From: Minisyncoccota bacterium
GTDB taxonomy: Bacteria > Patescibacteriota > Minisyncoccia > Moranbacterales > UBA1568
Reading direction: 5' to 3'
Length of the DNA stretch: 64,000 bases
Assembly (NCBI GenBank): GCA_051306005.1
Contig: JBPPMJ010000006.1
Coordinates: 91,296 to 155,295 of the forward strand
Shown: piece by piece, positions 1 through 64,000 of the stretch
Layout of the letters: each line of letters begins with the position of its first letter
Numbering within the stretch: the stretch's first letter is position 1
Translations under genes and position numbers: made by a program
Notes under the pieces: generated by a model
What the model was told of the DNA's origin: nothing
Seen by the model: the letters and a program-made list of their open reading frames with translations, nothing else
The model's database searches: none

Positions 1-1
1 A

Positions 2-343
2 TCCTGCATGAATGATGAATTAAAAAGCATTGGTCGAGCAGAGTTGTTACCTGGAGGAGTTGTTTTGACTGGTGGAGGAGCATTGTTACCAGGAGCGATA
101 GAATTAACTAAAAAAACTTTGCGCTTACCGGTGCAGATAGGATACCCGAAACCATTAGGAGGTATTTTGGATCAGGTAGACACCCCGCAATTTTCGACAG
201 TTATCGGATTATTGTTGTTGGCTCGGTCAAACCATGCGCATAACAATACTTTTACAACCGACAAGTCCTGGGGTATGGTATGGAAACTAGCTCAAAGAAT
301 AATAAAAAAAATACAACAGTGGTCCAAGCAATTTTTGCCATAA
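2..343 (+). CDS. ftsA: Cell division protein FtsA, C-terminal fragment; the gene continues upstream of the window
   Basis: The open frame runs from the window edge. It has the conserved FtsA C-terminal motif (LPGGVVLTGGGALLPG...VQIGYP). It lies immediately upstream of ftsZ in the conserved ftsA-ftsZ order. Confidence 0.7.
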   Translation, partial: SCMNDELKSIGRAELLPGGVVLTGGGALLPGAIELTKKTLRLPVQIGYPKPLGGILDQVDTPQFSTVIGLLLLARSNHAHNNTFTTDKSWGMVWKLAQRIIKKIQQWSKQFLP

Positions 344-424
344 AAGAATGTATTGCCGACCTCTATAAAATAAAAAAATAATTCTTTTTTTGGCGAGATG
401 GTGTACCATTTCCATTTCGTCGTC

Positions 425-454
425 TTGACAGATTTTTTGAAATCATGGTAAAGT
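425..454 (+). promoter_or_regulatory. Candidate sigma70-like promoter upstream of ftsZ: TTGACA, ~17-18 nt spacer, weak -10 (TAAAGT)
   Basis: A consensus -35 hexamer TTGACA sits at 425-430 in the ftsA-ftsZ intergenic region. The -10 is weak. Confidence 0.2.
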
Positions 455-526
455 TAAACATTAAGAAACAGGTTTATTTGAAGGAATAAGTGGCATATTT
501 TTAACCTACCTTAAGGGGATACATGT

Positions 527-1783
527 ATGGCAGAAATTAAACCTGATATCGATACATTTGCGAAGATAAAGGTTGTAGGTGTCGGAGGCTCTGGAAACAG
601 CGGTATTTCTCGCATGATTGATGCGAAGATTAAAGGTGTTGAATTTGTGGCAATCAATACGGATGCGCAGGCTTTGCACCATTCGAAAGCACAGGAAAAG
701 ATTCATATTGGTAAAAATTTGACTAAGGGTTTGGGCGCTGGGATGAATCCTGAAATTGGTCGACAGGCGGCGGAAGAGAATCGCGATGAAATTCAGGAAG
801 TGCTGAAAGGATCTGATATGGTGTTTGTGACATGTGGTCTTGGTGGGGGCACGGGATCGGGTGCTGCTCCTATCGTGGCGGAAACGGCCAAAGAGCTTGG
901 TGCGCTGACAGTTGGTGTGGTGACGAAACCCTTTGCTTTTGAGGGATCGCAACGTCGAGCCATTGCGGAAGAGGCGTTAGAGAATTTACGTGATCGTGTA
1001 GATACTTTGATTACCATTCCAAACGACAAGTTGTTGTCTATTATTGATCGCAAGATGAGTCTGGTCAATGCTTTTCGTATTGTGGATGATGTGTTACGTC
1101 AAGGTGTGCAAGGAATTTCGGACCTGATTACCAAGCCTGGTATCGTGAATGTTGACTTTGCTGATGTGCGTGCCATTATGGAGGACAGTGGAAGTGCGTT
1201 GATGGGTATTGGCATCGCGGCAGGTGACAATCGTGCCACCGAAGCAGCCAAGGCAGCTATCAACAGTCCATTGTTAGAACTTTCTATCGACGGTGCGAAG
1301 GGTGTACTCTTTAACATCGCTGGATCTAGTGATTTGACAATGTTAGAAATAAATGAAGCGGCCAGTATTATCACCGAAAATATTGACCCCAATGCCAAAG
1401 TTATTTTTGGCGCTGTCACTGATGATCAAATTCGTAAGGGAGAAATTCAGATTACTGTGGTAGCGACCGGTTTTGATACAGCACGGATCAAGGAACCGAC
1501 AGTGGGTTTGATTACTAACCGCGTTTCTTCATCTGTTTCAAAGCCTATGATGAAATCGCACTCTTCATCGCCTTCTGTTGCCGAAGAACGTCTCCATGGA
1601 GATGGTTCATCCAATGTTGATGACAGTATAGATTTTTCTACGCACAGGATTGATCGACCAATCATGATTATTGATGAGAAGATCCAGCCTCGTTCTGTCG
1701 TAAGTCGGACTGATACGAAAGATCTGATGGAGGATGATGATTTAGAAATTCCAGCCTTTATTCGGCGCAAAATGAAAAAATAA
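527..1783 (+). CDS. ftsZ: Cell division GTPase FtsZ
   Basis: GGGTGSG tubulin signature and an N-terminal [11 protein letters not shown]-type motif. Length 418 aa. An SD-like AAGGGGATA lies upstream. Confidence 0.95.
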
Positions 1784-1917
1784 GGATATACTGATGGGAA
1801 GCACCTCTCTTATGAGGGGTGTTTTTCTTTTGCAAAGTATGGGAGCAGTGTATAATTATAAAAATGTTCTACAGTATTTGGATAAAGAAAAATAATTTTT
1901 TTGGTTGATGAAATAGT

Positions 1918-2364
1918 ATGCGCTGTCCTTTTTGCAATTTTGAAGATACGAAGGTGGTAGATTCGCGTGACACTCACGAAGGACGGGCTATACGTCGTCG
2001 GCGTGAGTGTGAGCAATGTCAGGCACGTTTCAGTACATATGAGGAAGTAGAAATCTTTCGTTTGCTGATTGTAAAAAAAGATGGACGGAAAGAAGAATAT
2101 GATCGAAGGAAAATTGAAAAAGGACTCAGAAGAGCTTTTGAAAAACGCCCCTTAGCGGAAGAGAAAATCGAGAAATTATTGGGAGAAATTGAGTATACCT
2201 TACATGAAAAGCGAGTGAATGAAATAGCTAGTCGTGAAATTGGTAAATGCATTATGGAAAAGCTGAAGGAAACTGACCAAGTGGCATATATTCGTTTTGC
2301 GAGTGTTTATAAATCTTTCGGGAGCGTTAAGAGTTTCAGAAAGGTCCTAGACACATTGGAATGA
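1918..2364 (+). CDS. nrdR: Transcriptional repressor NrdR (Zn-ribbon plus ATP-cone)
   Basis: N-terminal MRCPFCNFEDTKVVDSR...CEQC zinc ribbon typical of NrdR. Length 148 aa. Confidence 0.9.
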   Translation: MRCPFCNFEDTKVVDSRDTHEGRAIRRRRECEQCQARFSTYEEVEIFRLLIVKKDGRKEEYDRRKIEKGLRRAFEKRPLAEEKIEKLLGEIEYTLHEKRVNEIASREIGKCIMEKLKETDQVAYIRFASVYKSFGSVKSFRKVLDTLE

Positions 2365-2371
2365 TGCTTTG

Positions 2372-3838
2372 ATGAATCGCACTATGCCGAAAGACCGTCT
2401 ATTATTGATGCTGTGTTTGGCGTATACTGGCGGCATTTTTTTAGGTTCTTTTTTTCCAATCGTATGGTGGTATGTTCTTCTGGCAAGTGCCAGTAGCTGT
2501 GGTTTTATAGTTGTTTTTTTTCCGAGATATTTGCTATTTTTCCTGTTATCAATGTTTGTGTTTTGGGGTGGTATCTTTTCTGTTTCTTTGGCACTGAATA
2601 AGGGTGAAACAATGTCCATTGATATGAATCAGAAGGTGTCTGGTATGGCTCGTGTGGTAGAGGAACCGGAAACGCGATCGCGTTATCAACAGGTGATCAT
2701 ACGGATGTATGCCTGTGATACCCATTCTTGTCCCGATGCCAAAATACTTTGGCAAGCACCATTAACCAAACCTTTTTCTTTTGGTTCTCGTATACAATTT
2801 TCTTGTCTTCTAAAAACGCCAAAAAATTTTGACACTTCTTTTGATTATCGAATGTTCTTGGCGAAAGATGATATATATTTTATTTGTGAACAAGCTTTGA
2901 CACAAGTGGTGCTACCAAATGATATGCGTGCCTCAATGGCTCAGTGGCTCATGATACCAAAACATGCTTTTGAGAAAGCAATTATAAAAAGTGTGCCACA
3001 ACCAGAAGGTGGATTGGCACTCGGTCTTCTGTTGGGCGGGGAACATCGTTTATCCGAAGCCGATCAACAAATTTTTCGACAGGCAGGTCTCTCGCACATC
3101 ACGGCTATTTCTGGATACAATATCGCCCTTATTGGACAACTGTTTCTTCTCTGTGGTCTGAATATTGGTTTATGGCGCAAACAGGCAATCTGGCTTTCCG
3201 CACTAGGTATCATTTTGTTTATTTGCTTGGTAGGCGCCCCAGCTTCAGCAGTAAGAGCTGGTATTATGGCACTTACCGTTTTTATTGGTTTTCTTTTTGG
3301 ACGTTTGACGTTTTCGATCAATGCTTTGATAGTAGCGGGAGTGGCGATGCTTGTGTTTCAGCCACTGTTATTGCGTTATGATATAGGTTTCCAACTCTCT
3401 TTTTTGGCAACACTGGCCATCATTCTTGTTTTGCCATTCAAGGAAAAGTGGTTGACTGGCGATTTTTTTGGAAAAAGCATAGTGGAAATTTTTTGGTTGA
3501 CCTTGGCCGTAGAAATATTAGTCACGCCGATTATTCTGTATCATTTTCATACCTTTGCACCATTTTCTTTGTTAGCCAATACGCTGTTGTTGCCACTTGT
3601 GCCCTATGCGATGGCCAGTACGTTTCTTACAGGAGCCACCTTTCTTTTGTTGCCTGGATTGCATATGATGCCAGCGATGATAGCGTATGGTTTTTTACGT
3701 GGCATCATGTTTGTAGCTGAACAAATCAGCCTGTTTGATTACGCAACGATTACATTGACACTACATCCGAGTGTGTTGTTTTTCTGGTATGGAACCATTT
3801 TTTTTGTTATCGTAATGATAAAACATTGGGAAAAATAA
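2372..3838 (+). CDS. comEC: ComEC/Rec2 DNA-uptake channel protein, transmembrane competence domain only
   Basis: Polytopic membrane protein with the ComEC signature GLSHITAISGYNIALIG. The ORF-track start at 2369 is TTG, and an ATG follows at 2372. A clean TAA stop at 3836-3838 separates it from the downstream MBL-domain ORF. Confidence 0.8.
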   Translation: MNRTMPKDRLLLMLCLAYTGGIFLGSFFPIVWWYVLLASASSCGFIVVFFPRYLLFFLLSMFVFWGGIFSVSLALNKGETMSIDMNQKVSGMARVVEEPETRSRYQQVIIRMYACDTHSCPDAKILWQAPLTKPFSFGSRIQFSCLLKTPKNFDTSFDYRMFLAKDDIYFICEQALTQVVLPNDMRASMAQWLMIPKHAFEKAIIKSVPQPEGGLALGLLLGGEHRLSEADQQIFRQAGLSHITAISGYNIALIGQLFLLCGLNIGLWRKQAIWLSALGIILFICLVGAPASAVRAGIMALTVFIGFLFGRLTFSINALIVAGVAMLVFQPLLLRYDIGFQLSFLATLAIILVLPFKEKWLTGDFFGKSIVEIFWLTLAVEILVTPIILYHFHTFAPFSLLANTLLLPLVPYAMASTFLTGATFLLLPGLHMMPAMIAYGFLRGIMFVAEQISLFDYATITLTLHPSVLFFWYGTIFFVIVMIKHWEK

Positions 3839-3842
3839 AGAT

Positions 3843-4691
3843 ATGATACGATACAAATTGCTTTGGTATTTTCTGATGGGTGTATCTTTGGCAATGTTAT
3901 TACTCTATTGTGTGTTGTGGTGGCAAAAATATCAGCACATGACCACTATCACTTTTCTGAATGTAGGGTCTGGTGATGCTATTTTGATTTCTCAGGGAAT
4001 GAATCAGGTACTGATAGATAGTGGACGAAATGGCAATGATGTTTTAGCGCAATTGGGACGCCAAATTCCTTTTTGGGATAGAACAATAGAGGTGTTGATA
4101 GCGACACATCCGGATGCGGATCATATCGGCGGTTTCGCCTCAGTTATTGAAGCATACTCCATACCATTCTTTTTGTTTACTGGATCAGAAAGTGATACGG
4201 AAACATCGCTTCTATTACAACAAATGTTGGAGAAGTACCATGTACAAAAGAAAAAAGTGTTTCGTGGAACGACGATACGTTTTCCTGTCGGGGGAGAACT
4301 AGTGGTGGAGTATCCCTTGACCGAACTACCAGCTATCATACCAGAAACAAATATGGGGAGCATCGTTAGTCGTTTTGTTTTTAGGGAAACTGATATTTTA
4401 TTGACTGGAGATTTGGCCAGAGAGGAGACGGTATTGCCAGATATTGCCTCCGCCGATATTTTGAAGATAGCACATCATGGCTCAAAATACTCAACAAGTG
4501 ATATCTTTTTGGAACGTGTCCGACCGTATGAAGCCATCATTTCAGTCGGTAAAAATAATTATGGTCATCCAAGTCCAGATGTGATAGAACGTTTAATACG
4601 GCACAATATTCTTATTCGTCGTACCGATCTTATGGGCAGTATCCGATATCGTTGTACAGAGGCTATTGGAGGCTGTGTTATCGATGAATGA
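3843..4691 (+). CDS. Metallo-beta-lactamase domain protein corresponding to the ComEC C-terminal nuclease domain, encoded as a separate ORF
   Basis: HPDADHIGG and AHHGSKYS metal-binding motifs of the MBL fold. It has its own N-terminal TM helix. It starts 4 nt after the comEC stop. Confidence 0.75.
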   Translation: MIRYKLLWYFLMGVSLAMLLLYCVLWWQKYQHMTTITFLNVGSGDAILISQGMNQVLIDSGRNGNDVLAQLGRQIPFWDRTIEVLIATHPDADHIGGFASVIEAYSIPFFLFTGSESDTETSLLLQQMLEKYHVQKKKVFRGTTIRFPVGGELVVEYPLTELPAIIPETNMGSIVSRFVFRETDILLTGDLAREETVLPDIASADILKIAHHGSKYSTSDIFLERVRPYEAIISVGKNNYGHPSPDVIERLIRHNILIRRTDLMGSIRYRCTEAIGGCVIDE

Positions 4692-4774
4692 TTTTCCAGT
4701 GATAGCATATCTACAAGCTGTGGTATAGGAAGTTAATTTGAAAGAGTGCCAGATGTGGCGGACGGGTACAATAA

Positions 4775-4804
4775 CTTGCCATTTCATTTTTTTTGTGTTA
4801 TACT
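4775..4804 (+). promoter_or_regulatory. Candidate promoter for ndk: TTGCCA, N18, TATTAC
   Basis: A -35/-10-like pair in the 150-nt intergenic region upstream of ndk. Confidence 0.3.
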
Positions 4805-4841
4805 CCATCTTGGAAGATTAACCGTGTAAAGTGTATTTTTT

Positions 4842-5447
4842 ATGTCAGAACATCCCAAGAAGGAGCGTTCATTGGTCATTATTAAACCAGACGGCGTGCA
4901 ACGCGCATTGATAGGGGATATTATTACCCGTTTCGAACGTACGGGATTGAAGTTTATCGCCATGAAGTTATTACTTTCCAAACCTGAACAGTGTTGGGCA
5001 CATTACAATAAGGATGAAGAATGGTTTCTCAAAAAAGGTGCTCGTATTGTGGAAGATCGCAAAACTCATGGTATGCCTATTGAAAAAGAGGTCATCGAAT
5101 ATGGCAAGGACATTATTCAAGCCAATGTAGACTTTTTCACTTCTGGACCTGCTCTAGCGTTCGTCATTGAAGGTAATCAATCTGTGTCCATCATTAAAAA
5201 AATTGTGGGTGGTACGGAACCTACTACATCTGATGTCGGAACTATCCGTGGTGATTTAACTGTCGATTCTTATGCGCTTTCCAGTTTGGATAATCGCGCT
5301 GTCCGTAATCTGGTGCACTGTTCTGACAGTCCGGAGGAGGCAGAACGGGAAATTCCTATTTGGTTTACTCCCGAGGAACTTATCGATTATCGTCTGGTAG
5401 GGGAGCAAATTCTCTATGATGTCAATCTTGATGGCATTTTGGAGTAG
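4842..5447 (+). CDS. ndk: Nucleoside diphosphate kinase, unusually long 201-aa variant
   Basis: N-terminal LVIIKPDGVQRALIG. Active-site His region NLVHCSDS, where canonical NDK has NxxHGSDS. About 35 aa are inserted after the HY motif, and the C-terminus is extended. Confidence 0.8.
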   Translation: MSEHPKKERSLVIIKPDGVQRALIGDIITRFERTGLKFIAMKLLLSKPEQCWAHYNKDEEWFLKKGARIVEDRKTHGMPIEKEVIEYGKDIIQANVDFFTSGPALAFVIEGNQSVSIIKKIVGGTEPTTSDVGTIRGDLTVDSYALSSLDNRAVRNLVHCSDSPEEAEREIPIWFTPEELIDYRLVGEQILYDVNLDGILE

Positions 5448-5484
5448 GGCACAGGGCTAGAAGAGAGCTCATGGAGTTGAATTG

Positions 5485-5522
5485 AAAAAAACACCATCTT
5501 TTTAAAATGGTGTTTTTTCTTT
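5485..5522. terminator. Bidirectional rho-independent terminator between convergent ndk and rpmB
   Basis: Stem ACACCAT/ATGGTGT with a 9-nt loop. An A-run lies 5' and a T-run 3' (aaaaaaACACCATctttttaaaATGGTGTtttttt). Confidence 0.7.
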
Positions 5523-5533
5523 TAATAGGCCTT

Positions 5534-5707
5534 TTAATGTGCTTTTGTCAGAGTGCGAATAGCGCGCGTAGAAAGACGTAGTTTCATGCCATCAATACGT
5601 TTGGTTTGCAAATTGATTTTGAAAGTACGTCGCGTCGCAATATTAGAATGACTGCGAGAATTGCCTGATGCGGTTTTCCTTCCAGTGAGTTGGCAGATAC
5701 GACTCAT
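5534..5707 (-). CDS. rpmB: 50S ribosomal protein L28
   Basis: The 57-aa translation [57 protein letters not shown] matches the L28 family (MSRVCQVTGK...NxSHA). It is below the 60-aa ORF-track cutoff. Confidence 0.8.
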
Positions 5708-5841
5708 AATATTCCTCTTGAACAGTTACAGAAATGAGAGTATCATACATGTATTATTCTGGCAAGTGATTTACTGTGAGAACATCGTGGAAACTATAGA
5801 GAATAGTTGCTCTGTGGGCGTATCCTTTAATTTATGAATTT

Positions 5842-6564
5842 ATGACAAATGAAATCGTGCTCATCAGTTTTTATCTCTTGACCCTGATTTACTCGGTCAT
5901 TATCCATGAAGTATCGCATGGAGTGGTAGCTTTGTGGCTTGGTGATATGACTGCCAAATATGCGGATCGTATCAATCTTAATCCTCTCAAGCACATCGAT
6001 CCTTTTGGTTCTGTGATTTTACCGATATTACTTATGGTGAGTACGGGATTTGCTTTGGGTTGGGCGAAGCCGGTGCCGTACAATCCTTATAATCTCCGTA
6101 ATCAAAAATGGGGTCCCGTATTGGTTGCCTTAGCTGGTCCAATATCAAATTTTCTTCTCGCTTTTTTGGCGGCTTGTTTTGCTAAAATTTTACCACTGAC
6201 TCTTTTGGCCAAAACGGATATTTTAACACGTTTTATTGGGGTTATCGATGGACGAGGAGATTTTATTGAACGCTTCGGGTTTTTTGCTGAGGCCCTTTCA
6301 GGATCCTTGGCTGGGATTTTTTTTGGACTTCTTCTTTTGGTCATTTTTTGGAACGTGGTGTTAGGGTGTTTCAATCTAGTACCTGTACCACCGCTTGATG
6401 GTTCCAAATTACTCTATGCCTTGATACCACTTCGCGAACGGACCATCTTTTTGTTAGAACAATATGGTCTTTTTCTCTTGTTATTTGTCATTTTATTTCT
6501 GTCTGGTCCGATTAGCTTCTTCATAAGCACTGTTTTGAATTGGTTCTTGTCTTTTACACTTTGA
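5842..6564 (+). CDS. Peptidase M50 family (site-2 protease-like) membrane zinc metalloprotease
   Basis: HEVSHG (HExxH) in the first TM helix. Distal NLVPVPPLDGSKLL (LDG) motif. Polytopic, 240 aa. Confidence 0.8.
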   Translation: MTNEIVLISFYLLTLIYSVIIHEVSHGVVALWLGDMTAKYADRINLNPLKHIDPFGSVILPILLMVSTGFALGWAKPVPYNPYNLRNQKWGPVLVALAGPISNFLLAFLAACFAKILPLTLLAKTDILTRFIGVIDGRGDFIERFGFFAEALSGSLAGIFFGLLLLVIFWNVVLGCFNLVPVPPLDGSKLLYALIPLRERTIFLLEQYGLFLLLFVILFLSGPISFFISTVLNWFLSFTL

Positions 6565-6752
6565 AAACCTTGAGATGAGACATTTTCCGTATTTCGGTGA
6601 TGACCGTTACAAAACAATGACTGTACTGTTGACAAGAATAAGGTTTTTCGTATAGTATGGATAAGTATTGAAAAGCCGATGGCTTTTTTGTTTGTCTTTA
6701 TCCAAGAAAGATCATATTCTTCAGTATTTAAATAGTTGACTGTTCAATCCAC

Positions 6753-7169
6753 GTGACTACTATCAACCAGCTTATCAAGCGTCCACGGACACTGTCCGTC
6801 AAAAAATCGAAGTCACCAGCCATGACTTATTCGATTAACAGCATCAAGAATCGTAATACTATACATGATAGCCCTTTTAAGCGTGGAGTATGTCTCAAAG
6901 TATCCACGACGACTCCCAAGAAACCAAACTCCGCTTTGCGGAAAATCGCCCGTGTGCGTTTGACAAACGGTATGGAAGTAACAGCTTACATTGGGGGTGA
7001 AGGGCACAATCTCCAGGAACACTCTATTGTCATGATTCGTGGTGGTCGTGTAAAGGACCTCCCTGGCGTGCGCTATCACATTGTGCGTGGGACATTTGAT
7101 GCGGCTGGTGTTAATCGAAAACAGAGTCGTTCCAAATACGGTATGAAAAAAGAAAAAAAGAAGGGATAG
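6753..7169 (+). CDS. rpsL: 30S ribosomal protein S12
   Basis: GTG start. [11 protein letters not shown]...[10 protein letters not shown]...[14 protein letters not shown] is the canonical S12 sequence. Confidence 0.95.
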
Positions 7170-7226
7170 TTTTTTTCTCAGAGTACATCGTTTTTATTAA
7201 TTTCTCGTAAGTTGAAAGTATAGAGT

Positions 7227-7694
7227 ATGCCACGAAGAAAGCGCACATTTACCCGTACATGGAAGCCTGATACTTTGCATGACAATATTCTTGTTGGACA
7301 TTTTGTCGGGATGATCATGTGGGATGGCAAGAAAAGCGTTGCTGAACGTTTGATATATGATGCTTTTGAGATTATTCATGAACGCACCAAAAAGGGTGGT
7401 TTGAATACGTTCGAGCAGGCTATCAAGAATGTTTCACCACTTTTGCAATTGAAGTCTCGTCGTGTCGGTGGAGCCAATTATCAGGTACCAGTGCCAGTTT
7501 CTGGTGAACGTCGTCAGGTATTGGCAATGCGTTGGATTCGTGATGCTTGCCGTAAGCGTAAAGGTAAAGGCATGGCGGAAAAATTGGCGGATGAATTGCT
7601 GGATGCTTCCAACAAAACAGGTGCTGCTATGAAGAAACGTGATGAGACACATCGTATGGCCGAAGCTAACAAAGCATTCGCTCATTTCGCATAA
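7227..7694 (+). CDS. rpsG: 30S ribosomal protein S7
   Basis: MPRRKR... S7 family. Follows rpsL in the str operon. Confidence 0.95.
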   Translation: MPRRKRTFTRTWKPDTLHDNILVGHFVGMIMWDGKKSVAERLIYDAFEIIHERTKKGGLNTFEQAIKNVSPLLQLKSRRVGGANYQVPVPVSGERRQVLAMRWIRDACRKRKGKGMAEKLADELLDASNKTGAAMKKRDETHRMAEANKAFAHFA

Positions 7695-7833
7695 CCATGG
7701 ATTTTACATAGGCACCAAAAAGATTCTAGCATTTTTTAGAGGCACTTTTATCGCAATGGTTATCATTGCATTTCACTAAAAAATTCCCTAGAAAATTTCT
7801 TCCATTTCATTTTTTATTTCTTTTTATATAATT

Positions 7834-9939
7834 ATGATGCGCAAGACTCCTATCGATAAGTATCGCAATATCGGTATTATCGCTCATATTGATGCTGGCA
7901 AGACAACCACGACTGAGCGTATTTTGTTTTATACTGGTATTACACATAAGATTGGTGAGGTGCACGAGGGAGCGGCGACAATGGACTGGATGGAGCAGGA
8001 ACAGGAGCGTGGTATCACCATTACTTCTGCTGCCACCACGTGTTTCTGGAAAGGGTACCATATCAATATCATCGATACGCCGGGGCACGTTGATTTTACT
8101 GTAGAGGTGGAGCGTTCTTTGCGTGTGCTTGATGGGGGAGTCGTCGTATTTGATGGTAAGGAAGGTGTAGAACCGCAATCCGAAACTGTGTGGCGTCAAG
8201 CAGAAAAATACAAAGTTCCTCGTATGTGCTTTATCAACAAAATTGATAAAGAGGGAGCGATTTTTGAAGAAGCCCTAGAATCTATTTGGAATCGTTTGAC
8301 TCCGCATGCGGTGGCTATACAATACCCACTTGGTTTACGAGGAGATTTTTATGGTCTCGTTGATTTAATGACGATGAAGGCTTATACGTTTGAAGGGAAC
8401 ATGGGTGAAAAGGTGGTTGAAGGAGAAATTCCTGCGGAATACCTCAATAAGGCCAAGGAATGGCGAGAAAAAATGGTAGAAAAAATTTCTGAAACGGATG
8501 ATGTTCTTACGGAAAAATATTTGAACGGCGAAGTTATTTCTGTTAATGAATTGAAGAAAGCGTTACGTCAGGCAACAATTGACGTACGTCTACACCCTGT
8601 GTTTACCGGTACCGCTCTGCGTAACAAGGGAGTGCAATTGATGCTTGATGCGGTAGTGGATTACTTGCCATCGCCTATTGATATTCCTCCGGTCACTGGT
8701 ATTAATATGCAAACTGATGTCGAAGAGATTCGTGAAACTAGAGATGACGCCCCTTTTTCCGCATTGGCATTCAAGATTGCAACAGATCCCTTTGTGGGAC
8801 AATTGACTTTTTTTCGAGTGTATTCTGGTACTGTGAAGGCTGGATCGTATGTACTCAATGCTACCAAAAATGAGAAGGAACGTATTGGACGTATTTTGCG
8901 TATGCATGCCAATCATCGTGAAGAGATTGATGAATTATCCGCTGGTGATATCGGAGCATTGGTTGGAATGAAGGTTACGACGACGGGAAATACTTTGTGT
9001 GATGCTGAGCATCCAATTATTTTGGAGGCAATCACATTTCCAGAACCAGTGATTGATATCGCGATTGAACCAAAGACTAAAGCAGATCAAGAAAAAATGG
9101 GTATCGCCTTGAAGAAGCTTTTGGAAGAAGACCCGACTTTTCGAGTACATACTGATGAAGAGACAGCGCAGACTATTATGTCTGGCATGGGAGAATTGCA
9201 TCTTGATATTCTCGTGGATCGGATGAAACGTGAATTCAAAGTCGAGGTCAATGTTGGACGACCACAAGTGGCTTATCGAGAAACAATCCGTATGAAAGCG
9301 GAAGCTGAAGGAAAGTATATTCGTCAGTCTGGCGGACGCGGACAGTACGGCCATTGTTGGATCCGTGTTGAGCCACAGACAGAATCTGGTCAAGGGTATG
9401 AATTTGTCAGTGAAATCAAGGGTGGCGCGATTCCACAGGAATTCATTAAACCGATTGATAAAGGTATTCAAGAAGCAATGCAGACGGGCGTCCTGGCTGG
9501 ATACCCGATGGTAGATTTGAAAGCAACGGTCTACGATGGTTCCTATCATGATGTGGATTCTTCCGAAGCCGCATTTCGTATCGCTGGATCCATGGCGTTT
9601 AAGGAAGCTTGTCGTAAAGGAAAGCCTGTGCTATTGGAACCTATCATGAAAGTTGTTGTGATTACTCCAGAACAATTCATGGGAGATATTGTGGGTGATC
9701 TGTCTGCGAAACGTGGAGTGATCAAAGAAATGAACGCACGCGGTGAAGGTGCCGCACAGGTGAAAGAGATTCATGCAGAAGTTCCACTGTCTTCAATGTT
9801 CGGTTATGCCACACAGATGCGTTCTATGTCACAAGGTAGAGCGAGTTACTCTATGGAATTTGGACATTATGCTGAAGTGCCCAACAATGTTTCCAATGAG
9901 ATTATTGGCGCCCGTTCTGGAGGCAATGAAAATAAATAA
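7834..9939 (+). CDS. fusA: Elongation factor G
   Basis: [16 protein letters not shown]-domain. 701 aa. str operon position. Confidence 0.97.
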
Positions 9940-9973
9940 AAAAGCAATTTCAAAAGAGAAAAATGGAAAATGC

Positions 9974-10002
9974 TTGACAAGAATACGGGAGATTGTTATC
10001 AT
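9974..10002 (+). promoter_or_regulatory. Candidate internal promoter for tuf in the fusA-tuf spacer: TTGACA, N17, TATCAT
   Basis: A near-consensus -35 and a good -10 with a 17-nt spacer, about 160 nt upstream of the tuf start. Confidence 0.35.
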
Positions 10003-10165
10003 GACGAATGACGCTTTCTTCCAAGCTTTTTCTTTTTTATAAAAGAAAAATGATAGTGGAGTAAGAAGAAAAAAAATCACATTTTCATAGAGTAATAATT
10101 ATTGTCAGAGAACGTGAACACTGCGTATATAATGCAGGTTATACGGGATCACGCGATACAAAGTT

Positions 10166-11356
10166 ATGGCAGAGCAATTTCAACGCAATAAACCACACGC
10201 AAACGTCGGAACCATTGGTCACGTTGATCATGGAAAGACGACGTTGACAGCCGCTATTCTGCACGTCCAAAGCTTGCAGGGTTTTGCAAAAGAAAAAAGT
10301 ATTGATGAAATCGACAAAGCGCCCGAAGAGCGTGAGCGCGGTATCACGATTGCGACTGCTCATTGTGAATATGAAACAGAGGCTCGTCACTACGCACATG
10401 TCGACTGTCCTGGTCACGCTGATTACATCAAAAACATGATTACCGGCGCTGCTCAGATGGATGGTGCTATCTTGGTTGTTTCCGCAACTGATGGTCCGAT
10501 GCCTCAGACTCGTGAGCATATTCTCTTGGCTCGTCAAGTGGGTGTACCAGCTATCGTGGTCTTTTTAAACAAGGTGGACATGGTGGATGACGCAGAATTG
10601 GTGGACCTTGTGGAAGCTGAGGTGCGTGAATTATTGACAAAATATGAATTTGATGGCGATAAAGCTGTTGTCGTTCGTGGAAGCGCTTTGAAGGCCCTTA
10701 ATGCCAAGACGACTGATGAAGCTGATGCCAAGCCGATTTTAGATTTAATGAAGGCTTTAGACGAAAACATTCCGCAGCCAATTCGTGATTTGGACAAGCC
10801 ATTTTTGTTACCTATCGAAGACATTTTCTCCATTGAAGGTCGTGGCACGGTTGTGACTGGTCGCATTGAACGTGGTGTTATCAATTTGAACGACGAAGTG
10901 GAAATTGTCGGTATTCGCGACACAGCCAAAACGGTAGTCACTGGTATCGAAATGTTCAACAAATCTCTGAATCGCGGAGAGTGTGGTGATAATGCTGGAA
11001 TTTTGATTCGTGGTATCAAAAAAGAAGACGTGGAGCGTGGTCAGGTGCTGGCAAAACCGGGTTCCATTACCCCTCACACTGAGTTTGATGGAGAAGTATA
11101 CGTACTCTCCAAAGAAGAAGGTGGTCGCCATACTCCATTTTTCAAAGGCTATAAGCCACAGTTTTATATTCGTACAACTGACGTGACGGGTGAAGTGGAA
11201 TTGCCTGAAGGAACGGAAATGGTTATGCCTGGTGATACAGTGAAATTGAAGATCAAGTTGCTGGCACCAGTTGCTATGGAAGATGGTATGCGCTTTGCAA
11301 TTCGTGAAGGTGGGCGTACGGTTGGTGCCGGTGTTGTGACGAAAATTTTGAAGTAA
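10166..11356 (+). CDS. tuf: Elongation factor Tu
   Basis: [22 protein letters not shown] and NKVD motifs. 396 aa. Confidence 0.97.
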
Positions 11357-11483
11357 CAATCCTTTCAAAAAACGATTGTTCAGTGGATGTCAAGAAAGTT
11401 TTGTGGGAAAAATATAAAGAAATATACTATTCCCACAACTGCCTTCTGGACAAGAGAAAAAATTTATAGTAGAATAAAGTGCA

Positions 11484-11810
11484 ATGAAAAAGACAGATAC
11501 AACAGAAGAATTACGCATTCGGATTAAGATCAAGGCATATGACCATAAGGTTATTGATCGATCAGCGCGTAAGATTGTGGAAACTGCCGAGCGTACTGGC
11601 GCCACAATTACTGGCCCAGTACCTTTGCCGACTGATATTCATCGAGTTACCGTGAATCGTTCAACCTTTGTGCACAAGAATTCTCGGGACCAATATGAGA
11701 TGCGTGTACACAAACGATTGGTGGATATTTTGAATCCTACCGCAAAAACCATTGAAAATTTAACGAATTTGGATTTACCCGCTGGTGTCGATATCGAAAT
11801 AAAAATGTAG
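11484..11810 (+). CDS. rpsJ: 30S ribosomal protein S10
   Basis: [29 protein letters not shown]...GPVPLPT is canonical S10. Confidence 0.95.
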
Positions 11811-11977
11811 CGCATACAAAACCTATTATCCATTGAAAAAAGAAGCTACTTGTTTAAGTCCATCTTTCTTACGAGAAAAAGAAGTCGGGTGGATACTGAA
11901 CGGGCCAGGAAAGGACTGGCTATATTTACAAGTCAGTTTTTTATTTGTAAAGATTATCTTGATAATACTGTACGACA

Positions 11978-12586
11978 ATGAAGTTTCTTCTTGGTAAAAA
12001 ACTTGGAATGACGACACTTTTTGATCCTACACAAGGTGCTTTAAACGTGACATTGATTACGTGTGAAGAAAATCGTGTTACGTTAAATCGAACTTTGGAA
12101 AAAGATGGTTATTTGGCTGTGCAAATGGAAACAAAAAAGAATGCCAAAAAAACAATTCGAAAGGAATTTCGTATTGATAAAAATATGGTATCGTGTGTTA
12201 ATCGTCAGACTCTGATCAAGGAGTTGGAACAGTATCCCGTGAATGGTAACGTGGATGTATCTTTATTTACAGTTGGAGAACAGGTACATGTTTCTGGAGT
12301 AACGAAAGCTAAAGGTTTTCAAGGTGTGGTCAAGCGATATGGTTTTAAAGGATCTCCTGCGAGTCATGGACGTGCACACGATATGCGTAAACCAGGATCT
12401 ATCGGAGCCACTTTTCCAGAGCATGTGGTGAAAGGACGTCGTATGGCGGGTCGTATGGGTGGTGTCAATATGACCGTACTTAATCTGACCGTGGTATATG
12501 TTGACCCTGCAGAAGGTATTATTGCTGTGCGTGGGGCAGTGCCAGGGGTGAATGGTCGTATTGTCAAAATTATGAGTACTAAATAA
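11978..12586 (+). CDS. rplC: 50S ribosomal protein L3
   Basis: LLGKKLGMTTLFD N-terminus and FQGVVKRYGFKG...SHGRAHDMRKPGSIG motif. Confidence 0.95.
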   Translation: MKFLLGKKLGMTTLFDPTQGALNVTLITCEENRVTLNRTLEKDGYLAVQMETKKNAKKTIRKEFRIDKNMVSCVNRQTLIKELEQYPVNGNVDVSLFTVGEQVHVSGVTKAKGFQGVVKRYGFKGSPASHGRAHDMRKPGSIGATFPEHVVKGRRMAGRMGGVNMTVLNLTVVYVDPAEGIIAVRGAVPGVNGRIVKIMSTK

Positions 12587-12590
12587 TCAT

Positions 12591-13244
12591 ATGGTTCAGA
12601 TTACTGTCAAGAATATTACTGGTCAGAAAGTGAAAGATATGGAACTGAAAAGTTTTGTTTTTGATGTTCCTGCTAATGATATTTTGGTACATCAGATTTA
12701 TGTCGCACAGATGGGTAATGCCAGAAAAGCTATCGCACATACCAAGGGACGCGGTGAACGTACAGGATCCGGCATTAAACCATGGAGACAAAAGGGTACC
12801 GGACGTGCTCGTGCTGGTGCGCTTCGAAGTCCATTATGGCGTAAGGGAGGTATTACATTTGGTCCTAATAAACATCAAAATTGGAGTAAGGATACAAATC
12901 AAAAAATGCGCCAAAAAGCTGTTATGATCGCTCTTTCAGAAAAAGTACGCGCTGGAAAATTTATTGTTCTGGATACCTTGAACTATTCTGAAAAAAAGAC
13001 GAAGTTATTTGTAGAAACATTGCGCGCTCTCGGTATTACAAATAAAAGTTTGTCCGTTTGTCTGACAGGTGGTGAACGAGCATTGACTGTTATGAGTCGG
13101 AATATTCCAAAAGTAGAAAATATACCGACAGAAATGTTGAGTGTTGTGCAATTATTAGATCGTGAATATCTTGTGATAACGGAAGCAGGTATTCAGGCGC
13201 TTGAAAGCCGTTTTGCAACTTGGGATAAGAAAAATATACAATAA
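12591..13244 (+). CDS. rplD: 50S ribosomal protein L4
   Basis: Position after rplC. GSGIKPWRQKGTGRARAG motif. Confidence 0.93.
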   Translation: MVQITVKNITGQKVKDMELKSFVFDVPANDILVHQIYVAQMGNARKAIAHTKGRGERTGSGIKPWRQKGTGRARAGALRSPLWRKGGITFGPNKHQNWSKDTNQKMRQKAVMIALSEKVRAGKFIVLDTLNYSEKKTKLFVETLRALGITNKSLSVCLTGGERALTVMSRNIPKVENIPTEMLSVVQLLDREYLVITEAGIQALESRFATWDKKNIQ

Positions 13245-13247
13245 TTT

Positions 13248-13628
13248 ATGGCTTTGTTTACCAAAAAAAATGAAGGAAAAAAGACAAAGAGGTCTTTAAA
13301 GATTCCTACTATCAAAAAAACTTTGGTAGCTAAGCCGAGTGTTTTGGCAACAAAATTGTTGGTGCGTCCACGTATTACGGAAAAAGCCTATGCTTTAAAC
13401 GGATATAACCAATACGTTTTTGTTGTTGATGCGTTTGCGACGAAAAAAACTGTTAAACGAGCAATTGAAGAAGTGTATGCGGTACAAGTGGTCAAAGTAC
13501 GTATGATACATTTGCCAGGGAAGCGTTTGATGGTAGGTAAAAAAGCCGGCACCCGCAGTACGGTTAAAAAAGCGATTGTTAGTGTGATGCAGGGTCAGTC
13601 CCTGACATTGTTTAAAGCTGGAATCTAA
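13248..13628 (+). CDS. rplW: 50S ribosomal protein L23
   Basis: RPRITEKAYAL...YVFVVDAFATKKTVKRAIEEVYAVQVVKVR core. Has an N-terminal basic extension. Confidence 0.9.
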   Translation: MALFTKKNEGKKTKRSLKIPTIKKTLVAKPSVLATKLLVRPRITEKAYALNGYNQYVFVVDAFATKKTVKRAIEEVYAVQVVKVRMIHLPGKRLMVGKKAGTRSTVKKAIVSVMQGQSLTLFKAGI

Positions 13629-13639
13629 AGAGCATTATT

Positions 13640-14467
13640 ATGGCAATCAAAATTTATAAAAAAAATCATGCTGGACGTCGATTTATGTCGGTTGTCAAGC
13701 CTGATGGAGTGACGGAAAAATCCCCAGAAAAGTCTTTGTTGGCCTCTCATGTTAAGAAGGCTGGGCGTTCCGGAGGAAAGATTTCCGTGCGACATCAGGG
13801 TGGTGGCCATAAACGTCGCTATCGCATTATTGATTTCAAGCAAGATAAGCTTGGTATTCCTGGTCGTATTTTTGCTTTGGAAAAAGATCCAAATCGTTCC
13901 AGCCTCATTGCTTTGATACATTATGCTGATGGTGAAAAACGGTATGTTTTGGCGACAGATGGTATGAAACAGGGACAAGAAATTCTTGCCGGTGAAGTGA
14001 CACCTATTGTCAATGGAAATCGTTTGTTATTGAAAAATATTCCTATCGGTACTGTGATTTGTAATATTGAAATGAAAGCAGGTAAGGGTGGACAAATTGT
14101 ACGCAGTGCTGGTACGCGGGCTACGCTTATGGCACTAGATGGTAAGATGGCTCAAATCAAATTAGCTTCTGGGGAAATTCGTTTGATGAGTAAAGAGTGT
14201 TTTGCTACATTGGGACAGGTAAGTAATTTTGAACATAGTGCGGAACGCATCGGTAAGGCTGGACGCGCACGGTGGTTAAATCATCGTCCTGTTGTTCGCG
14301 GAAGCGCTATGAATCCAGTGGATCATCCACATGGAGGTGGAGAGGGACGGCAACCAGTGGGTATGCATCCGAAAACTCCTTGGGGTAAACCAGCATTAGG
14401 CAAGAAAACACGTAAAAAGAAAAAAGCAAGTGGTCAGTATATTATAAGTCGTCGTCCGAAGAAATAG
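13640..14467 (+). CDS. rplB: 50S ribosomal protein L2
   Basis: GRNxxGxITxRHxGGGHKRxYR and VDHPHGGGEGR motifs. Confidence 0.97.
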   Translation: MAIKIYKKNHAGRRFMSVVKPDGVTEKSPEKSLLASHVKKAGRSGGKISVRHQGGGHKRRYRIIDFKQDKLGIPGRIFALEKDPNRSSLIALIHYADGEKRYVLATDGMKQGQEILAGEVTPIVNGNRLLLKNIPIGTVICNIEMKAGKGGQIVRSAGTRATLMALDGKMAQIKLASGEIRLMSKECFATLGQVSNFEHSAERIGKAGRARWLNHRPVVRGSAMNPVDHPHGGGEGRQPVGMHPKTPWGKPALGKKTRKKKKASGQYIISRRPKK

Positions 14468-14507
14468 TGTTCTCGCAGAAAATTGATCTATTAGTAAGTG
14501 AATTTCT

Positions 14508-14861
14508 ATGTCGCGAAGTCTCAAAAAAGGTCCATACGTTGATCCACGAGTGCTCAAGAAGATTGAGGGGAAAAAGTTGGGCGATCGAACAGTTATCAAA
14601 ACCTGGTCACGGGCTTGCACTATTTCTCCAGAAATGGTAGGCTTTACATTCGGCGTACATAATGGAAAGGATTTTGTGTCTGTGTTTATTGCGGAAGAAA
14701 TGGTGGGACATCGATTGGGTGAATTTTCTCCGACACGTAAGTTTATTCGGCACGGAGGAAAGATGCAAAAAGAATTGGAAGTTGCTGCGAAACAACGGGA
14801 ATTAGATGCTGCTAAAGCCGCTAAAGCTACCACCATCACTTCGAGCACTAAGAAGAAATAG
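14508..14861 (+). CDS. rpsS: 30S ribosomal protein S19, with a ~25-aa Ala/Lys-rich C-terminal extension
   Basis: [12 protein letters not shown]...[17 protein letters not shown] core, then [31 protein letters not shown]. Confidence 0.93.
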
Positions 14862-14867
14862 ACCTTT

Positions 14868-15395
14868 ATGAAAGTACATGCTACCCTCAAAAATCTGCGT
14901 ATTGCTCCGCGTAAAGTGCGTCTCGTGACTCATTCTCTTGTGGGTGTCGATGCAGAGGAGGCGAGATTACAATTGTCCAAGCAAGTCAAACGTTCATCGA
15001 GACCAATTGCTGATCTTTTGAAAAGCGCCGTAGCTAATGCAACGAATAACAATGGATTGGATGTATCAAATTTGTATGTTTTGGAAATTCGTGTTGGGGA
15101 TGGTGTTAAATTGAAACGTTGGTTACCACGCGCTTTTGGTCGTGCAACACCGTTGTTGCGACGCGCTTCCAATGTAACTATCATTTTAGATGAAAAAATT
15201 GAGGGAAAAAATCGTATTAATACGCCACAGACAAAAAAAGTCCAGAGACAGGAAACGGTTGTCTTGGAAGAAGGTGTGACAGAAGAAAAACCACTCAAGC
15301 CAATTAAGACAGGTATCAGACAGGGTGTTACCAAAGAAGCAAAACCAGTTACTGGTAAGGTAGTGAAGAAGATGTTTCAACGTAAATCTGTATAA
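14868..15395 (+). CDS. rplV: 50S ribosomal protein L22, with a ~60-aa C-terminal extension
   Basis: RIAPRKVRLV...LYVxExxVxxGxxLKRWxPRAxGRAxxxxRRxSNVTI core, plus an extra C-terminal tail. Confidence 0.9.
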   Translation: MKVHATLKNLRIAPRKVRLVTHSLVGVDAEEARLQLSKQVKRSSRPIADLLKSAVANATNNNGLDVSNLYVLEIRVGDGVKLKRWLPRAFGRATPLLRRASNVTIILDEKIEGKNRINTPQTKKVQRQETVVLEEGVTEEKPLKPIKTGIRQGVTKEAKPVTGKVVKKMFQRKSV

Positions 15396-15415
15396 ACTGA
15401 CAAATCTGCACTGTT

Positions 15416-16078
15416 ATGGGTAATAAGGTTCATCCAACTGGTATTCGTCTCGGTATTACGACTGAATGGCAGTCGCGCTGGTTCGGGACGAAAAAAATGT
15501 ATCGCAATCAATTACGCAAAGACATTGAAATGCGACATTTTATCATGGATAAATGGAAAGCGGCCGCTATTGCTTCAGTGGGTATTGAACGTTCGGCGAA
15601 TGCTGTGCGTTTGATTATTCATACAGCAAGACCAGGTGTATTGATTGGACGAGGAGGGACAGGTGCTGAAGATTTGACTCGTACTATGAAAAAAAGGTTT
15701 TTCCCAGGAAAAAAAGTAGATCTCAGAGTAGATATTCAAGAAGTGAAGAGTCCTGAAATGAATGCGGTATTGGTTGGACAACAGGTAGCGGAACAATTGG
15801 AAAAGCGTATCCCTTTCCGTCGTGTTTTGAAAACAATGCTGGATCAGGTTGAGGGGAATAAAGTAGTACAGGGTGTAAAAATTGAGATATGTGGTCGTCT
15901 CGGCGGAGCTGAAATGTCTCGCAGAGAATGGTTGTCACGAGGTAAGATCCCGCTCCACACTCTTCGTGCCGATGTTGATTTCGCATGTGTTGAGGCCCAG
16001 ACCACCTATGGTGTTATCGGTATTAAGACATGGATTTACAAGGGTGAGAAATTTGCAGAAGAAGTTGTGACAGAATAA
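15416..16078 (+). CDS. rpsC: 30S ribosomal protein S3
   Basis: [23 protein letters not shown] and a KH domain. Confidence 0.95.
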
Positions 16079-16089
16079 AAAAATCTCTT

Positions 16090-16500
16090 ATGTTGATGCC
16101 AAGGAAAGTAAAACATAGAAAGATTCATCGCGGAGGCTGGTCCGAAAGTCCAGCGACGCGCGGAAATTCCGTTAGCTTTGGAAGCTATGGACTCAAGACA
16201 TTGGAGGAAGGATTGATATCCGCTCGTCAGATCGAAGCAGCGCGTCGCGCGATGACCCGATCAATACAACGTGGTGGTAAAGTTTGGATTCGTGTCTTTC
16301 CTGATAAGCCAATGACCAAAAAGGGAGAGCAAACCCCGATGGGAAAAGGAAAGGGAAGCGTTGATCATTTTGTAGCTAAAGTACGTGCTGGAAAAATTTT
16401 GTTTGAACTTGATGGGATTCCAAAAACGGCAGCAGCAGAAGCGATGCGTCTCGCTTCGCATAAACTAGCTGTGAAAACAAAGTTTTGTGAACGTAATTGA
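16090..16500 (+). CDS. rplP: 50S ribosomal protein L16
   Basis: [12 protein letters not shown]...[27 protein letters not shown] motif. Confidence 0.95.
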
Positions 16501-16527
16501 GATTTTCAATGGACAATATTCAAGAAT

Positions 16528-16740
16528 ATGAAAGCAAAAGAATGGAGAGAAAAATCAGAGGGAGAGCGCGAGCGAATCATGCTGGATTTGCATGAGAAGC
16601 TTCGTGTACTTTCTTTTGATTTGGCGACACGTGAAGCGAAAAATCACAGCGAATATCGTAAGTTGAAAAAGGATATTGCCCGCCTCATGACTATCAAACA
16701 AGAAGAAGTGCTTTCCATCCCCATGACAGATGAACAGTAA
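16528..16740 (+). CDS. rpmC: 50S ribosomal protein L29
   Basis: Expected position after rplP and helical L29-like sequence. 70 aa. Confidence 0.85.
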   Translation: MKAKEWREKSEGERERIMLDLHEKLRVLSFDLATREAKNHSEYRKLKKDIARLMTIKQEEVLSIPMTDEQ

Positions 16741-16759
16741 CAACTCAATTATTCAATAG

Positions 16760-17026
16760 ATGTTTATGAAGAAAATTCAGAGCACCACTGTTACAGAGAA
16801 AGCGCTTAAAAAAAAGGGCGTGGTTGTGAGTGTCGCTATGAATAAAACCATCGTGGTTGCAGTCGAAACTTTGAAAATGCATCCCAAATATCTCAAGCAG
16901 TATAAGTCAACCAAAAAATATCATGTGCATACTGAGGAAAATACTCACGCCAAAGGAGATACGGTATTTTTTCAAGAATGTCGTCCAATGAGTCGCAAGA
17001 AACATCATACGATAGTCGTACTCTAA
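16760..17026 (+). CDS. rpsQ: 30S ribosomal protein S17
   Basis: [17 protein letters not shown]...HPKYxKxxKxxKKYHVH matches the S17 family. Confidence 0.9.
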
Positions 17027-17036
17027 ATTAAGATAT

Positions 17037-17408
17037 ATGATACAAGCAGAATCCAGTTTGAAAGTTGCGGATAACAGCGGTGCCAAAAGCATCAAGTGTT
17101 TCAAGGTACTTGGTGGAACGCGCCGTCGATACGCTGCTCTAGGCGACATCATTGTTGCTTCGGTAAAATCAGCCGAACCACGTGGTATGGTTAAAAAAGG
17201 CGATAAGGTAAAAGCAGTCATTGTCCGTCAAGTGAAAGCATATCACCGAAAGGATAATTCCTATATCCGCTTTGATGAAAATGCAGCTGTCATTTTAGAT
17301 AATAATAATATTGATCCAAAGGGAACGCGCATTTTTGGTCCCGTAGCACGTGAGTTACGTGAAAAAGGATTTTCAAAGATTGTTTCTTTGGCCCCGGAAG
17401 TTTTATAA
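17037..17408 (+). CDS. rplN: 50S ribosomal protein L14
   Basis: [17 protein letters not shown] is canonical L14. Confidence 0.95.
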
Positions 17409-17419
17409 CCCTTACGTAT

Positions 17420-17725
17420 ATGAAGATCAAGAAAACAGATCACGTGGAGATTATTTCTGGAAAAGATTCCGGTAAACGAGGAGAAATTCTTGCTATTTTT
17501 CCTGACACCGAGAAAGTTGTTGTGAAGGGGTTAAATATGATGAAACGTCATATTCGTGCAAAGCGAGATGGCGAGAAAGGACAGCGTATCGAAAAAGAAG
17601 CCCCCATACATGTTTCCAATGTGATGCTTGTTTGTCCTCATACTGGTAAGCCGACACGTATCGGATACAAAATGGAAGCTGGTGAAAAGGTACGTGTGAG
17701 TAAGCGCTCAGGAAAAGTCATTTAA
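17420..17725 (+). CDS. rplX: 50S ribosomal protein L24
   Basis: [26 protein letters not shown] motif. Confidence 0.9.
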
Positions 17726-17762
17726 ACTCGTGAATTGAGAAATATCTCAAGAATATTGTTCT

Positions 17763-18329
17763 ATGAAAATGCCATTGACCAAAACAACATATACCGAACA
17801 AGTCATACCCGCGCTTGCTCAAGAACTCGGAATCAAAAACCGGATGGCTATACCGCGTCTTGGAAAGATTGTTATCAATGTAGGGACCGGAAAGATTTTG
17901 AAAGACGCTAAGCGTGTTGAAGATGTCATTGCCTCATTAGAAGCTATGACGGGTCAAAAAGTTATTCAGACTAGGGCACGCAAAGCAATTGCTGGTTTCA
18001 AAACACGGGAAGGACTCGAAGTAGGCGCACGCGTTACTCTTCATGGTAAAAAAATGTGGGATTTCTTGGATCGTCTGATACATATCTCATTGCCACGCGT
18101 GCGTGATTTTCAGGGTATTCCCAAAAGCGCCATTGATCAGTACGGTAATTGTAATTTAGGTATCAAAGAGCATTTGGTGTTTCCAGAAATCGTGCCAGAA
18201 AAAGTTCAACATATTTTTAGTTTTCAGGTTAATATTGTGACTACGGCAAAAAACAAACAAGAGGGTGAAGCATTATTTCGACTCCTTGGTTTGCCGTTAC
18301 AAAAAGAGGAGATTAAGAAAGAAAAGTAA
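17763..18329 (+). CDS. rplE: 50S ribosomal protein L5
   Basis: [13 protein letters not shown]...[12 protein letters not shown] motifs. Confidence 0.95.
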
Positions 18330-18345
18330 TTTTGAAACTCTATAT

Positions 18346-18531
18346 ATGGCAAAAACATCTACTGCAGCGAGAGCGCTCAAAACCCCAAAATTTTCAACCC
18401 GTATTGTGAGACGGTGTTGGAAATGTGGTCGGAAACACGGGTATCTGCGCCAATTTGATCTCTGTCGTATTTGTTTCCGAGAATTAGCCAATAAAGGCGA
18501 GGTTCCTGGAGTTAAGAAAGCCTCATGGTAA
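18346..18531 (+). CDS. rpsN: 30S ribosomal protein S14, type Z (zinc-binding, 61 aa)
   Basis: Internal ATG of the track ORF 18265..18531. [46 protein letters not shown] carries the CxxC...CxxC zinc motif. Confidence 0.88.
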
Positions 18532-18547
18532 TTGTAAATCATACAGT

Positions 18548-18952
18548 ATGTTAGATCCAATCGCAGACATGTTAACAAGAATTCGCAATGCGCAAGCTGC
18601 CGGTCATACCACTGTAGCGATGCCTGGTTCGAAGTTGAAATATACTATCGCTAAAATTCTTGAACGCGAAGGTTTTGTGGAACGTGTGGAAAAAACGTTG
18701 GAAGATACCCATGAAACTCTCTCTTTGGGACTCCGCTATAATACTCTTTCTCCAACGAAAAAAGCACCTGCCATTCGTGAGGTGGCACGGGTCAGTAAAC
18801 AGGGACGTCGAGTGTATGTGAAAAAAAATGAAATTCAGAAAGTGAAGAATGGATATGGCATTGCTATTGTATCGACATCACAAGGGGTGATGACTGGTGC
18901 TGAAGCCTATCGTCGAGGTCTTGGTGGTGAATATCTCTGCCGATTGTGGTAA
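18548..18952 (+). CDS. rpsH: 30S ribosomal protein S8
   Basis: MLDPIADMLTRIRNA is canonical S8. Confidence 0.95.
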   Translation: MLDPIADMLTRIRNAQAAGHTTVAMPGSKLKYTIAKILEREGFVERVEKTLEDTHETLSLGLRYNTLSPTKKAPAIREVARVSKQGRRVYVKKNEIQKVKNGYGIAIVSTSQGVMTGAEAYRRGLGGEYLCRLW

Positions 18953-18979
18953 TATGAATTGTATAAAGGGAAGATTATT

Positions 18980-19519
18980 ATGAGTAGAATTGGAAAAAAA
19001 CCAGTCAGTATTCCGGAAGGCGTTAAGCTTACCTTGCCATCTGCGTATACCGTTACGGTCGTTGGTCCAAAAGGGTCTCTCAGTTTTTCGTATCCTCGTG
19101 AAGTTAAAATCATAGTGGAAGATAGTGAGGCGATAGTGAAAAAAGTAGGTGATACTAAAAAAGCACGAGCCATCTGGGGTACCACAGCCAAGATGCTAGC
19201 GAATATGATGCAGGGCGTGACGGAAGGTTTCAGTAAACAACTCGAATTGAATGGTGTCGGATTTCGCATGTTGGTAAACGGTCAAAAAATTGTCTTAGCG
19301 CTTGGTTTTTCTCATCCAGTCGAGGTGACAATTATCAATGGAATAGAAGCGAAAGTAGAAGGCAATATATTGACGATTTCTGGTATTGATAAACAACAGG
19401 TAGGTGAATTTTCGGCTAATCTGAAGAAACTAAAGCCTGTAGAGCCCTATAAAGGAAAAGGTTTTCGGTATGTCGGAGAGACGGTACGTCGCAAGGAGGG
19501 CAAGAAAAATGCGGCTTAA
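18980..19519 (+). CDS. rplF: 50S ribosomal protein L6
   Basis: MSRIGKKPVSIPEGV. The start is placed at the internal ATG, preceded by an AAGGGAAG SD. The track ORF begins 21 nt earlier. Confidence 0.93.
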   Translation: MSRIGKKPVSIPEGVKLTLPSAYTVTVVGPKGSLSFSYPREVKIIVEDSEAIVKKVGDTKKARAIWGTTAKMLANMMQGVTEGFSKQLELNGVGFRMLVNGQKIVLALGFSHPVEVTIINGIEAKVEGNILTISGIDKQQVGEFSANLKKLKPVEPYKGKGFRYVGETVRRKEGKKNAA

Positions 19520-19540
19520 TGAATTATTTTGTAATAGCAT

Positions 19541-19897
19541 ATGTTAAAGCAAAAGATGAAAAAAACGCAAAGAGTAATGCGCAAGCGTCGGATCCGTGCT
19601 AAAATTATAGGTACGGCTACCTGTCCGCGCCTCTCCGTGTTTCGGAGTCTGCGCTTTATTTCCGTTCAGGCAATTGATGATACGACTGGCACAACATTAG
19701 CGCATGCACATTTGAAAGAGGCTGGAATCAATGTGCAGGATACAGTCATCGGAGCTGCCGCCGTTGGCAAAATCATTGCAGAGCGCCTGACTGTTTTGGG
19801 TATTACTACCGCTGTTTTTGATCGTTCTGGATATAAATATCATGGTAAGGTGAAAGCGTTAGCAGAAGCGGTGAGAGAAAATGGATTGCAGTGTTAA
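19541..19897 (+). CDS. rplR: 50S ribosomal protein L18
   Basis: Basic N-terminus RKRRIRAKI...PRLSVFRSLRFISVQAIDD matches L18. Confidence 0.9.
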   Translation: MLKQKMKKTQRVMRKRRIRAKIIGTATCPRLSVFRSLRFISVQAIDDTTGTTLAHAHLKEAGINVQDTVIGAAAVGKIIAERLTVLGITTAVFDRSGYKYHGKVKALAEAVRENGLQC

Positions 19898-19931
19898 AAT
19901 CAGTATAATCAAAGTGTTTCTAAGTATTATT

Positions 19932-20444
19932 ATGGCGAAACAAGCAAAAAAAATGGGAAGGCGCGAGAAACCAGAGTTCGATCAGAAATTGCTGGACTTG
20001 GCGCGTGTTACACGTGTTGTTAAGGGTGGCCGACGTTTTCGTTTTCGTGCTACATTGGTGATTGGCAACCGCAAAGGTAAAGTAGGTGTTGGTGTGGCAA
20101 AGGGATCAGATGTATCTGATGCTATTCAAAAAGCTTTTAATGATGCCAAGAAAAATATGGTAACCATTGAATTGGATGGTACTACAATCACGCATGATAT
20201 TTTTGCCAAATTAGGAGCCTCTAAAGTATTGTTACGCCCTGCTTCCGAGGGGCGTGGAGTTATTGCTGGTGGAGCAGTTCGTGCGGTAGTGGATTTATTG
20301 GGAGTCAAAGATGTTGTTTCTAAATCTTTAGGATCATCCAATCCATTGAATGTAGCTCGTGTGACTATTAAGGCTTTGCAATTGTTGCAAGCACCGCGCC
20401 AGGCGAAGACGGTAATTGTCCCAGAGGCAGTTTCACTGGTATAA
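19932..20444 (+). CDS. rpsE: 30S ribosomal protein S5
   Basis: VTRVVKGGRRFRFRATLVIGNRKGKVGVGVAKG core. The start is at the internal ATG. Confidence 0.93.
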   Translation: MAKQAKKMGRREKPEFDQKLLDLARVTRVVKGGRRFRFRATLVIGNRKGKVGVGVAKGSDVSDAIQKAFNDAKKNMVTIELDGTTITHDIFAKLGASKVLLRPASEGRGVIAGGAVRAVVDLLGVKDVVSKSLGSSNPLNVARVTIKALQLLQAPRQAKTVIVPEAVSLV

Positions 20445-20467
20445 GGATTTTTTATTAAAGATGTATT

Positions 20468-20890
20468 ATGCAGATTCATCAAATTACAGGAGTCAAAAAA
20501 AAGGAACGTAAACGTATTGGACGTGGCGGAAAACGGGGGACCACTGCTGGTCGTGGGAGTAATGGTCAAAAATCTCGTTCTGGTGCTTCAGTAGACCCTT
20601 TATTTGAAGGTGGACGCTCTACTTTTGTAGAACGCTTGAAAAAAGTACGTGGTTTTCGATCTTTGCATCCGAAAAAGTGTTTAGTGACTTTGACGAGTCT
20701 GGAGCGTGCCTGTACCAATGGAGAAGTAATTACTTTGGATGTATTATTAGAGAAACAACTGGTACCCAAGACGGCTATGAAACGTGGTGTCAAGATTGTA
20801 GCAACAGGCGTATTGAAAAAACAATTGATTCTTGGAGAGGGTATTCAGGCTTCTGAAAAAGCTAAAACTTCATTTCAGCACAAACCCTAG
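20468..20890 (+). CDS. rplO: 50S ribosomal protein L15
   Basis: KKERKRIGRGGKRGTTAGRGSNGQKSRSG motif. It follows rpsE after a 23-nt gap. Confidence 0.9.
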   Translation: MQIHQITGVKKKERKRIGRGGKRGTTAGRGSNGQKSRSGASVDPLFEGGRSTFVERLKKVRGFRSLHPKKCLVTLTSLERACTNGEVITLDVLLEKQLVPKTAMKRGVKIVATGVLKKQLILGEGIQASEKAKTSFQHKP

Positions 20891-21021
20891 TTTTTTGCGT
20901 TGTAGAAAGTAATTAGACACCTTCCGATGTGTTTCATACATGTATTATCAAGCATCATTTGATTTTTCCAGTGCCTTTAAGATATAGTGAGTGTGTAATT
21001 ATCCGGAAATGATACTTTTTC

Positions 21022-22293
21022 ATGCGCGACACTTTTTTCAGTATTTTTGGTATCAAAGAACTACGGAATAAAATTCTTTTTATTCTTGGTTTGCTTGTGG
21101 TATATCGTATTGTGGCCAATATTCCGTTACCCGGAGTGGATGTAGTCGCTTTGCGTCGTCTTTTTGAAGATAATGCATTTTTGGGATTACTGAATATATT
21201 TTCTGGGGGAGGACTTTCCAATATTTCTGTGGTTCTGTTGGGTGTCGCGCCGTATATCACTGCTTCTATTATTATGCAGTTGTTAACGACTATTGTGCCT
21301 AGCATGGAACGTGTATATAAAGAAGAAGGTGAAACAGGGCGTCAAAAGTTTAATATGTGGACACGTTGGCTAACTTTACCGTTAGCTTCTTTACAGGCTT
21401 TTGGTATGTTGTCATTATTGAAATCGCAGAATATTTTAGGAGAAATGTCATCATTTTCTTTGACAGTGATTATTATCAGTGCCGTAGCTGGCACGATTTT
21501 TCTTATGTGGCTTGGAGAGCTGATTACTGAAAAGGGTCTAGGGAATGGAATATCTGTTATTATCTTTGCGGGTATCGTGTCCAGCCTACCTTCAGGAATT
21601 TCACGTTTTATTGCCGTATGGGATCCTTCCCAGATCTTTGTGTACGCATTATTTGTTTTGATGGCGACCATTACTATAGCTGGCGTTATTTTTATCAATG
21701 AAGGTCAGCGCACTATTCCGGTAGCATATGCCAAACGGGTACGTGGAGCTCAGGCGTATGGTGGATCGGCGACACATTTGCCGTTGCGTGTGAATCAGGC
21801 GGGAGTCATTCCCATTATTTTTGCCGTATCATTGATACTTATTCCGACCATGATAGCCAATTTTTTTGCACGAAGTGATAGTGCTCAGATAGCGGGCGTT
21901 GCATCGACTATCAGCATTTGGTTGCAGGATCAGTGGATATACGGTATAGCCTATTTTGTTTTAGTGGTGCTTTTTACATATTTTTATACTGCGGTAGTTT
22001 TTGATCCAATAAAAATTTCAGAGAATTTACAAAAACAAGGGGGGTATATACCAGGCATTCGCCCAGGAAACATGACAGCAGACTATCTTTACCATATCAT
22101 TAATCGTATTACGTTGGCTGGGGCGATTTTTCTTGGAGCGATTGCTGTTCTTCCTTTTGTTATTCAGGGCATCACGGGTATTCAGGCACTTTCCATTGGA
22201 GGTGTGAGTATACTCATTGTCGTGTCGGTGGTACTTGAAACGGTCAAGCATATCCAAAGTCAATTGATGATGCGCAGTTACGAGACTTTTTAA
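21022..22293 (+). CDS. secY: Preprotein translocase subunit SecY
   Basis: 10-TM protein of 423 aa. GVAPYITASIIMQLL and GLGNGISVIIFAGIV motifs. Confidence 0.95.
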   Translation: MRDTFFSIFGIKELRNKILFILGLLVVYRIVANIPLPGVDVVALRRLFEDNAFLGLLNIFSGGGLSNISVVLLGVAPYITASIIMQLLTTIVPSMERVYKEEGETGRQKFNMWTRWLTLPLASLQAFGMLSLLKSQNILGEMSSFSLTVIIISAVAGTIFLMWLGELITEKGLGNGISVIIFAGIVSSLPSGISRFIAVWDPSQIFVYALFVLMATITIAGVIFINEGQRTIPVAYAKRVRGAQAYGGSATHLPLRVNQAGVIPIIFAVSLILIPTMIANFFARSDSAQIAGVASTISIWLQDQWIYGIAYFVLVVLFTYFYTAVVFDPIKISENLQKQGGYIPGIRPGNMTADYLYHIINRITLAGAIFLGAIAVLPFVIQGITGIQALSIGGVSILIVVSVVLETVKHIQSQLMMRSYETF

Positions 22294-22307
22294 GGAATAT
22301 ACGTACC

Positions 22308-22976
22308 ATGTTTATTCAAAATTGTGTGCTTCTCGGTCCACCAGGGAGCGGAAAAAGTACCCAAGCGGAACGTTTGAGAAAAGTTTTTGATTTGGCACAT
22401 ATTGATATTGGATCGGAATTGCGTGCCGCTGCCGAAGAGGATACGCCTTTGGGACACCAGTTGAATGAAATTATCCATCTCCGTCGTGAATTGGTTCCAG
22501 ATTCCATTGTCTCTTCGGTGTTACAAAATGCATTGAAAAGCGTCCCGGCAGAGAAGTGTATTTTAATTGATGGTGCACCACGTTGTTTTTCTCAGATTCA
22601 AGCAGTTTTACAAGTTGCTGAAAACGCACAACATCCTATCGCTCAGGTTATTTACTTGCATCTTTCCGAAGAAGTGTCCATTGAACGTATCTCAAAACGC
22701 TATATCTGTTTTGGATGTCGTCAATCTTTTGTTTTTTCGACAGAACCATCATTCACACAGACCATTTGTGAGTATTGTGGCGGAAAAATTGGCCGACGCA
22801 AGGATGATACGCCTGAAGGAGTGCGCAAACGTTATCAGGTTTTTTATGCGGAGACATTTCCGGTAATAGAATATTTTTCACAGCGTGGTATGTTGGTGAC
22901 TATCGATGGTAGTCAGGATGCGGAGAAAATTTTTCAAGATATTGTCATGCATATTGATATATCAAAAAAAATATGA
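22308..22976 (+). CDS. adk: Adenylate kinase with a zinc-binding LID
   Basis: LLGPPGSGKSTQAERL P-loop. CFGCRQ...CEYCGG Cys4 LID. Confidence 0.93.
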   Translation: MFIQNCVLLGPPGSGKSTQAERLRKVFDLAHIDIGSELRAAAEEDTPLGHQLNEIIHLRRELVPDSIVSSVLQNALKSVPAEKCILIDGAPRCFSQIQAVLQVAENAQHPIAQVIYLHLSEEVSIERISKRYICFGCRQSFVFSTEPSFTQTICEYCGGKIGRRKDDTPEGVRKRYQVFYAETFPVIEYFSQRGMLVTIDGSQDAEKIFQDIVMHIDISKKI

Positions 22977-23746
22977 ATAAACAATGGATCAAAACTGCTG
23001 ATGAAATGGCGCGTTTACGCGAGTCTGGAAAGCGTTTGGCGGAGGTGTTAGCATTAGTCATGGCTACTGTTGCTCCTGGTATTTCCACTCTTGATTTGGA
23101 TATTTTGGCTGAAAAATTGATCCGTGAAATTGGCGGTATTCCAATTTTTAAAGGATATGGTGCAGGATCGGGTCGTCCATTTCCAGCATCTCTTTGTACG
23201 TCTTTGAATGATGAAGTTGTGCATGGCATTCCGAGTGCGACGCGTATTATTCGTGCTGGTGATATCGTTAAGCTTGACATTGGACTGCGTTTTGAAGGGA
23301 TGATAACCGATATGGCGCGGACTGTTTGCGTTGGTCCTGTAGACGCAGAAATTGATGCGTTGGTGCAAGTAACGGAAGAGAGCTTGCGTCGAGGTATCAG
23401 TGCTTTACGGCCAGGAGAACGCATTGATAGATATGCCAAAGCAGTACAAGATTTTGTTGAAGCAAATGGTTTCACCGTGGTACGCGATCTCGTGGGACAT
23501 GGGGTGGGACACGAGCTTCATGAAGAACCGCAGGTGCCAAATTATGTGTCACGCGCCTTGCATAACTTTGTTGTGTTACCAGGTATGGCATTGGCCTTGG
23601 AGCCTATGGTGAACAAAGGCACCTTTGAAGTTGAGATAGCACCAGATCATTGGACTTTTGTGACTGCTGATGGAGAATGGAGCGCTCATTTTGAGGATAC
23701 CATCATTATGACAGAACAGGGTGTGGAAATAGTCACTCGTCCATAA
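22973..23746 (+). CDS. map: Methionine aminopeptidase, type I
   Basis: Pita-bread fold motifs (VVHGIP, DIVKLDIG, GHGVGHELHEEP). ATGA overlap with adk. Confidence 0.93.
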   Translation: MNKQWIKTADEMARLRESGKRLAEVLALVMATVAPGISTLDLDILAEKLIREIGGIPIFKGYGAGSGRPFPASLCTSLNDEVVHGIPSATRIIRAGDIVKLDIGLRFEGMITDMARTVCVGPVDAEIDALVQVTEESLRRGISALRPGERIDRYAKAVQDFVEANGFTVVRDLVGHGVGHELHEEPQVPNYVSRALHNFVVLPGMALALEPMVNKGTFEVEIAPDHWTFVTADGEWSAHFEDTIIMTEQGVEIVTRP

Positions 23747-23773
23747 GCATGCTCTACGTATCAAAAGAGATAT

Positions 23774-24190
23774 ATGAATTACCTAGGGATTGATTGGGGA
23801 TTAAAGAAAGTAGGCCTCGCTCTCGCTCATGAAGAAACTGGCGTTGCCCTTCCGTATGGAGTCTTGGTAAATGACCATCTACTTCTCAAACATTTGAAAG
23901 AAGTGATAGTGTTAGAAAATGTGAGTACGATTGTTATGGGAAGCCCTGGATATGCGGAATCGAGTGTTTCATGGGAAGCGAACCAACGGTTTGTGCGTTC
24001 TCTAAAGCAAGTCTTGTCCTTAAAGATCGTGTATCAAAATGAGATGTTTACAACCAAATCAGCGCATCGAAACCTGGTGCAGCGCGGTATGAAAAATATA
24101 GCACAGCATGATGATGAAGAATCGGCACGAATTATTTTACAGGAATGGCTTGATAAAAAAAGAGATATATTTTCCTCGGAGACAATGTAA
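23774..24190 (+). CDS. ruvX: Holliday junction resolvase-like / pre-16S rRNA nuclease YqgF (RuvX)
   Basis: N-terminal LGIDWGLKKVGLALA (RNase H-like YqgF signature). 138 aa. Confidence 0.85.
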   Translation: MNYLGIDWGLKKVGLALAHEETGVALPYGVLVNDHLLLKHLKEVIVLENVSTIVMGSPGYAESSVSWEANQRFVRSLKQVLSLKIVYQNEMFTTKSAHRNLVQRGMKNIAQHDDEESARIILQEWLDKKRDIFSSETM

Positions 24191-24255
24191 CAATGCGCGT
24201 ATGCATATCATTTAGGGTATGCTATACTTAAAAAGTAATATATGATTTTTCGTGT

Positions 24256-25020
24256 ATGGAACAGCCGTTTCTTTCGGTTATCGTACCGGCATACAAAGAA
24301 GGAGAACGCATTGGGCGCAATTTATTGGAAATTGACCGATATTTGAAGGGTAAAAGTTATACGTATGAGATTCTGGTGATAGTGGATGGATCACCGGATA
24401 ATACCGCTGAAGTGGCGCATAATTATTCTTTACAAATTCCTGACTTACGAGTTATCAACAATGAACAGAATCACGGTAAAGGGTATGTGGTGCGACAAGG
24501 ACTTTTGGAAGCAAAAGGCAAGTGGCGTCTTTTTTTGGATGCGGACGGATCGACATCTATCACTCATTTGGATATCGCCTCCAGCTATTTTGATGACGGA
24601 TATGATGTAATTATTGGATCACGCAAGATTGATGGATCGCTTATTCAGGTGCACCAGCCCAAATATCGAGAAATTTTTGGAGAAGGTGGAAACTGGCTCA
24701 TTCGTATCGTACTTGGACTTTGGAGTTATCCAGATACTCAATGTGGTTTCAAGGTCGTTTCGGATGTTGCTGCCAAAGAAGTGGCATCACGTATGGTTAT
24801 TAATCGTTTCGGTTTTGATTTTGAACTCATCGCTTTGGCATCAAAACTTGGTTTTAAAATTAAGCAGATACCAGTACACTGGATGAACGAAGAGGGGTCA
24901 ACAGTCAGTTTGACTGGTCCAAATGGCTTTATACAAGTGTTGATCGACTTGTTCAAAACGAAAATACGTCTTATGATAGGAAGGTATCATATTCGAGAAT
25001 ATAAAAAAAGAATGATATAG
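24256..25020 (+). CDS. Family 2 glycosyltransferase (dolichyl/polyprenyl-phosphate sugar synthase-like)
   Basis: LSVIVPAYKEGERIG...VIVDGSPDNT...FLDADGS (DxD) GT-A fold motifs. Confidence 0.8.
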   Translation: MEQPFLSVIVPAYKEGERIGRNLLEIDRYLKGKSYTYEILVIVDGSPDNTAEVAHNYSLQIPDLRVINNEQNHGKGYVVRQGLLEAKGKWRLFLDADGSTSITHLDIASSYFDDGYDVIIGSRKIDGSLIQVHQPKYREIFGEGGNWLIRIVLGLWSYPDTQCGFKVVSDVAAKEVASRMVINRFGFDFELIALASKLGFKIKQIPVHWMNEEGSTVSLTGPNGFIQVLIDLFKTKIRLMIGRYHIREYKKRMI

Positions 25021-25023
25021 CAT

Positions 25024-26097
25024 TTGAATAATGTTACTGAGATTTTGACAAAAACAAATTTTATAAACATGTCTCAAGTCGACGAAAAAAACATACAAAA
25101 AATCTCTAATCGACAATCTGAGTTACGTCAGGATATCGTCACTGGAGATTGGGTAGTCATTGCGACTGGTCGTGCTAAACGACCGGATGAGTTTGCAAAT
25201 TTTACGCGTATTGCACCAGACTATTCCCATGATCCATTTGAGGATCCAGAAGAGAGTGGACAGGAGAAAGACACGTTGATTTATCGGCGTGATGATGGTG
25301 ATTGGAGTTTGCGTGTATTTCCGAATAAATATCCAGCTCTTTCTGTGGGACGCGTGCCTCGTGAAATGAACGAAGGACCATATTTTTCCTTGTCCGGTAC
25401 TGGGTATCATGAAGTGATTGTGACACGAGACCCTGTCCGTTCTTTGGCTTTACTAGATGTTTGGCAAGTGGCAGAAGTGTTTGACGCTTTTCAGGAACGT
25501 TATTTAACGCTGATGAACAAAAAAAGCGTGCGTTATATTCAAATATTTCACAATCACGGTCAAGAATCAGGCGCTTCCATTGCGCACCCCCATTCTCAAT
25601 TGTTGGCTATTCCAGTTATCTCACCTTACCTTACTCTTGAGCTTTCTGGTGCGAATCGCTATCACAAAAGCACCAAGCACAATGTTTACCAGGTAATGAT
25701 AGATTATGAACATGAAGCAAAAAAACGAGTGGTATATGAGAATGAACACTTCATCGCGTTTTGTCCTTTTGCTTCGCGAGTCGCCTTTGAAGTATGGGTG
25801 ATTGGCAAGCGTCCTAATCCCTACTTTGAACGTATCACGGACGAAGAGAAGTTTGCTCTGGCCGAAATTATGCAAAAAGTGTTATTGAGTCTCTATCGAG
25901 GTTTGAATGATCCTCCTTATAATTTTTATATTCATACGGCTCCTTGTGATGGTCAAGATTATGTTGCTTATCAATGGCATATTGAAATTTTACCACATAC
26001 CGCTGTGTGGGCGGGATTTGAACTGTCTACAGGTATAGAAATTTCTACTATTCAGCCGGAAAAAGCAGCGGAGTATCTGAGAACACAGGGAGAATGA
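25024..26097 (+). CDS. Galactose-1-phosphate uridylyltransferase (GalT) family / HIT-like nucleotidyltransferase
   Basis: HPHSQL (HxHxQ) active-site motif and a two-domain GalT-like architecture. 357 aa. Confidence 0.7.
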   Translation: MNNVTEILTKTNFINMSQVDEKNIQKISNRQSELRQDIVTGDWVVIATGRAKRPDEFANFTRIAPDYSHDPFEDPEESGQEKDTLIYRRDDGDWSLRVFPNKYPALSVGRVPREMNEGPYFSLSGTGYHEVIVTRDPVRSLALLDVWQVAEVFDAFQERYLTLMNKKSVRYIQIFHNHGQESGASIAHPHSQLLAIPVISPYLTLELSGANRYHKSTKHNVYQVMIDYEHEAKKRVVYENEHFIAFCPFASRVAFEVWVIGKRPNPYFERITDEEKFALAEIMQKVLLSLYRGLNDPPYNFYIHTAPCDGQDYVAYQWHIEILPHTAVWAGFELSTGIEISTIQPEKAAEYLRTQGE

Positions 26098-26903
26098 CTG
26101 CTATAAAAAAAAGTATGCGAAGTTTTTATGTGATTGGAAATTTAAAAATGAATCTCGTTTCACGAGAAGAAGCGGAACAATACCTCGCAGTGCTTTCACG
26201 CGAGATGGATGGCAAGAGATATTCGGCGGTCAAAGGGGTGATATGTCCGCCCTTTGTCTATCTTTCCTTGTTTGATCGTTTACCAAGTACTCTTGCCAAG
26301 GGTGCGCAAGATGTTTTTCCGGAAAAAAGTGGGGCTTATACTGGTGAAGTCTCTCCCACGATGTTAAAAAATGAAAAGGTGGAGTACGTTATTATTGGTC
26401 ACAGCGAACGTAGAAAATATGCCAATGAAACAGACGCTATTATCAAGGAAAAAGTGCTGGCAACATTGAAGAGCTATCTTATACCTGTAGTCTGTATTGG
26501 TGAAACACAGGCAGAAAAAACAGCGGAACTGACAGACCAGGTACTGTCTACACAAGTACGTAGTATTTTTTCGAATCTCTCTAAATTGCAGGCTGAAAAA
26601 ATTATTCTCGCCTATGAACCGCGTTGGGCGATTGGTACCGATATCATACCGACAACTGACGAGATTGCACATGTCAGAATGCTACTACAACGGCTCTGTA
26701 TAGAACTGTTTGACAAGCAAACGGCTGATCGCATGGTTGTGATTTATGGGGGATCTGTGAAGAGCGCTTTTTTAGGCGCAGTATCATGGAAGGCACATAT
26801 GAATGGAGTGTTAGTAGGTCGTGAGAGTCTGTTTCCTTATGAGTTGGTGAAGATGATGGGTCTTTTTGAAGCTGAAGCGGTGCGTGAGGACGCGGAGAAA
26901 TAA
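26094..26903 (+). CDS. tpiA: Triosephosphate isomerase
   Basis: NLKMN, IIGHSERR and YEPRWAIGT motifs. ATGA overlap with the upstream gene. Confidence 0.9.
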   Translation: MTAIKKSMRSFYVIGNLKMNLVSREEAEQYLAVLSREMDGKRYSAVKGVICPPFVYLSLFDRLPSTLAKGAQDVFPEKSGAYTGEVSPTMLKNEKVEYVIIGHSERRKYANETDAIIKEKVLATLKSYLIPVVCIGETQAEKTAELTDQVLSTQVRSIFSNLSKLQAEKIILAYEPRWAIGTDIIPTTDEIAHVRMLLQRLCIELFDKQTADRMVVIYGGSVKSAFLGAVSWKAHMNGVLVGRESLFPYELVKMMGLFEAEAVREDAEK

Positions 26904-26925
26904 TTCACGGAGAATATATAAAACT

Positions 26926-27783
26926 ATGCTGGCGAATGTCAAAATATTATTAGAAGAAGCCAAAGCGGGTCAATATGCTGTTGGGGCTTTCAATACCGTA
27001 AATCTGGAGACTACCCGTGCCATTATTGAAACAGCAGTAGAGTGCTCTTCTCCGGTTATTGTACAGGTGACTGAAAAAACATTTGATTATGCTGGCGCAC
27101 GCGCTATCTTTCATCTCATTAAGAATATGGCAGAATTTTATGCCAAAGATATTCCTATCGGTATTCATTTAGATCACGGAAAAAATTTTGAAGTTGTCAA
27201 ACGTGCGATGGACATTGGTTTCGGTTCCGTCATGTATGATGGTTCGCGTCAAGAGTATGCGGAAAATATATTCATGACTAAAAAAATCGTTGATATCGCA
27301 CATGGACGCGGTATCGTGGTGCAGGCAGAGTTGGGTAATGTTCCCTATCTCGGGGAAATACAAATGGAAAATATGGATTGGGAACAATACATGACTGACC
27401 CAGGTCAAGCTGAACAATTTGTCCAAGAGACAGGCATAGACACGCTGGCAGTTGCTATTGGAAATGCGCATGGATTTTTTCGTGAACGAAGTGTGCCTGA
27501 CTATGAACGCTTGGTCGCTATTAGAAAACGGGTAGAGGTACCATTGGTATTGCATGGTGCATCGGATTGGGAAAGTGATCGTGTACAAGAGGTTATTCAC
27601 CGAGGCATTAGTTGTTTCAATGTGGATACGGCTATCAGGCTGGCATTTATTAGGGGATTGCGTTTTGCTCTTCAAGAAGAAAATGAGACGGATTTACGAA
27701 AAGTATTGGGTCAAGCTAAAGCGTACACTAAAGAAGCGGTGAAAGAAAAAATATTGGCATTCAGGAGTTCGGGGAAAGCATAA
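26926..27783 (+). CDS. fba: Fructose-bisphosphate aldolase, class II
   Basis: GQYAVGAFN, HLDHGK and LHGASD motifs. The start is at the internal ATG after the tpiA stop. Confidence 0.88.
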   Translation: MLANVKILLEEAKAGQYAVGAFNTVNLETTRAIIETAVECSSPVIVQVTEKTFDYAGARAIFHLIKNMAEFYAKDIPIGIHLDHGKNFEVVKRAMDIGFGSVMYDGSRQEYAENIFMTKKIVDIAHGRGIVVQAELGNVPYLGEIQMENMDWEQYMTDPGQAEQFVQETGIDTLAVAIGNAHGFFRERSVPDYERLVAIRKRVEVPLVLHGASDWESDRVQEVIHRGISCFNVDTAIRLAFIRGLRFALQEENETDLRKVLGQAKAYTKEAVKEKILAFRSSGKA

Positions 27784-27801
27784 AAATTAATGATATCAGA
27801 T

Positions 27802-28815
27802 ATGAATAAAACAAGGGTTGCAATCAATGGTTTTGGACGTATTGGGCGGGCAGCTTTTAAAATCGCTTTTGCGAGACCAGATATAGAAGTAGTAGCTATC
27901 AATGATTTGACCAATGCAAAAATTTTAGCTCATTTACTGCGTTATGATACCGCGTATGGACACTATCATAAAAATGTGATTGTCACGGCAGAAGGTATAG
28001 CTGTAGACGGGATAACTATTCCTGTGTACGCGGAACCTGATCCAAAAAAACTTCCGTGGAATAGTCTTCGTGTGGATGTGGTATTGGAATGTACGGGACG
28101 TTTTACAGATCAGGGTTCTGCTGGACAACATATCTTGGCTGGAGCGAAGAAAGTGGTTTTGTCCGCTCCGGCAAAAGGAGAAGATACCTCTATTCCCACG
28201 TTTCTCATCGGCGTGAATGAAGAAGAGTATCAGGGACAAACCATTGTGTCCAATGCATCGTGTACAACCAATTCTCTGGCTCCTGTAGCAAAAATTCTGC
28301 AAGATGTCTTTGGAATTGACAAGGCGTTAATGACGACCATTCATTCTTATACAGCGGATCAGAATCTCCAGGATGGTCCGCACAATGATTTGCGACGCGC
28401 GCGTGCTGCGGCACAGAATATCGTCCCTACTACGACTGGCGCGGCCATCGCGGTCACACAGACCATCCCAGAACTCAATGGACATTTTGATGGTATTTCT
28501 GTGCGTGTTCCCACTTTGGTTGTTTCACTTTCTGATTGTACCTTTTTGTTAAAAAGAAAAACAACCAAAGGAGAAGTAAATCAAATATTGAAGGATGCTA
28601 GCATAAGTCCTCGTTATCAAAAAGTGTTGGCAGTGACGGACGAACCACTGGTGTCATCGGATTTTATTGGCAGTCAGTATTCGAGCGTCGTCGATCTCTC
28701 TCTGACAAAAGTGGTAGATGGTGATCTTGTGAAAATCGTGGCTTGGTACGATAATGAATGGGGATATTCAAATCGTTTGATAGAGATGATACAGCATATT
28801 TGTAAAATCTTATGA
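27802..28815 (+). CDS. gap: Glyceraldehyde-3-phosphate dehydrogenase
   Basis: INGFGRIGR Rossmann motif and SNASCTTNSLAP active site. An alternative ATG lies at 27790. Confidence 0.93.
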   Translation: MNKTRVAINGFGRIGRAAFKIAFARPDIEVVAINDLTNAKILAHLLRYDTAYGHYHKNVIVTAEGIAVDGITIPVYAEPDPKKLPWNSLRVDVVLECTGRFTDQGSAGQHILAGAKKVVLSAPAKGEDTSIPTFLIGVNEEEYQGQTIVSNASCTTNSLAPVAKILQDVFGIDKALMTTIHSYTADQNLQDGPHNDLRRARAAAQNIVPTTTGAAIAVTQTIPELNGHFDGISVRVPTLVVSLSDCTFLLKRKTTKGEVNQILKDASISPRYQKVLAVTDEPLVSSDFIGSQYSSVVDLSLTKVVDGDLVKIVAWYDNEWGYSNRLIEMIQHICKIL

Positions 28816-29927
28816 CAAGAAATCATGTTGAAAAAGAGACTGTCGATATTGTTCAGCGGTTGCAGGAAATCGCTAATTTGAAGCTTGGCATGCTTTCTGA
28901 CGATGAAGTGCTCAGTCTTTTATCGGAGCGGGCACAGTTACTCATACGTGAAGCTGAAGAAAAACGACAGGAAGTGGAAGAGAAGCAACGTGAAGCAGAA
29001 CGCAAGCGGCAGGAAGCGGAATTGGCTGAAAAGCAACGCTTGGCTAATGAACAGATAATGACTCTTCGGCAAGAAATTGCGCTTCTAAATCAATCTATTT
29101 CACCAGAAAAGTCAGATAATGAGTTATTGGTATTTGTGAAACAGCGGAAAGAGTTGGAAGAGAGACTGGAGCATCTGGAAAGTGAATCAACGAATGTATC
29201 AAGTTCCGTTGCTCATCCTATTGAGACGGAACATCTTCCCACATCGCCAATATTGCCGGTAGATATGTCGACACTGACACAAGGAAACACTGCGACGTCG
29301 AAGGCTCATGAAATATCGTCATCTCTTTCCTCTGTCGTATCGGTACCATCCGTTGAATCAAAGAATTTTAAGGATGCCTTTCAACCGATTTTTGGCGCGG
29401 AAACCATTGAACAGGATACGTTGCATGAAGATAGTACATTACAACACTATCTAAATCAGCTAAAGAATAATGTGGGATCATTAGGTACTTTTTTACAGGA
29501 AATGCCTTTGGAAGCGAAGGCTCATAAACAATTTATGTTGAAAGTAGCAGAGTTAGACCCGGCTTACGCGATGCATTATGCAGATAAGACTCTGAAAATG
29601 AATGAGAGTTTTAATGTGCGTATCGCTGCTATGAAGAATCCGCGCAATTCTGGGAATCCTTTGGCTGAAATGTTACCAGAAGCACGGACCTCTCGGGTAG
29701 TTTTGACGGCAGTGCGTCAGGATTATCGTAATGTAAAGTTTGTGCAACCGACAATGGAAGATTATGATGAGATATTGCGTATCGCAAAAATGGCCACGTT
29801 GAAAAAGGTACAAGAATTACAAGAAGCGGTAGATATCACGCTCATAGTGCCACGTCCGTTATCACAAGATAAGCGATTTATGGAGCAGGTATATGCCGTG
29901 ATAGCTCAACAGCAGAACAAGGAGTAA
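28812..29927 (+). CDS. Hypothetical protein with an N-terminal coiled-coil (EEKRQEVEEKQREAERKRQEAELAEKQR)
   Basis: 371-aa ORF with ATGA overlap to gap. No recognisable catalytic motifs. Confidence 0.5.
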   Translation: MTRNHVEKETVDIVQRLQEIANLKLGMLSDDEVLSLLSERAQLLIREAEEKRQEVEEKQREAERKRQEAELAEKQRLANEQIMTLRQEIALLNQSISPEKSDNELLVFVKQRKELEERLEHLESESTNVSSSVAHPIETEHLPTSPILPVDMSTLTQGNTATSKAHEISSSLSSVVSVPSVESKNFKDAFQPIFGAETIEQDTLHEDSTLQHYLNQLKNNVGSLGTFLQEMPLEAKAHKQFMLKVAELDPAYAMHYADKTLKMNESFNVRIAAMKNPRNSGNPLAEMLPEARTSRVVLTAVRQDYRNVKFVQPTMEDYDEILRIAKMATLKKVQELQEAVDITLIVPRPLSQDKRFMEQVYAVIAQQQNKE

Positions 29928-29958
29928 ATTTTTTTTGTGATGATATCATCCGGATACT

Positions 29959-31554
29959 ATGTACGATATTCTTATTAGAAACGGCACCGTTATTGACGGG
30001 AGCGGACGTCCGATGTATCGTGCCGATATAGCGATACAGGAGGATTTTATCGTTGCCATTGGAGACCTATCAACCGCTCGAGCAGAATGTTATATTGATG
30101 CGACCGATCAATATATAACGCCAGGTTTCATTGATGTAAATAACCATTCTGATACCTATTGGCAGTTACTTACCAATCCGGATTTGGAGAGTTTGGTGCA
30201 TCAGGGTATTACGACTATTATTGGTGGAAATTCAGGTGCTTCATTGGCACCACTGACCAGTCCCAATGTGATTCGTTCCATTCAAAAGTGGACTGACATC
30301 GAGAAAATCACTTTTAATTGGTTGACGATCAAGGAATTTTTGCGAGCTTTGGAATTGCGTCGTCCTGCCGTGAATTTTGCAACTTTGGTGGGACATGGAA
30401 CTATGCGGCGTGGCGTAATGTACGATAAGACGCGTGCTATAACGCCAGATGAGATAGAGAGTATGCAACGTATTTTACGAACTGCTTTGCAGGAAGGGGC
30501 AATCGGTTTGTCAACGGGATTGAAGTATACGCATGCGCGTGGTGTTGGAGCACGTGAGTTACTTGCTTTGTCCAGGGTAGTGGCTAGCGAAAAAGGCGTG
30601 TATGTCACATATGTACGTGATGAAGAAGAAGATTTGGTCAAGGCGGTTGAAGAAGCAATCGATATTGCGCGTCAGGCTGATATCCCTCTGCACATTTCGC
30701 ATCTGAAAGCGGTAGGACAAAAAAATTGGCCACTGATGGATACAGTGTTCCATCGTATTGAGACAGCGGTCTTGGACAAGATTGACATCAGTTTTGATGT
30801 GTACCCCTATACTACGACCGGATCCGTCCTCTATACATTTTTACCGGAGTGGATTACGCAGGATGGTCGCATGATGATGTTAGAACGTTTGAAAGATGTA
30901 AGTGTGAGAAACACTGTGTTACGTGATATGCGCAATAGTACAATAGATTATTCTCAATTGATTATCGCCACCTCTGCGTTGAGTAAGATGCTTACACATC
31001 ATAAAATTTCAGATCTTGCTCGTTCTCAGGGGCGTTCCCCAGAGGAAACGGTACTGAATTTTCTGATAGCGAATAAGGGACACGCTACCGTTTCGTTAGA
31101 AGCGTTGTCCGAAAACAATGTTTTGAAAGCGATTCAACATCCCTTTTCTATCATTTCAAGTAATGGAGCGGGGTACAGTGTAGAGCATGAAAATACTGGT
31201 GAAGTGGTTCATCCGCGTAATTTTGGTACTTTTCCCAAGGTATTTTCCGAATACGTGCGTCGTCAAAAGGCATTGAGTTGGGAAGAGGCGGTGCACAAAA
31301 TGACTGGTAAACCTGCGACAAAATTTCAGCTCAAGCAACGAGGTTTCTTGCAGACTGGATATTTCGCTGATATAGTAGTATTCCATCCAGATATGATTAC
31401 TGATCATGCCACGATGGATCGTCCGTATCAGTATGCAACGGGCATATCATCCCTTGTAATCAACGGAGGAATGGTGATAGAAGAGGGCCATAGAGTAACA
31501 CACAAGCGTTATGGTCAGATATTGCGACGTGTGCAACATTGGTGGGAACGATAG
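29959..31554 (+). CDS. Amidohydrolase family protein, N-acyl-D-amino-acid deacylase (D-aminoacylase)-like
   Basis: N-terminal DILIRNGTVIDGSG...PGFIDVNNHSD metal-dependent hydrolase motifs. 531 aa. Confidence 0.7.
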   Translation: MYDILIRNGTVIDGSGRPMYRADIAIQEDFIVAIGDLSTARAECYIDATDQYITPGFIDVNNHSDTYWQLLTNPDLESLVHQGITTIIGGNSGASLAPLTSPNVIRSIQKWTDIEKITFNWLTIKEFLRALELRRPAVNFATLVGHGTMRRGVMYDKTRAITPDEIESMQRILRTALQEGAIGLSTGLKYTHARGVGARELLALSRVVASEKGVYVTYVRDEEEDLVKAVEEAIDIARQADIPLHISHLKAVGQKNWPLMDTVFHRIETAVLDKIDISFDVYPYTTTGSVLYTFLPEWITQDGRMMMLERLKDVSVRNTVLRDMRNSTIDYSQLIIATSALSKMLTHHKISDLARSQGRSPEETVLNFLIANKGHATVSLEALSENNVLKAIQHPFSIISSNGAGYSVEHENTGEVVHPRNFGTFPKVFSEYVRRQKALSWEEAVHKMTGKPATKFQLKQRGFLQTGYFADIVVFHPDMITDHATMDRPYQYATGISSLVINGGMVIEEGHRVTHKRYGQILRRVQHWWER

Positions 31555-31616
31555 TACCCATTACTATATAACATTACGCAGGTGTTTTTTTTGAGTGTTA
31601 GGCTTTTTGAAGTTCT

Positions 31617-33026
31617 ATGTTGCAAGCATCATTTTTCAAAAATAAACGTATCACTGTCTTTGGTCTCGGCTTGAATATGGGCGGAGTTGGCACAGTGAAG
31701 TTTTTGGCAGAGCAAGGCGCAAGAGAAATTATTGTGACAGATATTAAAAGTCGTTCTGAATTGGGTCCGGCGTTGGAAAAACTTGCGAAATACAAACAGG
31801 TGAAATACGTACTTGGTCAGCACCGACCAGAGGATTTCACTCATTCCGATATGGTTATCAAAAATCCAGTGATTCCTTGGACCAACGAATATATTAAGCT
31901 TGCAGAAAAGAATGGTGTGCCCGTGGAAATGGATTCTGGTATTTTTTTTGCGCTCTGTAAAAACCCTATTATTGGTGTGACTGGCACAAAAGGCAAAACG
32001 ACTACCGCTACTTTAATAGCGCATGTGTTGGAAAAAACTAAAAAACGCGTTGTTAAAGTAGGTATCGGACAGGTGGGTGTTTTGGGAACATTGGCAAATC
32101 TGACACCGGAGAGTGTGGTTGTTTTTGAGTTGTCTTCTTGGCGCCTCTCCGCTTTAGGGCGTCTCAAAAAAAGTCCCCATGTCGCCGTTTTTACGAATAT
32201 ATACCCGGATCATTTGAACTATTATAAGACTCTAGAAACATATGTTGCTGATAAGAAAAACATTTTTTTATTTCAACGGCATCAGGATTTTTTGATTGCG
32301 AATTTCGACAATGTTTTGGTGCGCAACCTGACACAGGATGCCATGCGTAGTACAGTGATTTATTTTACACAAAGCAATGAGGTAGATGGAGATGGTGCAT
32401 GGATTCAGCAAAGAGCAATCCATATACGTAAACAGGGGCAGGAACAATTTCTGATTGCGCTTGCGGACATTCCTTTGCGCGGAGAACATAACGTTGGCAA
32501 CATTTTGGCGACAGTGAATGCGCTTTTAGCGTATGGTTTGACACCAGCGCAGATCGTAAATGGTATCAAAAGTTTTCCAGGTGTCCCACACCGTCTAGAA
32601 CATATCCGTGACAAACAAGGTGTACAGTATTATAATGATACCGCTGCTACCATTCCCGAAGCAACCATCGCTTCCATTTCTGCATTTACTGAGCCCCTTA
32701 TTTTGATTGCTGGAGGCAGTGATAAATCTTTAGTGTTCGATGCTTTGGCCTCTTTAGTATGTCAGCGTGTCAAAACTTTGATTTTGTTTTCAGGGACAGC
32801 TACGGAAAAATTTTTATACGCACTGAAAAAAGAAATGAGTAACAATAAAATTATGCTTGTTTACCATATGGTGGAAAATATGACGGATGCGATAGCCTTG
32901 GCATCACACGAAGCACAGACAGGAGATGTCGTATTACTTTCCCCGGGCGCAGCAAGCTTTGGCATTTTTAAAAATGAATTTGATCGGGGCGAGCAATTCC
33001 GTCAAGAGGTTTTGGCACTCACATAA
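31617..33026 (+). CDS. murD: UDP-N-acetylmuramoylalanine--D-glutamate ligase
   Basis: ITVFGLGLNMGG N-terminal Rossmann motif and GVTGTKGKTTTATL Mur ligase P-loop. Confidence 0.85.
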   Translation: MLQASFFKNKRITVFGLGLNMGGVGTVKFLAEQGAREIIVTDIKSRSELGPALEKLAKYKQVKYVLGQHRPEDFTHSDMVIKNPVIPWTNEYIKLAEKNGVPVEMDSGIFFALCKNPIIGVTGTKGKTTTATLIAHVLEKTKKRVVKVGIGQVGVLGTLANLTPESVVVFELSSWRLSALGRLKKSPHVAVFTNIYPDHLNYYKTLETYVADKKNIFLFQRHQDFLIANFDNVLVRNLTQDAMRSTVIYFTQSNEVDGDGAWIQQRAIHIRKQGQEQFLIALADIPLRGEHNVGNILATVNALLAYGLTPAQIVNGIKSFPGVPHRLEHIRDKQGVQYYNDTAATIPEATIASISAFTEPLILIAGGSDKSLVFDALASLVCQRVKTLILFSGTATEKFLYALKKEMSNNKIMLVYHMVENMTDAIALASHEAQTGDVVLLSPGAASFGIFKNEFDRGEQFRQEVLALT

Positions 33027-33077
33027 GGCACGTCTGTTATTTATGGATGGATAGATAATTTTGTTTTAGTAAGAAAT

Positions 33078-34001
33078 ATGTATGATGTAGTCATTATTGG
33101 AGGAGGGCCGGGCGGTGTGGCAGCTGGCGTGTATACTGCTCGTAAGCAATTACGAGTATTGTTTCTTACGGAAAATTTTAACAGTCAATCTACCGTATCG
33201 GCGAGTATTGAAAATTGGATTGGAACGGAGATGATTACTGGCTGGGACTTTGGACAATCCTTGGAGAAGCATTTGCGCGCTCAGCCAAACATTGAAATTC
33301 ACACTGATGCTCGCGTCGTACGTGTGGCAAAAAATGCAGAAAATATCGGCTATAGTATTGAGACACACCAAGGAGCGCGTTATGAAAGTAAGACGATAAT
33401 TATTGCTTCTGGTGGACGTCATCGTCATTTGAATGTTCCTGGCGAAGAGCAATTGAATGGTAAAGGGGTAGCGTACTGCTCGACCTGTGATGCACCATTT
33501 TTTCGAGGGAAGAAAGTAGCGGTGGTAGGTGGTGGAAACGCGGGTTTGGAAGCTGTGGAAGATTTATTACCTTACGCTGATGAAATCGTTTTATTAGTGC
33601 GTTCTGATGAAGTCAAAGGAGACCAGGTAACACAAGAAAAAGTTTTGAATTCTTCCAAAGTGAGTGTACGGTATTCTACCGTCATCGAAGAAATTCTGGG
33701 AACCGACAAGGTAACTGGTATACGTATCAAGGAAATGCGCACTGATGAGGATTATGTCGTACATGTGGATGGTGTTTTTGTGGAAATCGGTATGGTACCG
33801 AATACAGAATTTCTTACGGACGTGCTCACACTGAATGCGCGTGGCGAAGTGGTGGTAGATGGGCGTACAACGACAACCGCTGAACCAGGCATCTTTGCCG
33901 TGGGCGATGCGACAGACTTGCCGTATAAACAGAACAATATTTCTGCTGGTTATGGTGTGGTAGCAGCGCTTTCAGCCTATGATTATCTCCGCAAACAATA
34001 G
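33078..34001 (+). CDS. trxB: Thioredoxin reductase
   Basis: VVIIGGGPGG FAD motif, CSTCD redox-active disulfide, GGGNAG NADPH motif. Confidence 0.9.
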   Translation: MYDVVIIGGGPGGVAAGVYTARKQLRVLFLTENFNSQSTVSASIENWIGTEMITGWDFGQSLEKHLRAQPNIEIHTDARVVRVAKNAENIGYSIETHQGARYESKTIIIASGGRHRHLNVPGEEQLNGKGVAYCSTCDAPFFRGKKVAVVGGGNAGLEAVEDLLPYADEIVLLVRSDEVKGDQVTQEKVLNSSKVSVRYSTVIEEILGTDKVTGIRIKEMRTDEDYVVHVDGVFVEIGMVPNTEFLTDVLTLNARGEVVVDGRTTTTAEPGIFAVGDATDLPYKQNNISAGYGVVAALSAYDYLRKQ

Positions 34002-34076
34002 GGTGTTGCGTGTTGATTTCCTCTTGATTGTACGCTATACTCACTCTATGTTCAGAAATAGTAAGCCCAATCACCT

Positions 34077-35339
34077 ATGGAAGTGTTTGAGATACGAGGG
34101 GGCAAGTCTTTGCGGGGAGAAATTGTTGTGAGTGGTTCCAAAAATGCTACGACACCGATTTTAGCAGCGACTTTACTGACGCGGGAAACATGTGTGCTCT
34201 CAAATATCCCTTTAATTGAGGATGTGTTTCGTATGCTTGAAATATTGGAAAGTATGGGTGCCCGAGTAGAATGGCGAGATAAACGAACGGTGGCAGTGAC
34301 AGCAGAAACTATTGATCCCGTACGGATGAATATCAATGCTGTCAAGCAAATTCGATCTTCTATCCTTCTTCTGGGAGCGCTTTCAGCCAGATTTGATCAA
34401 TTTGATTTTTATCATCCTGGAGGATGCCTTATTGGTGCGCGTCCAGTCGGGACGCATTTTGATGCTTTGGAAAAATTAGGTGTTACGATTACGGCACAAG
34501 AGAAGCAATATCATATCAACGCCAGTCAGCGCACAGCACGGACAGTGGTGTTGCGTGAAATGTCTGTGACTGCTACGGAAAATGTGATGATGTTGGCTAC
34601 ACGCTGTCCTGGCAAAACTACTATCAAAATTGCTGCCACTGAACCTCATGTGGAAGATTTGGGAAAATTTTTACAAGCTATTGGAGTTTCTGTTACCGGA
34701 CTGGGTACGCATAATATAGGGATTGAGGGAAATGCCGTATTACACGGTGCGGAGCACACCATTATTTCTGACGCCAATGAAGCTGCCACTTTCTTAATTT
34801 TGGGTGCTGCGACGGGAAGTCATTTGACGGTCAAGAACGCTCGTGAAGAGCACTTGGATCTTGTATTGGAAAAACTGAGGGAATTCGGTGTGTCATTTGA
34901 GATAACAGAAAATACGATTACCGTTTTACCATGCACGAAATTACAAGCAGTCAAGAAACTAGAAACACGTACTTATCCTGGTATTCCAACTGATGTGCAG
35001 GCTCCTTTTGGAGTATTAGCAACGCAGGCTATTGGCGATACGTTAATTTTTGATACTTTGTTTGAGGGACGTTTTAATTACGTAACAGAATTGGAGAAAA
35101 TGGGTGGTAAAGCGCTTGTTTTGAACCCGCACCAGGTTCTGATATCCGGTAAAACCAAGTTGCGAGGCACGGTCATCAAGAGTTATGATTTGCGAGCTGG
35201 AGCAGCGTTGATTATTGCGGCATTGACTGCAGATGGACGAACGATTATCGAAGATATTTATCAGGTTGATCGGGGATATGAACGCATTGAAGAACGTTTA
35301 CAGAAAATCGGTGCGGATATACATCGAATTGAAGTATAA
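34077..35339 (+). CDS. murA: UDP-N-acetylglucosamine 1-carboxyvinyltransferase
   Basis: IRGGKSLRGEIVVSGSKNA N-terminus. EPSP-synthase-like fold. 420 aa. Confidence 0.93.
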   Translation: MEVFEIRGGKSLRGEIVVSGSKNATTPILAATLLTRETCVLSNIPLIEDVFRMLEILESMGARVEWRDKRTVAVTAETIDPVRMNINAVKQIRSSILLLGALSARFDQFDFYHPGGCLIGARPVGTHFDALEKLGVTITAQEKQYHINASQRTARTVVLREMSVTATENVMMLATRCPGKTTIKIAATEPHVEDLGKFLQAIGVSVTGLGTHNIGIEGNAVLHGAEHTIISDANEAATFLILGAATGSHLTVKNAREEHLDLVLEKLREFGVSFEITENTITVLPCTKLQAVKKLETRTYPGIPTDVQAPFGVLATQAIGDTLIFDTLFEGRFNYVTELEKMGGKALVLNPHQVLISGKTKLRGTVIKSYDLRAGAALIIAALTADGRTIIEDIYQVDRGYERIEERLQKIGADIHRIEV

Positions 35340-35371
35340 AAAAAATAAGAGAATATTTTTGAACGGTTACT

Positions 35372-36394
35372 GTGTCTATGAAGTCTATGTTTTTGCGGAA
35401 AATCGGTATTGATTTGGGTACGGCCAATACACTGGTGTTCGTGCCCGGTCAAGGGGTGATTATCAATGAGCCATCTGTTGTGGCGATTTCGTTGTTGGAA
35501 AACAAAGTGTTAGCTGTGGGGAATGAAGCTAAAGAAATGTTGGGGCGGACACCGGATACCATCGTCGCTAGTCGTCCGCTCAAAGACGGAGCAATTGCGG
35601 ACTATCGTATTACCGAAGCAATGCTGAAATATTTTTTGAATCAGGCAAGTGGGCGTTTCCGTTTCATTCGACCGGAAGTGGTTTTATCGATACCTGCCGG
35701 TGTCACTTCGACTGAGCGCCGTGCCGTTATTGATGCGGCTCTCAAAGCAGGTGCCAAGTCAGCCTATGTGGTCAAAGAGCCTATTTTGGCCGCTATCGGA
35801 GCAGGTATTCCGATTCATACCGCGCAGGGCAATATGATTATTAATATCGGCGGAGGAACGTCGGAAATAGCTATTATTTCTTTAGGAGGCATCGTAGCAG
35901 CACATAGTGCACGGGTTGGAGGTAACCGTATCGATCAATCCATTTCGGATTATATTAAACGGAAATATAGCTTAGCGGTTGGTGATCGAACCGCTGAAGA
36001 AGTGAAGATTAAAATAGGATCGGCAATTGCGCAAGTCAAAGAAGATCATATGGAGGTGCGTGGACGGGATTTAATGGGCGGATTACCAAAAACGGTGACA
36101 TTATCTTCCAATGAAATAACAGAGGCCATTCAAGATGAATTACGAGAAATCATTAATGTTATCAAGCAGGTGTTACAAGAAACACCTCCTGAACTGGCAG
36201 CCGATATTATGGATAAGGGAATGGTCTTGTCGGGAGGGACGGCACAGCTCCGTTATTTGGATCAACTTATTTCCAAAACCATCAACGTGCCTTGTTATGT
36301 TGCTGATGATCCAGCTTTTTGTGTCGTCCGTGGGACTGGCATCGTTTTGGAAAATTTAGAAGTGTATAAAAGAAGTATCATGTTGGCCAAGTAA
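35372..36394 (+). CDS. mreB: Rod shape-determining actin-like protein MreB
   Basis: IGIDLGTANTLV, NEPSVVAI and GGGTSEIAIISLGG motifs. Confidence 0.93.
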   Translation: MSMKSMFLRKIGIDLGTANTLVFVPGQGVIINEPSVVAISLLENKVLAVGNEAKEMLGRTPDTIVASRPLKDGAIADYRITEAMLKYFLNQASGRFRFIRPEVVLSIPAGVTSTERRAVIDAALKAGAKSAYVVKEPILAAIGAGIPIHTAQGNMIINIGGGTSEIAIISLGGIVAAHSARVGGNRIDQSISDYIKRKYSLAVGDRTAEEVKIKIGSAIAQVKEDHMEVRGRDLMGGLPKTVTLSSNEITEAIQDELREIINVIKQVLQETPPELAADIMDKGMVLSGGTAQLRYLDQLISKTINVPCYVADDPAFCVVRGTGIVLENLEVYKRSIMLAK

Positions 36395-36468
36395 TGAATG
36401 CACAAACAGTGATGAATGAAACACAACATTTCACACGCTGAGTACCGACAGTTTTTATGTATTGCACT

Positions 36469-37587
36469 ATGGTTATTGGCATTGATGCGTCACGGGCATG
36501 CTTGCGACATCGGACTGGTATCGAGGAATATGCGTATCAAATTATCCGTCATGCACGTGCTTATATTCCTGACACCGATCGAGTTATTTTGTATGTTCGT
36601 GCAAAACGACGATTTGTACGAGGACGTCTGATGACTGAAGTACCAACGCTGGATTTTTCTTTACCACATCATTGGGAAATACGCGGTATTTGGGCACCTC
36701 GTTTCTGGACGCAGATTTCGCTGTCGTGGGAAATGTGGCGGAGAGCGCCGGATGTTTTGTTTATACCAGCTCATACCATTCCATTTATTCATCCACGCAA
36801 GACAATCGTCACCATCCATGGATTGGAGTATGAATTTTGTCCTGAGGGTTATTCTCATTGGGCGCGTTGGTATATGCGCTTCTCCATACGTTTTTCTTGT
36901 CGTGCTGCCAAGACCATTATCTGTGTTTCGCATAATACGAAGCGCGATGTGATGCGTTTGTATGCAGTGCCAACGGACAAAATAGTGGTCGTGGCAGAAG
37001 GGTATGGTCGCCCACCTTCGCAGAAAACGAAGGTGTTAGCAACTGACCATACGCCTTATATACTTTTTATCGGAAGGCTTGAAGCCAGAAAGAATATTGT
37101 GCGTCTCATTCAAGCCTTTTCTCTTCTCAAAAAAAAATTCGCTATTCCGCATACACTTGTTTTGATTGGTAAATCTGGCTATGGCTATGCTGATATCTTG
37201 ACGGCACATCAAGCAGATTTTTTTGGTGCATTTATTCAAGAGCTTGGGTATGTGACGGAGACGGAAAAATGGCATTGGCTCGCGCATGCCGATATTTTTG
37301 CCTTTCCTACCTTGTACGAAGGGTTTGGTATTCCTGTGTTGGAAGCACAGAGTATGGGTGTTCCAGTTGTGACGGCGTATCGTGCTTCTTTACCGGAAGT
37401 AGCGGCGGAGGGCGCAGTGTATGTCAATCCAGAGAGTGTGGAAAGTATTGCGGATGGACTTTGGCGAGTCATTTCGGAAAAGACGGTGCGGGATGGTATA
37501 ATAGATAAAGGCCAGATCAACAGAATGCGTTTCAGTTGGGCAATGTCTGCCCAAGAAGTTGTACGGATTCTTGACTGTGAAAAGTAA
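36469..37587 (+). CDS. Family 4 (GT-B) glycosyltransferase
   Basis: C-terminal EGFGIPVLEAQSMGVPVV motif. The start is placed at the internal ATG (MVIGIDAS). The track ORF begins at 36457. Confidence 0.8.
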   Translation: MVIGIDASRACLRHRTGIEEYAYQIIRHARAYIPDTDRVILYVRAKRRFVRGRLMTEVPTLDFSLPHHWEIRGIWAPRFWTQISLSWEMWRRAPDVLFIPAHTIPFIHPRKTIVTIHGLEYEFCPEGYSHWARWYMRFSIRFSCRAAKTIICVSHNTKRDVMRLYAVPTDKIVVVAEGYGRPPSQKTKVLATDHTPYILFIGRLEARKNIVRLIQAFSLLKKKFAIPHTLVLIGKSGYGYADILTAHQADFFGAFIQELGYVTETEKWHWLAHADIFAFPTLYEGFGIPVLEAQSMGVPVVTAYRASLPEVAAEGAVYVNPESVESIADGLWRVISEKTVRDGIIDKGQINRMRFSWAMSAQEVVRILDCEK

Positions 37588-37656
37588 AAAAGCGGTCCAC
37601 AAAATAATGTGAATCGCTTTGGATGGGCACAGCGTGCCTCATCTTGGTGTGTTTTC

Positions 37657-37866
37657 TCAGTCTTTAAATTCTAAAGCTGGTAAGCCTAAGTACAATGTCA
37701 TAGAAGTACACGAGTAGGCCAAGGTACCAAGGGGTTGTGCCGAGAATAAATGTGTAGATTCCCATAGATAGGCAATTATAGAATCCGATGAGTATGTATA
37801 TCCCATCCAGCGTGAGAATAATCCCACCGATAAGAAAAACAAGTATATGGAAAACCGTTTTTTCAT
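37657..37866 (-). CDS. Hypothetical small membrane protein (69 aa)
   Basis: A strong SD (AAGGAGAT) lies 8 nt upstream of the ATG at 37866. N-terminus KKRFSIYLFFLSVGLFS is signal/TM-like. It competes with an overlapping 86-aa ORF in another frame. Confidence 0.35.
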   Translation of the reverse strand: MKKRFSIYLFFLSVGLFSRWMGYTYSSDSIIAYLWESTHLFSAQPLGTLAYSCTSMTLYLGLPALEFKD

Positions 37867-37929
37867 TTTCAATCTCCTTAAAGAACACGTAAACCACGAT
37901 TAGTGTACCGCCCATGTAACACATATTTT

Positions 37930-39093
37930 ATGGATAGCCAAGAATTAAAGCAAAGTGCTCAGCATCTGCAAAAAGTGGCTCTCGTCCATGATTTTTTGAC
38001 CGTATACGGGGGAGCGGAGCGGGTATTTGGAGCAATCGCTGAAATCTTTCCCGAAGCACCGATTTATACATTGTTGGCAGATTCTCGTATTACGGAGCGT
38101 TATTTTTTCGGACATTCAATTCGAACATCATGGATTGGACGATTGCCTCATTTTTTGCGCCAACGTTACCGCTGGTTTCTGCCTTTTTTCCCTGTTGCGG
38201 TTGAGTCCTTTGATTTGCGGGATTTTGATATAGTAATTTCATCGTCTGGCGCTTGGAGTAAAGGTATTATTACGCGTCTCAATACCCGGCATATCGCTTA
38301 TGTGCATTCGCCGATGCGTTATGTTTGGGACTATCACGAGCAATACCTTATGGAACTGGGTGGACATAGCGGGAAAATGAATCTTTTGACGCGTGCGCTG
38401 CTGTCTTATCTGCGGATTTGGGATCGTCAGGCAGCGGAACGTCCTGATGTGTTGTTGGTCAACTCACATTTTACACAACAGCGTGTCAATAAGTACTATC
38501 GACGAGACAGCGTTTTACTCTATCCTGGCGCATTGAGCTTGGCTGAGCAAACCCCTCCGCTCCCTTCTGATATTGCACCGTTGCCACGAGAACATTTTCT
38601 TTTGGTATCACGTTTGACACGTTCCAAGAAGATCATGCCGGTCATTGAGGCGTTCAATAAGTTGGGACTGCAGTTGGTGATCGTGGGAAGCGGACCAGAA
38701 CGGCGGGCATTGGAAAAAATAGCGGGTAAACATATTCGTTTTGTGGGTTTTGTAGAAGATGCTATGTTGGTGATGTTGTATCGTCAGGCACGAGCTGTCA
38801 TTTTCCCTTCAGAGGAAGACTTTGGTATGGTAGCTGTGGAAGCACTTTCATTTGGATCGCCTGTGGTGGCTTATGAATATGGTGGTATCCGTGAAATTGT
38901 CCACCCTGGTATAACGGGGGAATTGTTTCGTGCGCAAACATCGGAAATTATTGCAGAAGGCATTCGTCGTTTTTTGGTACGCGAAGGACAATATGATATG
39001 GTTGTTATGCGTCAATCCGTGGCTTCTTTTACCAAAAAACGGTTTCAGGATGGCCTGAAACGATTCTTGGAAACGCAGAGTTCTGGATTTTGA
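37930..39093 (+). CDS. Family 4 (GT-B) glycosyltransferase
   Basis: KVALVHDFL N-terminus and EDFGMVAVEALSFGSPVV motif. The track ORF starts with GTG at 37903. The ATG at 37930 is preferred. Confidence 0.8.
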   Translation: MDSQELKQSAQHLQKVALVHDFLTVYGGAERVFGAIAEIFPEAPIYTLLADSRITERYFFGHSIRTSWIGRLPHFLRQRYRWFLPFFPVAVESFDLRDFDIVISSSGAWSKGIITRLNTRHIAYVHSPMRYVWDYHEQYLMELGGHSGKMNLLTRALLSYLRIWDRQAAERPDVLLVNSHFTQQRVNKYYRRDSVLLYPGALSLAEQTPPLPSDIAPLPREHFLLVSRLTRSKKIMPVIEAFNKLGLQLVIVGSGPERRALEKIAGKHIRFVGFVEDAMLVMLYRQARAVIFPSEEDFGMVAVEALSFGSPVVAYEYGGIREIVHPGITGELFRAQTSEIIAEGIRRFLVREGQYDMVVMRQSVASFTKKRFQDGLKRFLETQSSGF

Positions 39094-39147
39094 TGTTAAT
39101 AGAAAGACCCTAAGAACAGTTGCAAAAGAGGAAATAATGTTTCGTGT

Positions 39148-40053
39148 ATGCATATTATCGGTCACCAGAAAGAACGGGAGCGCTTGCAAAAGAATGCAAT
39201 GCGTGATTCTTTGGTACACAGTTATCTCTTTTTTGGTCCTGGGAGTATTGGCAAATATCTGTGTGCTCAAGAATTTGCCTGGCAACTAACAGGGGTACTT
39301 GATTTTCAGCCGAGTGAAGGCATGCCTTCTCCTCCAGATGTCTTGATCATTGCGCCTGCAATGGAAGTCAAGCGTGGTGTCATAAAATACAAGAATATTT
39401 CCGCAGAAACAGTGCGGAATGCTCTTGAATTTCTTGCCCAGTTTCCGCTCACTGGGCGTTTTCGAGTGTTGATTATCGATGACGCTGACAAGATGTCGTT
39501 GACTGCGCAGAACATTCTGCTCAAGACTCTGGAAGAGGCACGCTCAACCGCCATTATTATTTTGGTAACGAACGAAAAAGGCAGTATCTTGCCTACCATT
39601 GTATCACGTGTTGAAAAAGTGCGTTTTGGGTATGTGCCTGCAACGGAAATACGAGCGGGCGTGAGTTCAATGCTGCCTCGGGAAACACGAGAAAGCATTG
39701 CCTCATTCTTTTTTGATCTCGGTCGACCAGGTATTATCTTAACCGCTCTTCAGAATCCAAAACGTTTTCTGAAGGATAAAGATATCTTGGAAAAATTATT
39801 TCAACTGTCCCGTCTTTCATTGTCGGAGCGGATGCGATTGGCAGAGATATTGGCCAAAAATGTACCGGATACTTTGCGTCTCTTAGAATGGTGGTTACCG
39901 GGATTGCATGTGCAAGCCAAGAAATATACGGATTATTATTCAATGAAACGTTTTTTGGAAATGTTGCATCGAATAGAGCGTACTGTACGGTTGCTCAAGA
40001 CGACACAGGGCAATGCGCGTCTGTTGTTGGAAACATTGTTTTTTTCAGTGTAA
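39148..40053 (+). CDS. holB: DNA polymerase III delta' subunit
   Basis: FFGPGSIGK P-loop-like motif, LIIDDADKM (DExD-like), sensor SRV/SRC motif. 301 aa. Confidence 0.8.
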   Translation: MHIIGHQKERERLQKNAMRDSLVHSYLFFGPGSIGKYLCAQEFAWQLTGVLDFQPSEGMPSPPDVLIIAPAMEVKRGVIKYKNISAETVRNALEFLAQFPLTGRFRVLIIDDADKMSLTAQNILLKTLEEARSTAIIILVTNEKGSILPTIVSRVEKVRFGYVPATEIRAGVSSMLPRETRESIASFFFDLGRPGIILTALQNPKRFLKDKDILEKLFQLSRLSLSERMRLAEILAKNVPDTLRLLEWWLPGLHVQAKKYTDYYSMKRFLEMLHRIERTVRLLKTTQGNARLLLETLFFSV

Positions 40054-40054
40054 T

Positions 40055-41071
40055 ATGAGTGTTTTCAAAAAACGTATTGTAAAATCACGTACAGAAAAAA
40101 AGGCGACATTTCTTCGCAAAGAATTACCTCAGCGTCGCCAAGGACGTGCATTGATTATTCCGCGAGAGCAGAAAAAGCATTTTCCGTGGAGTGTCTATTT
40201 TCTATGGATATTCTTTTTGGGTACTTGTGTGTACCTGGTTTTTTTTTCTTCTTTCTTTTTAATACAATTGCCTGAAGTAGAGGGAACGGAGCAGATACGT
40301 ACTGAAGAGGTAGTATCAGTGTTGGATAATGTATTGTCTGGACAGTACTTTGGAGCAGTGTCGCGCCATAATTTTTTTATGATACGACCCAAAGCTCTGG
40401 AATCATTATTGAAACATGAGTTTCCTCTTTTTGCTGATGTTAATGTGCATCGTATTTTTCCAGATAGGCTTTCGATACGGGTGCTTGAACGGAAACATAT
40501 TCTTTTGTGGTGTGTGTCTGTCGATAGAGTCGAAATGGATTTATCTACAAAACAAAAGAACTGTGTTTTAGTGAATGAAGCAGGAATTGCTGAGGATGCA
40601 AATCGCTCCTTGGAAGAACAAAATGCACCATTTCGTGTTTTTATGATTGACACGAGCGGAAGATCTCTTGCTATCGGCGACAGTGTCATTACGCCTCAAT
40701 TTGGGGAATTTGTGTTGGATTTTTCAGATCTTTTTTCAGAGTACACTGAATTTACAGTGCAAAATAATTTTTTTACTTCATCGCGTTTTGCCAATGAAGT
40801 ACGTCTTGTGACCAATGAGGGATGGGAACTCTATGTGAGTGCGGATGTTTCTAGTGAAATATCTTTGCAGGCATTGCGTCTTTTATTGGAAAAGGAGATT
40901 CCTCAAGAAAAAAGAACACAATTAGCCTATATTGATTTGCGGACGGAAAATCGAGTGTACTATGCGTTTCGTGACGGGACTGGCGTAACAGAGGTCAAAG
41001 CGAGTACTCCTTCCAATACGCCACCGGTGACAGAAAAAAAAGCTGATGAACGAAAAAAAAGCAAACAATAA
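40055..41071 (+). CDS. Cell division protein FtsQ/DivIB-like (POTRA domain), single-pass membrane protein
   Basis: N-terminal TM helix, then VHRIFPDRLSIRVLERK (POTRA-like). The start is placed at the ATG after the holB stop. Confidence 0.5.
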   Translation: MSVFKKRIVKSRTEKKATFLRKELPQRRQGRALIIPREQKKHFPWSVYFLWIFFLGTCVYLVFFSSFFLIQLPEVEGTEQIRTEEVVSVLDNVLSGQYFGAVSRHNFFMIRPKALESLLKHEFPLFADVNVHRIFPDRLSIRVLERKHILLWCVSVDRVEMDLSTKQKNCVLVNEAGIAEDANRSLEEQNAPFRVFMIDTSGRSLAIGDSVITPQFGEFVLDFSDLFSEYTEFTVQNNFFTSSRFANEVRLVTNEGWELYVSADVSSEISLQALRLLLEKEIPQEKRTQLAYIDLRTENRVYYAFRDGTGVTEVKASTPSNTPPVTEKKADERKKSKQ

Positions 41072-41307
41072 TTTTGAATATCTGAGATTCTCTGGAATTT
41101 TTTGGTTGTTCTGCTTGTCTGGGGTGAGGCTTTCGGTTCGGAAAAAAAGCTTCTCCGCCATCCTATAGGAGCTGTTTTTTCCAAGAGAATCCAAAAGTTT
41201 TCAAATGAACTGCACCGGAATTGAAACAATTTCGCCACATAGTTCCCTAAAAAACTTTGGCATTTTTTTGATTTGTTTCACAGGTGATGTGATGCTTTTG
41301 TTATTCA

Positions 41308-43215
41308 TCATTTATTCAGTATCTCTTGAGGGGAGAGATAATAGATGAAGATGGAGTCGCCGGCACGGGTGATTGGTGTAATATTTTGAAGCCAAGAATA
41401 ATCTTGCGTACCGATCGGTTTTGATTTATAAAGACTTTCTTGATAAAAGAATGAGGAAATAGCATACCATCCTGGTTCTGGCTCTCGCTTGTCCCACCAA
41501 GAAATGAATGTATCATGTAAATAATATGCTGGATCACTTCCACCAAAATAATCAACTCGGATATGTTCAATCAAGGGATAGTTTTGAGTTAATGCACATT
41601 GTTTGATTTCATTTGAATATGCTGTTCCTGTTTTGCAACGATTGTGCCGTTCGACAAAGACCGAGAGATTTTTCAAGTCTTGCCCCCAGTCATAATTAGA
41701 ATCTGTGACATAACGATAGCCATTTTTTGATCCGCCAACGATGGGATTGAAATAGGAAAGATAACCCGGATATGTAAGAATAGGAATGGAGACGATAATA
41801 AAGACAATACCTCCGAGGATCCATGTAAGAACGGTATGTGTTGTAGGGTTATTTTGTTGACGTTTCAGAAAATCTAAAGTGGTCTTGGCGATGAGCATGT
41901 AGAGAAAAGGGAAAAATGGAAAGAGATGGCGAATGCCTATGGTGAGATTGCCAGTTATGCTGATGAAACCATAGAAAAGAATAAAGAAACAAATGAGATA
42001 CTGTGGAGTTTTGTCTTGTAATGATTGTCCAAAAAAATGTAGAGGACGAGTCAAAAGAGTGTTGGATTTCATGAAAAGCACTTTACTAATACGTGTTATC
42101 GTATAGCCTAGGGTGAAAAAAAGAAGAAATAAGAATGGCAACGTGCTTTTGAGTATGAAAACAACAGGGAAGTACCAAGGGGATGACTCCATAGAAACCG
42201 TACCTAAAAAGTAATGTGGATTACCACTGGCAACACGAGCAAAAACCATAAAGACACCTAACAAATATTCGCTGAAAGGTTTCAGTAAGACGCTATGGCT
42301 AGTCCAGATAACAAGGGCATTGGCTTTTTGTGCAAAAATATTGTTTTGCCCAAGATACAGGTGAGCGGCTTTTGTAAGTTGTTCTGCTGGCATATGAAAA
42401 GTATTGATTGCATAGAGCAACCAGATGAGGGTGAAACAGATGATGAGGCTTCCGATAAAGGCAGAAAGATAACGGACTATGATGCTGAAACGTTGTCGAA
42501 TCTTTGATGTATCTGTGCGTAGAGGAACAGTGACAGCATACAAGAGTGTGAATAATCCAAAGAGGGGCAATAAGAGGGCAGCAGATGATTTCGTTAACTC
42601 TGCGATGCCTAAAAATATTCCGGCAAAGACAATATTTTGTGCTTGTGGGTGTTGCAGAAATCGTATAAAAAAATAGCAGGCGAAAAAAATGGTGGCTGCA
42701 ATACCGATATCAGTGGTTACATAATGATTGTGCGCCAGAATATTGGGATCGGCGGCGTATAGCGTGACCGCGAACAATCCCGCGAGTGTTCCGCCGAGCT
42801 CTTTGGTCCAGATAAAGATGCCCAGTCCGAGAAGGAGGGAGAGTAGGATGATGGGCAGGCGCGACCAGAAGAGGATGGCATCGGCATCGTTGCAGGCGAT
42901 GTCTGGCTTGGTGCAGTTGATAAACATGTCTCCAATCGCCCATTGCTCATTGGTACCAGATTGCCATTCCTCAGAATCTAGTGGGAACGTCGGTTGAAAA
43001 GCGAGGAGCGGGAGACCCGCGAGATCCTTGAGGAGTGGTGGATGTTCCGGGTTGAGACGCATATCACCATAACGGACATAGCTATAGGCCGCGGGGATAT
43101 GGGCCTTTTCATCATAAATCGCTGACTCTTGACTGGAAACGGAAAGCGAGACGAGGAAGTGAACGAGGAGGATGCCAGCGACAATGAAGTTCGCATGTTT
43201 TTTGAGCAATTTCAT
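41308..43215 (-). CDS. GT-C fold glycosyltransferase, PMT family (dolichyl/polyprenyl-phosphate-mannose protein mannosyltransferase-like)
   Basis: First-loop YDEKAHIPAAYSY (DE motif) and EHPPLLK (PMT HPPLxK signature). Polytopic. The track ORF starts with TTG at 43227, and an ATG follows at 43215. Confidence 0.75.
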   Translation of the reverse strand: MKLLKKHANFIVAGILLVHFLVSLSVSSQESAIYDEKAHIPAAYSYVRYGDMRLNPEHPPLLKDLAGLPLLAFQPTFPLDSEEWQSGTNEQWAIGDMFINCTKPDIACNDADAILFWSRLPIILLSLLLGLGIFIWTKELGGTLAGLFAVTLYAADPNILAHNHYVTTDIGIAATIFFACYFFIRFLQHPQAQNIVFAGIFLGIAELTKSSAALLLPLFGLFTLLYAVTVPLRTDTSKIRQRFSIIVRYLSAFIGSLIICFTLIWLLYAINTFHMPAEQLTKAAHLYLGQNNIFAQKANALVIWTSHSVLLKPFSEYLLGVFMVFARVASGNPHYFLGTVSMESSPWYFPVVFILKSTLPFLFLLFFTLGYTITRISKVLFMKSNTLLTRPLHFFGQSLQDKTPQYLICFFILFYGFISITGNLTIGIRHLFPFFPFLYMLIAKTTLDFLKRQQNNPTTHTVLTWILGGIVFIIVSIPILTYPGYLSYFNPIVGGSKNGYRYVTDSNYDWGQDLKNLSVFVERHNRCKTGTAYSNEIKQCALTQNYPLIEHIRVDYFGGSDPAYYLHDTFISWWDKREPEPGWYAISSFFYQESLYKSKPIGTQDYSWLQNITPITRAGDSIFIYYLSPQEILNK

Positions 43216-43243
43216 AGAATGATACAATGATTAAGCATAGTGT

Positions 43244-44860
43244 TTATTTTTTTCGCTCTGGTAGAATGATAACATCAAAATCTCCACCAGCACGTTGTGA
43301 TCCATTCATATCGATATGTTCAACGAAAGTGTTTGGGTAGAGATCTTGGAATTTTTTTGCTAATGTTTCATTGTAATGGAGCATCAAAAGTACACCAGGT
43401 CCCTGAAATGTCGTATCGCCATTGATGATATGAAGATTGGCAACACGATGGTACGTGAGAAAATAGACCGGATGTGCAAAGACGGGCAAATGAAACCGGT
43501 TCGCATTGCCTTGCTCATCGATGAGAATATATTTTTGTGTTTCGTTAGGCAAAGTGAGGAGGTATCGTCCCATGTTGGTGTAGTTTTCATTGAATGCACT
43601 TCCTGCTGCTGGACTATGCGCAAAAAAGACAAAATATTTGGTGAAATTGAAAAGGGCACTGATTATGAGGATAAAGAGAAGCGTACAGAAGAGAGCTATC
43701 TTAGTATGTATTTTTGAACGTGTTGCCTGGGTGAATATCCAAAGCGCTGGAATGGTAGCAATCAAAAAGACAGGCATTTGTGTACCGATGGAACGAAGAG
43801 CATGTGGCAAGCCTTCATTGGTCAAAAACTCTGGAGCAAGCATGGTAAAAAATGAAACGATGAGAAAGGTATTGGTTACGAGACGAGCATCATGCCTTCC
43901 TTCTCTAAAACGTTTACCAAGCAGAGTGACTGTTTGCCAAATCAGAAAGAGAAAGCCTGCTAAGAAGAATGTACCAACAAAGGGATCAAGAATGGGGTAT
44001 GGAGGATAGTTGTGACGCCAATTTTGATCGCCGAAAAAATTGTATTTGATGAGCGATGTGGCGAAGGTTTTTGCGAGAGTTCCTCCTGCGTTACCGTGAT
44101 TGACTTCTGGTGAAAAGATAGAGATATGTGATGAACGTGAGGCAAAATCTTCAGGATGTGTGATAAAAAAATGAAACAGCATCGGCGATGCGGTAATGAA
44201 AGCACCAATAATAAAGCAACCTGCATGTTTCCAGAAACGTTGGAGAAAGTGTGGGTATGAGAGAAAGAGCGCGGGAAGGAGAAGAATAAGTATGAGTGGT
44301 GCAAGACGAAAAGCGACATAAGTATGTACCCCAATACCAAAAATAAGACCTGCAATAAAGAAATCTCGGAAACGTCTGGTCCGCAGACCTCGGAAAAAGA
44401 AATAAAACGAAAAAACGAGGAGAAAAGTGGTCATGATAGCACGAAAGCCAATGCGTGAGAAATTGATTGCCCAATAGGAAGTCGCTAGCATGAATCCCGC
44501 TAACAATCCCGCCATTTGGCGTTGAAAGAGTTCTCGTGCCAATAAAAAGATACCGAGGACCGAGCAGGTTCCAAAGAGTATGGACCATATTTTGAGACCT
44601 GTAATCGTGTTACCAAAGAGCGCTATGGAAATGGCCTGTAAATTGATAAAAAGACCTTCTCGTCCGAAATTGGCAGGATAAAAGATATCAAAATTTTTTG
44701 TTTCTAGAGCATGAAGTGCATCAACACCATTCGCAGCCTCGTCTGGATATATACCTGCTGGAATACTTTCAATGTGGTAGAAGCGAACGAAAAAAGCGAG
44801 ACAGAGAATAAGAAACAATACAATAATCACGATGAACCGAGTGGATTTTATGCTTGACAT
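43244..44860 (-). CDS. GT-C fold glycosyltransferase, PMT_2/ArnT-like
   Basis: YPDEA loop motif near the N-terminus and 11-13 predicted TM helices. In tandem with the PMT-family gene. Confidence 0.7.
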   Translation of the reverse strand: MSSIKSTRFIVIIVLFLILCLAFFVRFYHIESIPAGIYPDEAANGVDALHALETKNFDIFYPANFGREGLFINLQAISIALFGNTITGLKIWSILFGTCSVLGIFLLARELFQRQMAGLLAGFMLATSYWAINFSRIGFRAIMTTFLLVFSFYFFFRGLRTRRFRDFFIAGLIFGIGVHTYVAFRLAPLILILLLPALFLSYPHFLQRFWKHAGCFIIGAFITASPMLFHFFITHPEDFASRSSHISIFSPEVNHGNAGGTLAKTFATSLIKYNFFGDQNWRHNYPPYPILDPFVGTFFLAGFLFLIWQTVTLLGKRFREGRHDARLVTNTFLIVSFFTMLAPEFLTNEGLPHALRSIGTQMPVFLIATIPALWIFTQATRSKIHTKIALFCTLLFILIISALFNFTKYFVFFAHSPAAGSAFNENYTNMGRYLLTLPNETQKYILIDEQGNANRFHLPVFAHPVYFLTYHRVANLHIINGDTTFQGPGVLLMLHYNETLAKKFQDLYPNTFVEHIDMNGSQRAGGDFDVIILPERKK

Positions 44861-44876
44861 AGATATTTTTTATTTT

Positions 44877-44905
44877 TTCAATAGATTTTATTTCTATGGT
44901 ATAAT
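44877..44905 (+). promoter_or_regulatory. Promoter of the 44933-50617 operon: TTCAAT, N17, TGgTATAAT (extended -10)
   Basis: A consensus -10 with an upstream TG, a 17-nt spacer to a -35-like hexamer, and a 27-nt leader to the ATG at 44933. Confidence 0.45.
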
Positions 44906-44932
44906 GATAGCAAATTTCTCATACAAAAGACA

Positions 44933-47284
44933 ATGTCGCGTGATAAGGACTTTTCAAGGCAATCAAAGGAAGATCTGGATCCAGATATGGAAAGATATAG
45001 TGGTTCGGGCTTGTTGTTGCCACGAAGAAATAATCGTAGAAATAAAATAAAGAGAGTTGAGGGTGCGTCGGCAGTCATTTCAACGCAACCTCTTTTGTCA
45101 GCAGAGGTTCCGCCAGTTATTATTTTTACTGATGGAGGGCCTGCCCATAATGAAGCGGTTGTTTTGTTGTCTCATGATACTCTGGAAGAGAAACAAGAAA
45201 ACAATACTGTGCCTATTGCATCATCTCCTTTGTCCGTTATGACACCAGAAGAGACTCTAATTCCTTCAGTAGAGTCAGTGTCCACTTCTTCCGTCGTAAT
45301 ACAAAAACCTCTGATAGCTGATGAGGTAGAGGAACATATACAAAAGGAACATGTGGATGGTTCTCAGTCACTAGTCATGGAATTGTCCGAGCCCATCCCT
45401 GATGTATCGGTACCTGTATTGCAAGATACCGTTTCCCTTCGGATTATCGAAAAAGATAAACGAGAAAAAGCGGTAGCAGAAGCTCGTAAGAAATTTGTAG
45501 AAGAGGACTATAAAAATTCTACTTTGCATAAAAAATTGGGCGCATTTTTCCGTTTTAAAAAACAAGAAATGGAGGAGCATGTTGATGTGCAATATTGGAA
45601 AAATGAATATAAACGTACATTGCAGAGTTTGCAAGAGATGAAATTGGAGGATATTAAAGAGCAAAAAGGCACTGGCGAGGAAACGAAAGAGGCGTTGGCT
45701 GAAACTTTGCTATTTTTCAAACATGAAGCATTGCGCTTGTATCAAGAATACACTCAAGTACGCGAACAACATGCTGGCTGGATAGGCAAGGTTGCCAACA
45801 TGACGACAAAAATCGGAACGGGATACAATCAGCTTTCTTTTCAGCAGAAAATGTTGCTTTCAGGTGCTTTGTTGATTGGTGGTGTGGCAACTGGAGGTAT
45901 GTCAATAGTAGCCAAAAGAATGTTAGCGGGGACAGGAAGTTTTGTGGGCATAGAGGGCGCTTTGCAAAAATGGTTTGATGCTAGAGAAGTGAAACGAGTA
46001 GATAATGATATTCAGACACGGATGCAGGCGGAGCAACATTCGTTTGTGGATGGGGGAAACGCTACTCTCCAGTATGAAACACTACGTCATGTTACCCATA
46101 CCGCTATTGAAGAATTAGATACAAGACTACAGCAGAAAAAATGGGAAAATATGTTGCGAAAAACCATAGCAACAGGTATAGCGGTTGGGATTGGTTCGGG
46201 TATGTTCTCTCATATGGTGACGGGGTATCTACATGGTACTGAGACAGTGTCAGAATTGGGGCGTCCGGTAGGCAACGTACTGATGGGACAGACAGATACG
46301 ATGCTGGATATTGTTGATCATCAGGCATCACCATTGATGGTTACTTCAGATGGTATGCAAATTCCATGGGATGGGACTGACATTGACAGAACACTTTCAT
46401 CACAAGATGCCTTGAAGGTACAGACTCAAAAAATGTTGGACGTTTTGGAAAAGCATACTCCGCATGATGTATTGAGTGCTCATCAAATTCCATCAGCATC
46501 GAATCATTTGGAAGAGATTATGCCAAAAGTTTCGCTTTCTACTTTGTTGCAAGACTATGTATTGACGCGCGCGGATGGATCCCGTGGGCTGTGGGGCATC
46601 ATTGATGCTCAGTTGCCGACAGAATTGGCACGGGAAGAACGTCACGCAATCATCCAAAAAATAGAAAATGTGATTGCGGAACGTTTACAAGATATGTCTC
46701 CAGAGGAACGAAAATTGGCCGGTTTTCCGACCGGTAACATCAATCAAATATATGCTGATGATACGCTACGACTCGGTACATTGCTTACGGAAAACGATAT
46801 CCATGCTATTGTGAGAGAATCTGCTTCTTTTCCATCTGATTCTGTACTTTCTGTTGGAGCGGAAGCGGGTTTGACAGGAGGTGTCATAACTGATCCTCCG
46901 CTTATGGATTTGGATATTCGTCTTGATCGGGATATTCATCTGGGGAAAGCCTATGACATTCAGGCATACAAAGAGTATCTTGTGAAACATCCGGAAGATT
47001 TTCCGGTTTTCAAAAAAATGAGTGCCGAATATGTGGACTTTATCTTTCAAGGTAATATGCAAGAGATGGGTCGGATGGGTAGTTTGACGTTACATGAACT
47101 TACTCCGACAGATATACAACAAACAAAATTAGCAGAATTTTTCCGCTTATCACGTGAAGCTTTTGGTCCAAAGTTGGGTTTGCCGGGAAAACAAGAAAAA
47201 ATGTATGAATATATGATGCGTATGGCAATGCTTGGTATCGAACATCCAACAGGGAAACGTGTGTTTATCCCCAAGTGGATGTAA
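44933..47284 (+). CDS. Hypothetical 783-aa protein with two glycine-zipper hydrophobic segments
   Basis: Long ORF with no recognisable catalytic motifs. Segments LLSGALLIGGVATGGMSIVA and IATGIAVGIGSGMFSHMVTG (GxxxG repeats) lie mid-protein. It is the first gene of a tightly spaced four-gene operon. Confidence 0.6.
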   Translation: MSRDKDFSRQSKEDLDPDMERYSGSGLLLPRRNNRRNKIKRVEGASAVISTQPLLSAEVPPVIIFTDGGPAHNEAVVLLSHDTLEEKQENNTVPIASSPLSVMTPEETLIPSVESVSTSSVVIQKPLIADEVEEHIQKEHVDGSQSLVMELSEPIPDVSVPVLQDTVSLRIIEKDKREKAVAEARKKFVEEDYKNSTLHKKLGAFFRFKKQEMEEHVDVQYWKNEYKRTLQSLQEMKLEDIKEQKGTGEETKEALAETLLFFKHEALRLYQEYTQVREQHAGWIGKVANMTTKIGTGYNQLSFQQKMLLSGALLIGGVATGGMSIVAKRMLAGTGSFVGIEGALQKWFDAREVKRVDNDIQTRMQAEQHSFVDGGNATLQYETLRHVTHTAIEELDTRLQQKKWENMLRKTIATGIAVGIGSGMFSHMVTGYLHGTETVSELGRPVGNVLMGQTDTMLDIVDHQASPLMVTSDGMQIPWDGTDIDRTLSSQDALKVQTQKMLDVLEKHTPHDVLSAHQIPSASNHLEEIMPKVSLSTLLQDYVLTRADGSRGLWGIIDAQLPTELAREERHAIIQKIENVIAERLQDMSPEERKLAGFPTGNINQIYADDTLRLGTLLTENDIHAIVRESASFPSDSVLSVGAEAGLTGGVITDPPLMDLDIRLDRDIHLGKAYDIQAYKEYLVKHPEDFPVFKKMSAEYVDFIFQGNMQEMGRMGSLTLHELTPTDIQQTKLAEFFRLSREAFGPKLGLPGKQEKMYEYMMRMAMLGIEHPTGKRVFIPKWM

Positions 47285-47307
47285 TAATATTGATAATAAA
47301 AATATAT

Positions 47308-47616
47308 ATGCCATTTGAATATGATAGTATCAAGCGTGAACTGATTCAAGACCTTCATTTGGATGTCTTCACTCCAGAACATCAAGAGGAGCTGTTATCC
47401 ATCATGGGTGAAGTGTTGCTCAAGCGTATTTTTTTGGAAACAATGGAGAAGATAGGAGGCACGGGAGTAGCGGAATATGAGAAATTGTTGGATGCTCTTG
47501 CTGGACAAGATCAAATAGACAACTTCTTCGAGCAAAAAATTCCAGGCTATCCTGTTTTTGTACGCAGTATCGTAGATGCTTTCAAAGAAGAAATGTCACA
47601 GGATAAAATGATGTGA
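47308..47616 (+). CDS. Hypothetical small acidic protein (102 aa)
   Basis: The ORF lies 24 nt downstream of the preceding gene. It is acidic and predicted helical, with no homology recognised. Confidence 0.5.
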   Translation: MPFEYDSIKRELIQDLHLDVFTPEHQEELLSIMGEVLLKRIFLETMEKIGGTGVAEYEKLLDALAGQDQIDNFFEQKIPGYPVFVRSIVDAFKEEMSQDKMM

Positions 47617-47643
47617 TTATAAACATTAGCATACGAAACGGGT

Positions 47644-48069
47644 ATGGAAGAAACTCTCATTCCTGAAACAGGAAAAGAAAAACAGGGTGTTGATGCATTG
47701 TTGACATCTCAGGATGAAGCGCCGGCATCATTGAAATCTGGTGAATTGCCCGTGTCTCCCGAAAAGGATTCGGAACAATCTGTAGGGGAAAAACTGGACG
47801 CGTTGTTACATCAAGTGGTAACACCGACCACCCATACTGCATCGATATCTGTCGATGTACAGACGGACGCACAGAATATCGATATGTTGTTGGATGAGGA
47901 GAGTAAAGTACGTCAGTTGGTAGATATGGCTGTGGTCAAAGGAGTCGTCCACGCGGTCGCCGTGGCTAGGAAAATGAATGATTATTATGTGCTGGACAAG
48001 ATGCATGATGAGCTGGTGGACAAACTTTATGACAATCTGCTGACTCAAGGGTTGATTCATAAAGATTAA
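47644..48069 (+). CDS. Hypothetical small acidic protein (141 aa)
   Basis: Co-oriented, with a 28-nt gap. Acidic. No homology recognised. Confidence 0.5.
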   Translation: MEETLIPETGKEKQGVDALLTSQDEAPASLKSGELPVSPEKDSEQSVGEKLDALLHQVVTPTTHTASISVDVQTDAQNIDMLLDEESKVRQLVDMAVVKGVVHAVAVARKMNDYYVLDKMHDELVDKLYDNLLTQGLIHKD

Positions 48070-48127
48070 ATGCGAGATTTCATTATTGTTCGGAGAAGAA
48101 CTTTATATTATTATTGATACTATCGTC

Positions 48128-50617
48128 ATGAACGGTTTTGATCTCAATGTCTTTTTTGAACCAATCCTCATTTTTTTTGCCGGCGTTGCTCTTGTGAGTG
48201 GAGGTTTTTTGGTGTTACGCAGTTTTTTGCGTTTTCGGTATCAAGTCAATCAATCCATCAATATGGATTTGGAAATGGTTCGCGTCATTCGAAAACAGAA
48301 GCCTGAAGGTGGAAATCAGGGTGCCGAGGCATGGAAGGAGGAAATATTGGCGATGGAACAACTTTTGTCTTCACTGACCACGTTGAAAGTAAAAGGGAGT
48401 ATCATTAAACGTCTTTTTTTTGATACCCCTACAATGGTGCTTGAAATTGCCAATCCTTCTTCTAGTGAAGAAATTTTCTTTTACCTGTCTTTTCCGAAAC
48501 GTTTTCGAGAAAGTGCTGAAAAACAGATACATAGCTTCTTTCCTCAAGCTGTAATTGAAAAGGTATCTGATTATACTATTTTTTCCCCAGATAATGTGAC
48601 GGCAGTTTCTGTCTTGGAATTAACACATCAACAACCATTGCCACTTCGCACTTATCGTACCGTGGATATTGATCCGCTCAATGAAATTTCTAATGCTTTG
48701 AGCAAACTTAAGACAGTTGAAGAGGGAGCCGCTATCCAGATTCTTTTAACAGGATCTGGATCGCACTGGCGTAAAGAGGGAAAAATAATCGCGCAAAAAA
48801 TGCAATCTGGTAAACGTCTGAAGGATGCTACCGGACATTCTTTGATACGAGAATTAAGTACATCAGTGGGTAAGGAGGTCATCAGTATGACAGTGAATGC
48901 ACGCAAAACGAAAGGAACTGAAGATTTAAAACCGGTCGTTTTGACTCCGGAAGAACAGGAGTTGGTGAAAGCCATTGATAGTAAGGCTCACAAAGGGGCG
49001 TTTCGTGCCAATATTCGTCTCGTTGCTTCCGGTGAAACAGCGGAGCGAGCAGCGGATATCCTAGCACATATGGAAAATGCTTTTGGCCAGTTTGAAAATC
49101 AGGATGTGAACAGTTTTCGTGTCAAAAAACGCATACATCAAAAACAGAGCGTCTATGATTATATTTTTCGTAACTTTGATGATGAGACCGCTATGATTCT
49201 TTCAGTGGAAGAATTAGCCAGTATTTTTCATTTCCCTATTTCTACAACTGAGACCCCAAAAATTAAATGGCTGAAATCTGGAGCAGCCGCGCCACCAGTC
49301 AATATTCCTAGGGAAGGTATTTTGTTGGGCATAAATGATTATCGTGGTATTAAGACGGAGATTCGTATTACAGATAATGATCGTCGACGTCATATGTATG
49401 TCATTGGACAGACTGGCGTCGGTAAATCAAATTATCTCCAAGAAATGGCTAAGAAGGATGCACGATCAGGAAAGGGTTTTTGTTTTATTGATCCACATGG
49501 TGATGCTATTGAGGATATTTTGACAGCTATTCCGAAAGAACGGGCTGAAGATGTCATTATTTTTGATCCGGCCGATGTTGATCGTCCTATTGGTATCAAT
49601 ATGTTGGAATATGATCCAGCGCATCCAGAACAAAAAACATTCGTTATCAACGAGATGATTGGTATTTTTGACCAATTGTATGACATGAAGGCAACTGGAG
49701 GCCCGATGTTTGAACAATATATGCGTAATGCCATGCTCTTGATTATGGAGCATCCAGAGAGTGGTTCGACACTTATGGAAATTCCTAAGGTGTTGGCCGA
49801 CGAAGAATTCCGTCGATATAAGCTTGCGCATTGTACCAATCCTATTGTGCGTGATTTTTGGTTAAAAGAAGCGGAAAAAGCTGGCGGTGAGGCTTCATTG
49901 GCAAATATGGTACCGTATATCACGTCCAAGCTGACAACTTTCATTTCCAATGATATGATGCGCCCGATTATTGCTCAGCAAAAGAGTGCGATCAATTTTC
50001 GTGAATGTATGGATAGCAAGAAAATCATTTTAGTGAATCTTTCCAAAGGAAAAATCGGAGAAATTAATGCCCGGCTTTTAGGTATGGTGATTGTTGGAAA
50101 GATTTTGATGGCAGCTCTGTCCCGTGTGGATACGGCCGAAGAAAAACGTAATGACTTTTATCTTTATTTGGATGAATTCCAAAACGTTACCACGACATCT
50201 ATTGCGCAAATCTTGTCGGAAGCGCGTAAATATCGCCTTGTTTTGATTCTGGCGCATCAGTTTATTGGTCAGCTCAAGGAAGAGATTTCTAAAGCAGTCT
50301 TTGGCAACGTCGGATCGCTGACAGCGTTTCGGGTAGGGCCAGAGGATGCTGAATTTTTAGAAAAGCAATTTGCGCCCATTTTTTCTGCTAATGATTTGAT
50401 GAATGTGGATAATTATCAGTGTTTCGTCCGGCTCTTGATGAACAATGAGCTCACTAAGCCATTTAATTTGAGGACATATCCGCCGACACACGGAGATCAG
50501 GCAGTCTCAAATGCTCTCAAAGAATTGTCTCGTCTACGCTATGGGCGTGATGCTACGATTGTAAATCGCGAAATTATGAGTCGTATTCAGCTCGCTGAAA
50601 GTACAGTCGGTAGGTAA
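48128..50617 (+). CDS. Membrane-anchored FtsK/HerA-superfamily ATPase of the type IV coupling protein (VirD4/TraG/TraD-like) type
   Basis: N-terminal TM helix. Walker A HMYVIGQTGVGKS...GFCFIDPHGD (GxTGxGKS...DPxGD as in TraD/TrwB). Walker B YLYLDEFQN. C-terminal ARKYRLVLILAHQFIGQL...FGN motif resembling the TraG/VirD4 RxxGxxLxLxxQSxxQL motif. About 400 aa of unknown domain lie between the TM helix and the P-loop. The track ORF uses TTG at 48086, and an ATG follows at 48128. Confidence 0.75.
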   Translation: MNGFDLNVFFEPILIFFAGVALVSGGFLVLRSFLRFRYQVNQSINMDLEMVRVIRKQKPEGGNQGAEAWKEEILAMEQLLSSLTTLKVKGSIIKRLFFDTPTMVLEIANPSSSEEIFFYLSFPKRFRESAEKQIHSFFPQAVIEKVSDYTIFSPDNVTAVSVLELTHQQPLPLRTYRTVDIDPLNEISNALSKLKTVEEGAAIQILLTGSGSHWRKEGKIIAQKMQSGKRLKDATGHSLIRELSTSVGKEVISMTVNARKTKGTEDLKPVVLTPEEQELVKAIDSKAHKGAFRANIRLVASGETAERAADILAHMENAFGQFENQDVNSFRVKKRIHQKQSVYDYIFRNFDDETAMILSVEELASIFHFPISTTETPKIKWLKSGAAAPPVNIPREGILLGINDYRGIKTEIRITDNDRRRHMYVIGQTGVGKSNYLQEMAKKDARSGKGFCFIDPHGDAIEDILTAIPKERAEDVIIFDPADVDRPIGINMLEYDPAHPEQKTFVINEMIGIFDQLYDMKATGGPMFEQYMRNAMLLIMEHPESGSTLMEIPKVLADEEFRRYKLAHCTNPIVRDFWLKEAEKAGGEASLANMVPYITSKLTTFISNDMMRPIIAQQKSAINFRECMDSKKIILVNLSKGKIGEINARLLGMVIVGKILMAALSRVDTAEEKRNDFYLYLDEFQNVTTTSIAQILSEARKYRLVLILAHQFIGQLKEEISKAVFGNVGSLTAFRVGPEDAEFLEKQFAPIFSANDLMNVDNYQCFVRLLMNNELTKPFNLRTYPPTHGDQAVSNALKELSRLRYGRDATIVNREIMSRIQLAESTVGR

Positions 50618-50655
50618 CTATTCTTGATATGCCACATCAGTCAGACGTAAGCCTC

Positions 50656-53037
50656 TCACTCGGGAATCTTGAGCATAAGCAGTGCGTGGTTTGTTGCTAA
50701 AAAGATTGTATTCGTATTCTCATCAACCACAAATGACTGAATGGTATCAGTCGTACGCACAGGATATTGAGTAAAAAAAGTGCCATCAAGATTCCAAGCC
50801 CTCACTATATTATTGGTATCTAACGCATAGATATGCATGAGTTTGGGGGCAATATAAAGTTGTGTAATAGTAATAGGTGCAGAAATGACGAGCGTTGTTT
50901 GTGTACGACCGCGAGAAAAGGAATGGATTGATTGATCAAAGGCGAGGAAAAGAGCTTCATCTGTTGCCATTTTCGATGTTTCTGTGATAGAGATAGCTTC
51001 CTTGAGCCAAGCGGTTGGTGCGGAGAATCCACCTTCATTGCGGGGGAAGCGGTAGATTTGGTCGGTTTTGCTATCCAATACATAGAGATAGGTGAGATAG
51101 GTAGCTATGGATTGAACTTCAGTGTCAATTGGCAAGGGAAGAGTGTTGTTAGCGAATGTGTTGTTATTTGGACTCCAAGATAGTAATGTCTGTGTATCTG
51201 TGTAGAAAAAGAGAAGATCAAGGTCTGGCATAGGTGTGACCATAATTGGTATTCCTTTGTCGGCTGGAAATGGGAAATGTTTTTCATCAGGCATCCGAAT
51301 AATATCATTGTTGGTAATAATGTATGTTGTATCATTCAAGCGAGTGACAGCGACAATCTGCGTGTGAGTATCAATCGTTATGAGTTCCAGCGGTTGACTA
51401 TGAGTATCAGATACGAGATCTGCGGGCGTTGATTCGATAGGCGTTTGAGAAATATCATTGTCTGAAGATACTGTGGCAGATTTATCAGAATTGGCAAGTA
51501 TCCAGCCGATTACTATGAGGACGAGAATGAGTATACTTAATCCGATCAATATCTGGTATCGTTTTTTGGGATCCAATGTTTTCCATGCAGAGTAGAAAGA
51601 ATGCATGTCATACTTTATTTGGTGTATCCAGTGACGTGAAAAAGCGAGTAATTTTGTGGTGAATAGCTGAGTATCTATACGCATGCTGTTCCACACTTTG
51701 GTGAGGGGGAAATTTTTTATGAATACTGATTGCGTCTGTTTGTCGGTAGGTACGTTTTGTTTCGGACCATTCTTTTGATAAAAGGTCACAAGTTTTTCTT
51801 TTATGAAAGTATGTGTAATAGCATGAGTAGTGAGGTTGTCTAATTGTGTCGGTATGGGCATATCCTGTTCTTTGGGTAAAGATGGTGATATTGCCGTATT
51901 TTTTCTTGTTGTGGTTGATTGGGCGAGGGAAGAGGACCTTTGATGTATGATTTTTTGTATCCTTATAATGCCTTGTTTTTTCACGGATTTCAAAAATATG
52001 AGACTGGATTTTTTGCTTTTACGTAATATTTTTTTATAAGAACGAAGAAACTCTTGTAGCCATTGTCGATAATTTTGATAGCGCAAACTGAAATGTTCGA
52101 TCAATGGATGTGTTTTGGTTGGTATCTGTGTATCGCCCTGAATATAGATGTGTCCTGTTTGAGTATCAATATAATCATCAGATGTTGGGGAGGAGGATGT
52201 TTCGTGTGTTTGGGAAGTAGTGAGAGCCTTTGGTACGCGGTTATCTTCCGCAAAGGCCTGTTTGCTGAAAACATTTTTCACTCTATTGTGATGAGGTCTC
52301 GGAGGTACTGCTACTGGCATTTTTGGTTCGTTGATATCAATAGTAATGATACCAGCCATAGCTAATTCATTGGTCAAGGCGGTGTGTAAAAATCGAATAA
52401 AATGATCATTGGACATGCGAATGGCATTTTTTTCCAATACCTCAGGTGGCAGTACGGAAAATACTTCTGGTGAGGTAAGAATAATTTTGTCGGTCGCTAT
52501 GAGGCGGCCACTAGAAACCTCAACAAAAGTTTTGAGAGGATGGGTGGATGCTTCTTCAGAAGATAGACCTTGTCCAATATCTGAGAGTTGTTTATTGCGT
52601 AGTAAGAGGATAGACGCCTGTCCCGTAATAGAAAAATGAATATTGTTTTTTTCAATAATTCCCAAAACGCCATGCAATTTCCCAAGCCAGGCTACATTGC
52701 CACGTTTCACCAATTCCGCTAAAGCAACATTAATTTTATGGAGACTCGCTTCAAAACTTTCAATGGCACCCCGTCGCGGATTACTAAAATATTCTTTCTT
52801 GGCAACGGAAGCCAAAAAATTGACGATATATGCCATATCATCACCTTTTCCATTGATTGTAAAAATCCCCATCAATGTCCCGAGTGCGCTACCAGCGATA
52901 TTTTCACTACTGACGTGAAAGACATTAATAAAGAGTTTGGTGGTATGTTCGGTAGCGGATACGATTTCCGTTATCGATTTTTGTAGATTCGAAGACGTCT
53001 TCATTTTTTCGATTTGTTTTTTTTCGGACATATTCAC
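50656..53037 (-). CDS. Hypothetical 793-aa single-pass membrane protein (cytoplasmic N-domain, TM, extracellular C-domain)
   Basis: Long ORF convergent with the ATPase gene. Central TM YQILIGLSILILVLIVIGWIL. No recognisable catalytic motif. GTG start at 53037, with an alternative ATG at 53031. Confidence 0.55.
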   Translation of the reverse strand: MNMSEKKQIEKMKTSSNLQKSITEIVSATEHTTKLFINVFHVSSENIAGSALGTLMGIFTINGKGDDMAYIVNFLASVAKKEYFSNPRRGAIESFEASLHKINVALAELVKRGNVAWLGKLHGVLGIIEKNNIHFSITGQASILLLRNKQLSDIGQGLSSEEASTHPLKTFVEVSSGRLIATDKIILTSPEVFSVLPPEVLEKNAIRMSNDHFIRFLHTALTNELAMAGIITIDINEPKMPVAVPPRPHHNRVKNVFSKQAFAEDNRVPKALTTSQTHETSSSPTSDDYIDTQTGHIYIQGDTQIPTKTHPLIEHFSLRYQNYRQWLQEFLRSYKKILRKSKKSSLIFLKSVKKQGIIRIQKIIHQRSSSLAQSTTTRKNTAISPSLPKEQDMPIPTQLDNLTTHAITHTFIKEKLVTFYQKNGPKQNVPTDKQTQSVFIKNFPLTKVWNSMRIDTQLFTTKLLAFSRHWIHQIKYDMHSFYSAWKTLDPKKRYQILIGLSILILVLIVIGWILANSDKSATVSSDNDISQTPIESTPADLVSDTHSQPLELITIDTHTQIVAVTRLNDTTYIITNNDIIRMPDEKHFPFPADKGIPIMVTPMPDLDLLFFYTDTQTLLSWSPNNNTFANNTLPLPIDTEVQSIATYLTYLYVLDSKTDQIYRFPRNEGGFSAPTAWLKEAISITETSKMATDEALFLAFDQSIHSFSRGRTQTTLVISAPITITQLYIAPKLMHIYALDTNNIVRAWNLDGTFFTQYPVRTTDTIQSFVVDENTNTIFLATNHALLMLKIPE

Positions 53038-53326
53038 TGAGTAGTATTTTTGGATGACAAAGGTGGCACAGAGCTGATGTAATCAGGAGACCAGACAATA
53101 CTTTGGTATTATACAAAAGAAAACAAGCCACACTTTTCTGATGTCAAAGTGGCATATGGATAAAATTATATCACAAATGTTTAAATAAAGCTCTTTATAG
53201 AGAGCTTTATTAAGTGTATCAATCAGAAAGACTGCCAGACTGATTTTTTGACGTGCCAGACCATGTTCTGTATAATGGTGAAAAAGAGGCTTTTTATAGT
53301 ATATTTTAATTTTTTTGTATTTCCTT

Positions 53327-53932
53327 ATGTCTCTTGCCACTTTTGACGTTTTGTTCGGATCGAAAGTACGCGCCCGTCTCATCCGTTTTTTCCTCGTAAA
53401 TCCAGGAGCAGAATTTTCTGCTCTGGAGGTAGCTGAAAAAACGCTTATTTCTCGTGTTGAAGTAACTCGTGAATTGACACGCCTCACCAAGATGAAATTA
53501 TTAATTGAACGCTCACGTAAAGGCAAAAAGTGTTTTATCGCCAATGAAGAATTTCCATTTTACACAGAATTAAAAAGTTTAGTCTCCAAACTCAATGTTC
53601 ATGCCCAATCGCAAGTGTTTCGCAAACTGAGGGTTATTGGAGAAGTTAAACTCATTTTAATTAGTGGATTGTTTTTGAATTATCCGAAAAGCAAGGTAGA
53701 TATGATCTTGGTGGTAAATAATGTTAACCGTACCAAGCTGAAGCACGCCATCGCTCATCTGGAGGCGGAAGTTGGCAGAGAAATTCGTTTTGTTTTAATG
53801 AACAGTGAGGAATTGCATTATCGTTTAAATATGCTGGATCGGTTTTTTATTGAATTTTTAGAGGGTCCATATGAAGGAGTTACCAACAAGGTACCTGAAT
53901 TGAAGCGTTTTATCGCTGGTCTCAAAAAATAG
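53327..53932 (+). CDS. Hypothetical protein with an N-terminal winged-helix-like DNA-binding region
   Basis: FGSKVRARLIRFFLVNPGAEFSALEVAEKTLISRVEVTRELTRL resembles wHTH regulators. The track ORF uses TTG at 53315, and an ATG follows at 53327. Confidence 0.45.
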   Translation: MSLATFDVLFGSKVRARLIRFFLVNPGAEFSALEVAEKTLISRVEVTRELTRLTKMKLLIERSRKGKKCFIANEEFPFYTELKSLVSKLNVHAQSQVFRKLRVIGEVKLILISGLFLNYPKSKVDMILVVNNVNRTKLKHAIAHLEAEVGREIRFVLMNSEELHYRLNMLDRFFIEFLEGPYEGVTNKVPELKRFIAGLKK

Positions 53933-54010
53933 AATAGCAAAGAAATGAAATGGTATGTCAAAAGGAGAGAAGGCGTATGTTGCAACGTTATCAGATAATA
54001 TACAGGGTGT

Positions 54011-55099
54011 ATGGTATCGTGGATTATTGTGGCATTTTTGGTACTAGTGGTCATATTTCTTTTCTGGCTGGCTTTTGTTTTTCGTATGCGCTTCTTTATC
54101 GCTCATCAAGGTGCGGTTGACTTGAAAGGCGATATTGATCATTTAAATAGACGTTTTGATGAGCGTTTGCAGGCGGTAACTGGAGCCTTTCAACAACAAC
54201 TGACCAGTTTTCAGCATACTTTGGATAACCGTTTGGCGGACAATGGGAAACGTTTGGATGAGCGCTTAGATGGTGCCGCTCGTTCCTATGCTGATATGCA
54301 ACGGAGTTTGGAACAAGTCCGTCACTCAAGTGATAAGATTTTTGAGGTCAGCAAAGAAGTAGCATCTTTGCAGGAGATTTTGACGGCGCCAAAGATACGT
54401 GGTGGTTTTGGTGAATTGATGTTGAAAGAGTTGTTGACACAGATGTTGCCCAAAGAAAATTTTGTTTTGCAATATTGTTTCCGTAGTGGTGAAGTAGTGG
54501 ATGCGATTATTAAATTACAGGGTGGTTTAGTGAGTGTGGATTCTAAATTTCCGTTAGAAAATTTTAAAAAGATTTTAGTGGCGCAATCAGATGGAGAGAA
54601 ACGCATTGCCCGAAAACAGTTTTATACAGACGTCAAGAAACACGTTGATGCCATTGCCAACAAATATATTGTGCCTGCGGAAAATACGCTGGATTTTGCC
54701 TTAATGTATATTCCTGCGGAAAATGTGTATTACGAGGTCATCATTAAAGATGATGATGATCAGGGTCTTTTGAGCTACCTGATGGATCGACATATCATTC
54801 CTGTTTCGCCAAATTCTTTCTATGCATATATGCGCACGATTCTTTTCGGACTACAAGGATTGCAGATTGAAAAACGGGCTAAGGAAATCATGGGTCAATT
54901 GGAGCGTCTTGCTAAGGAGCATGAAAAGTTTGAGAAGGAATTTGAAGTATTGGGGAGCCATATCAGTAATGCGCAAAAGAAATTTTCTGATGCTGAAAAG
55001 CGTCTGTACAAGGTAACTGACTCCTTAGAATTTACGCGTTTAGGTGAGGTAAAAAGTGATGTAGAGGATGTAGTACCAATGATACAGCCACTGCTCTGA
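54011..55099 (+). CDS. rmuC: DNA recombination protein RmuC
   Basis: N-terminal TM, a coiled-coil, and the RmuC core IRGGFGELMLKELL...VDSKFPLE...MYIPAENVYYE. Confidence 0.85.
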   Translation: MVSWIIVAFLVLVVIFLFWLAFVFRMRFFIAHQGAVDLKGDIDHLNRRFDERLQAVTGAFQQQLTSFQHTLDNRLADNGKRLDERLDGAARSYADMQRSLEQVRHSSDKIFEVSKEVASLQEILTAPKIRGGFGELMLKELLTQMLPKENFVLQYCFRSGEVVDAIIKLQGGLVSVDSKFPLENFKKILVAQSDGEKRIARKQFYTDVKKHVDAIANKYIVPAENTLDFALMYIPAENVYYEVIIKDDDDQGLLSYLMDRHIIPVSPNSFYAYMRTILFGLQGLQIEKRAKEIMGQLERLAKEHEKFEKEFEVLGSHISNAQKKFSDAEKRLYKVTDSLEFTRLGEVKSDVEDVVPMIQPLL

Positions 55100-55117
55100 T
55101 ATAAAAACCTGCTTACT

Positions 55118-55522
55118 ATGAACATGAATTATCCGAGAGAAAAGCATTGGGATGCAGATGTTGCCAGATCGCATCGAGGAGTTTCTTTTTTCGACAACAC
55201 CATTGTTCGTGCTTTACTTGGCGTGAGCATTGTTTTGATATTAGGAGGTTTTTTGGTATTGGGATATATGATTCGTCCAAGTAACGGGCTTCTGGTATTA
55301 CATTATAATGTGTATTTTGGGGTGGATATCCAGGGCTTGTGGTGGCAAACGTTTGTTTTACCTGTTGGAAACGCACTTTTGTTTGGGGGACACTTGTTGC
55401 TGTCCTGGTATTTTTATGGAAGACATGAGCGGGTGGCATCATACTTGTTACTGCTGGGATCCAATTTTCTGAGTATTGGGACATTAATAGCGATTGGAAG
55501 TATTATTTTTATTAATTACTAA
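55118..55522 (+). CDS. Hypothetical small membrane protein (134 aa)
   Basis: Three or four predicted TM helices. Sits between rmuC and the WecA-like gene. Confidence 0.45.
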   Translation: MNMNYPREKHWDADVARSHRGVSFFDNTIVRALLGVSIVLILGGFLVLGYMIRPSNGLLVLHYNVYFGVDIQGLWWQTFVLPVGNALLFGGHLLLSWYFYGRHERVASYLLLLGSNFLSIGTLIAIGSIIFINY

Positions 55523-55551
55523 AATTTTATGTATTATACTGTATATATACT

Positions 55552-56595
55552 ATGAGAATTGACCTCTTTCTCCCGCCATTTCTTGTTGCCTTTTCTTTGA
55601 CAATAGGGTTAATTCTGCTTTTTTTGTTGACACCACTTTTCCAGCGTTCAATATGGCGAGTAGGCGAACGGCACATCAAGAAACATCGGCTGTCTCGTCT
55701 TGGAGGAACGGCCATACTGCTTTCTTTTATCTTTACCATGCTTTTTGACGCGCATCTGGTGATGACACGTGAATTGTACGGATTGTTGTTGGGAGGATTC
55801 TTTATTCTGGTCTTTGGTCTCTGGGATGATATCAGCGAGTTGGGATGGAGAGTACAAATTTTTTTTCAAACCGCCCTGTCTGCTCTCGTGTTTCTTTTTG
55901 GCACGCGTATTACGATGTTCTCCAATCCGTTTGGCGGAGTCTGGGTCTTACCTTACAATGAATGGGTTATTCCAGGGTTTCTTATAATTTTGTGTTGGTT
56001 ATTCTTGGTTATGAATGCCATGAATTGGCTTGATGGTATAGATGGTCTGTGCGGAGGGGTTTCTCTTATTACTTTGGTGACGATTTTTTTGTTGAGCCTC
56101 AAACCGGAAGTGTCTCAACCGCCGATTGCCATTCTCGCTATGATTGGCATAGGCACATCCCTTGGTTTTTTGGTATTCAACATGTATCCCGCTCGTATTT
56201 TGGCCGGTACGACAGGCTCCATGTTCTTGGGTTTTCTTATTGCTGTGCTCGCTATTATTGCCGGTACCAAGATTGCTACTGCTTTGTTGGTGTTGGCGCT
56301 ACCCATCACTGATGCCGTATTTGTGATTTGGCAACGTATGCGTGATGGTGTGCCAGTAGCACAAGCAGATAGGCGACATTTGCACTATAAGTTATTGGAA
56401 CGTGGGTGGTCAGAGCGTCATATTACTCAGTTTTTGCTTGCCATTACCGGTATCATTGCGATAATCGCTCTGAGCGTTCAGGGGCCGAATAAGTTTTTTG
56501 CTCTTATCTTTGTTTTTGCGAGCGTTTTCGCTTTGTTATTGTATGTAAATCAGCAGACAGTACCCTCTGGTGTTGGCACAATGAGAAAACATTGA
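55552..56595 (+). CDS. Polyprenyl-phosphate N-acetylhexosamine-1-phosphate transferase (MraY/WecA/TagO family, GT4 superfamily)
   Basis: GLWDDISEL (DDxxD-like) and NAMNWLDGIDGL motifs. 10-11 TM helices. Confidence 0.85.
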   Translation: MRIDLFLPPFLVAFSLTIGLILLFLLTPLFQRSIWRVGERHIKKHRLSRLGGTAILLSFIFTMLFDAHLVMTRELYGLLLGGFFILVFGLWDDISELGWRVQIFFQTALSALVFLFGTRITMFSNPFGGVWVLPYNEWVIPGFLIILCWLFLVMNAMNWLDGIDGLCGGVSLITLVTIFLLSLKPEVSQPPIAILAMIGIGTSLGFLVFNMYPARILAGTTGSMFLGFLIAVLAIIAGTKIATALLVLALPITDAVFVIWQRMRDGVPVAQADRRHLHYKLLERGWSERHITQFLLAITGIIAIIALSVQGPNKFFALIFVFASVFALLLYVNQQTVPSGVGTMRKH

Positions 56596-56609
56596 GATAT
56601 GATGTGTAT

Positions 56610-57077
56610 ATGAGTGCTGTTGTCAGAAAATTTTTTTCGTGGAATATTCAAATTTTTGTTTTTACTGTTGTCGTGACAATCATATTTCTTTTTTGTTCTT
56701 TCAATGGGAGAATCTATCAAGAACAAAGTACAATGCATGTTCGCATTGGCGAAATATGGTACGTGCTTGAAAAGGCTGATACGGAGATATTACGTATTAA
56801 GGGACTCAGTCATCGTCAAGACATGTGCGATACCTGTGGAATGATTTTTCTTTTTGATACTCCAGGGCAGTATGCTTTTTGGATGAAAGATACGGCATTT
56901 TCATTGGATATTGCCTGGCTTATAGATGATACGGTGGTGTTTGTAGTCCATACGACTCAACCGTATACAGAGATGTTGATATGTCCACCGGTTTTAACAA
57001 ATCAAGTTATTGAGCTTAAGGCTGGTACCATGAATACTCTGAAAATTGGTGACAAGGTAGAATTGTCCCAAGAGTAA
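56610..57077 (+). CDS. DUF192 (COG1430) family protein
   Basis: N-terminal signal anchor and FSLDIAWLIDD motif. The track ORF starts with TTG at 56592, overlapping the upstream gene. An ATG follows at 56610. Confidence 0.65.
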   Translation: MSAVVRKFFSWNIQIFVFTVVVTIIFLFCSFNGRIYQEQSTMHVRIGEIWYVLEKADTEILRIKGLSHRQDMCDTCGMIFLFDTPGQYAFWMKDTAFSLDIAWLIDDTVVFVVHTTQPYTEMLICPPVLTNQVIELKAGTMNTLKIGDKVELSQE

Positions 57078-57104
57078 TCTTTATAGTGTGAAGTTAGAAA
57101 CAAT

Positions 57105-57136
57105 AAAACCCCGCCGTTGCGGGGTTTTATTGTTTT
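57105..57136. terminator. Bidirectional rho-independent terminator
   Basis: Perfect 10-bp stem AAAACCCCGC/GCGGGGTTTT with a 4-nt loop, followed by a T-run. Lies between convergent genes. Confidence 0.75.
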
Positions 57137-57174
57137 CCGGAAAAAGAACAGTGATGCCTTGTGGTAAGAAACGC

Positions 57175-57774
57175 TTAGCGATAGGCGCTGACACGCGCGG
57201 AATATTTCTTCAGGTTTTGCAATTGCCGATCATTTAGGGTCTTGGATTTTTCAATACCTTGCTTGATAAGGTCTTTGGAAAATTCCAAAGATGTGTTCGT
57301 TGTTATCTTTTCTTGAAAATCTATATTTTTTCGTAAGTAATCTTCAATATAGACTTTGTGTTCGGCGGTGAGTGAGGAATCGGCATTCTTTTCGAGATAG
57401 TGAGCGAGTGCACGGCGTGCCAAATGAGTGGAGCCATTTCCGCGCTCAGCTTTTTCAATAAATGATACTTCTGTTTCTTGACTCAATTCTTCGGTGATGA
57501 CGATAGCATTCTTGACTTCGGTTTGAGGTGTGATGGATGACTTCATATCTGAAGAGGTTTCTTCGGGAGTGGAGTCACTGTTTTCACCTTTGACTTCGAG
57601 TAAGGTGCTGGTGTCTTCATCAACATCTCTTTGTGTTCGTTGAGAATATGAGTAGATACCAAAAGCGATTGCAGCAACAATGAAAACGCTGACGATAATA
57701 CGAAGATTTTCTTGAATCCAGACTTTCGTCTGATTAGTGGAAGCATCTTCGAACATAGGATCTTGTTGTTCCAT
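57175..57774 (-). CDS. Hypothetical membrane-anchored protein (199 aa)
   Basis: The start is placed at the ATG at 57774, preceded by a GAGAGGTG SD. TM helix IIVSVFIVAAIAFGIYSY. The track ORF extends to 57927. Confidence 0.5.
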   Translation of the reverse strand: MEQQDPMFEDASTNQTKVWIQENLRIIVSVFIVAAIAFGIYSYSQRTQRDVDEDTSTLLEVKGENSDSTPEETSSDMKSSITPQTEVKNAIVITEELSQETEVSFIEKAERGNGSTHLARRALAHYLEKNADSSLTAEHKVYIEDYLRKNIDFQEKITTNTSLEFSKDLIKQGIEKSKTLNDRQLQNLKKYSARVSAYR

Positions 57775-58129
57775 GATATTCACCTCTCTTTCTAGTGTAT
57801 GATTATGATTGTGAAAGTACTGCTTACGTTGAAGCCTTTCTGGCTCACCGAGGCTATCTTTTGTATCATTGACAAGCCATATCGACCCCTCTCCTTTTAT
57901 ACTACGTCTTTGAAAAAAGACTGTCAACTAGGCAAAAGAACCATTTTTTGTTCTAATATCATTTCTTTTTTTCTGCTATTTTGATGTTTCCATTATACTC
58001 CGCATTCACTTTTTTTCGATGGAAGATAATTTTTTTTTCATGCTATAATTTTTTTTATCATTATTTTTTGAGATGCGAATGAATAATGTTGTTTCTGAAT
58101 AAAAATATTATTTTCTCTTTCACGTACTC

Positions 58130-58176
58130 TTGACAGATATTTTTTCTCTATGCATTTTATAAAAATCGTGTATAAT
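58130..58176 (+). promoter_or_regulatory. Promoter region of the lysine-rich protein gene, with a consensus TTGACA (58130-58135) and a consensus TATAAT (58171-58176)
   Basis: Both consensus hexamers sit in a 540-nt AT-rich non-coding region. They are 35 nt apart, so probably belong to separate promoters or a complex arrangement. Confidence 0.3.
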
Positions 58177-58314
58177 AAATGATGTACGGAATGTATTTCG
58201 TATCACGCACAAAAATATTTGTCGTGTAAAAATAAAAAAATCTGCTCGATTGATGTGTTTGCATAAACTGATGCAACAGAAAAATCGAATGCAAGAAAGA
58301 AGGAGGTGAGTATT

Positions 58315-58467
58315 ATGGCAACCAAGAAAAAAGTTACCAAAAAACCAGTAGCTTCAAAAAAGAAGGTTACTAAAAAACCGATCAAAAAGATCGTGAAAAA
58401 AGTGGTAAAAAAGTTACCAAAAAAACCGATCAAAAAGATCGTGAAAAAAGTTACCAAAAAGCGTTAA
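58315..58467 (+). CDS. Small lysine-rich basic protein (50 aa, KKP/KKV repeats), histone H1-like/Hc1-like candidate nucleoid protein
   Basis: Perfect SD AGGAGGTG 7 nt upstream of the ATG. Translation MATKKKVTKKPVASKKKVTKKPIKKIVKKVVKKLPKKPIKKIVKKVTKKR. A 14-bp-stem terminator follows. Confidence 0.6.
   Translation: MATKKKVTKKPVASKKKVTKKPIKKIVKKVVKKLPKKPIKKIVKKVTKKR
58378..58451 (+). repeat. Perfect 26-nt direct repeat (CCGATCAAAAAGATCGTGAAAAAAGT) x2 with a 48-nt period inside the lysine-rich gene
   Basis: Copies at 58378-58403 and 58426-58451. Both encode PIKKIVKKV. Confidence 0.85.
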
Positions 58468-58490
58468 TACGCTTTCGTACAGCTTTTATA

Positions 58491-58530
58491 AAAACAAAAC
58501 ATCCCGTTAATAAGGGATGTTTTGTTTTTA
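58491..58530. terminator. Bidirectional rho-independent terminator
   Basis: 14-bp perfect stem AAACAAAACATCCC/GGGATGTTTTGTTT with an 8-nt loop and flanking T-run. Lies between the lysine-rich gene and convergent prmC. Confidence 0.7.
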
Positions 58531-58544
58531 TAAGTTAAGTTCTT

Positions 58545-59429
58545 TCAAAATTTATTGTGTATATGCATTTTGAGAATACGCATCATTCCAGCAAGATCTG
58601 GGTGAATAGTATAGGTCGCATCAGGAAAGTGTCGATGGATATAGGTAGTGAGCAAAGGGCATTGCTCTGGGCTTATTTCGAGCAATACGCATATGGATTG
58701 CCGTAAAGGACGTAGCTGTTGTAGAAGACGAAAGTAATGATCAAGACCGATCGGACCACTGACCAATGCGGTCGATGGTTCAAAGTTTTTTACATCATCT
58801 GCAGTTGATTGATATATTTTTTCAGAAAGATACGGAAGATTGGCAACTACAATAATGTCGTGTTTCGGTATCAGAAAGGGGAAGAGAGGTGTGAGGAGGT
58901 TGCCATGATGGAAAGTAATGGTGTGTTCTACATGGTGGCGTCGCGCATTTTCTTGTGCTTGAGTGATGGCATCAAGAGAAATATCAAGCGCGTGAAAAGA
59001 CAGTCCTTGAAAATTTGGTACCGTAGCGAGAGATATGATGATATTACCACTACCCGTACCGACATCCGCTATCAAAATGGTTGATTGTGTACCACGTGAC
59101 ATTTGTAGAGTCGAGATTTCTTGAAGAGCAAGATCGACCAAACATTCCGTTTCTGGTCGTGGAATAAGCGTATGACGATTAACTAAGAAAGTGCGCCCAT
59201 AAAATTCTTTGTGTCCAATAATCATGGCGACGGGTTCATGGGCCAATCGTCTTGTGAATAAATTTCGGCAGGCGGATTCGACTATCGTGTCCAGAGAATA
59301 CTCCGGATGCGCCAAAAGAAAAGTCTTTTCTTGATTGGTAACGTGTGCCAAGAGAATAAAAAAGTCTTCTGGTGCAATGTGCTGATCATTCGATGTCAAA
59401 AATTCTTTTTGTAATTCAGCGATAGTCAT
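58545..59429 (-). CDS. prmC: Release factor glutamine N5-methyltransferase PrmC (HemK)
   Basis: SAM motif DVGTGSGNI and NLPY (NPPY-type) motif. Immediately downstream of prfA. Confidence 0.88.
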   Translation of the reverse strand: MTIAELQKEFLTSNDQHIAPEDFFILLAHVTNQEKTFLLAHPEYSLDTIVESACRNLFTRRLAHEPVAMIIGHKEFYGRTFLVNRHTLIPRPETECLVDLALQEISTLQMSRGTQSTILIADVGTGSGNIIISLATVPNFQGLSFHALDISLDAITQAQENARRHHVEHTITFHHGNLLTPLFPFLIPKHDIIVVANLPYLSEKIYQSTADDVKNFEPSTALVSGPIGLDHYFRLLQQLRPLRQSICVLLEISPEQCPLLTTYIHRHFPDATYTIHPDLAGMMRILKMHIHNKF

Positions 59430-59524
59430 ACTATACAGTGTGCAGATGGTGGTGAATGACAGCTATGTAATCAAAACAACACTGCCTGGATTATATCAAG
59501 CAACCAGTATCACAATCTTTGTGC

Positions 59525-60622
59525 TTACTTATTCTTTTCTATTGACTGCTTTTCCATTCTTCGGCGCATATCCTCTTCTTCTAGGGCCTGAATGATAGAT
59601 TCAAAATTGCCATTCAGAACGGAAGGAATATTGCTCCATGACATTTTGATACGATGATCGGTAATACGATCCTGCGGAAAATTGTAGGTACGGATTTTTT
59701 CACTGCGATCACCGGTACCAATTTGACTTTTGCGTGCGTCACTCATTTCTTTGATGTGTTGTTCCTCCTGTAATTGATAGAGGCGGGAACGTAAAACCTT
59801 GAGTGCCTTTTCTTTGTTCTTGAGTTGAGATTTTTCATCTTGGCAGGATACTACGAGGCCACTCGGTATATGAGTGATGCGGACGGCACTATATGTTGTA
59901 TTGACGGATTGTCCGCCAGGACCAGATGAACAAAACGTATCAATACGGAGATCATTTGGATTGATGGTGATTTCTACTTCTTCTACTTGGGGCAAGACGA
60001 CAACAGTTGCGGTGGATGTATGAATGCGTCCTGCCTTTTCAGTTTCTGGCACACGTTGAACACGATGTACGCCAGATTCATATTTCATTTTTTGATATAC
60101 AGGCACATCACTATTGCCTTGGTTTATTTCAAACACCACTTCCTTAAATCCACCGACTTCTGTTTGATTGGAATGAAGCATGACAACTTTCCACCCATGT
60201 TGTTCTGCATAGTGCGTATACATACGAAACAGTTCAGTTGCAAAAAGACTGGATTCGTCGCCACCGGCACCACCACGAATTTCTACAATGACATCCTTAC
60301 GGTCGCTCGGATCTTTTGGTAAGAGCAAATGTTTCAAGGTTATTTCGATTGCATTTTTTTCTTTCGCAAGAGTGACATTTTCTTCCATGGCCAGAGATTG
60401 CAATTCAGGGTCGATAGTGTCACTTTGCATCATTTCGGCATTGTCTCGCATATTTTTCTCTAAAGTACGCAAATGCGCAATATGGCTCATCAATACATCA
60501 ATTTCGGCATTACGTTTACCAAGGATGATAAACTGTTTTGGATTTTTGGCTATTTGTGGATCGCTCAAAAGAGCATTGATTTCTGCTTTTTCGCGTTCAA
60601 TATCCTGGAAAATGTCTTGCAT
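59525..60622 (-). CDS. prfA: Peptide chain release factor 1
   Basis: GGQ motif ([12 protein letters not shown]). RF1-type anticodon loop [17 protein letters not shown], where the PxT tripeptide reads P-E-T. 365 aa with no frameshift. Confidence 0.9.
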
Positions 60623-60775
60623 AGTTGTGAGAAGCGAGAAGTGAGGGACTTGAAATATATTGACAAAAACCCCCCGATTGGAAGAGGCGGGATTGAAAGA
60701 TGTTTTTCGGAAAGGGGATAAATAGAATGGATGGAGAGTATGCGATACGGAGAAAACACCTTTATCACACCATCG

Positions 60776-61069
60776 CTAAGAAATAGGCACTTCCTGTTCT
60801 TGAGTTTGAGGGACATTTTTGGTTTTTTTGGTACGGGAAACCTTGAGCCGTGCCACTTGTTTCGCCGAAGCTTTTTCGGTTAGTTTCTTGAAACGATCAA
60901 CGCGTCCGGTTGTATCAATAATCTTTTTTTTGCCGGTATAGAATGGGTGACACTGGGAACAAATTTCCGTATGCATGGTTTCAACCGTAGAGCCCGTCGA
61001 AAGTACTGCGCCACAGGAGCAGGTAATGGTTGCTGTATTGAAATAGGTTGGATGGATACCTGGTTTCAT
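60776..61069 (-). CDS. rpmE: 50S ribosomal protein L31 (zinc-binding type) with a C-terminal extension
   Basis: MKPGIHPTY...CSCG...CSQCHPFYTG is canonical L31. About 30 extra C-terminal residues. Confidence 0.9.
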   Translation of the reverse strand: MKPGIHPTYFNTATITCSCGAVLSTGSTVETMHTEICSQCHPFYTGKKKIIDTTGRVDRFKKLTEKASAKQVARLKVSRTKKTKNVPQTQEQEVPIS

Positions 61070-61383
61070 AAAAATAAATAGACAAAAATAACGTAGCGAT
61101 AGTCTAGCATGAGATGATTAATTTTGCAAGATATTTGATATCCCATGATAAAAGCATGCTACTGATGGCGAATGAAAAATACAAAAAATTGCGTCACTTG
61201 CCAAAACTCAGTTCTTTTGCTAAAATCTCTGCACACCTTATCCAGACTTTTTTAGAATCATACAAAGAAGGCATGGGGGATCATACATATTTTCCTGGTA
61301 AGCCTGTTCCTGGCCTGTGAAAACAGCGCATTCAGGGCTTTTATAAGGGAAAATAGAAGATAATTTTTTGAAGGAAGAATATT

Positions 61384-62205
61384 ATGTCAGAAGAAGTTAT
61401 TGAAAGTGAGACGCAGACAGCAACGGCATCAGTGAAGCATTTAATAGGAAGCGGGGATTATTTTGCCGATTTTGACTTCTCAACACTCGATACGAGTCTT
61501 GAAGGTTTGTTGAAAGCGGGGGTGCACTTCGGGCATATCAAATCTCGCCGTCATCCGAAAATGGATGAGTATATTTATACGACACGCAAGAATGTGAATA
61601 TTTTTGATCTTTCAAAAACATCTCAGAAACTTGATGAAGCCTCAGCTTTTTTAGCCAGTGTTATCAAGGTAGGTAAGCCAGTATTGTTTGTAGGAATGAA
61701 AAAGCAGACACAGGACACGGTACGCTCTCTGGCGAATCGTCTTGGTGAGTCATATGTGATTGATCGTTGGCTCGGCGGAACACTCACCAACTTTTCTTGC
61801 ATCCGTTCTCGTGCGCGTTATTTGAATGAGACAAATGAAAAAATGAAACAAGGTGAGTTCAAGAAATATACGAAATTTGAACAAGCAAAGAAGAAAGAAG
61901 AAATTGACAGACTAGAAAAAAAGGTAGGAGGTATCAAGCATATGGAACAGTTACCTGGTGCCATTGTTATTGCTGATGTCAAAGAGGCGAGTTTGGTCAT
62001 TCATGAAGCTCAAAAAATGAACATCCCGATCATCGGTATTACGGATACGAATACCGATCCGCGTTTTGTGGATTATCCCATTCCAGGAAACGATGATGCA
62101 TTGTCAGCATTGCGCTTATTGTTGGGCGCATTGGGTAAAACGATTTTGGCTACACAAGTGAACAAGAAAAATGTGGCGGAAGCAGTAAAAGAAACAGTTA
62201 AATAA
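61384..62205 (+). CDS. rpsB: 30S ribosomal protein S2
   Basis: LLKAGVHFGH and ViViDxxKE-like motifs. 273 aa. Confidence 0.95.
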   Translation: MSEEVIESETQTATASVKHLIGSGDYFADFDFSTLDTSLEGLLKAGVHFGHIKSRRHPKMDEYIYTTRKNVNIFDLSKTSQKLDEASAFLASVIKVGKPVLFVGMKKQTQDTVRSLANRLGESYVIDRWLGGTLTNFSCIRSRARYLNETNEKMKQGEFKKYTKFEQAKKKEEIDRLEKKVGGIKHMEQLPGAIVIADVKEASLVIHEAQKMNIPIIGITDTNTDPRFVDYPIPGNDDALSALRLLLGALGKTILATQVNKKNVAEAVKETVK

Positions 62206-62288
62206 AGTAATGTTTTGGCACTGGCGGGCATTATCAGCCCTGTAGATATGGCTGATATGCACGTTGAGTGGCGTGACAAAAGAATCAT

Positions 62289-62876
62289 ATGAGTACCATG
62301 GAACAGATTAAGGCATTGCGAGAAAAAACAGGTGCGGGTATCGTGGATGTTAAAAAAGCCTTTGATGAGGCGAATGGCGATGAAATCAAGGCTTTAGAAC
62401 TTATTCGCAAACGCGGTCAGGATAGAGCACTGAAAAAAAACGATCGTGTTGCCAATGAGGGTATTGTCATTGCTTATGTTCATTCTAATAATCGTGTTGG
62501 TGCGCTTGTACAACTTTTCTGTGAAACGGACTTTGTTGCACGGAATGAAGAATTCCAAACATTGGGTCGTGATATCGCGATGCATATTGTCGCTATGGCT
62601 CCACTTTATATTAAACCAGAAGAGGTATCTGGCACGGATTTAGTGAAAAAAGAACGCGATATTTGGCGTGAGCAACTTATAACTGAAGGAAAAACAGGGG
62701 AGATGTTGGAAAAAATTCTCTCAGGAAAAACGGAGAAGTTTTGCCGCGACAACGCTTTGTTGACCCAGACATTTGTCAAAGATACAAGTAAAACCATTGC
62801 GGAATTGATAAGTGAACAAGTACACAAAATGGGCGAGAATATCTACGTCGGGCATTTTGTGCGTTATGAGATGTAA
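62289..62876 (+). CDS. tsf: Elongation factor Ts
   Basis: IKALREKTGAGIVDVKKAF UBA-like N-terminus. Follows rpsB. Confidence 0.93.
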   Translation: MSTMEQIKALREKTGAGIVDVKKAFDEANGDEIKALELIRKRGQDRALKKNDRVANEGIVIAYVHSNNRVGALVQLFCETDFVARNEEFQTLGRDIAMHIVAMAPLYIKPEEVSGTDLVKKERDIWREQLITEGKTGEMLEKILSGKTEKFCRDNALLTQTFVKDTSKTIAELISEQVHKMGENIYVGHFVRYEM

Positions 62877-62932
62877 AGTGCGTGCGTGGGAGAGAAGAGT
62901 TAATTCGGAGTATCATGATTTTCTAAAGATGC

Positions 62933-63721
62933 ATGTGGTACCTCATTATTCCGCCAATCATCGTTGTTTTTAGTCTCGCTTTCGTCTTGTGGTATCTTTC
63001 TCGCAAAAGTAGCGATCCTTTTGTAGTGGCTAAAACTGTTCAGAAAACCAATGATGCTACTCAGCTGGCAGTGTCATTCCGTGTGCGTAATTTCTTGTTG
63101 TATGTATTGGAAAAAATGATGTATCGTTTCAAGGTATTGTCGCTTCGTATGCATAATGTCTTGAATGTTTGGATACAGTCGTTGAAAACGAAGCGTGGCA
63201 ATACTCTTTCCGTAGAGAAAGAAGTATTATCGCAGGATACCAATGAGGCAGTGTCATTTCGTACAGTACATTTTGAATCACAAAAGAACAATGAGCATAT
63301 AACTGAAACATCGGATACGTTTAATGCGCAGAGTGTTAGGTCAGAGGCGATGTTACGACAGCGTGAGAAGTCAAATCTGCCTGCATATTTTTCTGGACAG
63401 ACCCTCTCACGTTCCAAGAAACATCAGGGGAGGGAGAATGAATCTACCATCCGTCCAATGATCAGTGAAAAAGTGACTCATCCGGAAATATCCCTCACAC
63501 AACAACGTGTATCCAAGCAACATTTACAGGAAGATGATCTGATTGCACGCATTGCTATCAATCCCAAAGATTTGACGGCGTATGAGAGTTTAGGTGATTA
63601 TTATTTTGAGCAGGGCAATATTAAGGACGCCAAAGAATGTTACCGTCAAGTTTTAAAACTTTCCCCAGTGCATCGCGTTGTCAAAATAAAAATACGTCGC
63701 ATCGAGAGATTATTGTCATAA
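62933..63721 (+). CDS. Hypothetical membrane-anchored protein with a C-terminal TPR-like motif
   Basis: N-terminal TM helix. C-terminal LGDYYFEQGNIKDAKECYRQVLKLSP resembles a TPR repeat. Confidence 0.5.
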   Translation: MWYLIIPPIIVVFSLAFVLWYLSRKSSDPFVVAKTVQKTNDATQLAVSFRVRNFLLYVLEKMMYRFKVLSLRMHNVLNVWIQSLKTKRGNTLSVEKEVLSQDTNEAVSFRTVHFESQKNNEHITETSDTFNAQSVRSEAMLRQREKSNLPAYFSGQTLSRSKKHQGRENESTIRPMISEKVTHPEISLTQQRVSKQHLQEDDLIARIAINPKDLTAYESLGDYYFEQGNIKDAKECYRQVLKLSPVHRVVKIKIRRIERLLS

Positions 63722-63750
63722 ACAATAGGCGTTTGTATTGTAATATATAA

Positions 63751-63826
63751 GCCACCCTAGCTCAGTTGGTAGAGCAACGGTTTTGTAAACCGTGGGTCGT
63801 CGGTTCGAGTCCGACGGGTGGCTCCA
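63751..63826 (+). tRNA. tRNA-Thr (anticodon TGT), CCA encoded
   Basis: Cloverleaf with acceptor GCCACCC/GGGTGGC, D-arm AGCTCAGTTGGTAGAGC, anticodon loop TTTGTAA and T-arm GTCGGTTCGAGTCCGAC. Confidence 0.85.
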
Positions 63827-63906
63827 GAAGAACATCAAAAGAAGCAAGTACACGATTTGTTTTTTTTTCATATTTCCATTATACTGTTTTGGTTAGTGAA
63901 AGAAAT

Positions 63907-63989
63907 GGGTAGGTGGTGGAGTGGTCTATCACAGCTGACTGTAAATCAGCCGACTTCGGTCTTCGGGGGTTCGAATCCCTCCCTGCCCA
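63907..63989 (+). tRNA. tRNA-Tyr (anticodon GTA), type II with a long variable arm
   Basis: Acceptor GGGTAGG/CCTGCCC (one G-U pair), anticodon loop CTGTAAA, long variable arm CGACTTCGGTCTTCG, T-loop GGTTCGAATCC. Confidence 0.8.
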
Positions 63990-64000
63990 CAAAAATCAAC

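Follow-up and report, generated by a model that had tools for sequence, protein, structure and literature searches.

Introduction

Among the closest described relatives of the ATPase considered here are the type IV coupling protein (T4CP) homologs of Patescibacteria reported by Quinonero-Coronel et al. (2025), i.e., 5,713 proteins in 2,918 of 3,035 genomes, only 148 of which lie near virB4 (PMC12102498). VirB4 itself was reported in fewer of these 3,035 genomes (2,417), and a possible exaptation of the T4CP homologs was suggested (PMC12102498). The T4SS of Patescibacteria is essential in one tested species, S. epibionticum, whose T4CP homolog (not assigned here to DUF8128) was reported to be non-essential (PMC12102498). 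The essential Saccharibacteria cluster, that of S. epibionticum and the one studied by experiment, lacks a recognizable coupling protein (PMC10633639).

Here we describe a locus in a window of 64 kb (the whole stretch of DNA that was analysed) from a Moranbacteria-type (Minisyncoccota) MAG whose ATPase very likely belongs to the published set. As with that set, the protein is VirD4-like, homologs are almost never near virB4, and NCBI annotates the window ATPase in the same way. Unlike the present work, that study reports neither partner genes (DUF5663, the 141-aa family, the glycine-zipper protein) nor an N-domain, and a literature search found no papers mentioning DUF8128 or DUF5663. Stray coupling ATPases of this kind have been published before; the partner genes and the VirB4-like front domain have not, as far as the literature found here shows. 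Together, the ATPase, its pair of small proteins and one membrane protein make up a defined candidate coupling module, with which the question of coupling becomes testable.

Results

A conserved operon centred on a coupling-protein-like ATPase

All five open reading frames proposed in the initial annotation are present in the window (Table 1). The three junctions between the + strand genes measure 23, 27 and 58 nt, and the extended -10 element that had been ascribed to the operon as its promoter can be read in the sequence before the first gene. The pattern TGnTAnAAT occurred 5' of the first gene in 12 of 60 homologous loci, against a background of 1.1%, and was found 5' of the two small genes in only 3/66 and 3/80 loci. 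A generic sigma-70 promoter scan yielded 27 matches where 23.1 were expected, i.e., not above chance. The size of 102 aa originally given for the first small protein agrees with the family alignment and with NCBI entry MGK2849191.1. The view of the four + strand genes as a tight unit is supported. A search of the locus for tandem repeats gave none.

Table 1. Coordinates of the genes, promoter-like element and ATPase domains in the window
Feature	Position	Strand	Remarks
Extended -10 promoter-like element TGgTATAAT	44897-44905	+	27 nt 5' of first ATG
783-aa protein gene	44933-47284	+	
DUF5663 protein, 102 aa	47308-47616	+	ATG start; GTG at 47275 gives 113 aa
141-aa acidic protein gene	47644-48069	+	
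T4CP-type ATPase, 829 aa	48128-50617	+	Annotated, aligned ATG; alternative TTG at 48086 gives 843 aa
ATPase single N-terminal TM helix	48161-48217	+	Residues ~12-30 of the 829-aa form
ATPase DUF8128 N-domain	48263-49237	+	Residues ~46-370; VirB4-N-terminal-domain-like fold
ATPase P-loop translocase domain	49310-50332	+	Residues ~395-735
Convergent 793-aa single-pass membrane protein	50656-53037	-	

The operon is real and conserved, and the type IV coupling-protein-like ATPase at its centre occurs through Patescibacteria and beyond. The 141-aa gene adjoins the ATPase gene upstream on the same strand in 81/81 Moranbacteria loci. The DUF5663 gene is present in 68 of the 81, as well as in two further loci (L162 and L164), and a member of the 783-aa family lies directly upstream of it in 68/81. 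A homolog of the convergent 793-aa protein is found downstream in 60/81, mostly within 0-900 bp, and also in L162, which carries the same gene set. The five-gene neighbourhood is syntenic in no fewer than 60-81 of the 81 Moranbacteria species, and a genome labelled Pacebacteria shows it as well.

The ATPase resembles VirD4/TrwB-family coupling proteins

Judged by its sequence, the ATPase is a T4CP-type protein of the VirD4/TrwB family with a DUF8128 N-domain. It is a P-loop NTPase of the FtsK/HerA superfamily, with both Walker motifs, in which a domain folded like the N-terminal domain of VirB4 is followed by a C-terminal ATPase domain. The motifs GQTGVGKS (Walker A), IDPHGD, DEFQN (Walker B) and RKYRLVLILAHQ were invariant among homologs (alignments A1 and A2), and with phmmer the motifs aligned to Walker A and the RK...Q..QL motif of TrwB. 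The Pfam models TrwB_AAD_bind and TraG-D_C matched with 30.4 bits (cut-off 20.5) and 25.9 bits (cut-off 22), respectively, and in the PDB the family profile matched TrwB (5e-8) and DotL (2e-5). These matches and the invariant motifs bear out the original designation as a VirD4/TraD-like ATPase. Matches to the NCBIfam TraD/VirD4-like models were weak and, because these equivalog models all scored far below their cut-offs, the protein is not an ortholog of any named T4CP.

The match to Pfam DUF8128 (PF26449) was precomputed on P0001, a protein 100% identical to the window ATPase, and on all listed homologs. The membrane anchor is one strong N-terminal hydrophobic helix (hydropathy 2.38 over PILIFFAGVALVSGGFLVL), where two are typical of T4CPs. 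The AF2 model has a long helix at residues 7-45. Between Walker A and B, where T4CPs have an all-alpha domain inserted in the nucleotide-binding domain, it shows some six helices (502-606) at moderate model confidence. A basic C-terminal helix (K798-R819) is also conserved.

Sequence models of two other ATPase families did not match. The VirB4 models CagE_TrbE_VirB and AAA_10 gave no Pfam match at E ≤ 0.1, VirB4 was absent among the PDB matches of the family profile (E ≤ 1), and phmmer with a plasmid AAA_10 VirB4 as query gave no match. No FtsK_SpoIIIE Pfam match was obtained, and the alpha, beta and gamma domains and the 4TM N-terminus of FtsK were not found. A canonical four-domain FtsK is encoded separately, 3 kb from a family member, in the locus L086. 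The ATPase is not, in other words, an ordinary paralog of FtsK/SpoIIIE.

Relatives of the ATPase and its conservation

The ATPase family is very large, with 5,682 clusters at 50% identity (E ≤ 1e-30). Its spread beyond Paceibacteria was judged from these cluster counts and from the literature, the protein search with a diverse alignment having returned mostly Moranbacteria. A DUF87 protein of the B. subtilis plasmid NZ_OX419568.1 is a distant homolog (E 1e-34 over aligned residues 95-811) encoded in the coupling position at the head of a conjugation operon, where the genes directly after it are those of a relaxase-family protein, TcpE and a VirB4-like AAA_10 protein. Further homologs occur in SPO1-like phages. 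Because a genuine conjugation operon, and phages too, encode the same ATPase architecture, the locus does not represent the wholly new kind of system that had been proposed. Two small ORFs 5' of the homolog in phage SP-10 were considered as counterparts of the partner genes and rejected; they encode hydrophobic membrane proteins and are unrelated.

These plasmid and phage relatives, together with the match of the ATPase domain to the PADLOC model mad8 (6e-13) and weak matches to HerA models, would fit what is left of an integrated phage or conjugative element, or else a defence system; the ATPase would then be a leftover or co-opted mobile-element gene lacking a cellular role of its own. We consider this very improbable. 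In 60 or more species the locus sits at a stable chromosomal position, flanked by the same housekeeping genes, GC content is even throughout the window, purifying selection is strong, and no integrase, relaxase or repeat boundaries were found. The partner proteins match neither PADLOC nor PHROGs, and the defence reading was rejected.

Among homologs, the median identity of the ATPase is 70%, compared with 59% for RmuC and 41% for HolB, and purifying selection on it is stronger than on most neighbouring housekeeping genes. Conservation above that of such neighbours would suit a T4SS-independent motor for handling DNA, i.e., a membrane-anchored DNA translocase of the FtsK/HerA superfamily with the small proteins as regulators, acting in DNA uptake or scavenging, in chromosome handling at division, or in repair. 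T4CPs and HerA are known to be DNA-dependent motors. Nearly every Patescibacteria genome is reported to have T4CP homologs; among NCBIfam models, those of CedB and CedD, archaeal ATPases of DNA import, match the window ATPase weakly. The gene neighbourhood points the same way: dnaX/holB lies nearby (39148-40053 in the window; also in L134, L150, L163 and L164), RmuC is 3.4 kb downstream in the window, and an SNase gene is found two genes upstream in L163. However, just 23/81 and 7/80 loci show the clamp-loader linkage, which may stem from an ancestral order of genes. No DNA-binding domain was detected, and ComEC-based competence is present separately (window 2369-4691). In addition, a canonical FtsK coexists with the family, both in L086 and in TM7x, which has ftsK (PMC10768705). 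We regard a role as a DNA-handling motor as unlikely.

Small acidic partners upstream of the ATPase

The two small proteins are acidic, as first described, with pI values of 4.46 for the DUF5663 protein (computed on the 113-aa GTG-start form) and 4.57 for the 141-aa protein. The former, named "DUF5663 domain-containing protein" by NCBI, matches Pfam DUF5663 (PF18908) with 24.4 bits (cut-off 23.7) over positions 2-83 of the 84-position model. In the latter, the N-terminal half varies and appears to be of low complexity, and a C-terminal domain of some 65 aa is conserved; A104, A108, D118 and H121 are invariant in its family. The 141-aa protein has no Pfam or PDB relatives, and profile searches of PDB and Pfam with both families gave nothing convincing besides DUF5663 itself. 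Homology of the small proteins to IcmS/W, CagZ or TraM was not detectable.

The 141-aa partner is retained in L163 and L164, in which ATPase identity is as low as 43-49%, and in distant ATPase subfamilies a small, mostly acidic gene still lies directly upstream. Partner HMMs built from Moranbacteria rarely matched at the distant loci, and iteration gave no extension. Among the upstream small-protein families of the distant subfamilies, hhalign gave no pair above 20% probability except within the same family. One upstream family with basic products (C4) resembled PduO-type cobalamin adenosyltransferases by eye and was set aside as a probable housekeeping neighbour.

The glycine-zipper protein and the convergent membrane protein

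The 783-aa protein has a variable N-terminus (1-180), a conserved core (181-440) with a coiled-coil-like stretch, a variable linker and a C-terminal region (541-780). Within the core lie glycine-zipper hydrophobic segments at about 308-340 and 417-437. Both of the GxxxG-rich hydrophobic segments noted previously are therefore present, although only the first (308-326) passes the standard hydropathy threshold. A single-sequence homology search gave no match, not even to the protein itself (the sequence with the chosen start is absent from the collection), and homologs were recovered only through synteny-guided HMM iteration. They range from 475 to 1384 aa with a median identity of 24%, i.e., the family is fast-evolving. 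As had been noted, the protein lacks recognisable domains: it has no Pfam or PDB family and belongs to no known family, housekeeping or otherwise. The family profile did show, in the C-terminal region, a weak LysM-like match of 32 residues to the LysM repeats of LytE (whole-sequence E 8e-4, per-domain 0.12), a region in which the motif V.kGDslWki is conserved; there was no Pfam LysM match in the protein.

The initial annotation took the 783-aa protein for cargo or a membrane-active effector, a role that nothing found here supports. The conserved core includes the glycine-zipper membrane region and the termini are hypervariable, and therefore a membrane component fits better than cargo.

The 793-aa protein consists of a conserved N-terminal domain (~20-300), a variable linker, a TM helix (496-514) and a C-terminal beta-propeller-like (NHL-like) domain. 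The family has a weak NHL repeat match (E 0.003) and no consistent Pfam family. It is a convergently encoded single-pass membrane protein, as reported, but the large extracytoplasmic domain ascribed to it did not hold: most of the protein, about 495 aa, precedes the helix, and the K/R residues found next to the helix on its N-terminal side make a cytoplasmic location of this part probable. The extracytoplasmic part would then measure no more than some 280 aa. Homologs were absent from 80 distant metagenome loci, and the protein is tied to the operon by position only. The 783- and 793-aa families are confined to a Moranbacteria-like clade, whereas the ATPase and its small partner are far more widespread.

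Relation to a T4SS

All window ORFs of at least 500 aa, and most others of at least 250 aa, were assigned either to housekeeping families or to the locus. Among these, as the initial annotation had observed, there was no relaxase, VirB4 or VirB6 in the 64 kb; small pilin genes were not excluded exhaustively. A VirB4-like gene lies within 8-10 kb in only 1 of 164 homologous loci. However, three of five checked genomes carrying the locus encode VirB4 elsewhere. The remaining two were scored VirB4-negative; both are drafts, one of them, at 1.22 Mb, similar in size to a complete relative. Decoupling from a T4SS, as originally proposed, cannot be concluded because it was based on the 64-kb window only, and T4CPs of Patescibacteria generally lie far from virB4.

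An autonomous minimal apparatus for export or contact-dependent delivery that works without a VirB4-type T4SS would combine the ATPase, the small partners, a glycine-zipper channel or cargo and the 793-aa protein as surface component. The conserved five-gene neighbourhood, the near-complete lack of adjacent VirB4, the occurrence of T4CP homologs in more genomes than VirB4 and the 1.22-Mb draft genome with the locus but scored VirB4-negative are all consistent with it. Moreover, the N-domain of the ATPase has the fold that VirB4 uses to dock on the inner-membrane complex, and therefore could substitute for VirB4-type contacts. Against this, the locus encodes no polytopic channel protein (VirB6-like), just one hydrophobic segment of the 783-aa protein passes the TM threshold, the 783- and 793-aa families are limited in range, and the VirB4-negative calls come from draft MAGs. 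To such an apparatus we assign a low probability. A more far-reaching form of the idea, for which we see little likelihood at present, is a near-universal T4SS-independent translocation machine of Patescibacteria, in which a chimeric ATPase (VirB4-type N-domain and T4CP-type motor) would work with lineage-specific small acidic adaptors and, in Moranbacteria, with glycine-zipper and beta-propeller surface proteins; it would represent a VirB4/VirD4 evolutionary intermediate captured for a core function of these episymbionts. Independence from a T4SS would make the module a new core machine within a major bacterial radiation.

The explanation that we prefer, with about an even chance of being correct, is that the locus specifies a chromosomally encoded translocase of the type IV coupling-protein (VirD4/TrwB) family together with accessory proteins, probably serving a T4SS encoded elsewhere. 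By analogy with TrwB, DotL and HerA, the ATPase would form a membrane-bound hexamer. The small acidic proteins may be ATPase-bound adaptors or regulators, comparable to IcmS/IcmW on DotL, CagZ on Cag-beta and TraM on TraD, and the glycine-zipper protein would be a partner embedded in the membrane, or else perhaps a substrate. Such a complex would recruit a macromolecular substrate (protein or DNA) and pass it to a membrane channel, most probably a VirB4-type T4SS encoded elsewhere in Patescibacteria genomes.

A coupling complex is suggested by the T4CP Pfam and profile matches, the invariant motifs and the relative in plasmid conjugation, and by the synteny (81/81, 68/81 and 68/81), the short junctions and the enrichment of the promoter motif only before the first gene. 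The location of T4CP homologs away from virB4, the Saccharibacteria cluster without a coupling protein and the VirB4 genes in 3/5 genomes are consistent with a T4SS acting in trans. On the other hand, the analysis revealed neither a physical nor a genetic link to a T4SS, a VirB4-like gene lying near only 1/164 loci. T4CP homologs are reported in more genomes than VirB4, two of the five checked genomes were scored VirB4-negative, and the T4CP homolog of S. epibionticum is reported as non-essential where its T4SS is essential. For a secretion component the ATPase shows unusually high conservation, and dnaX/holB, RmuC and an SNase gene recur nearby, a hint of a housekeeping role connected with DNA.

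Comparison with known systems

With VirD4/TrwB T4CPs the ATPase shares the P-loop motifs (GxTGxGKS...DPxGD, DE(F/L), RK...Q..QL), the membrane anchor and, as far as the model predicts it, a helical insertion between Walker A and B. Unlike them, it has one TM helix rather than the usual two, is preceded by small acidic proteins, and is encoded on the chromosome at a fixed position in at least 60 of 81 sampled species, with no adjacent relaxase, VirB4 or other T4SS genes. Its 325-aa VirB4-NTD-like domain has no counterpart in TrwB, DotL or Cag-beta; the DUF87 T4CP of the B. subtilis plasmid NZ_OX419568.1 aligns over both this N-domain and the ATPase domain.

As in the complexes of Legionella DotL with IcmS/IcmW/DotN/LvgA, H. 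pylori Cag-beta with CagZ and F-plasmid TraD with TraM, a coupling ATPase here appears to be accompanied by small acidic, probably helical partners. The partners in those complexes recruit substrates or regulate the motor, and are similar in size and charge to the 102- and 141-aa proteins. They differ in that there is no sequence similarity, and that the partners described here are encoded directly upstream in one operon.

Type VII systems (EccC, EccE, WXG100) likewise have a membrane-bound FtsK/HerA-superfamily ATPase, as is found here beside the 102- and 141-aa proteins, the resemblance otherwise being limited to an EccE-like fold. In contrast, the present ATPase has one ATPase domain, not three, and no FtsK_SpoIIIE match, and there is no EccB, EccD or MycP. 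Neither small protein contains tryptophan, and therefore neither has a WXG motif. FtsK/SpoIIIE proteins belong to the same superfamily and are similarly membrane-anchored, chromosomal and highly conserved, but are set apart by their alpha, beta and gamma domains.

Finally, compared with VirB4 (TrwK of R388), the ATPase domain is T4CP-like by sequence, and VirB3 and VirB8 are not among the neighbours. The combination of a VirB4-like N-domain with a T4CP-type motor is relevant to the divergence of the two T4SS ATPases.

Operon Structure and Conservation

The window, which derives from a Moranbacteria-type Patescibacteria MAG labelled Minisyncoccota by NCBI, is ordinary chromosome. It encodes FtsZ, a split ComEC, EF-G, SecY, glycolytic enzymes, Mur enzymes, MreB, glycosyltransferases and HolB, and its GC content is uniform. 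All five ORFs described in the initial annotation were found (see table), with the starts of the last three + strand genes set by family alignments and public annotation and + strand intergenic gaps of 23, 27 and 58 nt. The public protein collection contains no exact match to the 783- or 793-aa sequence with its ORF-finder start, so both probably have other annotated starts; at the 793-aa gene, family alignment favours Met3. The small proteins are indeed acidic (pI about 4.5 for both), and the proposed extended -10 element was located as TGgTATAAT, 27 nt 5' of the first ATG. This motif precedes the first gene at 12 of 60 related loci (background, 1.1%), and internal genes at only 3/66 and 3/80.

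Coordinates and median identities of features in the window and at homologous loci (locus coordinates are those of the locus record)
Feature	Strand	Position	Median identity
ComEC, DUF4131 + Competence channel domain		2369-3838	
ComEC, metallo-beta-lactamase domain		3843-4691	
HolB		39148-40053	41%
PMT glycosyltransferases, two in tandem		41308-44860	52-53%
783-aa ORF	+	44933-47284	24%
DUF5663 protein, 102 aa	+	start 47308	45%
141-aa protein	+	start 47644	42%
ATPase, 829 aa	+	start 48128	70%
793-aa ORF	-	50656-53037 (Met3 ATG, 53031)	35%
205-aa ORF		53315-53932	73% (48 loci)
RmuC			59%
MraY-like			48%
L104, VirB4-like gene		3955-5715	
L163, SNase gene		6773-7315	
L166 (Bacillus phage SP-10), small ORFs and ATPase homolog		127145-130541	

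Among 81 loci from distinct Moranbacteria species, with ATPases 65-85% identical, a 141-aa family gene lay directly upstream of the ATPase gene on the same strand in every case. DUF5663 was the next gene upstream at 68, and a 783-aa family gene (475-1384 aa) stood upstream of DUF5663, also at 68; a convergent 793-aa family gene downstream and a divergent PMT-type glycosyltransferase gene upstream each occurred at 60. The full set recurs in a Pacebacteria-labelled genome (ATPase 66% identical), while a relative with a 49%-identical ATPase retains DUF5663 and, in a 70-aa version, the 141-aa protein, and one with a 43%-identical ATPase only the 141-aa family. At 80 metagenomic loci of still greater distance, the gene directly 5' of the ATPase gene is again small (100-190 aa), mostly acidic and on the same strand; these genes form separate families without detectable mutual homology. 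The operon module is real, and the original observation stands confirmed.

Several neighbouring features were also recorded. The two window glycosyltransferases, of the PMT_2 (dolichyl-phosphate-mannose-type) family and divergent from the operon, are syntenic at 41/81 and 60/81 loci. The 205-aa ORF, conserved as strongly as the ATPase, matched no Pfam family at E<=1e-3 and gave only weak wHTH-like hints. The ComEC ORFs are 4 nt apart. Clamp-loader genes of DNA polymerase III (holB or dnaX) recur near DUF8128 ATPases, in the window and at homologous loci L134, L150, L163 and L164; they lie directly downstream in several clades, and within the flanks at 23/81 Moranbacteria and 7/80 metagenome loci. 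At L163, from a lineage without DUF5663, staphylococcal nuclease (SNase) is encoded two genes 5' of the ATPase.

The ATPase Has a VirB4-like N-Domain and a Coupling-Protein-Type Motor

The ATPase matched the Pfam families TrwB_AAD_bind, TraG-D_C and DUF87 above or near cut-offs, and NCBIfam TraD/VirD4-like families, all weakly; PF26449 (DUF8128) covers its N-terminal half in the precomputed Pfam results for an identical public protein. With a profile of diverse family members, the best solved relatives were TrwB (5e-8) and DotL (2e-5), followed by HerA, and VirB4 was not among them. The full-length AlphaFold model (pLDDT 66.6) matched TrwK/VirB4, DotL, TrwB, Cag-beta and HerA. Because sequence and structure comparisons agree, we conclude that the protein comprises a single TM helix, a module like the VirB4 N-terminal domain, i.e., an N-domain of the type typical of VirB4, and a T4CP-type motor, whose catalytic motifs are intact. 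Within the FtsK/HerA superfamily it falls in the T4CP branch, although it lacks the contextual mark of a T4CP, i.e., linkage to a relaxase or T4SS. An FtsK identity was ruled out: FtsK domains are absent, and a canonical four-domain FtsK is encoded 3 kb from the family member at one locus (L086).

When 1.84 billion cluster representatives were searched exhaustively, 5,682 clusters of homologs emerged at E<=1e-30, most of them full-length and 33-56% identical. Distant full-length homologs (21-28% identity, both domains covered) extend to SPO1-like Bacillus phages (phrog_5156, E 7e-89), to replicons of Streptomyces, and to plasmids of haloarchaea, Sulfolobus and B. subtilis. In plasmid NZ_OX419568.1 the homolog is first in a conjugation operon, and directly behind it come a gene of the relaxase family, TcpE and an AAA_10 ATPase resembling VirB4; this is the classical coupling-protein position (PMC12857230). 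The architecture is therefore old and in use by real conjugative T4CPs. Phage G, like the SPO1-like Bacillus myophages, carries full-length phrog_5156 homologs; in phage SP-10 two small hydrophobic membrane ORFs precede the homolog, a layout that gives the impression of VirB2/VirB3 before VirB4.

Partner Proteins and Relation to a T4SS

Conservation across the locus and its neighbours is very uneven. In the 141-aa protein, the N-terminal half is variable and a C-terminal domain of about 65 aa is conserved. The 783-aa family has a conserved core (residues 181-440) holding the glycine-zipper hydrophobic segments, a hypervariable N-terminus and central linker, and a weak LysM-like motif. The initial annotation had cast this protein as cargo or effector; judged by its conservation pattern, a polymorphic effector is a poorer fit than a membrane-embedded component. 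The 793-aa protein has a well-conserved, probably cytoplasmic N-terminal domain, a single TM helix and an NHL-like beta-propeller; it is tied to the operon by position only and is missing from distant loci. None of the four partners matched PADLOC or PHROGs.

As first reported, VirB4, relaxase and VirB6-like genes are all absent among the larger ORFs of the window. This had been taken to suggest that the ATPase is decoupled from a T4SS, but the absence alone says nothing about decoupling. It is the rule for the family: a VirB4-like gene was nearby at only one of 164 collected ATPase loci, and only 148 of 5,713 Patescibacteria T4CP homologs lie near virB4 (PMC12102498). The single case, at L104, is a P-loop_TraG / AAA_10 gene (586 aa) some 2 kb 5' of the gene for the DUF8128 ATPase. 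Among five locus-carrying genomes listed in Table S1 of PMC12102498, VirB4 is present in three and absent in two drafts.

Most likely, the ATPase would be the centre of a membrane-bound coupling complex, with the small acidic partners as adaptors or regulators, that probably feeds a T4SS encoded elsewhere. An autonomous system is possible, as is a DNA-handling housekeeping motor, at which the very high ATPase conservation and the recurring dnaX/holB, RmuC and SNase neighbours hint. VirD4-like T4CP homologs are known from 2,918 of 3,035 Patescibacteria genomes, and their exaptation was raised as possible by the authors (PMC12102498). In S. epibionticum the T4SS cluster is essential and has no recognizable coupling protein or relaxase (PMC10633639). 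No paper found in our literature search mentions DUF8128 or DUF5663. Stray T4CP homologs in Patescibacteria were already known; what appears to be new is that the ATPase has a conserved set of partners, that DUF8128 is VirB4-like, and how conservation is distributed across the locus.

Follow-up and report, generated by a model that had tools for sequence, protein, structure and literature searches.

VirB4 ATPases are soluble and possess an N-terminal docking domain, whereas VirD4 coupling proteins carry two transmembrane (TM) helices and no such domain. To which of these does a protein belong that has the motor motifs of a coupling protein (T4CP) and the size of a VirB4? The question is raised by a gene in the 64,000-nucleotide stretch of Minisyncoccota bacterium DNA analysed here, hereafter the window (assembly GCA_051306005.1, contig JBPPMJ010000006.1, positions 91,296 to 155,295 of the forward strand). 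From the letters alone, a sequence-only reading had described a hybrid, with a long unrecognised domain between the TM anchor and the ATPase, possibly representing a distinct clade of transporters in CPR. We consider, with a probability of about 0.6, that the gene belongs to a distinct and widespread subfamily of the FtsK/HerA superfamily, in which a T4CP-type motor is joined to a DUF8128 domain of predicted VirB4 N-domain fold; the function given to it below is one that we infer.

Domain layout of the ATPase

The coding sequence starts at ATG 48128. An in-frame TTG upstream, at 48086, finds no support as a start in the lengths of the homologues. An identical 829-residue protein is deposited at NCBI as MGK2849193.1, under the name 'type IV secretory system conjugative DNA transfer family protein [Minisyncoccota bacterium]'. 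The GC content is even throughout the window, and a promoter and terminator scan between 44.6 and 51 kb returned background counts. The following features were assigned.

48128..50617 (+): coding sequence of the 829-residue DUF8128/T4CP-like ATPase, stop codon included
48152..48223 (+): single N-terminal TM helix, residues 9-32 (Kyte-Doolittle window >1.5; AlphaFold helix 6-44)
48260..49333 (+): N-terminal domain, residues 45-402, Pfam DUF8128, predicted VirB4-NTD-like alpha/beta fold
49334..49630 (+): RecA-like nucleotide-binding domain, first part, residues 403-501, containing Walker A and IDPHGD
49406-49429 (+): Walker A, GQTGVGKS, residues 427-434
49490-49504 (+): DPHGD, residues 455-459, within IDPHGD
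49631..50014 (+): all-alpha insertion, residues 502-629, separating Walker A from Walker B and placed like the all-alpha domain of TrwB
50015..50497 (+): nucleotide-binding domain, second part, residues 630-790, with Walker B, SEARKY, AHQFIGQL and GNVG; TraG-D_C match at 677-745
50159-50179 (+): Walker B, YLYLDEF, residues 678-684
50252-50275 (+): 'Q-rich' motif, AHQFIGQL, residues 709-716
50498..50614 (+): C-terminal helix pair, residues 791-829 (AlphaFold model)

Among the Pfam models singled out by the sequence-only reading, TrwB_AAD_bind (30.4 bits, cut-off 20.5, residues 413-483), TraG-D_C (25.9 bits, cut-off 22) and DUF87, the HerA central domain (25.6 bits, cut-off 23.2), scored above threshold; T4SS-DNA_transf fell under its cut-off (14.3 against 20.1), and CagE_TrbE_VirB gave no match in the 829-residue protein. 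The DUF87 model also matches a T4CP-like Sulfitobacter protein and the VirB4-like gp155 of phage G. In a set of 49 diverse members, TrwB_AAD_bind was matched by all 49, TraG-D_C by 47 and T4SS-DNA_transf by 28, with CagE_TrbE_VirB outside the 25 most-matched of the 29 families found. In NCBIfam, the protein matched TraD, VirD4-like and TraG families best and none for VirB4; the scores were far from the T4CP equivalog and subfamily cut-offs (SXT_TraD, the best, 31.6 bits against 366; CD1115, 27.8 against 250). A profile search of the PDB retrieved TrwB (1.2e-7) and DotL (1.7e-5) and no VirB4.

The family was placed by HMM scores against 15 reference sequences, in place of a tree. The HMM of the C-terminal half gave 37.5 bits for TrwB, 10.9 for TraD and 7.2 for PcfC, compared to 4.0, 0.2, -0.1 and -1.6 for four VirB4s; the TcpA/FtsK/SpoIIIE translocases scored 7-10 bits. 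With hhalign, run against single reference sequences, the ATPase half aligned to TrwB with a probability of 96% (E 3.7e-9) and to TrwK with 10.6%. Only this contrast was used, because alignments of full-length PcfC and PrgJ and of the N-domain with TrwK were uninformative, at 0.2-5% even for PcfC. By sequence, the ATPase half is T4CP-like and closest to TrwB/VirD4/DotL. The Walker A motif indeed lies near residue 430, as had been noted, and the VirD4/TraG character earlier ascribed to DPHGD and the Q-rich motif is upheld by the TrwB_AAD_bind and TraG-D_C scores, the Q-rich segment falling in a TraG-D_C match above the gathering threshold. Residues D682, E683, E698, R700, K701, Q711, Q715, G726, N727 and G729 are invariant in 49 diverse homologues. 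Judged by sequence, the motor is catalytically intact, because Walker A, Walker B, the Q motif and both the Arg and the Lys of SEARKY show no variation.

The N-terminus contains one hydrophobic segment, at about residues 9-32, and hence only one TM helix. By the same method, two helices were found in TrwB, PcfC, TraD and TcpA, three in FtsK, and none in the VirB4 controls except for one internal segment in TcpF. The premise that coupling proteins begin with two TM helices therefore holds for the canonical controls but not for this protein. The helix is absent from the Paceibacteria, plasmid and SP-10 phage forms, and the N-terminus of phage G gp156 is also free of one.

Residues 40-400 had no match in the local Pfam copy, which was without the PF26449 model, in line with the original impression of a region devoid of recognisable motifs. 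That impression is corrected by the precomputed Pfam annotation, in which PF26449 (DUF8128) covers the N-terminal region of the identical protein and of 119 listed homologues; the region is thus catalogued, though without functional annotation. The domain contains a conserved motif, EELASIFHFP, with H368 invariant, and a predicted disordered loop at about residues 250-270. Used alone, it is matched by 1588 clusters at 50% identity.

The DUF8128 domain is predicted to fold like the N-terminal domain of VirB4. The link is structural, drawn from the predicted model and one solved structure; further Foldseek matches were the VirB4-like gp155 of phage G and a 'component of type IV transporter system'. 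At the sequence level, comparison with VirB4 yielded 0.2% for TrwK with hhalign, at most 5 bits with hmmsearch and no match to CagE_TrbE_VirB, and a profile search of the PDB with the N-domain, like member-wise Pfam scans, returned noise only. The proposed hybrid architecture is therefore borne out, a T4CP-like ATPase following an N-domain with a predicted VirB4-like fold; the confident alignment along the middle region that would have made this an ordinary VirB4 was not obtained, the match being structural only. In R388, the N-domains of VirB4 link the protomers to one another and touch both the membrane and VirB3/VirB8.

Partner protein, gene neighbourhood and relatives

Three genes upstream of the ATPase gene were annotated.

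44933..47284 (+): 783-residue protein, whose gene opens the Moranbacteria cassette (relatives of 783-1255 residues)
47275..47616 (+): small DUF5663 protein (Pfam PF18908, 24.4 bits)
47644..48069 (+): 141-residue partner protein, directly upstream of the ATPase in about 20 loci

The 783-residue protein matched no family in Pfam, PADLOC or PHROG. The DUF5663 protein probably starts at ATG 47308, a start favoured because its relatives are 100-110 residues long; it occupies the same position in L001-L004, L006, L007 and L010 and lies near the ATPase in L013, L020, L067 and L080. The N-terminal half of the 141-residue protein is poorly conserved and of low complexity, and its C-terminal part carries the conserved motif KG[VI]xxAxxVAxKMxDPxxLDxFHDxLV. 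In about 27 Paceibacteria loci it is fused to the N-terminus of the ATPase, and the TM helix is absent there. Judged from these sequences, the 141-residue ORF is a conserved partner of the ATPase, split or fused. It matched no Pfam family, and a large-database search with it yielded just 5 proteins. Two other upstream proteins were considered and set aside: the one of about 165 residues found in ABY1-like lineages (hhalign 0.1% to the partner), and those of about 255 residues in Paceibacteria ('cluster 0'), a single-linkage artefact that on inspection of the sequences resembles methionine aminopeptidase.

The ATPase gene is no chance feature: of 8000 candidates that were scored, 4983 proved to be homologues at E<=1e-5, and a species-representative genome set contains at least 599 stretches with one. 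The 119 closest relatives listed are 73-85% identical and mostly labelled Moranbacteria. Patescibacteria widely carry the gene, on the chromosome and amid housekeeping genes, and it is apparently inherited vertically. In the window, a few genes separate it from a POTRA/FtsQ-type gene upstream; Paceibacteria copies come immediately after S5-L15-SecY-Adk-Map, and dnaX adjoins it in other genomes. The gene context varies across lineages and synteny is kept inside them. All neighbours that could be named, between 40 and 57 kb of the window and among the recurrent families of 80 related loci, are housekeeping genes. No T4SS gene was recognised in the same Pfam-scanned interval or neighbour families, no relaxase was found near the ATPase in Patescibacteria, and no homologue of VirB3, VirB6 or VirB8 adjoins it.

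A 2025 survey recorded T4CP homologues for 2918 of 3035 genomes of Patescibacteria, most of them distant from virB4, with only 148 of 5713 lying near it; about 600 of the genomes have no VirB4 (PMC12102498). A bona fide VirB4 (PF19044) stands beside TrsD, VirB3 and VirB2 in the part of Table S3 compared, with T4CP matches elsewhere and separate TcpA/FtsK-like 't4cp2' matches in the same genomes (PMC12102498). The single tie between our family and the 't4cp1' class is one genome, GCA_000991405.1, whose gene #596 corresponds by position in the part of the table compared; QQR78354, PJA85288, MBI2439136 and KKW11044 are absent from that part. The T4SS of Patescibacteria is essential to growth on host bacteria, and the essential Southlakia cluster is without a recognisable coupling protein (PMC10633639). 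The t4cp homologue of Southlakia is reported to have been non-essential for epibiotic growth (PMC12102498).

Full-length homologues, with both N-domain and ATPase half, were also found on Bacillaceae plasmids and elements and in large Bacillus phages (BLASTP 6e-43 and 3e-44; 20-27% identity overall, 20-23% for the phage proteins). The N-domain HMM scored 95, 109 and 73 bits, and the C-terminal-half HMM 169, 177 and 113 bits, against WP_128472464.1, phage G gp156 and SP-10 gp203, respectively. PF26449 is assigned to many Bacillaceae members. Plasmid relatives from haloarchaea, Sulfolobus and Streptomyces were noted as well. WP_128472464.1, of 885 residues, is encoded on the B. licheniformis plasmid NZ_CP035190, where its gene adjoins a Replic_Relax relaxase and is followed by TcpC, TcpE and, beyond TcpE, a large 'ATP-binding protein' that is, from its annotation only, presumed to be VirB4/TcpF-like. 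The homologue sits in the coupling-protein slot of this Tcp-like module. The suggestion of a distinct clade in CPR thus finds no support: the same architecture occurs on Bacillaceae plasmids and elements and in Bacillus phages, the N-domain is already DUF8128, and Patescibacterial T4CP homologues had been counted in the survey (PMC12102498). Pfam and NCBI already list the family, under generic names, and its range extends beyond CPR.

Alternative origins and proposed role

A housekeeping DNA translocase unrelated to T4SSs, serving chromosome segregation or DNA uptake as a functional counterpart, derived from T4CPs, of FtsK/SpoIIIE or the archaeal Ced ATPases, is an unlikely identity for the protein. 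The chromosomal core-gene setting, the wide distribution and the lack of a relaxase nearby would suit such an enzyme, as would weak NCBIfam matches to CedD and CedB, and exaptation is left possible by the survey's authors (PMC12102498). However, the Pfam FtsK_SpoIIIE model scored 12.5 bits against a cut-off of 24, and the motor domain above threshold plus gamma domain expected of FtsK/SpoIIIE members was not found. Genomes in the part of Table S3 compared have their own TcpA/FtsK-like 't4cp2' (PMC12102498), and a comEC-dependent competence has already been described in Saccharibacteria. Moreover, no conserved division-specific linkage was seen, because the gene context differs by lineage.

We give still less credit to the protein being the organism's own VirB4, too divergent for VirB4 HMMs and with a VirB3-like TM helix fused ahead of it. 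Its size of about 800 residues, the predicted fold of its N-domain and the forms without TM helix (plasmid, SP-10 and Paceibacteria, with phage G gp156 likewise at its N-terminus) point that way. Against it, CagE_TrbE_VirB and PF19044 were absent at E<=1, AAA_10 was matched in only 6 of 49 members and no NCBIfam VirB4 family was hit; the TrwB/TrwK contrast and the C-terminal-half scores of at most 4 bits for four VirB4s also favour a coupling protein. Furthermore, a separate VirB4 or VirB4-like protein accompanies the ATPase in Patescibacteria genomes (part of Table S3 compared, PMC12102498) and in phage G, which encodes both gp156 and gp155, and the Bacillus plasmid has, by annotation only, a second large ATP-binding protein in the TcpF position.

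A HerA-type helicase or translocase of a defence or repair system is very improbable. The DUF87 score and a PADLOC match to mad8 (E 6.3e-13, residues 417-735), with weak HerA models too, would be expected of one, but the gene families that recur beside the ATPase in the 80 loci include no NurA, Sir2, DUF4297, Dnd or MADS partner, the modelled N-domain appears to differ in fold and to lack a HAS-barrel, and near-universal vertical conservation in one phylum, in a ribosomal-operon context, is atypical for defence islands. Finally, a prophage or mobile-element remnant can practically be dismissed: the closest non-Pfam profile is a phage family (phrog_5156, E 6.8e-89, residues 101-819), homologues occur in 24 Bacillus-group phage records and C-terminal-half relatives on 282 plasmids, but neither phage nor plasmid genes were seen in the flanks or recurrent neighbour families, each lineage keeps its gene order, the phage homologues share little identity with the protein and GC is uniform.

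We therefore retain the T4CP-type motor with a DUF8128 domain. Such an ATPase would form a ring, presumably of six subunits, on the cytoplasmic side of the membrane; its single N-terminal TM helix gives way in Paceibacteria to the fused 141-residue partner. By analogy with VirB4, the N-domain may constitute a membrane-proximal tier that docks the ring to partners or to other protomers, and the motor would spend ATP to recruit a DNA or protein substrate and push it toward a translocon. In Patescibacteria its role is probably other than conjugation, because the gene lies on the chromosome, seems to be inherited vertically and has a relaxase-free neighbourhood; most likely it would act as a separately encoded coupling or receptor ATPase of the T4SS, or as an exapted translocase. 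A bolder proposal, which we hold as speculative and rather doubtful, is that DUF8128 ATPases are a third ancient lineage of T4SS motors, intermediate between or ancestral to VirB4 and VirD4, which kept a VirB4-type N-domain on a coupling motor and, with the 141-residue protein as adaptor, would be the missing T4SS substrate receptor of Patescibacteria.

A large, conserved subfamily in which a coupling motor is joined to a predicted VirB4-like N-domain bears on the divergence of VirB4 and VirD4, and offers a concrete coupling-protein candidate for the Patescibacteria T4SS. The split-or-fused partner suggests an interaction that can be tested. Practical value is limited, because the family is already catalogued and its function is inferred throughout.

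Comparison with known systems

Unlike TcpA, FtsK and SpoIIIE, which lack a VirB4-like N-domain, the protein is predicted to have one and stays below the FtsK_SpoIIIE cut-off. It differs from HerA in having no HAS-barrel and, among the recurrent neighbour families, no NurA-type partner, and in its T4CP-type all-alpha insertion.

With VirB4 (TrwK of R388; PrgJ, TraC, TcpF) it shares its length and its plan, an alpha/beta N-domain followed by a C-terminal ATPase, and the plasmid, SP-10 and Paceibacteria forms are likewise free of TM helices. However, its N-domain has no sequence similarity to that of VirB4, its C-terminal half scores to T4CP models, and genomes, plasmids and phages with a DUF8128 ATPase also carry a separate VirB4-like or presumed VirB4-like gene.

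The closest likeness of the motor is to the VirD4/TrwB coupling proteins (TrwB of R388, DotL, Cag-beta, TraD), with which it shares the RecA-like domain and its all-alpha insertion, and the succession of Walker A, DPxGD, Walker B DE and Q motif. Canonical T4CPs pass from two N-terminal TM helices to the nucleotide-binding domain, whereas here one helix or none is followed by a predicted VirB4-like domain of about 360 residues. The Patescibacteria gene is also without the relaxase/T4SS neighbourhood of coupling proteins, which the Bacillus plasmid homologue has. The Bacillaceae-plasmid and phage DUF8128 ATPases are homologous over both halves but have no N-terminal TM helix; they are found in a Tcp-like conjugation module by a relaxase or in a phage genome, whereas their Patescibacteria counterparts are chromosomal and lie among housekeeping genes.

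Gene, motifs and ATPase half

The ATPase gene is a genuine open reading frame (ATG at 48128, stop at 50617, + strand), and its 829-residue product is identical to the deposited protein MGK2849193.1, 'type IV secretory system conjugative DNA transfer family protein [Minisyncoccota bacterium]'. Its features are as follows.

Features of the ATPase
Residues ~9-32: single hydrophobic segment (hydropathy scan)
Residues 427-434: Walker A, GQTGVGKS (motif scan)
Residue 455: DPHGD (motif scan)
Residues 678-684: Walker B, YLYLDEF (motif scan)
Residues 709-716: 'Q-rich' motif, AHQFIGQL

When 49 diverse full-length homologues (31-81% identity to the query) are aligned, G427, G430, G432, K433, D455, P456, G458, D682 and E683 are invariant, as are E698, R700, K701, Q711, Q715, G726, N727 and G729 further on. 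The catalytic apparatus, as judged from this invariance of its motif residues, is therefore intact. The sequence-only reading had described gene and motifs correctly, except that there is one transmembrane helix instead of two and that its '~400-aa unknown domain' is already in Pfam as PF26449 (DUF8128), an accession listed for the identical protein and its homologues. The local Pfam copy does not contain this model, so that a local scan shows nothing over the domain. With the same hydropathy method, two N-terminal helices were found in each of TrwB, PcfC, TraD and TcpA, unlike the single helix of the window protein; TrwK, PrgJ and TraC have none, and TcpF has one internal segment only.

The ATPase half is coupling-protein-like. 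TrwB_AAD_bind (30.4 bits), TraG-D_C (25.9 bits) and DUF87 (25.6 bits) score above the Pfam cut-offs on the window protein, the TraG/VirD4-type TraG-D_C over the Q-motif region, as the sequence-only reading had anticipated; T4SS-DNA_transf falls under its cut-off and CagE_TrbE_VirB gives no match. Among the 49 members, TrwB_AAD_bind matches 49, TraG-D_C 47 and T4SS-DNA_transf 28 (best E 1e-15), and the 25 most-matched of the 29 families hit include no VirB4 N-domain model. The best partial NCBIfam matches are to TraD, VirD4-like, TraG and CedD models, all far under cut-offs, and no VirB4 model was matched in that search. Against PDB sequences the family profile finds TrwB (1.2e-7) and DotL (1.7e-5) and no VirB4. 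By hhalign, the family aligns to R388 TrwB with 96% probability (residues 412-718 against TrwB 114-392) and to R388 TrwK, a VirB4, with 10.6%.

Scores of the C-terminal-half HMM (bits)
TrwB (T4CP): 37.5
TraD (T4CP): 10.9
TcpA (TcpA-type T4CP): 9.8
FtsK (translocase): 7.3
PcfC (T4CP): 7.2
TraC (VirB4): 4.0
TrwK (VirB4): 0.2
TcpF (VirB4): -0.1
PrgJ (VirB4): -1.6

A full-length AlphaFold model from the 49-sequence alignment (pLDDT 87.4, pTM 0.78) contains a RecA-like domain into which an all-helical segment (residues 502-629) is inserted. Coupling proteins and the VirB4 C-terminal domain are barely told apart by its structural comparison, but clearly by sequence profiles.

Structure-comparison scores of the AlphaFold model
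TrwB: 24.6 (361 residues aligned)
DotL: 23.7
HerA: 23.3
VirB4 C-terminal domain (4ag5): 22.4
DndH C-domain: 22.0
Cag-beta: 21.9
TcpA: 17.1
FtsK: 16.7

PADLOC mad8, a component of the MADS defence system, also matches the ATPase core (residues 417-735, 49376-50332; E 6.3e-13). This match probably reflects common FtsK/HerA-type ancestry, not a defence role.

N-terminal domain and 141-residue partner

A separate model of residues 40-402 (27-sequence alignment; pLDDT 85.2, pTM 0.83) has one disordered loop. Foldseek searches of viral models with this domain gave an independent link to phage G gp156 (3.9e-19), the adjacent gp155 (1.8e-8), which by Pfam is VirB4/TraG-P-loop-like (PF19044, AAA_10), and a 'component of type IV transporter system' (8.4e-6). 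The fold is predicted to be VirB4-like; hhalign, HMM and profile searches gave no sequence-level link at all between the domain and VirB4. The hybrid proposed from sequence, a VirB4-type front (by predicted fold) on a coupling-type motor (by sequence profiles), is supported. Our literature search found no mention of DUF8128 and no published description of this predicted fold or of the split-or-fused partner described below.

The 141-residue ORF (47644-48069, + strand) lies directly upstream of the membrane-anchored form of the ATPase (790-870 aa) in ~20 loci. Its HMM also matches the first ~130 residues of 850-970-aa Paceibacteria proteins without a hydrophobic segment in ~27 loci (E 1e-12 to 1e-4), and both versions have the motif KG[VI]xxAxxVAxKMxDPxxLDxFHDxLV.

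Loci with the partner fused to the 5' end of the ATPase gene (~130 codons)
L029, L036, L039-L043, L045-L047, L049, L050, L057, L058
L060-L063, L065, L069, L070, L072, L075-L077, L081, L083

The partner belongs to no Pfam family, and a large database search with it returned only 5 homologues. The ATPase therefore exists in two forms, with a transmembrane helix and a separate partner, or with the partner fused in the helix's place. This pattern argues for a physical interaction between the two proteins, in which the conserved partner may be an adaptor or an anchor.

Genomic setting in Patescibacteria

In a scan that took a single genome for each species, at least 599 stretches were confirmed, and 80 loci were kept from them. 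They span Patescibacteria (Moran-, Uhr-, Falkow-, Komeili-, Nomura-, Taylor-, Zambryski-, Wolfebacteria and others), and here, judged from the 40-57 kb flank of the window and the recurrent neighbour families of the 80 loci, the gene lies outside mobile elements and T4SS clusters. In Moranbacteria relatives and the window the series begins with a POTRA/FtsQ-like gene and two minus-strand PMT_2 glycosyltransferases; next come a large protein without annotation (783-1255 aa), DUF5663, a protein of ~140 aa, the ATPase and a convergent ~800-aa unannotated protein. In Paceibacteria, S5-L15-SecY-Adk-Map precede the gene and NDK and a beta-CASP RNase follow; in ABY1-like lineages its neighbours are a ~165-aa protein on one side and, on the other, a ~210-aa protein and then DnaX.

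The large flanking ORFs of the window (44933-47284, 783 aa; 50656-53037, minus strand, 793 aa) match nothing significantly in Pfam, PADLOC or PHROG, and both are positionally conserved among Moranbacteria relatives (clusters 22 and 12). The DUF5663 gene follows the 783-aa ORF, and in other lineages (L013, L020 and L080) a DUF5663 gene with a large ORF before it likewise recurs near the ATPase. As listed, the DUF5663 ORF (47275-47616) starts at a GTG and overlaps the upstream gene by 10 nt; ATG 47308 (MPFEYDS...) is the more likely start, since GTG adds ~11 residues relative to the 100-110-aa relatives. At 0.38-0.45, GC content is uniform across the 64 kb and gives no sign of an island near the ATPase gene. 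Every 2-kb window of 1-64000 has a positive GC skew (0.09-0.24) and the majority of large ORFs lie on the + strand, consistent with the leading strand of one replichore.

Several TPA metagenome bins (L004-L007, L019, L021, L023, L024 and others) are titled 'uncultured Bdellovibrionales', 'Gammaproteobacteria' or 'Candidatus Saccharibacteria'. These titles look mislabelled, because the gene is present in L004-L007 at 66-79% identity, with Moranbacteria synteny retained in L004 and L006.

A published survey found that 2918 of 3035 Patescibacteria genomes together encode 5713 T4CP homologues, only 148 of them near virB4; it also describes a separate VirB4 (PF19044) in a cluster with TrsD, VirB3 and VirB2, and reports a Southlakia t4cp homologue to be non-essential (PMC12102498). 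The essential Southlakia T4SS cluster has no recognisable coupling protein (PMC10633639).

Relatives on phages and plasmids

The N-domain alone matched 1588 clusters (at 50% identity); full-length members have 790-970 residues, with the domain N-terminal to the ATPase in every case. Family phrog_5156 matches residues 101-819 (E 6.8e-89), and homologues are encoded in 24 large Bacillus-group phage records; phage G gp156 aligns over 759 residues (E 3e-44). In phage G (JN638751.1, 4192-8334), gp155 lies directly upstream of gp156, and the two are a T4SS-type two-ATPase pair in a jumbo phage. The C-terminal half has relatives on 282 plasmids, among them plasmids of Streptomyces, Bacillus, Nostoc, haloarchaea and Sulfolobus. 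The closest non-CPR relative by far is a 395-aa protein of a Sulfitobacter mediterraneus plasmid (NZ_CP081110.1, 5917-7104), which comprises the ATPase half only (36% identity, C-terminal-half HMM 344 bits). Two transposase genes follow it and a recombinase gene lies upstream of it; the protein may represent a copy that was truncated or transferred.

The architecture first noticed is real and under-described. The suggestion of a distinct clade in CPR is not supported: the combination of DUF8128 and T4CP domains is already catalogued and widespread, and extends to Bacillaceae plasmids and Bacillus phages.

By analogy with TrwB, DotL and VirB4, the ATPase would assemble into a ring, in which the N-domain may form a tier that mediates docking and contacts between protomers, as a review describes for VirB4. 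It would handle a DNA or protein substrate using ATP. In Patescibacteria it may serve the chromosomal T4SS, a link to which co-localisation lends no support, or have been exapted as a translocase.

The ATPase is homologous to plasmid proteins in the coupling-protein slot. On NZ_CP035190, a B. licheniformis plasmid of 27.6 kb, a Tcp-like transfer module begins with the gene for an 885-aa homologue (N-domain HMM 95 bits, C-terminal-half HMM 169 bits), many of whose Bacillaceae relatives carry PF26449. Next in the module come a Replic_Relax relaxase, TcpC, TcpE and another large 'ATP-binding protein', incomplete at the locus end and, from its annotation, presumed VirB4/TcpF-like. The strongest available evidence that the subfamily is capable of acting as a coupling protein is this module, as its gene order places the homologue in the position of TcpA in pCW3.

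Follow-up and report, generated by a model that had tools for sequence, protein, structure and literature searches.

Background

Several classes of small or tail-like polycation serve to handle nucleic acid or are built into the machinery around it. The tails of linker histone H1 lack order in the free state, become helical on DNA and work through charge neutralisation. Protamines are extremely basic, foldless peptides of about 30 amino acids whose sequence and length evolve fast while their charge is kept; they are arginine-based, eukaryotic and sperm-specific. The proteins bS22, bL37, bTHX and eL41 are 24 to 35 amino acids long, highly basic and easily missed by annotation.

Lysine-rich repeats also occur in bacterial proteins. 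In PMC2848022, Hc2 is described as a DNA-binding protein made of lysine-rich pentamers, the number of which varies between strains. PMC3643593 and PMC9239181 attribute AKKA/KKxx-type repeats and the binding of DNA or polyanions to mycobacterial HupB/MDP1, Pseudomonas AlgP and Streptomyces DdbA, and the latter source associates the lysine-rich, H1-like AlgP with polyphosphate granules. The Parcubacterial ribosomal protein uS19 carries an Ala/Lys-rich C-terminal extension (PMC9297842).

CPR/Patescibacteria are among the smallest known cells, and both DNA compaction and the neutralisation of nucleic-acid charge are largely unstudied in them. Here we present an analysis of a small lysine-rich ORF in a stretch of 64,000 nucleotides of Minisyncoccota DNA (the window). 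We show that this ORF is a genuine, conserved, monocistronic gene of a CPR/Moranbacteria-like lineage. Its product contains no globular domain and probably lacks order when free and turns helical when bound.

Results

A lysine-rich gene at a conserved site

The coding sequence occupies positions 58315-58467 of the forward strand (ATG to TAA, stop counted) and encodes exactly MATKKKVTKKPVASKKKVTKKPIKKIVKKVVKKLPKKPIKKIVKKVTKKR, the protein of 50 amino acids and 48 % lysine that had been predicted originally. It contains 24 lysines and one arginine, with neither acidic (Asp or Glu) nor aromatic residues. The N-terminus reads MATKKK and is preceded by no domain, and the 50-residue sequence shows neither a signal peptide nor a transmembrane segment. 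The building units are KKxx and KKKxx, where x is A, V or T across relatives and also I and P in the window genome. An earlier start at the GTG at 58306 (MSIMATKKK) was ruled out because this GTG belongs to the Shine-Dalgarno (SD) sequence itself and the ATG is the start kept in relatives.

Homologues were found through synteny only. In related genomes, whose PrmC is 46-55 % identical to that of the window, the syntenic site lies between prmC and a conserved gene for a membrane protein of about 196 amino acids. A Lys-rich ORF of 23-53 amino acids is present there in all 18 further distinct related loci that have enough sequence to contain the site. These ORFs start with MA(A/V/T)..KKK and end with KKR(K/A), and the promoter elements, SD, leader and terminator are all kept around them. 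In the window itself prmC (58545-59429, reverse strand) is convergent with the small gene, and the constant neighbour on the other side is a divergently transcribed gene for a single-pass membrane protein of 199 amino acids (57178-57774, reverse strand), which has more than 1300 homologues, no Pfam family and no fold match. The genomic neighbourhood is translation-related (rpsB-tsf and rpmE-prfA-prmC). One related NCBI assembly, L002, has no gene called at the site.

Homology searches

Among 5.8 billion proteins, word-indexed HMMER found no match to the 50-residue protein at E <= 0.01. Exhaustive phmmer against 1.84 billion representatives returned five matches, all 426-733 amino acids long and judged spurious; the three that we inspected are unrelated repeat proteins with EKIVDRPV- or KKVSKQP-type repeats. 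Pfam searches with the window protein (E up to 1) and seven relatives (E up to 10) yielded no significant match, HC2 (PF07382) being absent, and an NCBIfam search of the window protein returned no families. Hc1/HctA (PF07432) was likewise absent from the Pfam and NCBIfam results and linker histone (PF00538) from the Pfam scan, in which the match to core histone (PF00125) was sub-threshold at 12 bits; no HU/IHF domain (PF00216) was found N-terminal to the repeats. None of the ribosomal-protein models (bS22, bL37, bTHX, bL34-36) matched in Pfam or NCBIfam, and sequence searches of the PDB gave chance matches only (E > 0.1) and no ribosome chain. HMM searches fail to detect the family because the correction for composition strips its signal. 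The protein had been likened to H1 tails, chlamydial Hc1/Hc2 and the tails of mycobacterial HupB; homology to these is undetectable, and the likeness is one of composition and architecture.

Exact look-ups of the 50- and 53-residue versions and of nine relatives found them absent from the protein collections. Homologues of 39-53 amino acids that had been called on related contigs are likewise absent, so this result is uninformative about annotation status. A PrmC scan of the genome collection brought up a single distant Planctomycetota locus only.

Selection on charge and in-frame repeat variation

Codon counts over the whole family give 348 Lys and 28 Arg and not one Glu, Asp, Asn or Gln, which shows that selection acts on charge. 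Of the 18 single-nucleotide changes open to Lys codons, eight lead to Asn, Gln or Glu, yet the family uses none of these residues, and 21 of the 28 Arg codons are CGN, at least two substitutions away from AAR. Ala, Val and Thr are encoded by all four of their codons. The coding sequences differ widely in GC (0.30-0.52) and in A content (0.39-0.57) with a steady amino-acid composition, and Lys plus Arg make up roughly 50-65 % of each acid-free product. Their lengths vary from 72 to 162 nt, in frame throughout, with both ends anchored by conserved sequence. Some members repeat with a period of 4 and others with one of 5 or 6, so that charge density alone is conserved and not a fixed fold or binding pocket. 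Runs of A do not exceed 7 nt in any of 18 genes, which is not significantly shorter than in synonymous reshuffles of the Lys codons.

Within the window ORF, an exact direct repeat of 32 nt encodes KKPIKKIVKKV at 58372-58403 and recurs 48 nt downstream at 58420-58451 (forward strand). The 48-nt period agrees with the original prediction, which had put the length of the perfect repeat at 26 nt. When the codons of the ORF were shuffled 2000 times, the longest repeat had a mean length of 11.9 nt and never exceeded 26 nt, so that none reached 32 nt. AlphaFold2 (AF2) predicts a coil followed by two helices at residues 20-33 and 36-49 (pLDDT 80), one helix per repeat copy.

The suggestion that copy number may vary between strains is borne out. 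Over 434 nt, the two related loci L020 and L021 differ by one 48-nt in-frame indel and are otherwise 100 % identical, and repeat number thus varies between near-identical strains, while the relatives as a whole span 23-53 amino acids; the L020/L021 polymorphism could in principle stem from the collapse of a short-read assembly. Slippage of the 48-nt (or 12-24-nt) repeats would shift the number of units easily, with charge alone held constant.

An unusual promoter

A consensus -10 element, TATAAT, lies at 58171-58176 of the forward strand and is found in 11 of 12 aligned relatives, the twelfth having TATACT. The element TTGACA at 58130-58135, followed by a T-tract, is invariant in all 12 and stands 35 nt upstream of the -10 in the window and 35-38 nt across the relatives; L027 and L030 share the arrangement. 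The two consensus hexamers predicted originally therefore both exist, but they do not stand at promoter spacing: the canonical sigma-70 combination of TTGACA and TATAAT 16-18 nt apart does not occur here. This 35-nt separation is why a sigma-70 scan reported no forward-strand promoter at the locus. The sole hexamer at 16-18 nt from the -10 is a weak one read from the alignments, TATGCA at 58149-58154 (TWTGCA in relatives), 16 nt upstream in the window, which may act as the -35. For TTGACA itself, an UP-element-like function, binding of an activator or use as an alternative -35 are all possible. As a promoter the arrangement is unusual, and the start of transcription that we use is putative. 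The region 57775-58314, first taken as a 540-nt AT-rich leader, is indeed AT-rich (GC 0.25-0.28); only about 138 nt of it lie downstream of the -10.

A structured leader RNA

Three hairpins on the forward strand make up the leader. Hairpin 1 (58184-58203; 8 bp with a UGUA loop), at or near the 5′ end of the transcript that we infer, is supported by single-sequence folding, RNAalifold and pair counts; its helices 1-2 are paired in 95-97 % of cells, with compensatory change in two pairs. Hairpin 2 (58204-58226; CACG-C-ACAA ... UUGU-CGUG), found by the same three approaches, corresponds to helix 3, with 96 % of cells paired and again compensatory change in two pairs. In hairpin 3 (58259-58276; UUGCAU-AAACUG-AUGCAA), found by RNAalifold and pair counts and corresponding to helix 4, six of seven pairs show compensatory change. 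Overall, the leader has 23 pairs, 93 % of cells paired and ten pairs with compensatory change; none of 500 shuffles was as good, and slid controls reached 30-64 %.

A covariance model of the leader (R1) gives one match per locus, each time 5′ of the K-rich ORF; loci that it had not seen scored 28-150 bits, and no other sequence matched. Scanning the window with Rfam at gathering scores detected tRNAs only, leaving the leader unmatched, and an E-value scan of 57900-58560 gave weak matches, nearly all of them to the terminator hairpin; the hairpins of the leader drew none. Some single-sequence folds have the SD sequestered by a pyrimidine tract of the leader; others, including that of the window, do not.

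Translation signals and terminator

The SD AAGGAGGTGA at 58300-58309 (forward strand) ends 5 nt before the ATG, occurs once in the 64-kb window and is the strongest SD there. It includes the consensus SD noted originally, AGGAGGTG, at 58301-58308, and its core GGAGGTGA keeps both its sequence and its distance to the ATG in 12 aligned relatives.

Downstream of the ORF, a perfect 20-nt inverted repeat (58486-58505 and 58514-58533) with an 8-nt loop forms an intrinsic terminator at 58486-58533, which the gene has in common with the convergent prmC. A terminator had been predicted here with a stem of 14 bp; the stem has 20 bp. It folds at -29.3 kcal/mol (z = -7.8 against shuffles), and a T-run lies within and after the 3′ arm, as in Rho-independent terminators. 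Because an A-tract precedes the stem and a T-tract trails it, the terminator is bidirectional. All 17 aligned relatives have a terminator in this position, and its stem shows compensatory changes. A simple terminator scan missed the stem because its G+C core is short. We also considered a Lys-sensing attenuator with the ORF as leader peptide and rejected it: the terminator is followed by convergent prmC, and no relative has a co-oriented downstream gene.

The transcription unit comprises a consensus -10 with a conserved upstream element, a three-hairpin leader of about 140 nt, a maximal SD and, at its end, a strong terminator. An mRNA organised in this way is likely to be stable and heavily translated, and the leader may exert translational control. 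The impression of a strongly expressed gene in the original prediction is consistent with an independently transcribed and conserved gene that has very strong translation signals, and the product is presumably abundant.

Discussion

Role of the protein

Judging from composition, we give about even chances to the reading that we favour, in which the product is an abundant, disordered-to-helical polycation that neutralises and condenses nucleic acid, with DNA a more likely partner than rRNA. Made in stoichiometric amounts, such a polycation would act chiefly on the chromosomal DNA of a very small cell, neutralising and condensing it much as protamines, chlamydial Hc2 and the C-terminal tails of linker histones do. 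High expression, binding to nucleic acid and DNA rather than RNA as the main partner are inferred.

Sequence conservation is higher in the leader and terminator than in the ORF, and every relative has an open antisense frame, so the locus might instead specify a non-coding A-rich RNA, or its product might be the listed hydrophobic antisense ORF of 84 amino acids (58203-58457, reverse strand), which the original prediction had named as the case that would overturn it. The antisense frame is open because Lys codons, taken from the opposite strand, specify Phe or Leu; neither a start, a stop nor an SD is conserved for it, and it lies across the SD and leader that are conserved, is reduced in some loci to a frame with no start codon or a 10-codon ORF, and would place several Arg inside its hydrophobic stretch. 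The sense frame has an invariant SD and ATG, conserved MAAKKK and KKRK-stop ends and in-frame indels throughout; Lys gives way to Arg and never to Glu, Asn or Gln, and amino-acid composition holds while nucleotide composition drifts. Taken together, these observations make a non-protein or antisense product scarcely credible. An exported cationic amphipathic peptide of the antimicrobial or cell-penetrating kind, used by an epibiont against the membrane of a host or competitor, is brought to mind by the two predicted helices of the window protein, IKKIVKKVVKKL and IKKIVKKVTKKR, which are strongly amphipathic (hydrophobic moment 0.88). The moment falls to 0.38-0.5 in most relatives, which are Ala/Thr-rich, and the shortest of them, the 23-mer MAKKKAAKRKKATKKKKGGKKRK, is not amphipathic at all, so that amphipathicity is not a conserved feature of the family; in addition, there is no signal peptide, nor any transporter, immunity or maturation gene adjacent in the conserved neighbourhood. 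We regard export as very improbable.

Among intracellular partners, charge alone does not discriminate between polyanions, and the case of AlgP (PMC9239181) offers a precedent for binding to polyphosphate granules; envelope polymers would be another such target. The conserved neighbourhood contains no gene of polyphosphate metabolism, and the sole tie of the peptide to the envelope is the unexplained pairing with the membrane-protein gene, which leaves a partner other than nucleic acid improbable. The ribosome is a live alternative, given the translation-related neighbourhood and the A/K-rich tail of the window's own uS19, similar to that of Parcubacterial uS19 (PMC9297842). The protein would then be a lineage-specific small ribosomal or accessory protein like bS22, bL37, bTHX or eL41, or a free-standing equivalent of such a tail, that neutralises rRNA in the reduced ribosome of CPR and uses the leader hairpins as an autoregulatory site. 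The conserved position near rpmE-prfA-prmC and rpsB-tsf, the structured covarying 5′ leader, a common feature of ribosomal-protein genes, and the very strong expression signals all fit. Against it, length (23-53 amino acids) and period vary freely among close relatives, unlike in integral ribosomal proteins; Pfam, NCBIfam and the ribosome chains of the PDB are unmatched; and the gene is convergent with prmC and not co-transcribed with it. In one relative (L026), moreover, a local inversion leaves the small gene paired with the membrane-protein gene and not with the translation genes. On balance we consider a ribosomal or RNA-associated role unlikely.

Significance

The condensing polycation can be extended to a bolder proposal, which we think unlikely as a whole: the chromosome of Moranbacteria-type CPR would be packaged largely by a free-standing, protamine-sized polylysine peptide, its dose autoregulated by binding to its own three-hairpin leader and its length tuned rapidly by repeat slippage, with expression from an atypical promoter whose invariant TTGACA stands about 55 nt upstream of the start. 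If the peptide does package the chromosome, no smaller dedicated chromatin protein would be known from bacteria. In any case, a universally retained and apparently very highly expressed polycation of 23-53 amino acids is a synthesisable candidate for a compaction role in one large CPR lineage. Tiny polycations may be missed systematically, this family being invisible to HMMs, empty in exact look-ups and uncalled in L002. Both the conserved leader and the unusual spacing of the promoter elements also give testable entry points into gene regulation in uncultivated bacteria.

Comparison with known systems

Like Hc2 (HctB), as described in PMC2848022, the window protein consists almost wholly of short Lys/Ala/Val/Thr repeats in strain-variable number. 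Both contain no acidic patches and have separately regulated expression. Hc2 differs in size (165-237 versus 23-53 amino acids) and belongs to an unrelated lineage (Chlamydiae versus CPR), and DNA compaction has been demonstrated for it, whereas it is a prediction for the present family. HupB, AlgP and DdbA carry their repeats as an addition to a folded domain (an HU fold, a DksA-like domain and so on), whereas the present protein consists of the repeat alone. The family resembles bS22, bL37, bTHX and eL41 in being very small and highly basic; those proteins are fixed in length and sequence within a lineage, unlike the present family with its 23-53 amino acids and periods of 4, 5 or 6. With the C-terminal domain of H1 the window protein shares a K/A/P/T-rich composition and S/TPKK-like motifs (TKKP and PKKP), but it stands alone, has no winged-helix globular domain and is ten times shorter. 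Although Lys-based (348 Lys versus 28 Arg), the family comes close to the protamines in size, basicity and absence of a fold, and in a charge that is conserved despite changes in sequence and length.

Results

A lysine-rich gene with an internal duplication

The plus-strand ORF running from the ATG at 58315 to the TAA at 58467 encodes 50 aa, among them 24 Lys, one Arg and no acidic residue, and its exact translation is the peptide quoted in the original prediction. The consensus SD claimed for it is also present: AAGGAGGTGA at 58300-58309 (+) lies 5 nt 5′ of the ATG and occurs only once across the 64-kb window. The predicted duplication does have a 48-nt period, but the exact direct repeat within the ORF is 32 nt long (58372-58403 and 58420-58451, +) and not 26. 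When the ORF was codon-shuffled (n = 2000), the longest repeat averaged 11.9 nt with a maximum of 26, and 0/2000 shuffles reached 32.

The gene is conserved in position

The window comes from a CPR/Patescibacteria genome: its PrmC and the 199-aa protein upstream match, without any difference, proteins of an NCBI MAG that carries the label Minisyncoccota bacterium, and the closest relatives of its PrmC, 46-55 % identical, are from Moranbacteria/Moraniibacteriota MAGs and metagenomes. Direct searches with the peptide gave nothing meaningful, whether as a HMMER query against 5.8 billion proteins, by exhaustive phmmer against 1.84 billion representatives (the three matches inspected were unrelated repeat proteins) or against Pfam, NCBIfam and PDB sequences, as expected for so short and compositionally extreme a query. 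Related loci were therefore collected through the genes flanking the small gene and not through the peptide itself.

Gene order is conserved as rpsB-tsf / rpmE-prfA-prmC / gap / ~196-aa membrane protein / DUF192 / MraY-like / RmuC. A small Lys-rich ORF, convergent to prmC and divergent from the membrane-protein gene, occupies the gap in 18/18 further distinct loci containing it. A local inversion in one related locus (L026, 7534-9552) places the small gene beside the DUF192 gene and leaves intact both the divergent pair and the leader and terminator of the small gene. Family members of 23, 24, 31, 33, 35, 37, 39, 40, 41, 48, 50 and 53 aa all start with MA(A/V/T)..KKK and end in KKR(K/A) or KKAKK. 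Essentially five residues are used (K, A, V, T, R), the window member being an outlier with additional P, I, L and S. Basic residues recur with a period of 4 (KKxx) in the longer members, the window's among them, whereas shorter members have a period of 5 (KKKxx) or 6.

Two of the related loci, L020 and L021, derive from different metagenomes and match at all of 434 aligned nt (100 %), promoter, leader and terminator included. Only one in-frame unit of 48 nt (16 codons) within the ORF sets them apart, the same period as the duplication in the window. This bears out the expectation that repeat number varies between strains, with the caveat that tandem repeats can be collapsed when short reads are assembled.

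Gene callers annotated homologues of 39-53 aa in five related loci (L004 4967-5086, L023 7033-7155, L024 6959-7081, L025 6989-7141 and L027 2183-2344); in the NCBI assembly L002 the site carries no gene call. An exact-sequence look-up of the L004, L019, L020 and L021 homologues in a large protein collection found 0/4, the L023-L027 sequences not being among the queries. Proteins of this kind may be systematically lost.

Evidence for coding

Comparison of the relatives indicates that the small ORF is a coding gene. Neither the SD core GGAGGTGA nor the ATGGC start varies, and the distance between the two is fixed; the ORF is anchored at its 5′ end by the conserved ATGGCAGC and at its 3′ end by AAR AAR CGN AAR TAG with a conserved 3′ UTR behind it. 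Between these ends, lengths differ by multiples of three throughout. Slippage in steps of 12 or 15 nt would produce part of this automatically, yet differences of 3 and 6 nt occur too. The family contains 348 Lys and 28 Arg codons, and 21 of the latter are CGN, at least two substitutions from AAR. Glu, Asp, Asn and Gln codons are absent, yet Asn, Gln and Glu make up 8/18 single-nucleotide neighbours of Lys codons. All four codons of Ala, Val, Thr and the C-terminal Arg are in use across the family. Amino-acid composition stays constant while CDS GC spans 0.30-0.52 and A content 0.39-0.57. Selection thus acts on the charge of the protein and not on A-rich RNA.

The original prediction had left room for the antisense ORF as the expressed product. 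In relatives this frame has no conserved start or end, no SD and at times no start codon, and it crosses the conserved SD and leader. It is open as a by-product, since the reverse complement of a Lys codon encodes Phe or Leu.

Promoter, leader RNA and terminator

Both consensus promoter hexamers were correctly foreseen, TTGACA at 58130-58135 (+) and the -10 element TATAAT at 58171-58176 (+), but the 35 nt between them is off canonical spacing, and a sigma-70 scan thus reports no plus-strand promoter at the small gene. Across 12 distinct upstream regions that were aligned, TTGACA is invariant and leads into a T-tract, GAGTATAAT is nearly invariant, and a weak TWTGCA lies 16-18 nt upstream of the -10 element. 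With a spacing to TATAAT of 35-38 nt throughout, TTGACA is conserved yet is no canonical -35; we infer an UP-element-like or factor-binding upstream element. A second site, TTGACA-N40-TATAAT at 44854-44905 (+), lies 5′ of an ORF at 44933-47284 and has TTGACA..GATATTTTTT in common with this element. The 64 kb contain two long-spaced sites against 0.12 expected, and 0 occurrences of TTGACA-N15-19-TAWAAT; the two sites may reflect an upstream promoter element specific to the lineage. Further TATAAT hexamers occur between 57990 and 58050 in the AT-rich intergenic region, at 58044 (+) and at 57997 (-), the latter a candidate -10 element of the divergent membrane-protein gene.

Downstream of the -10 element, RNAalifold predicts a leader RNA of ~140 nt with three hairpins (58176-58317, +). 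Its 23 pairs are formed in 93 % of cells and 10 carry compensatory changes; 0/500 shuffles were as good, and slid controls were 30-64 % paired. A covariance model of the leader (R1), seeded with 12 sequences, finds one match per locus (matches in L002-L030), always immediately 5′ of the Lys-rich ORF, including the non-seed loci L023, L027, L026, L024 and L025 (150, 130, 96, 76 and 28 bits). Searching the window and about 200 kb of related DNA gave no other match, and the leader matches no Rfam family. In single-sequence folds the SD is unpaired in the window and in L019, and paired in L004 and several other relatives. A CCTCC-containing pyrimidine tract, lacking in the window leader, precedes hairpin 3 in the leaders of L004 (5084-5230) and L019 (2418-2569). 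Because the SD is able to pair with this tract in some relatives, translational control through the leader is possible.

A terminator does follow the gene, with a perfect 20-nt inverted repeat and an 8-nt loop (58486-58505 / 58514-58533; -29.3 kcal/mol, z = -7.8) instead of the predicted 14-bp stem. Flanked by an A-tract and, on the opposite side, by a T-tract, it can serve in both directions, for the small gene and for the convergent prmC (58545-59429, -). Relatives keep it at a fixed distance 3′ of the stop, with compensatory stem changes.

Discussion

Across the family only charge density and the two termini are conserved; neither a common helical geometry nor a binding pocket is. A single-sequence AF2 model of the window peptide (mean pLDDT 80, pTM 0.29) has a 19-residue coil and helices at 20-33 and 36-49, one per repeat copy; the hydrophobic moment of these helices is 0.88 (strongly amphipathic), against 0.38-0.5 in most relatives.

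The function of the protein is a matter of inference. A product that is acid-free, about half lysine, devoid of an export signal, equipped with maximal expression signals, variable in length and conserved in charge is best accounted for as a bulk polycation that serves a polyanion of the cell, and is probably abundant. DNA or nucleoid condensation is the role we favour, at about an even chance for the whole chain of reasoning. The main rival, a partner of rRNA or the ribosome, seems rather unlikely. It would fit the translation-gene neighbourhood, the structured leader and the Ala/Lys-rich C-terminal extension of Parcubacterial uS19 (PMC9297842), visible in the window's uS19 (14508-14861, +); the free variation in length and period speaks against an integral ribosomal protein. 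Less likely still are export as an antimicrobial-like peptide, binding of polyphosphate and a non-coding reading of the locus. The small gene is conserved, overlooked and easily tested.

A likeness to histone H1 and Hc1 had been proposed. Profile tests for Hc1, Hc2, H1, HU and ribosomal-protein families place the window protein in none of them; the resemblance lies in the probable mode of action. Our literature search, incomplete in coverage, turned up no earlier account of a protein of this kind from CPR bacteria; the leader RNA is previously undescribed and the promoter spacing unusual. Among the closest known likenesses are the C-terminal tails of eukaryotic H1 and the protamines, whose size the family shares on a Lys basis. 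Chlamydial Hc2, which binds DNA and is built of lysine-rich pentamers in numbers that differ from strain to strain (PMC2848022), is, like the window family, a lysine-rich repeat protein of variable repeat number. HupB, AlgP and DdbA offer a likeness in their Lys-rich tails, whereas the window protein stands alone. We place it in the bacterial class of H1-like repeat polycations, as a stand-alone, Lys-based protein of protamine size.
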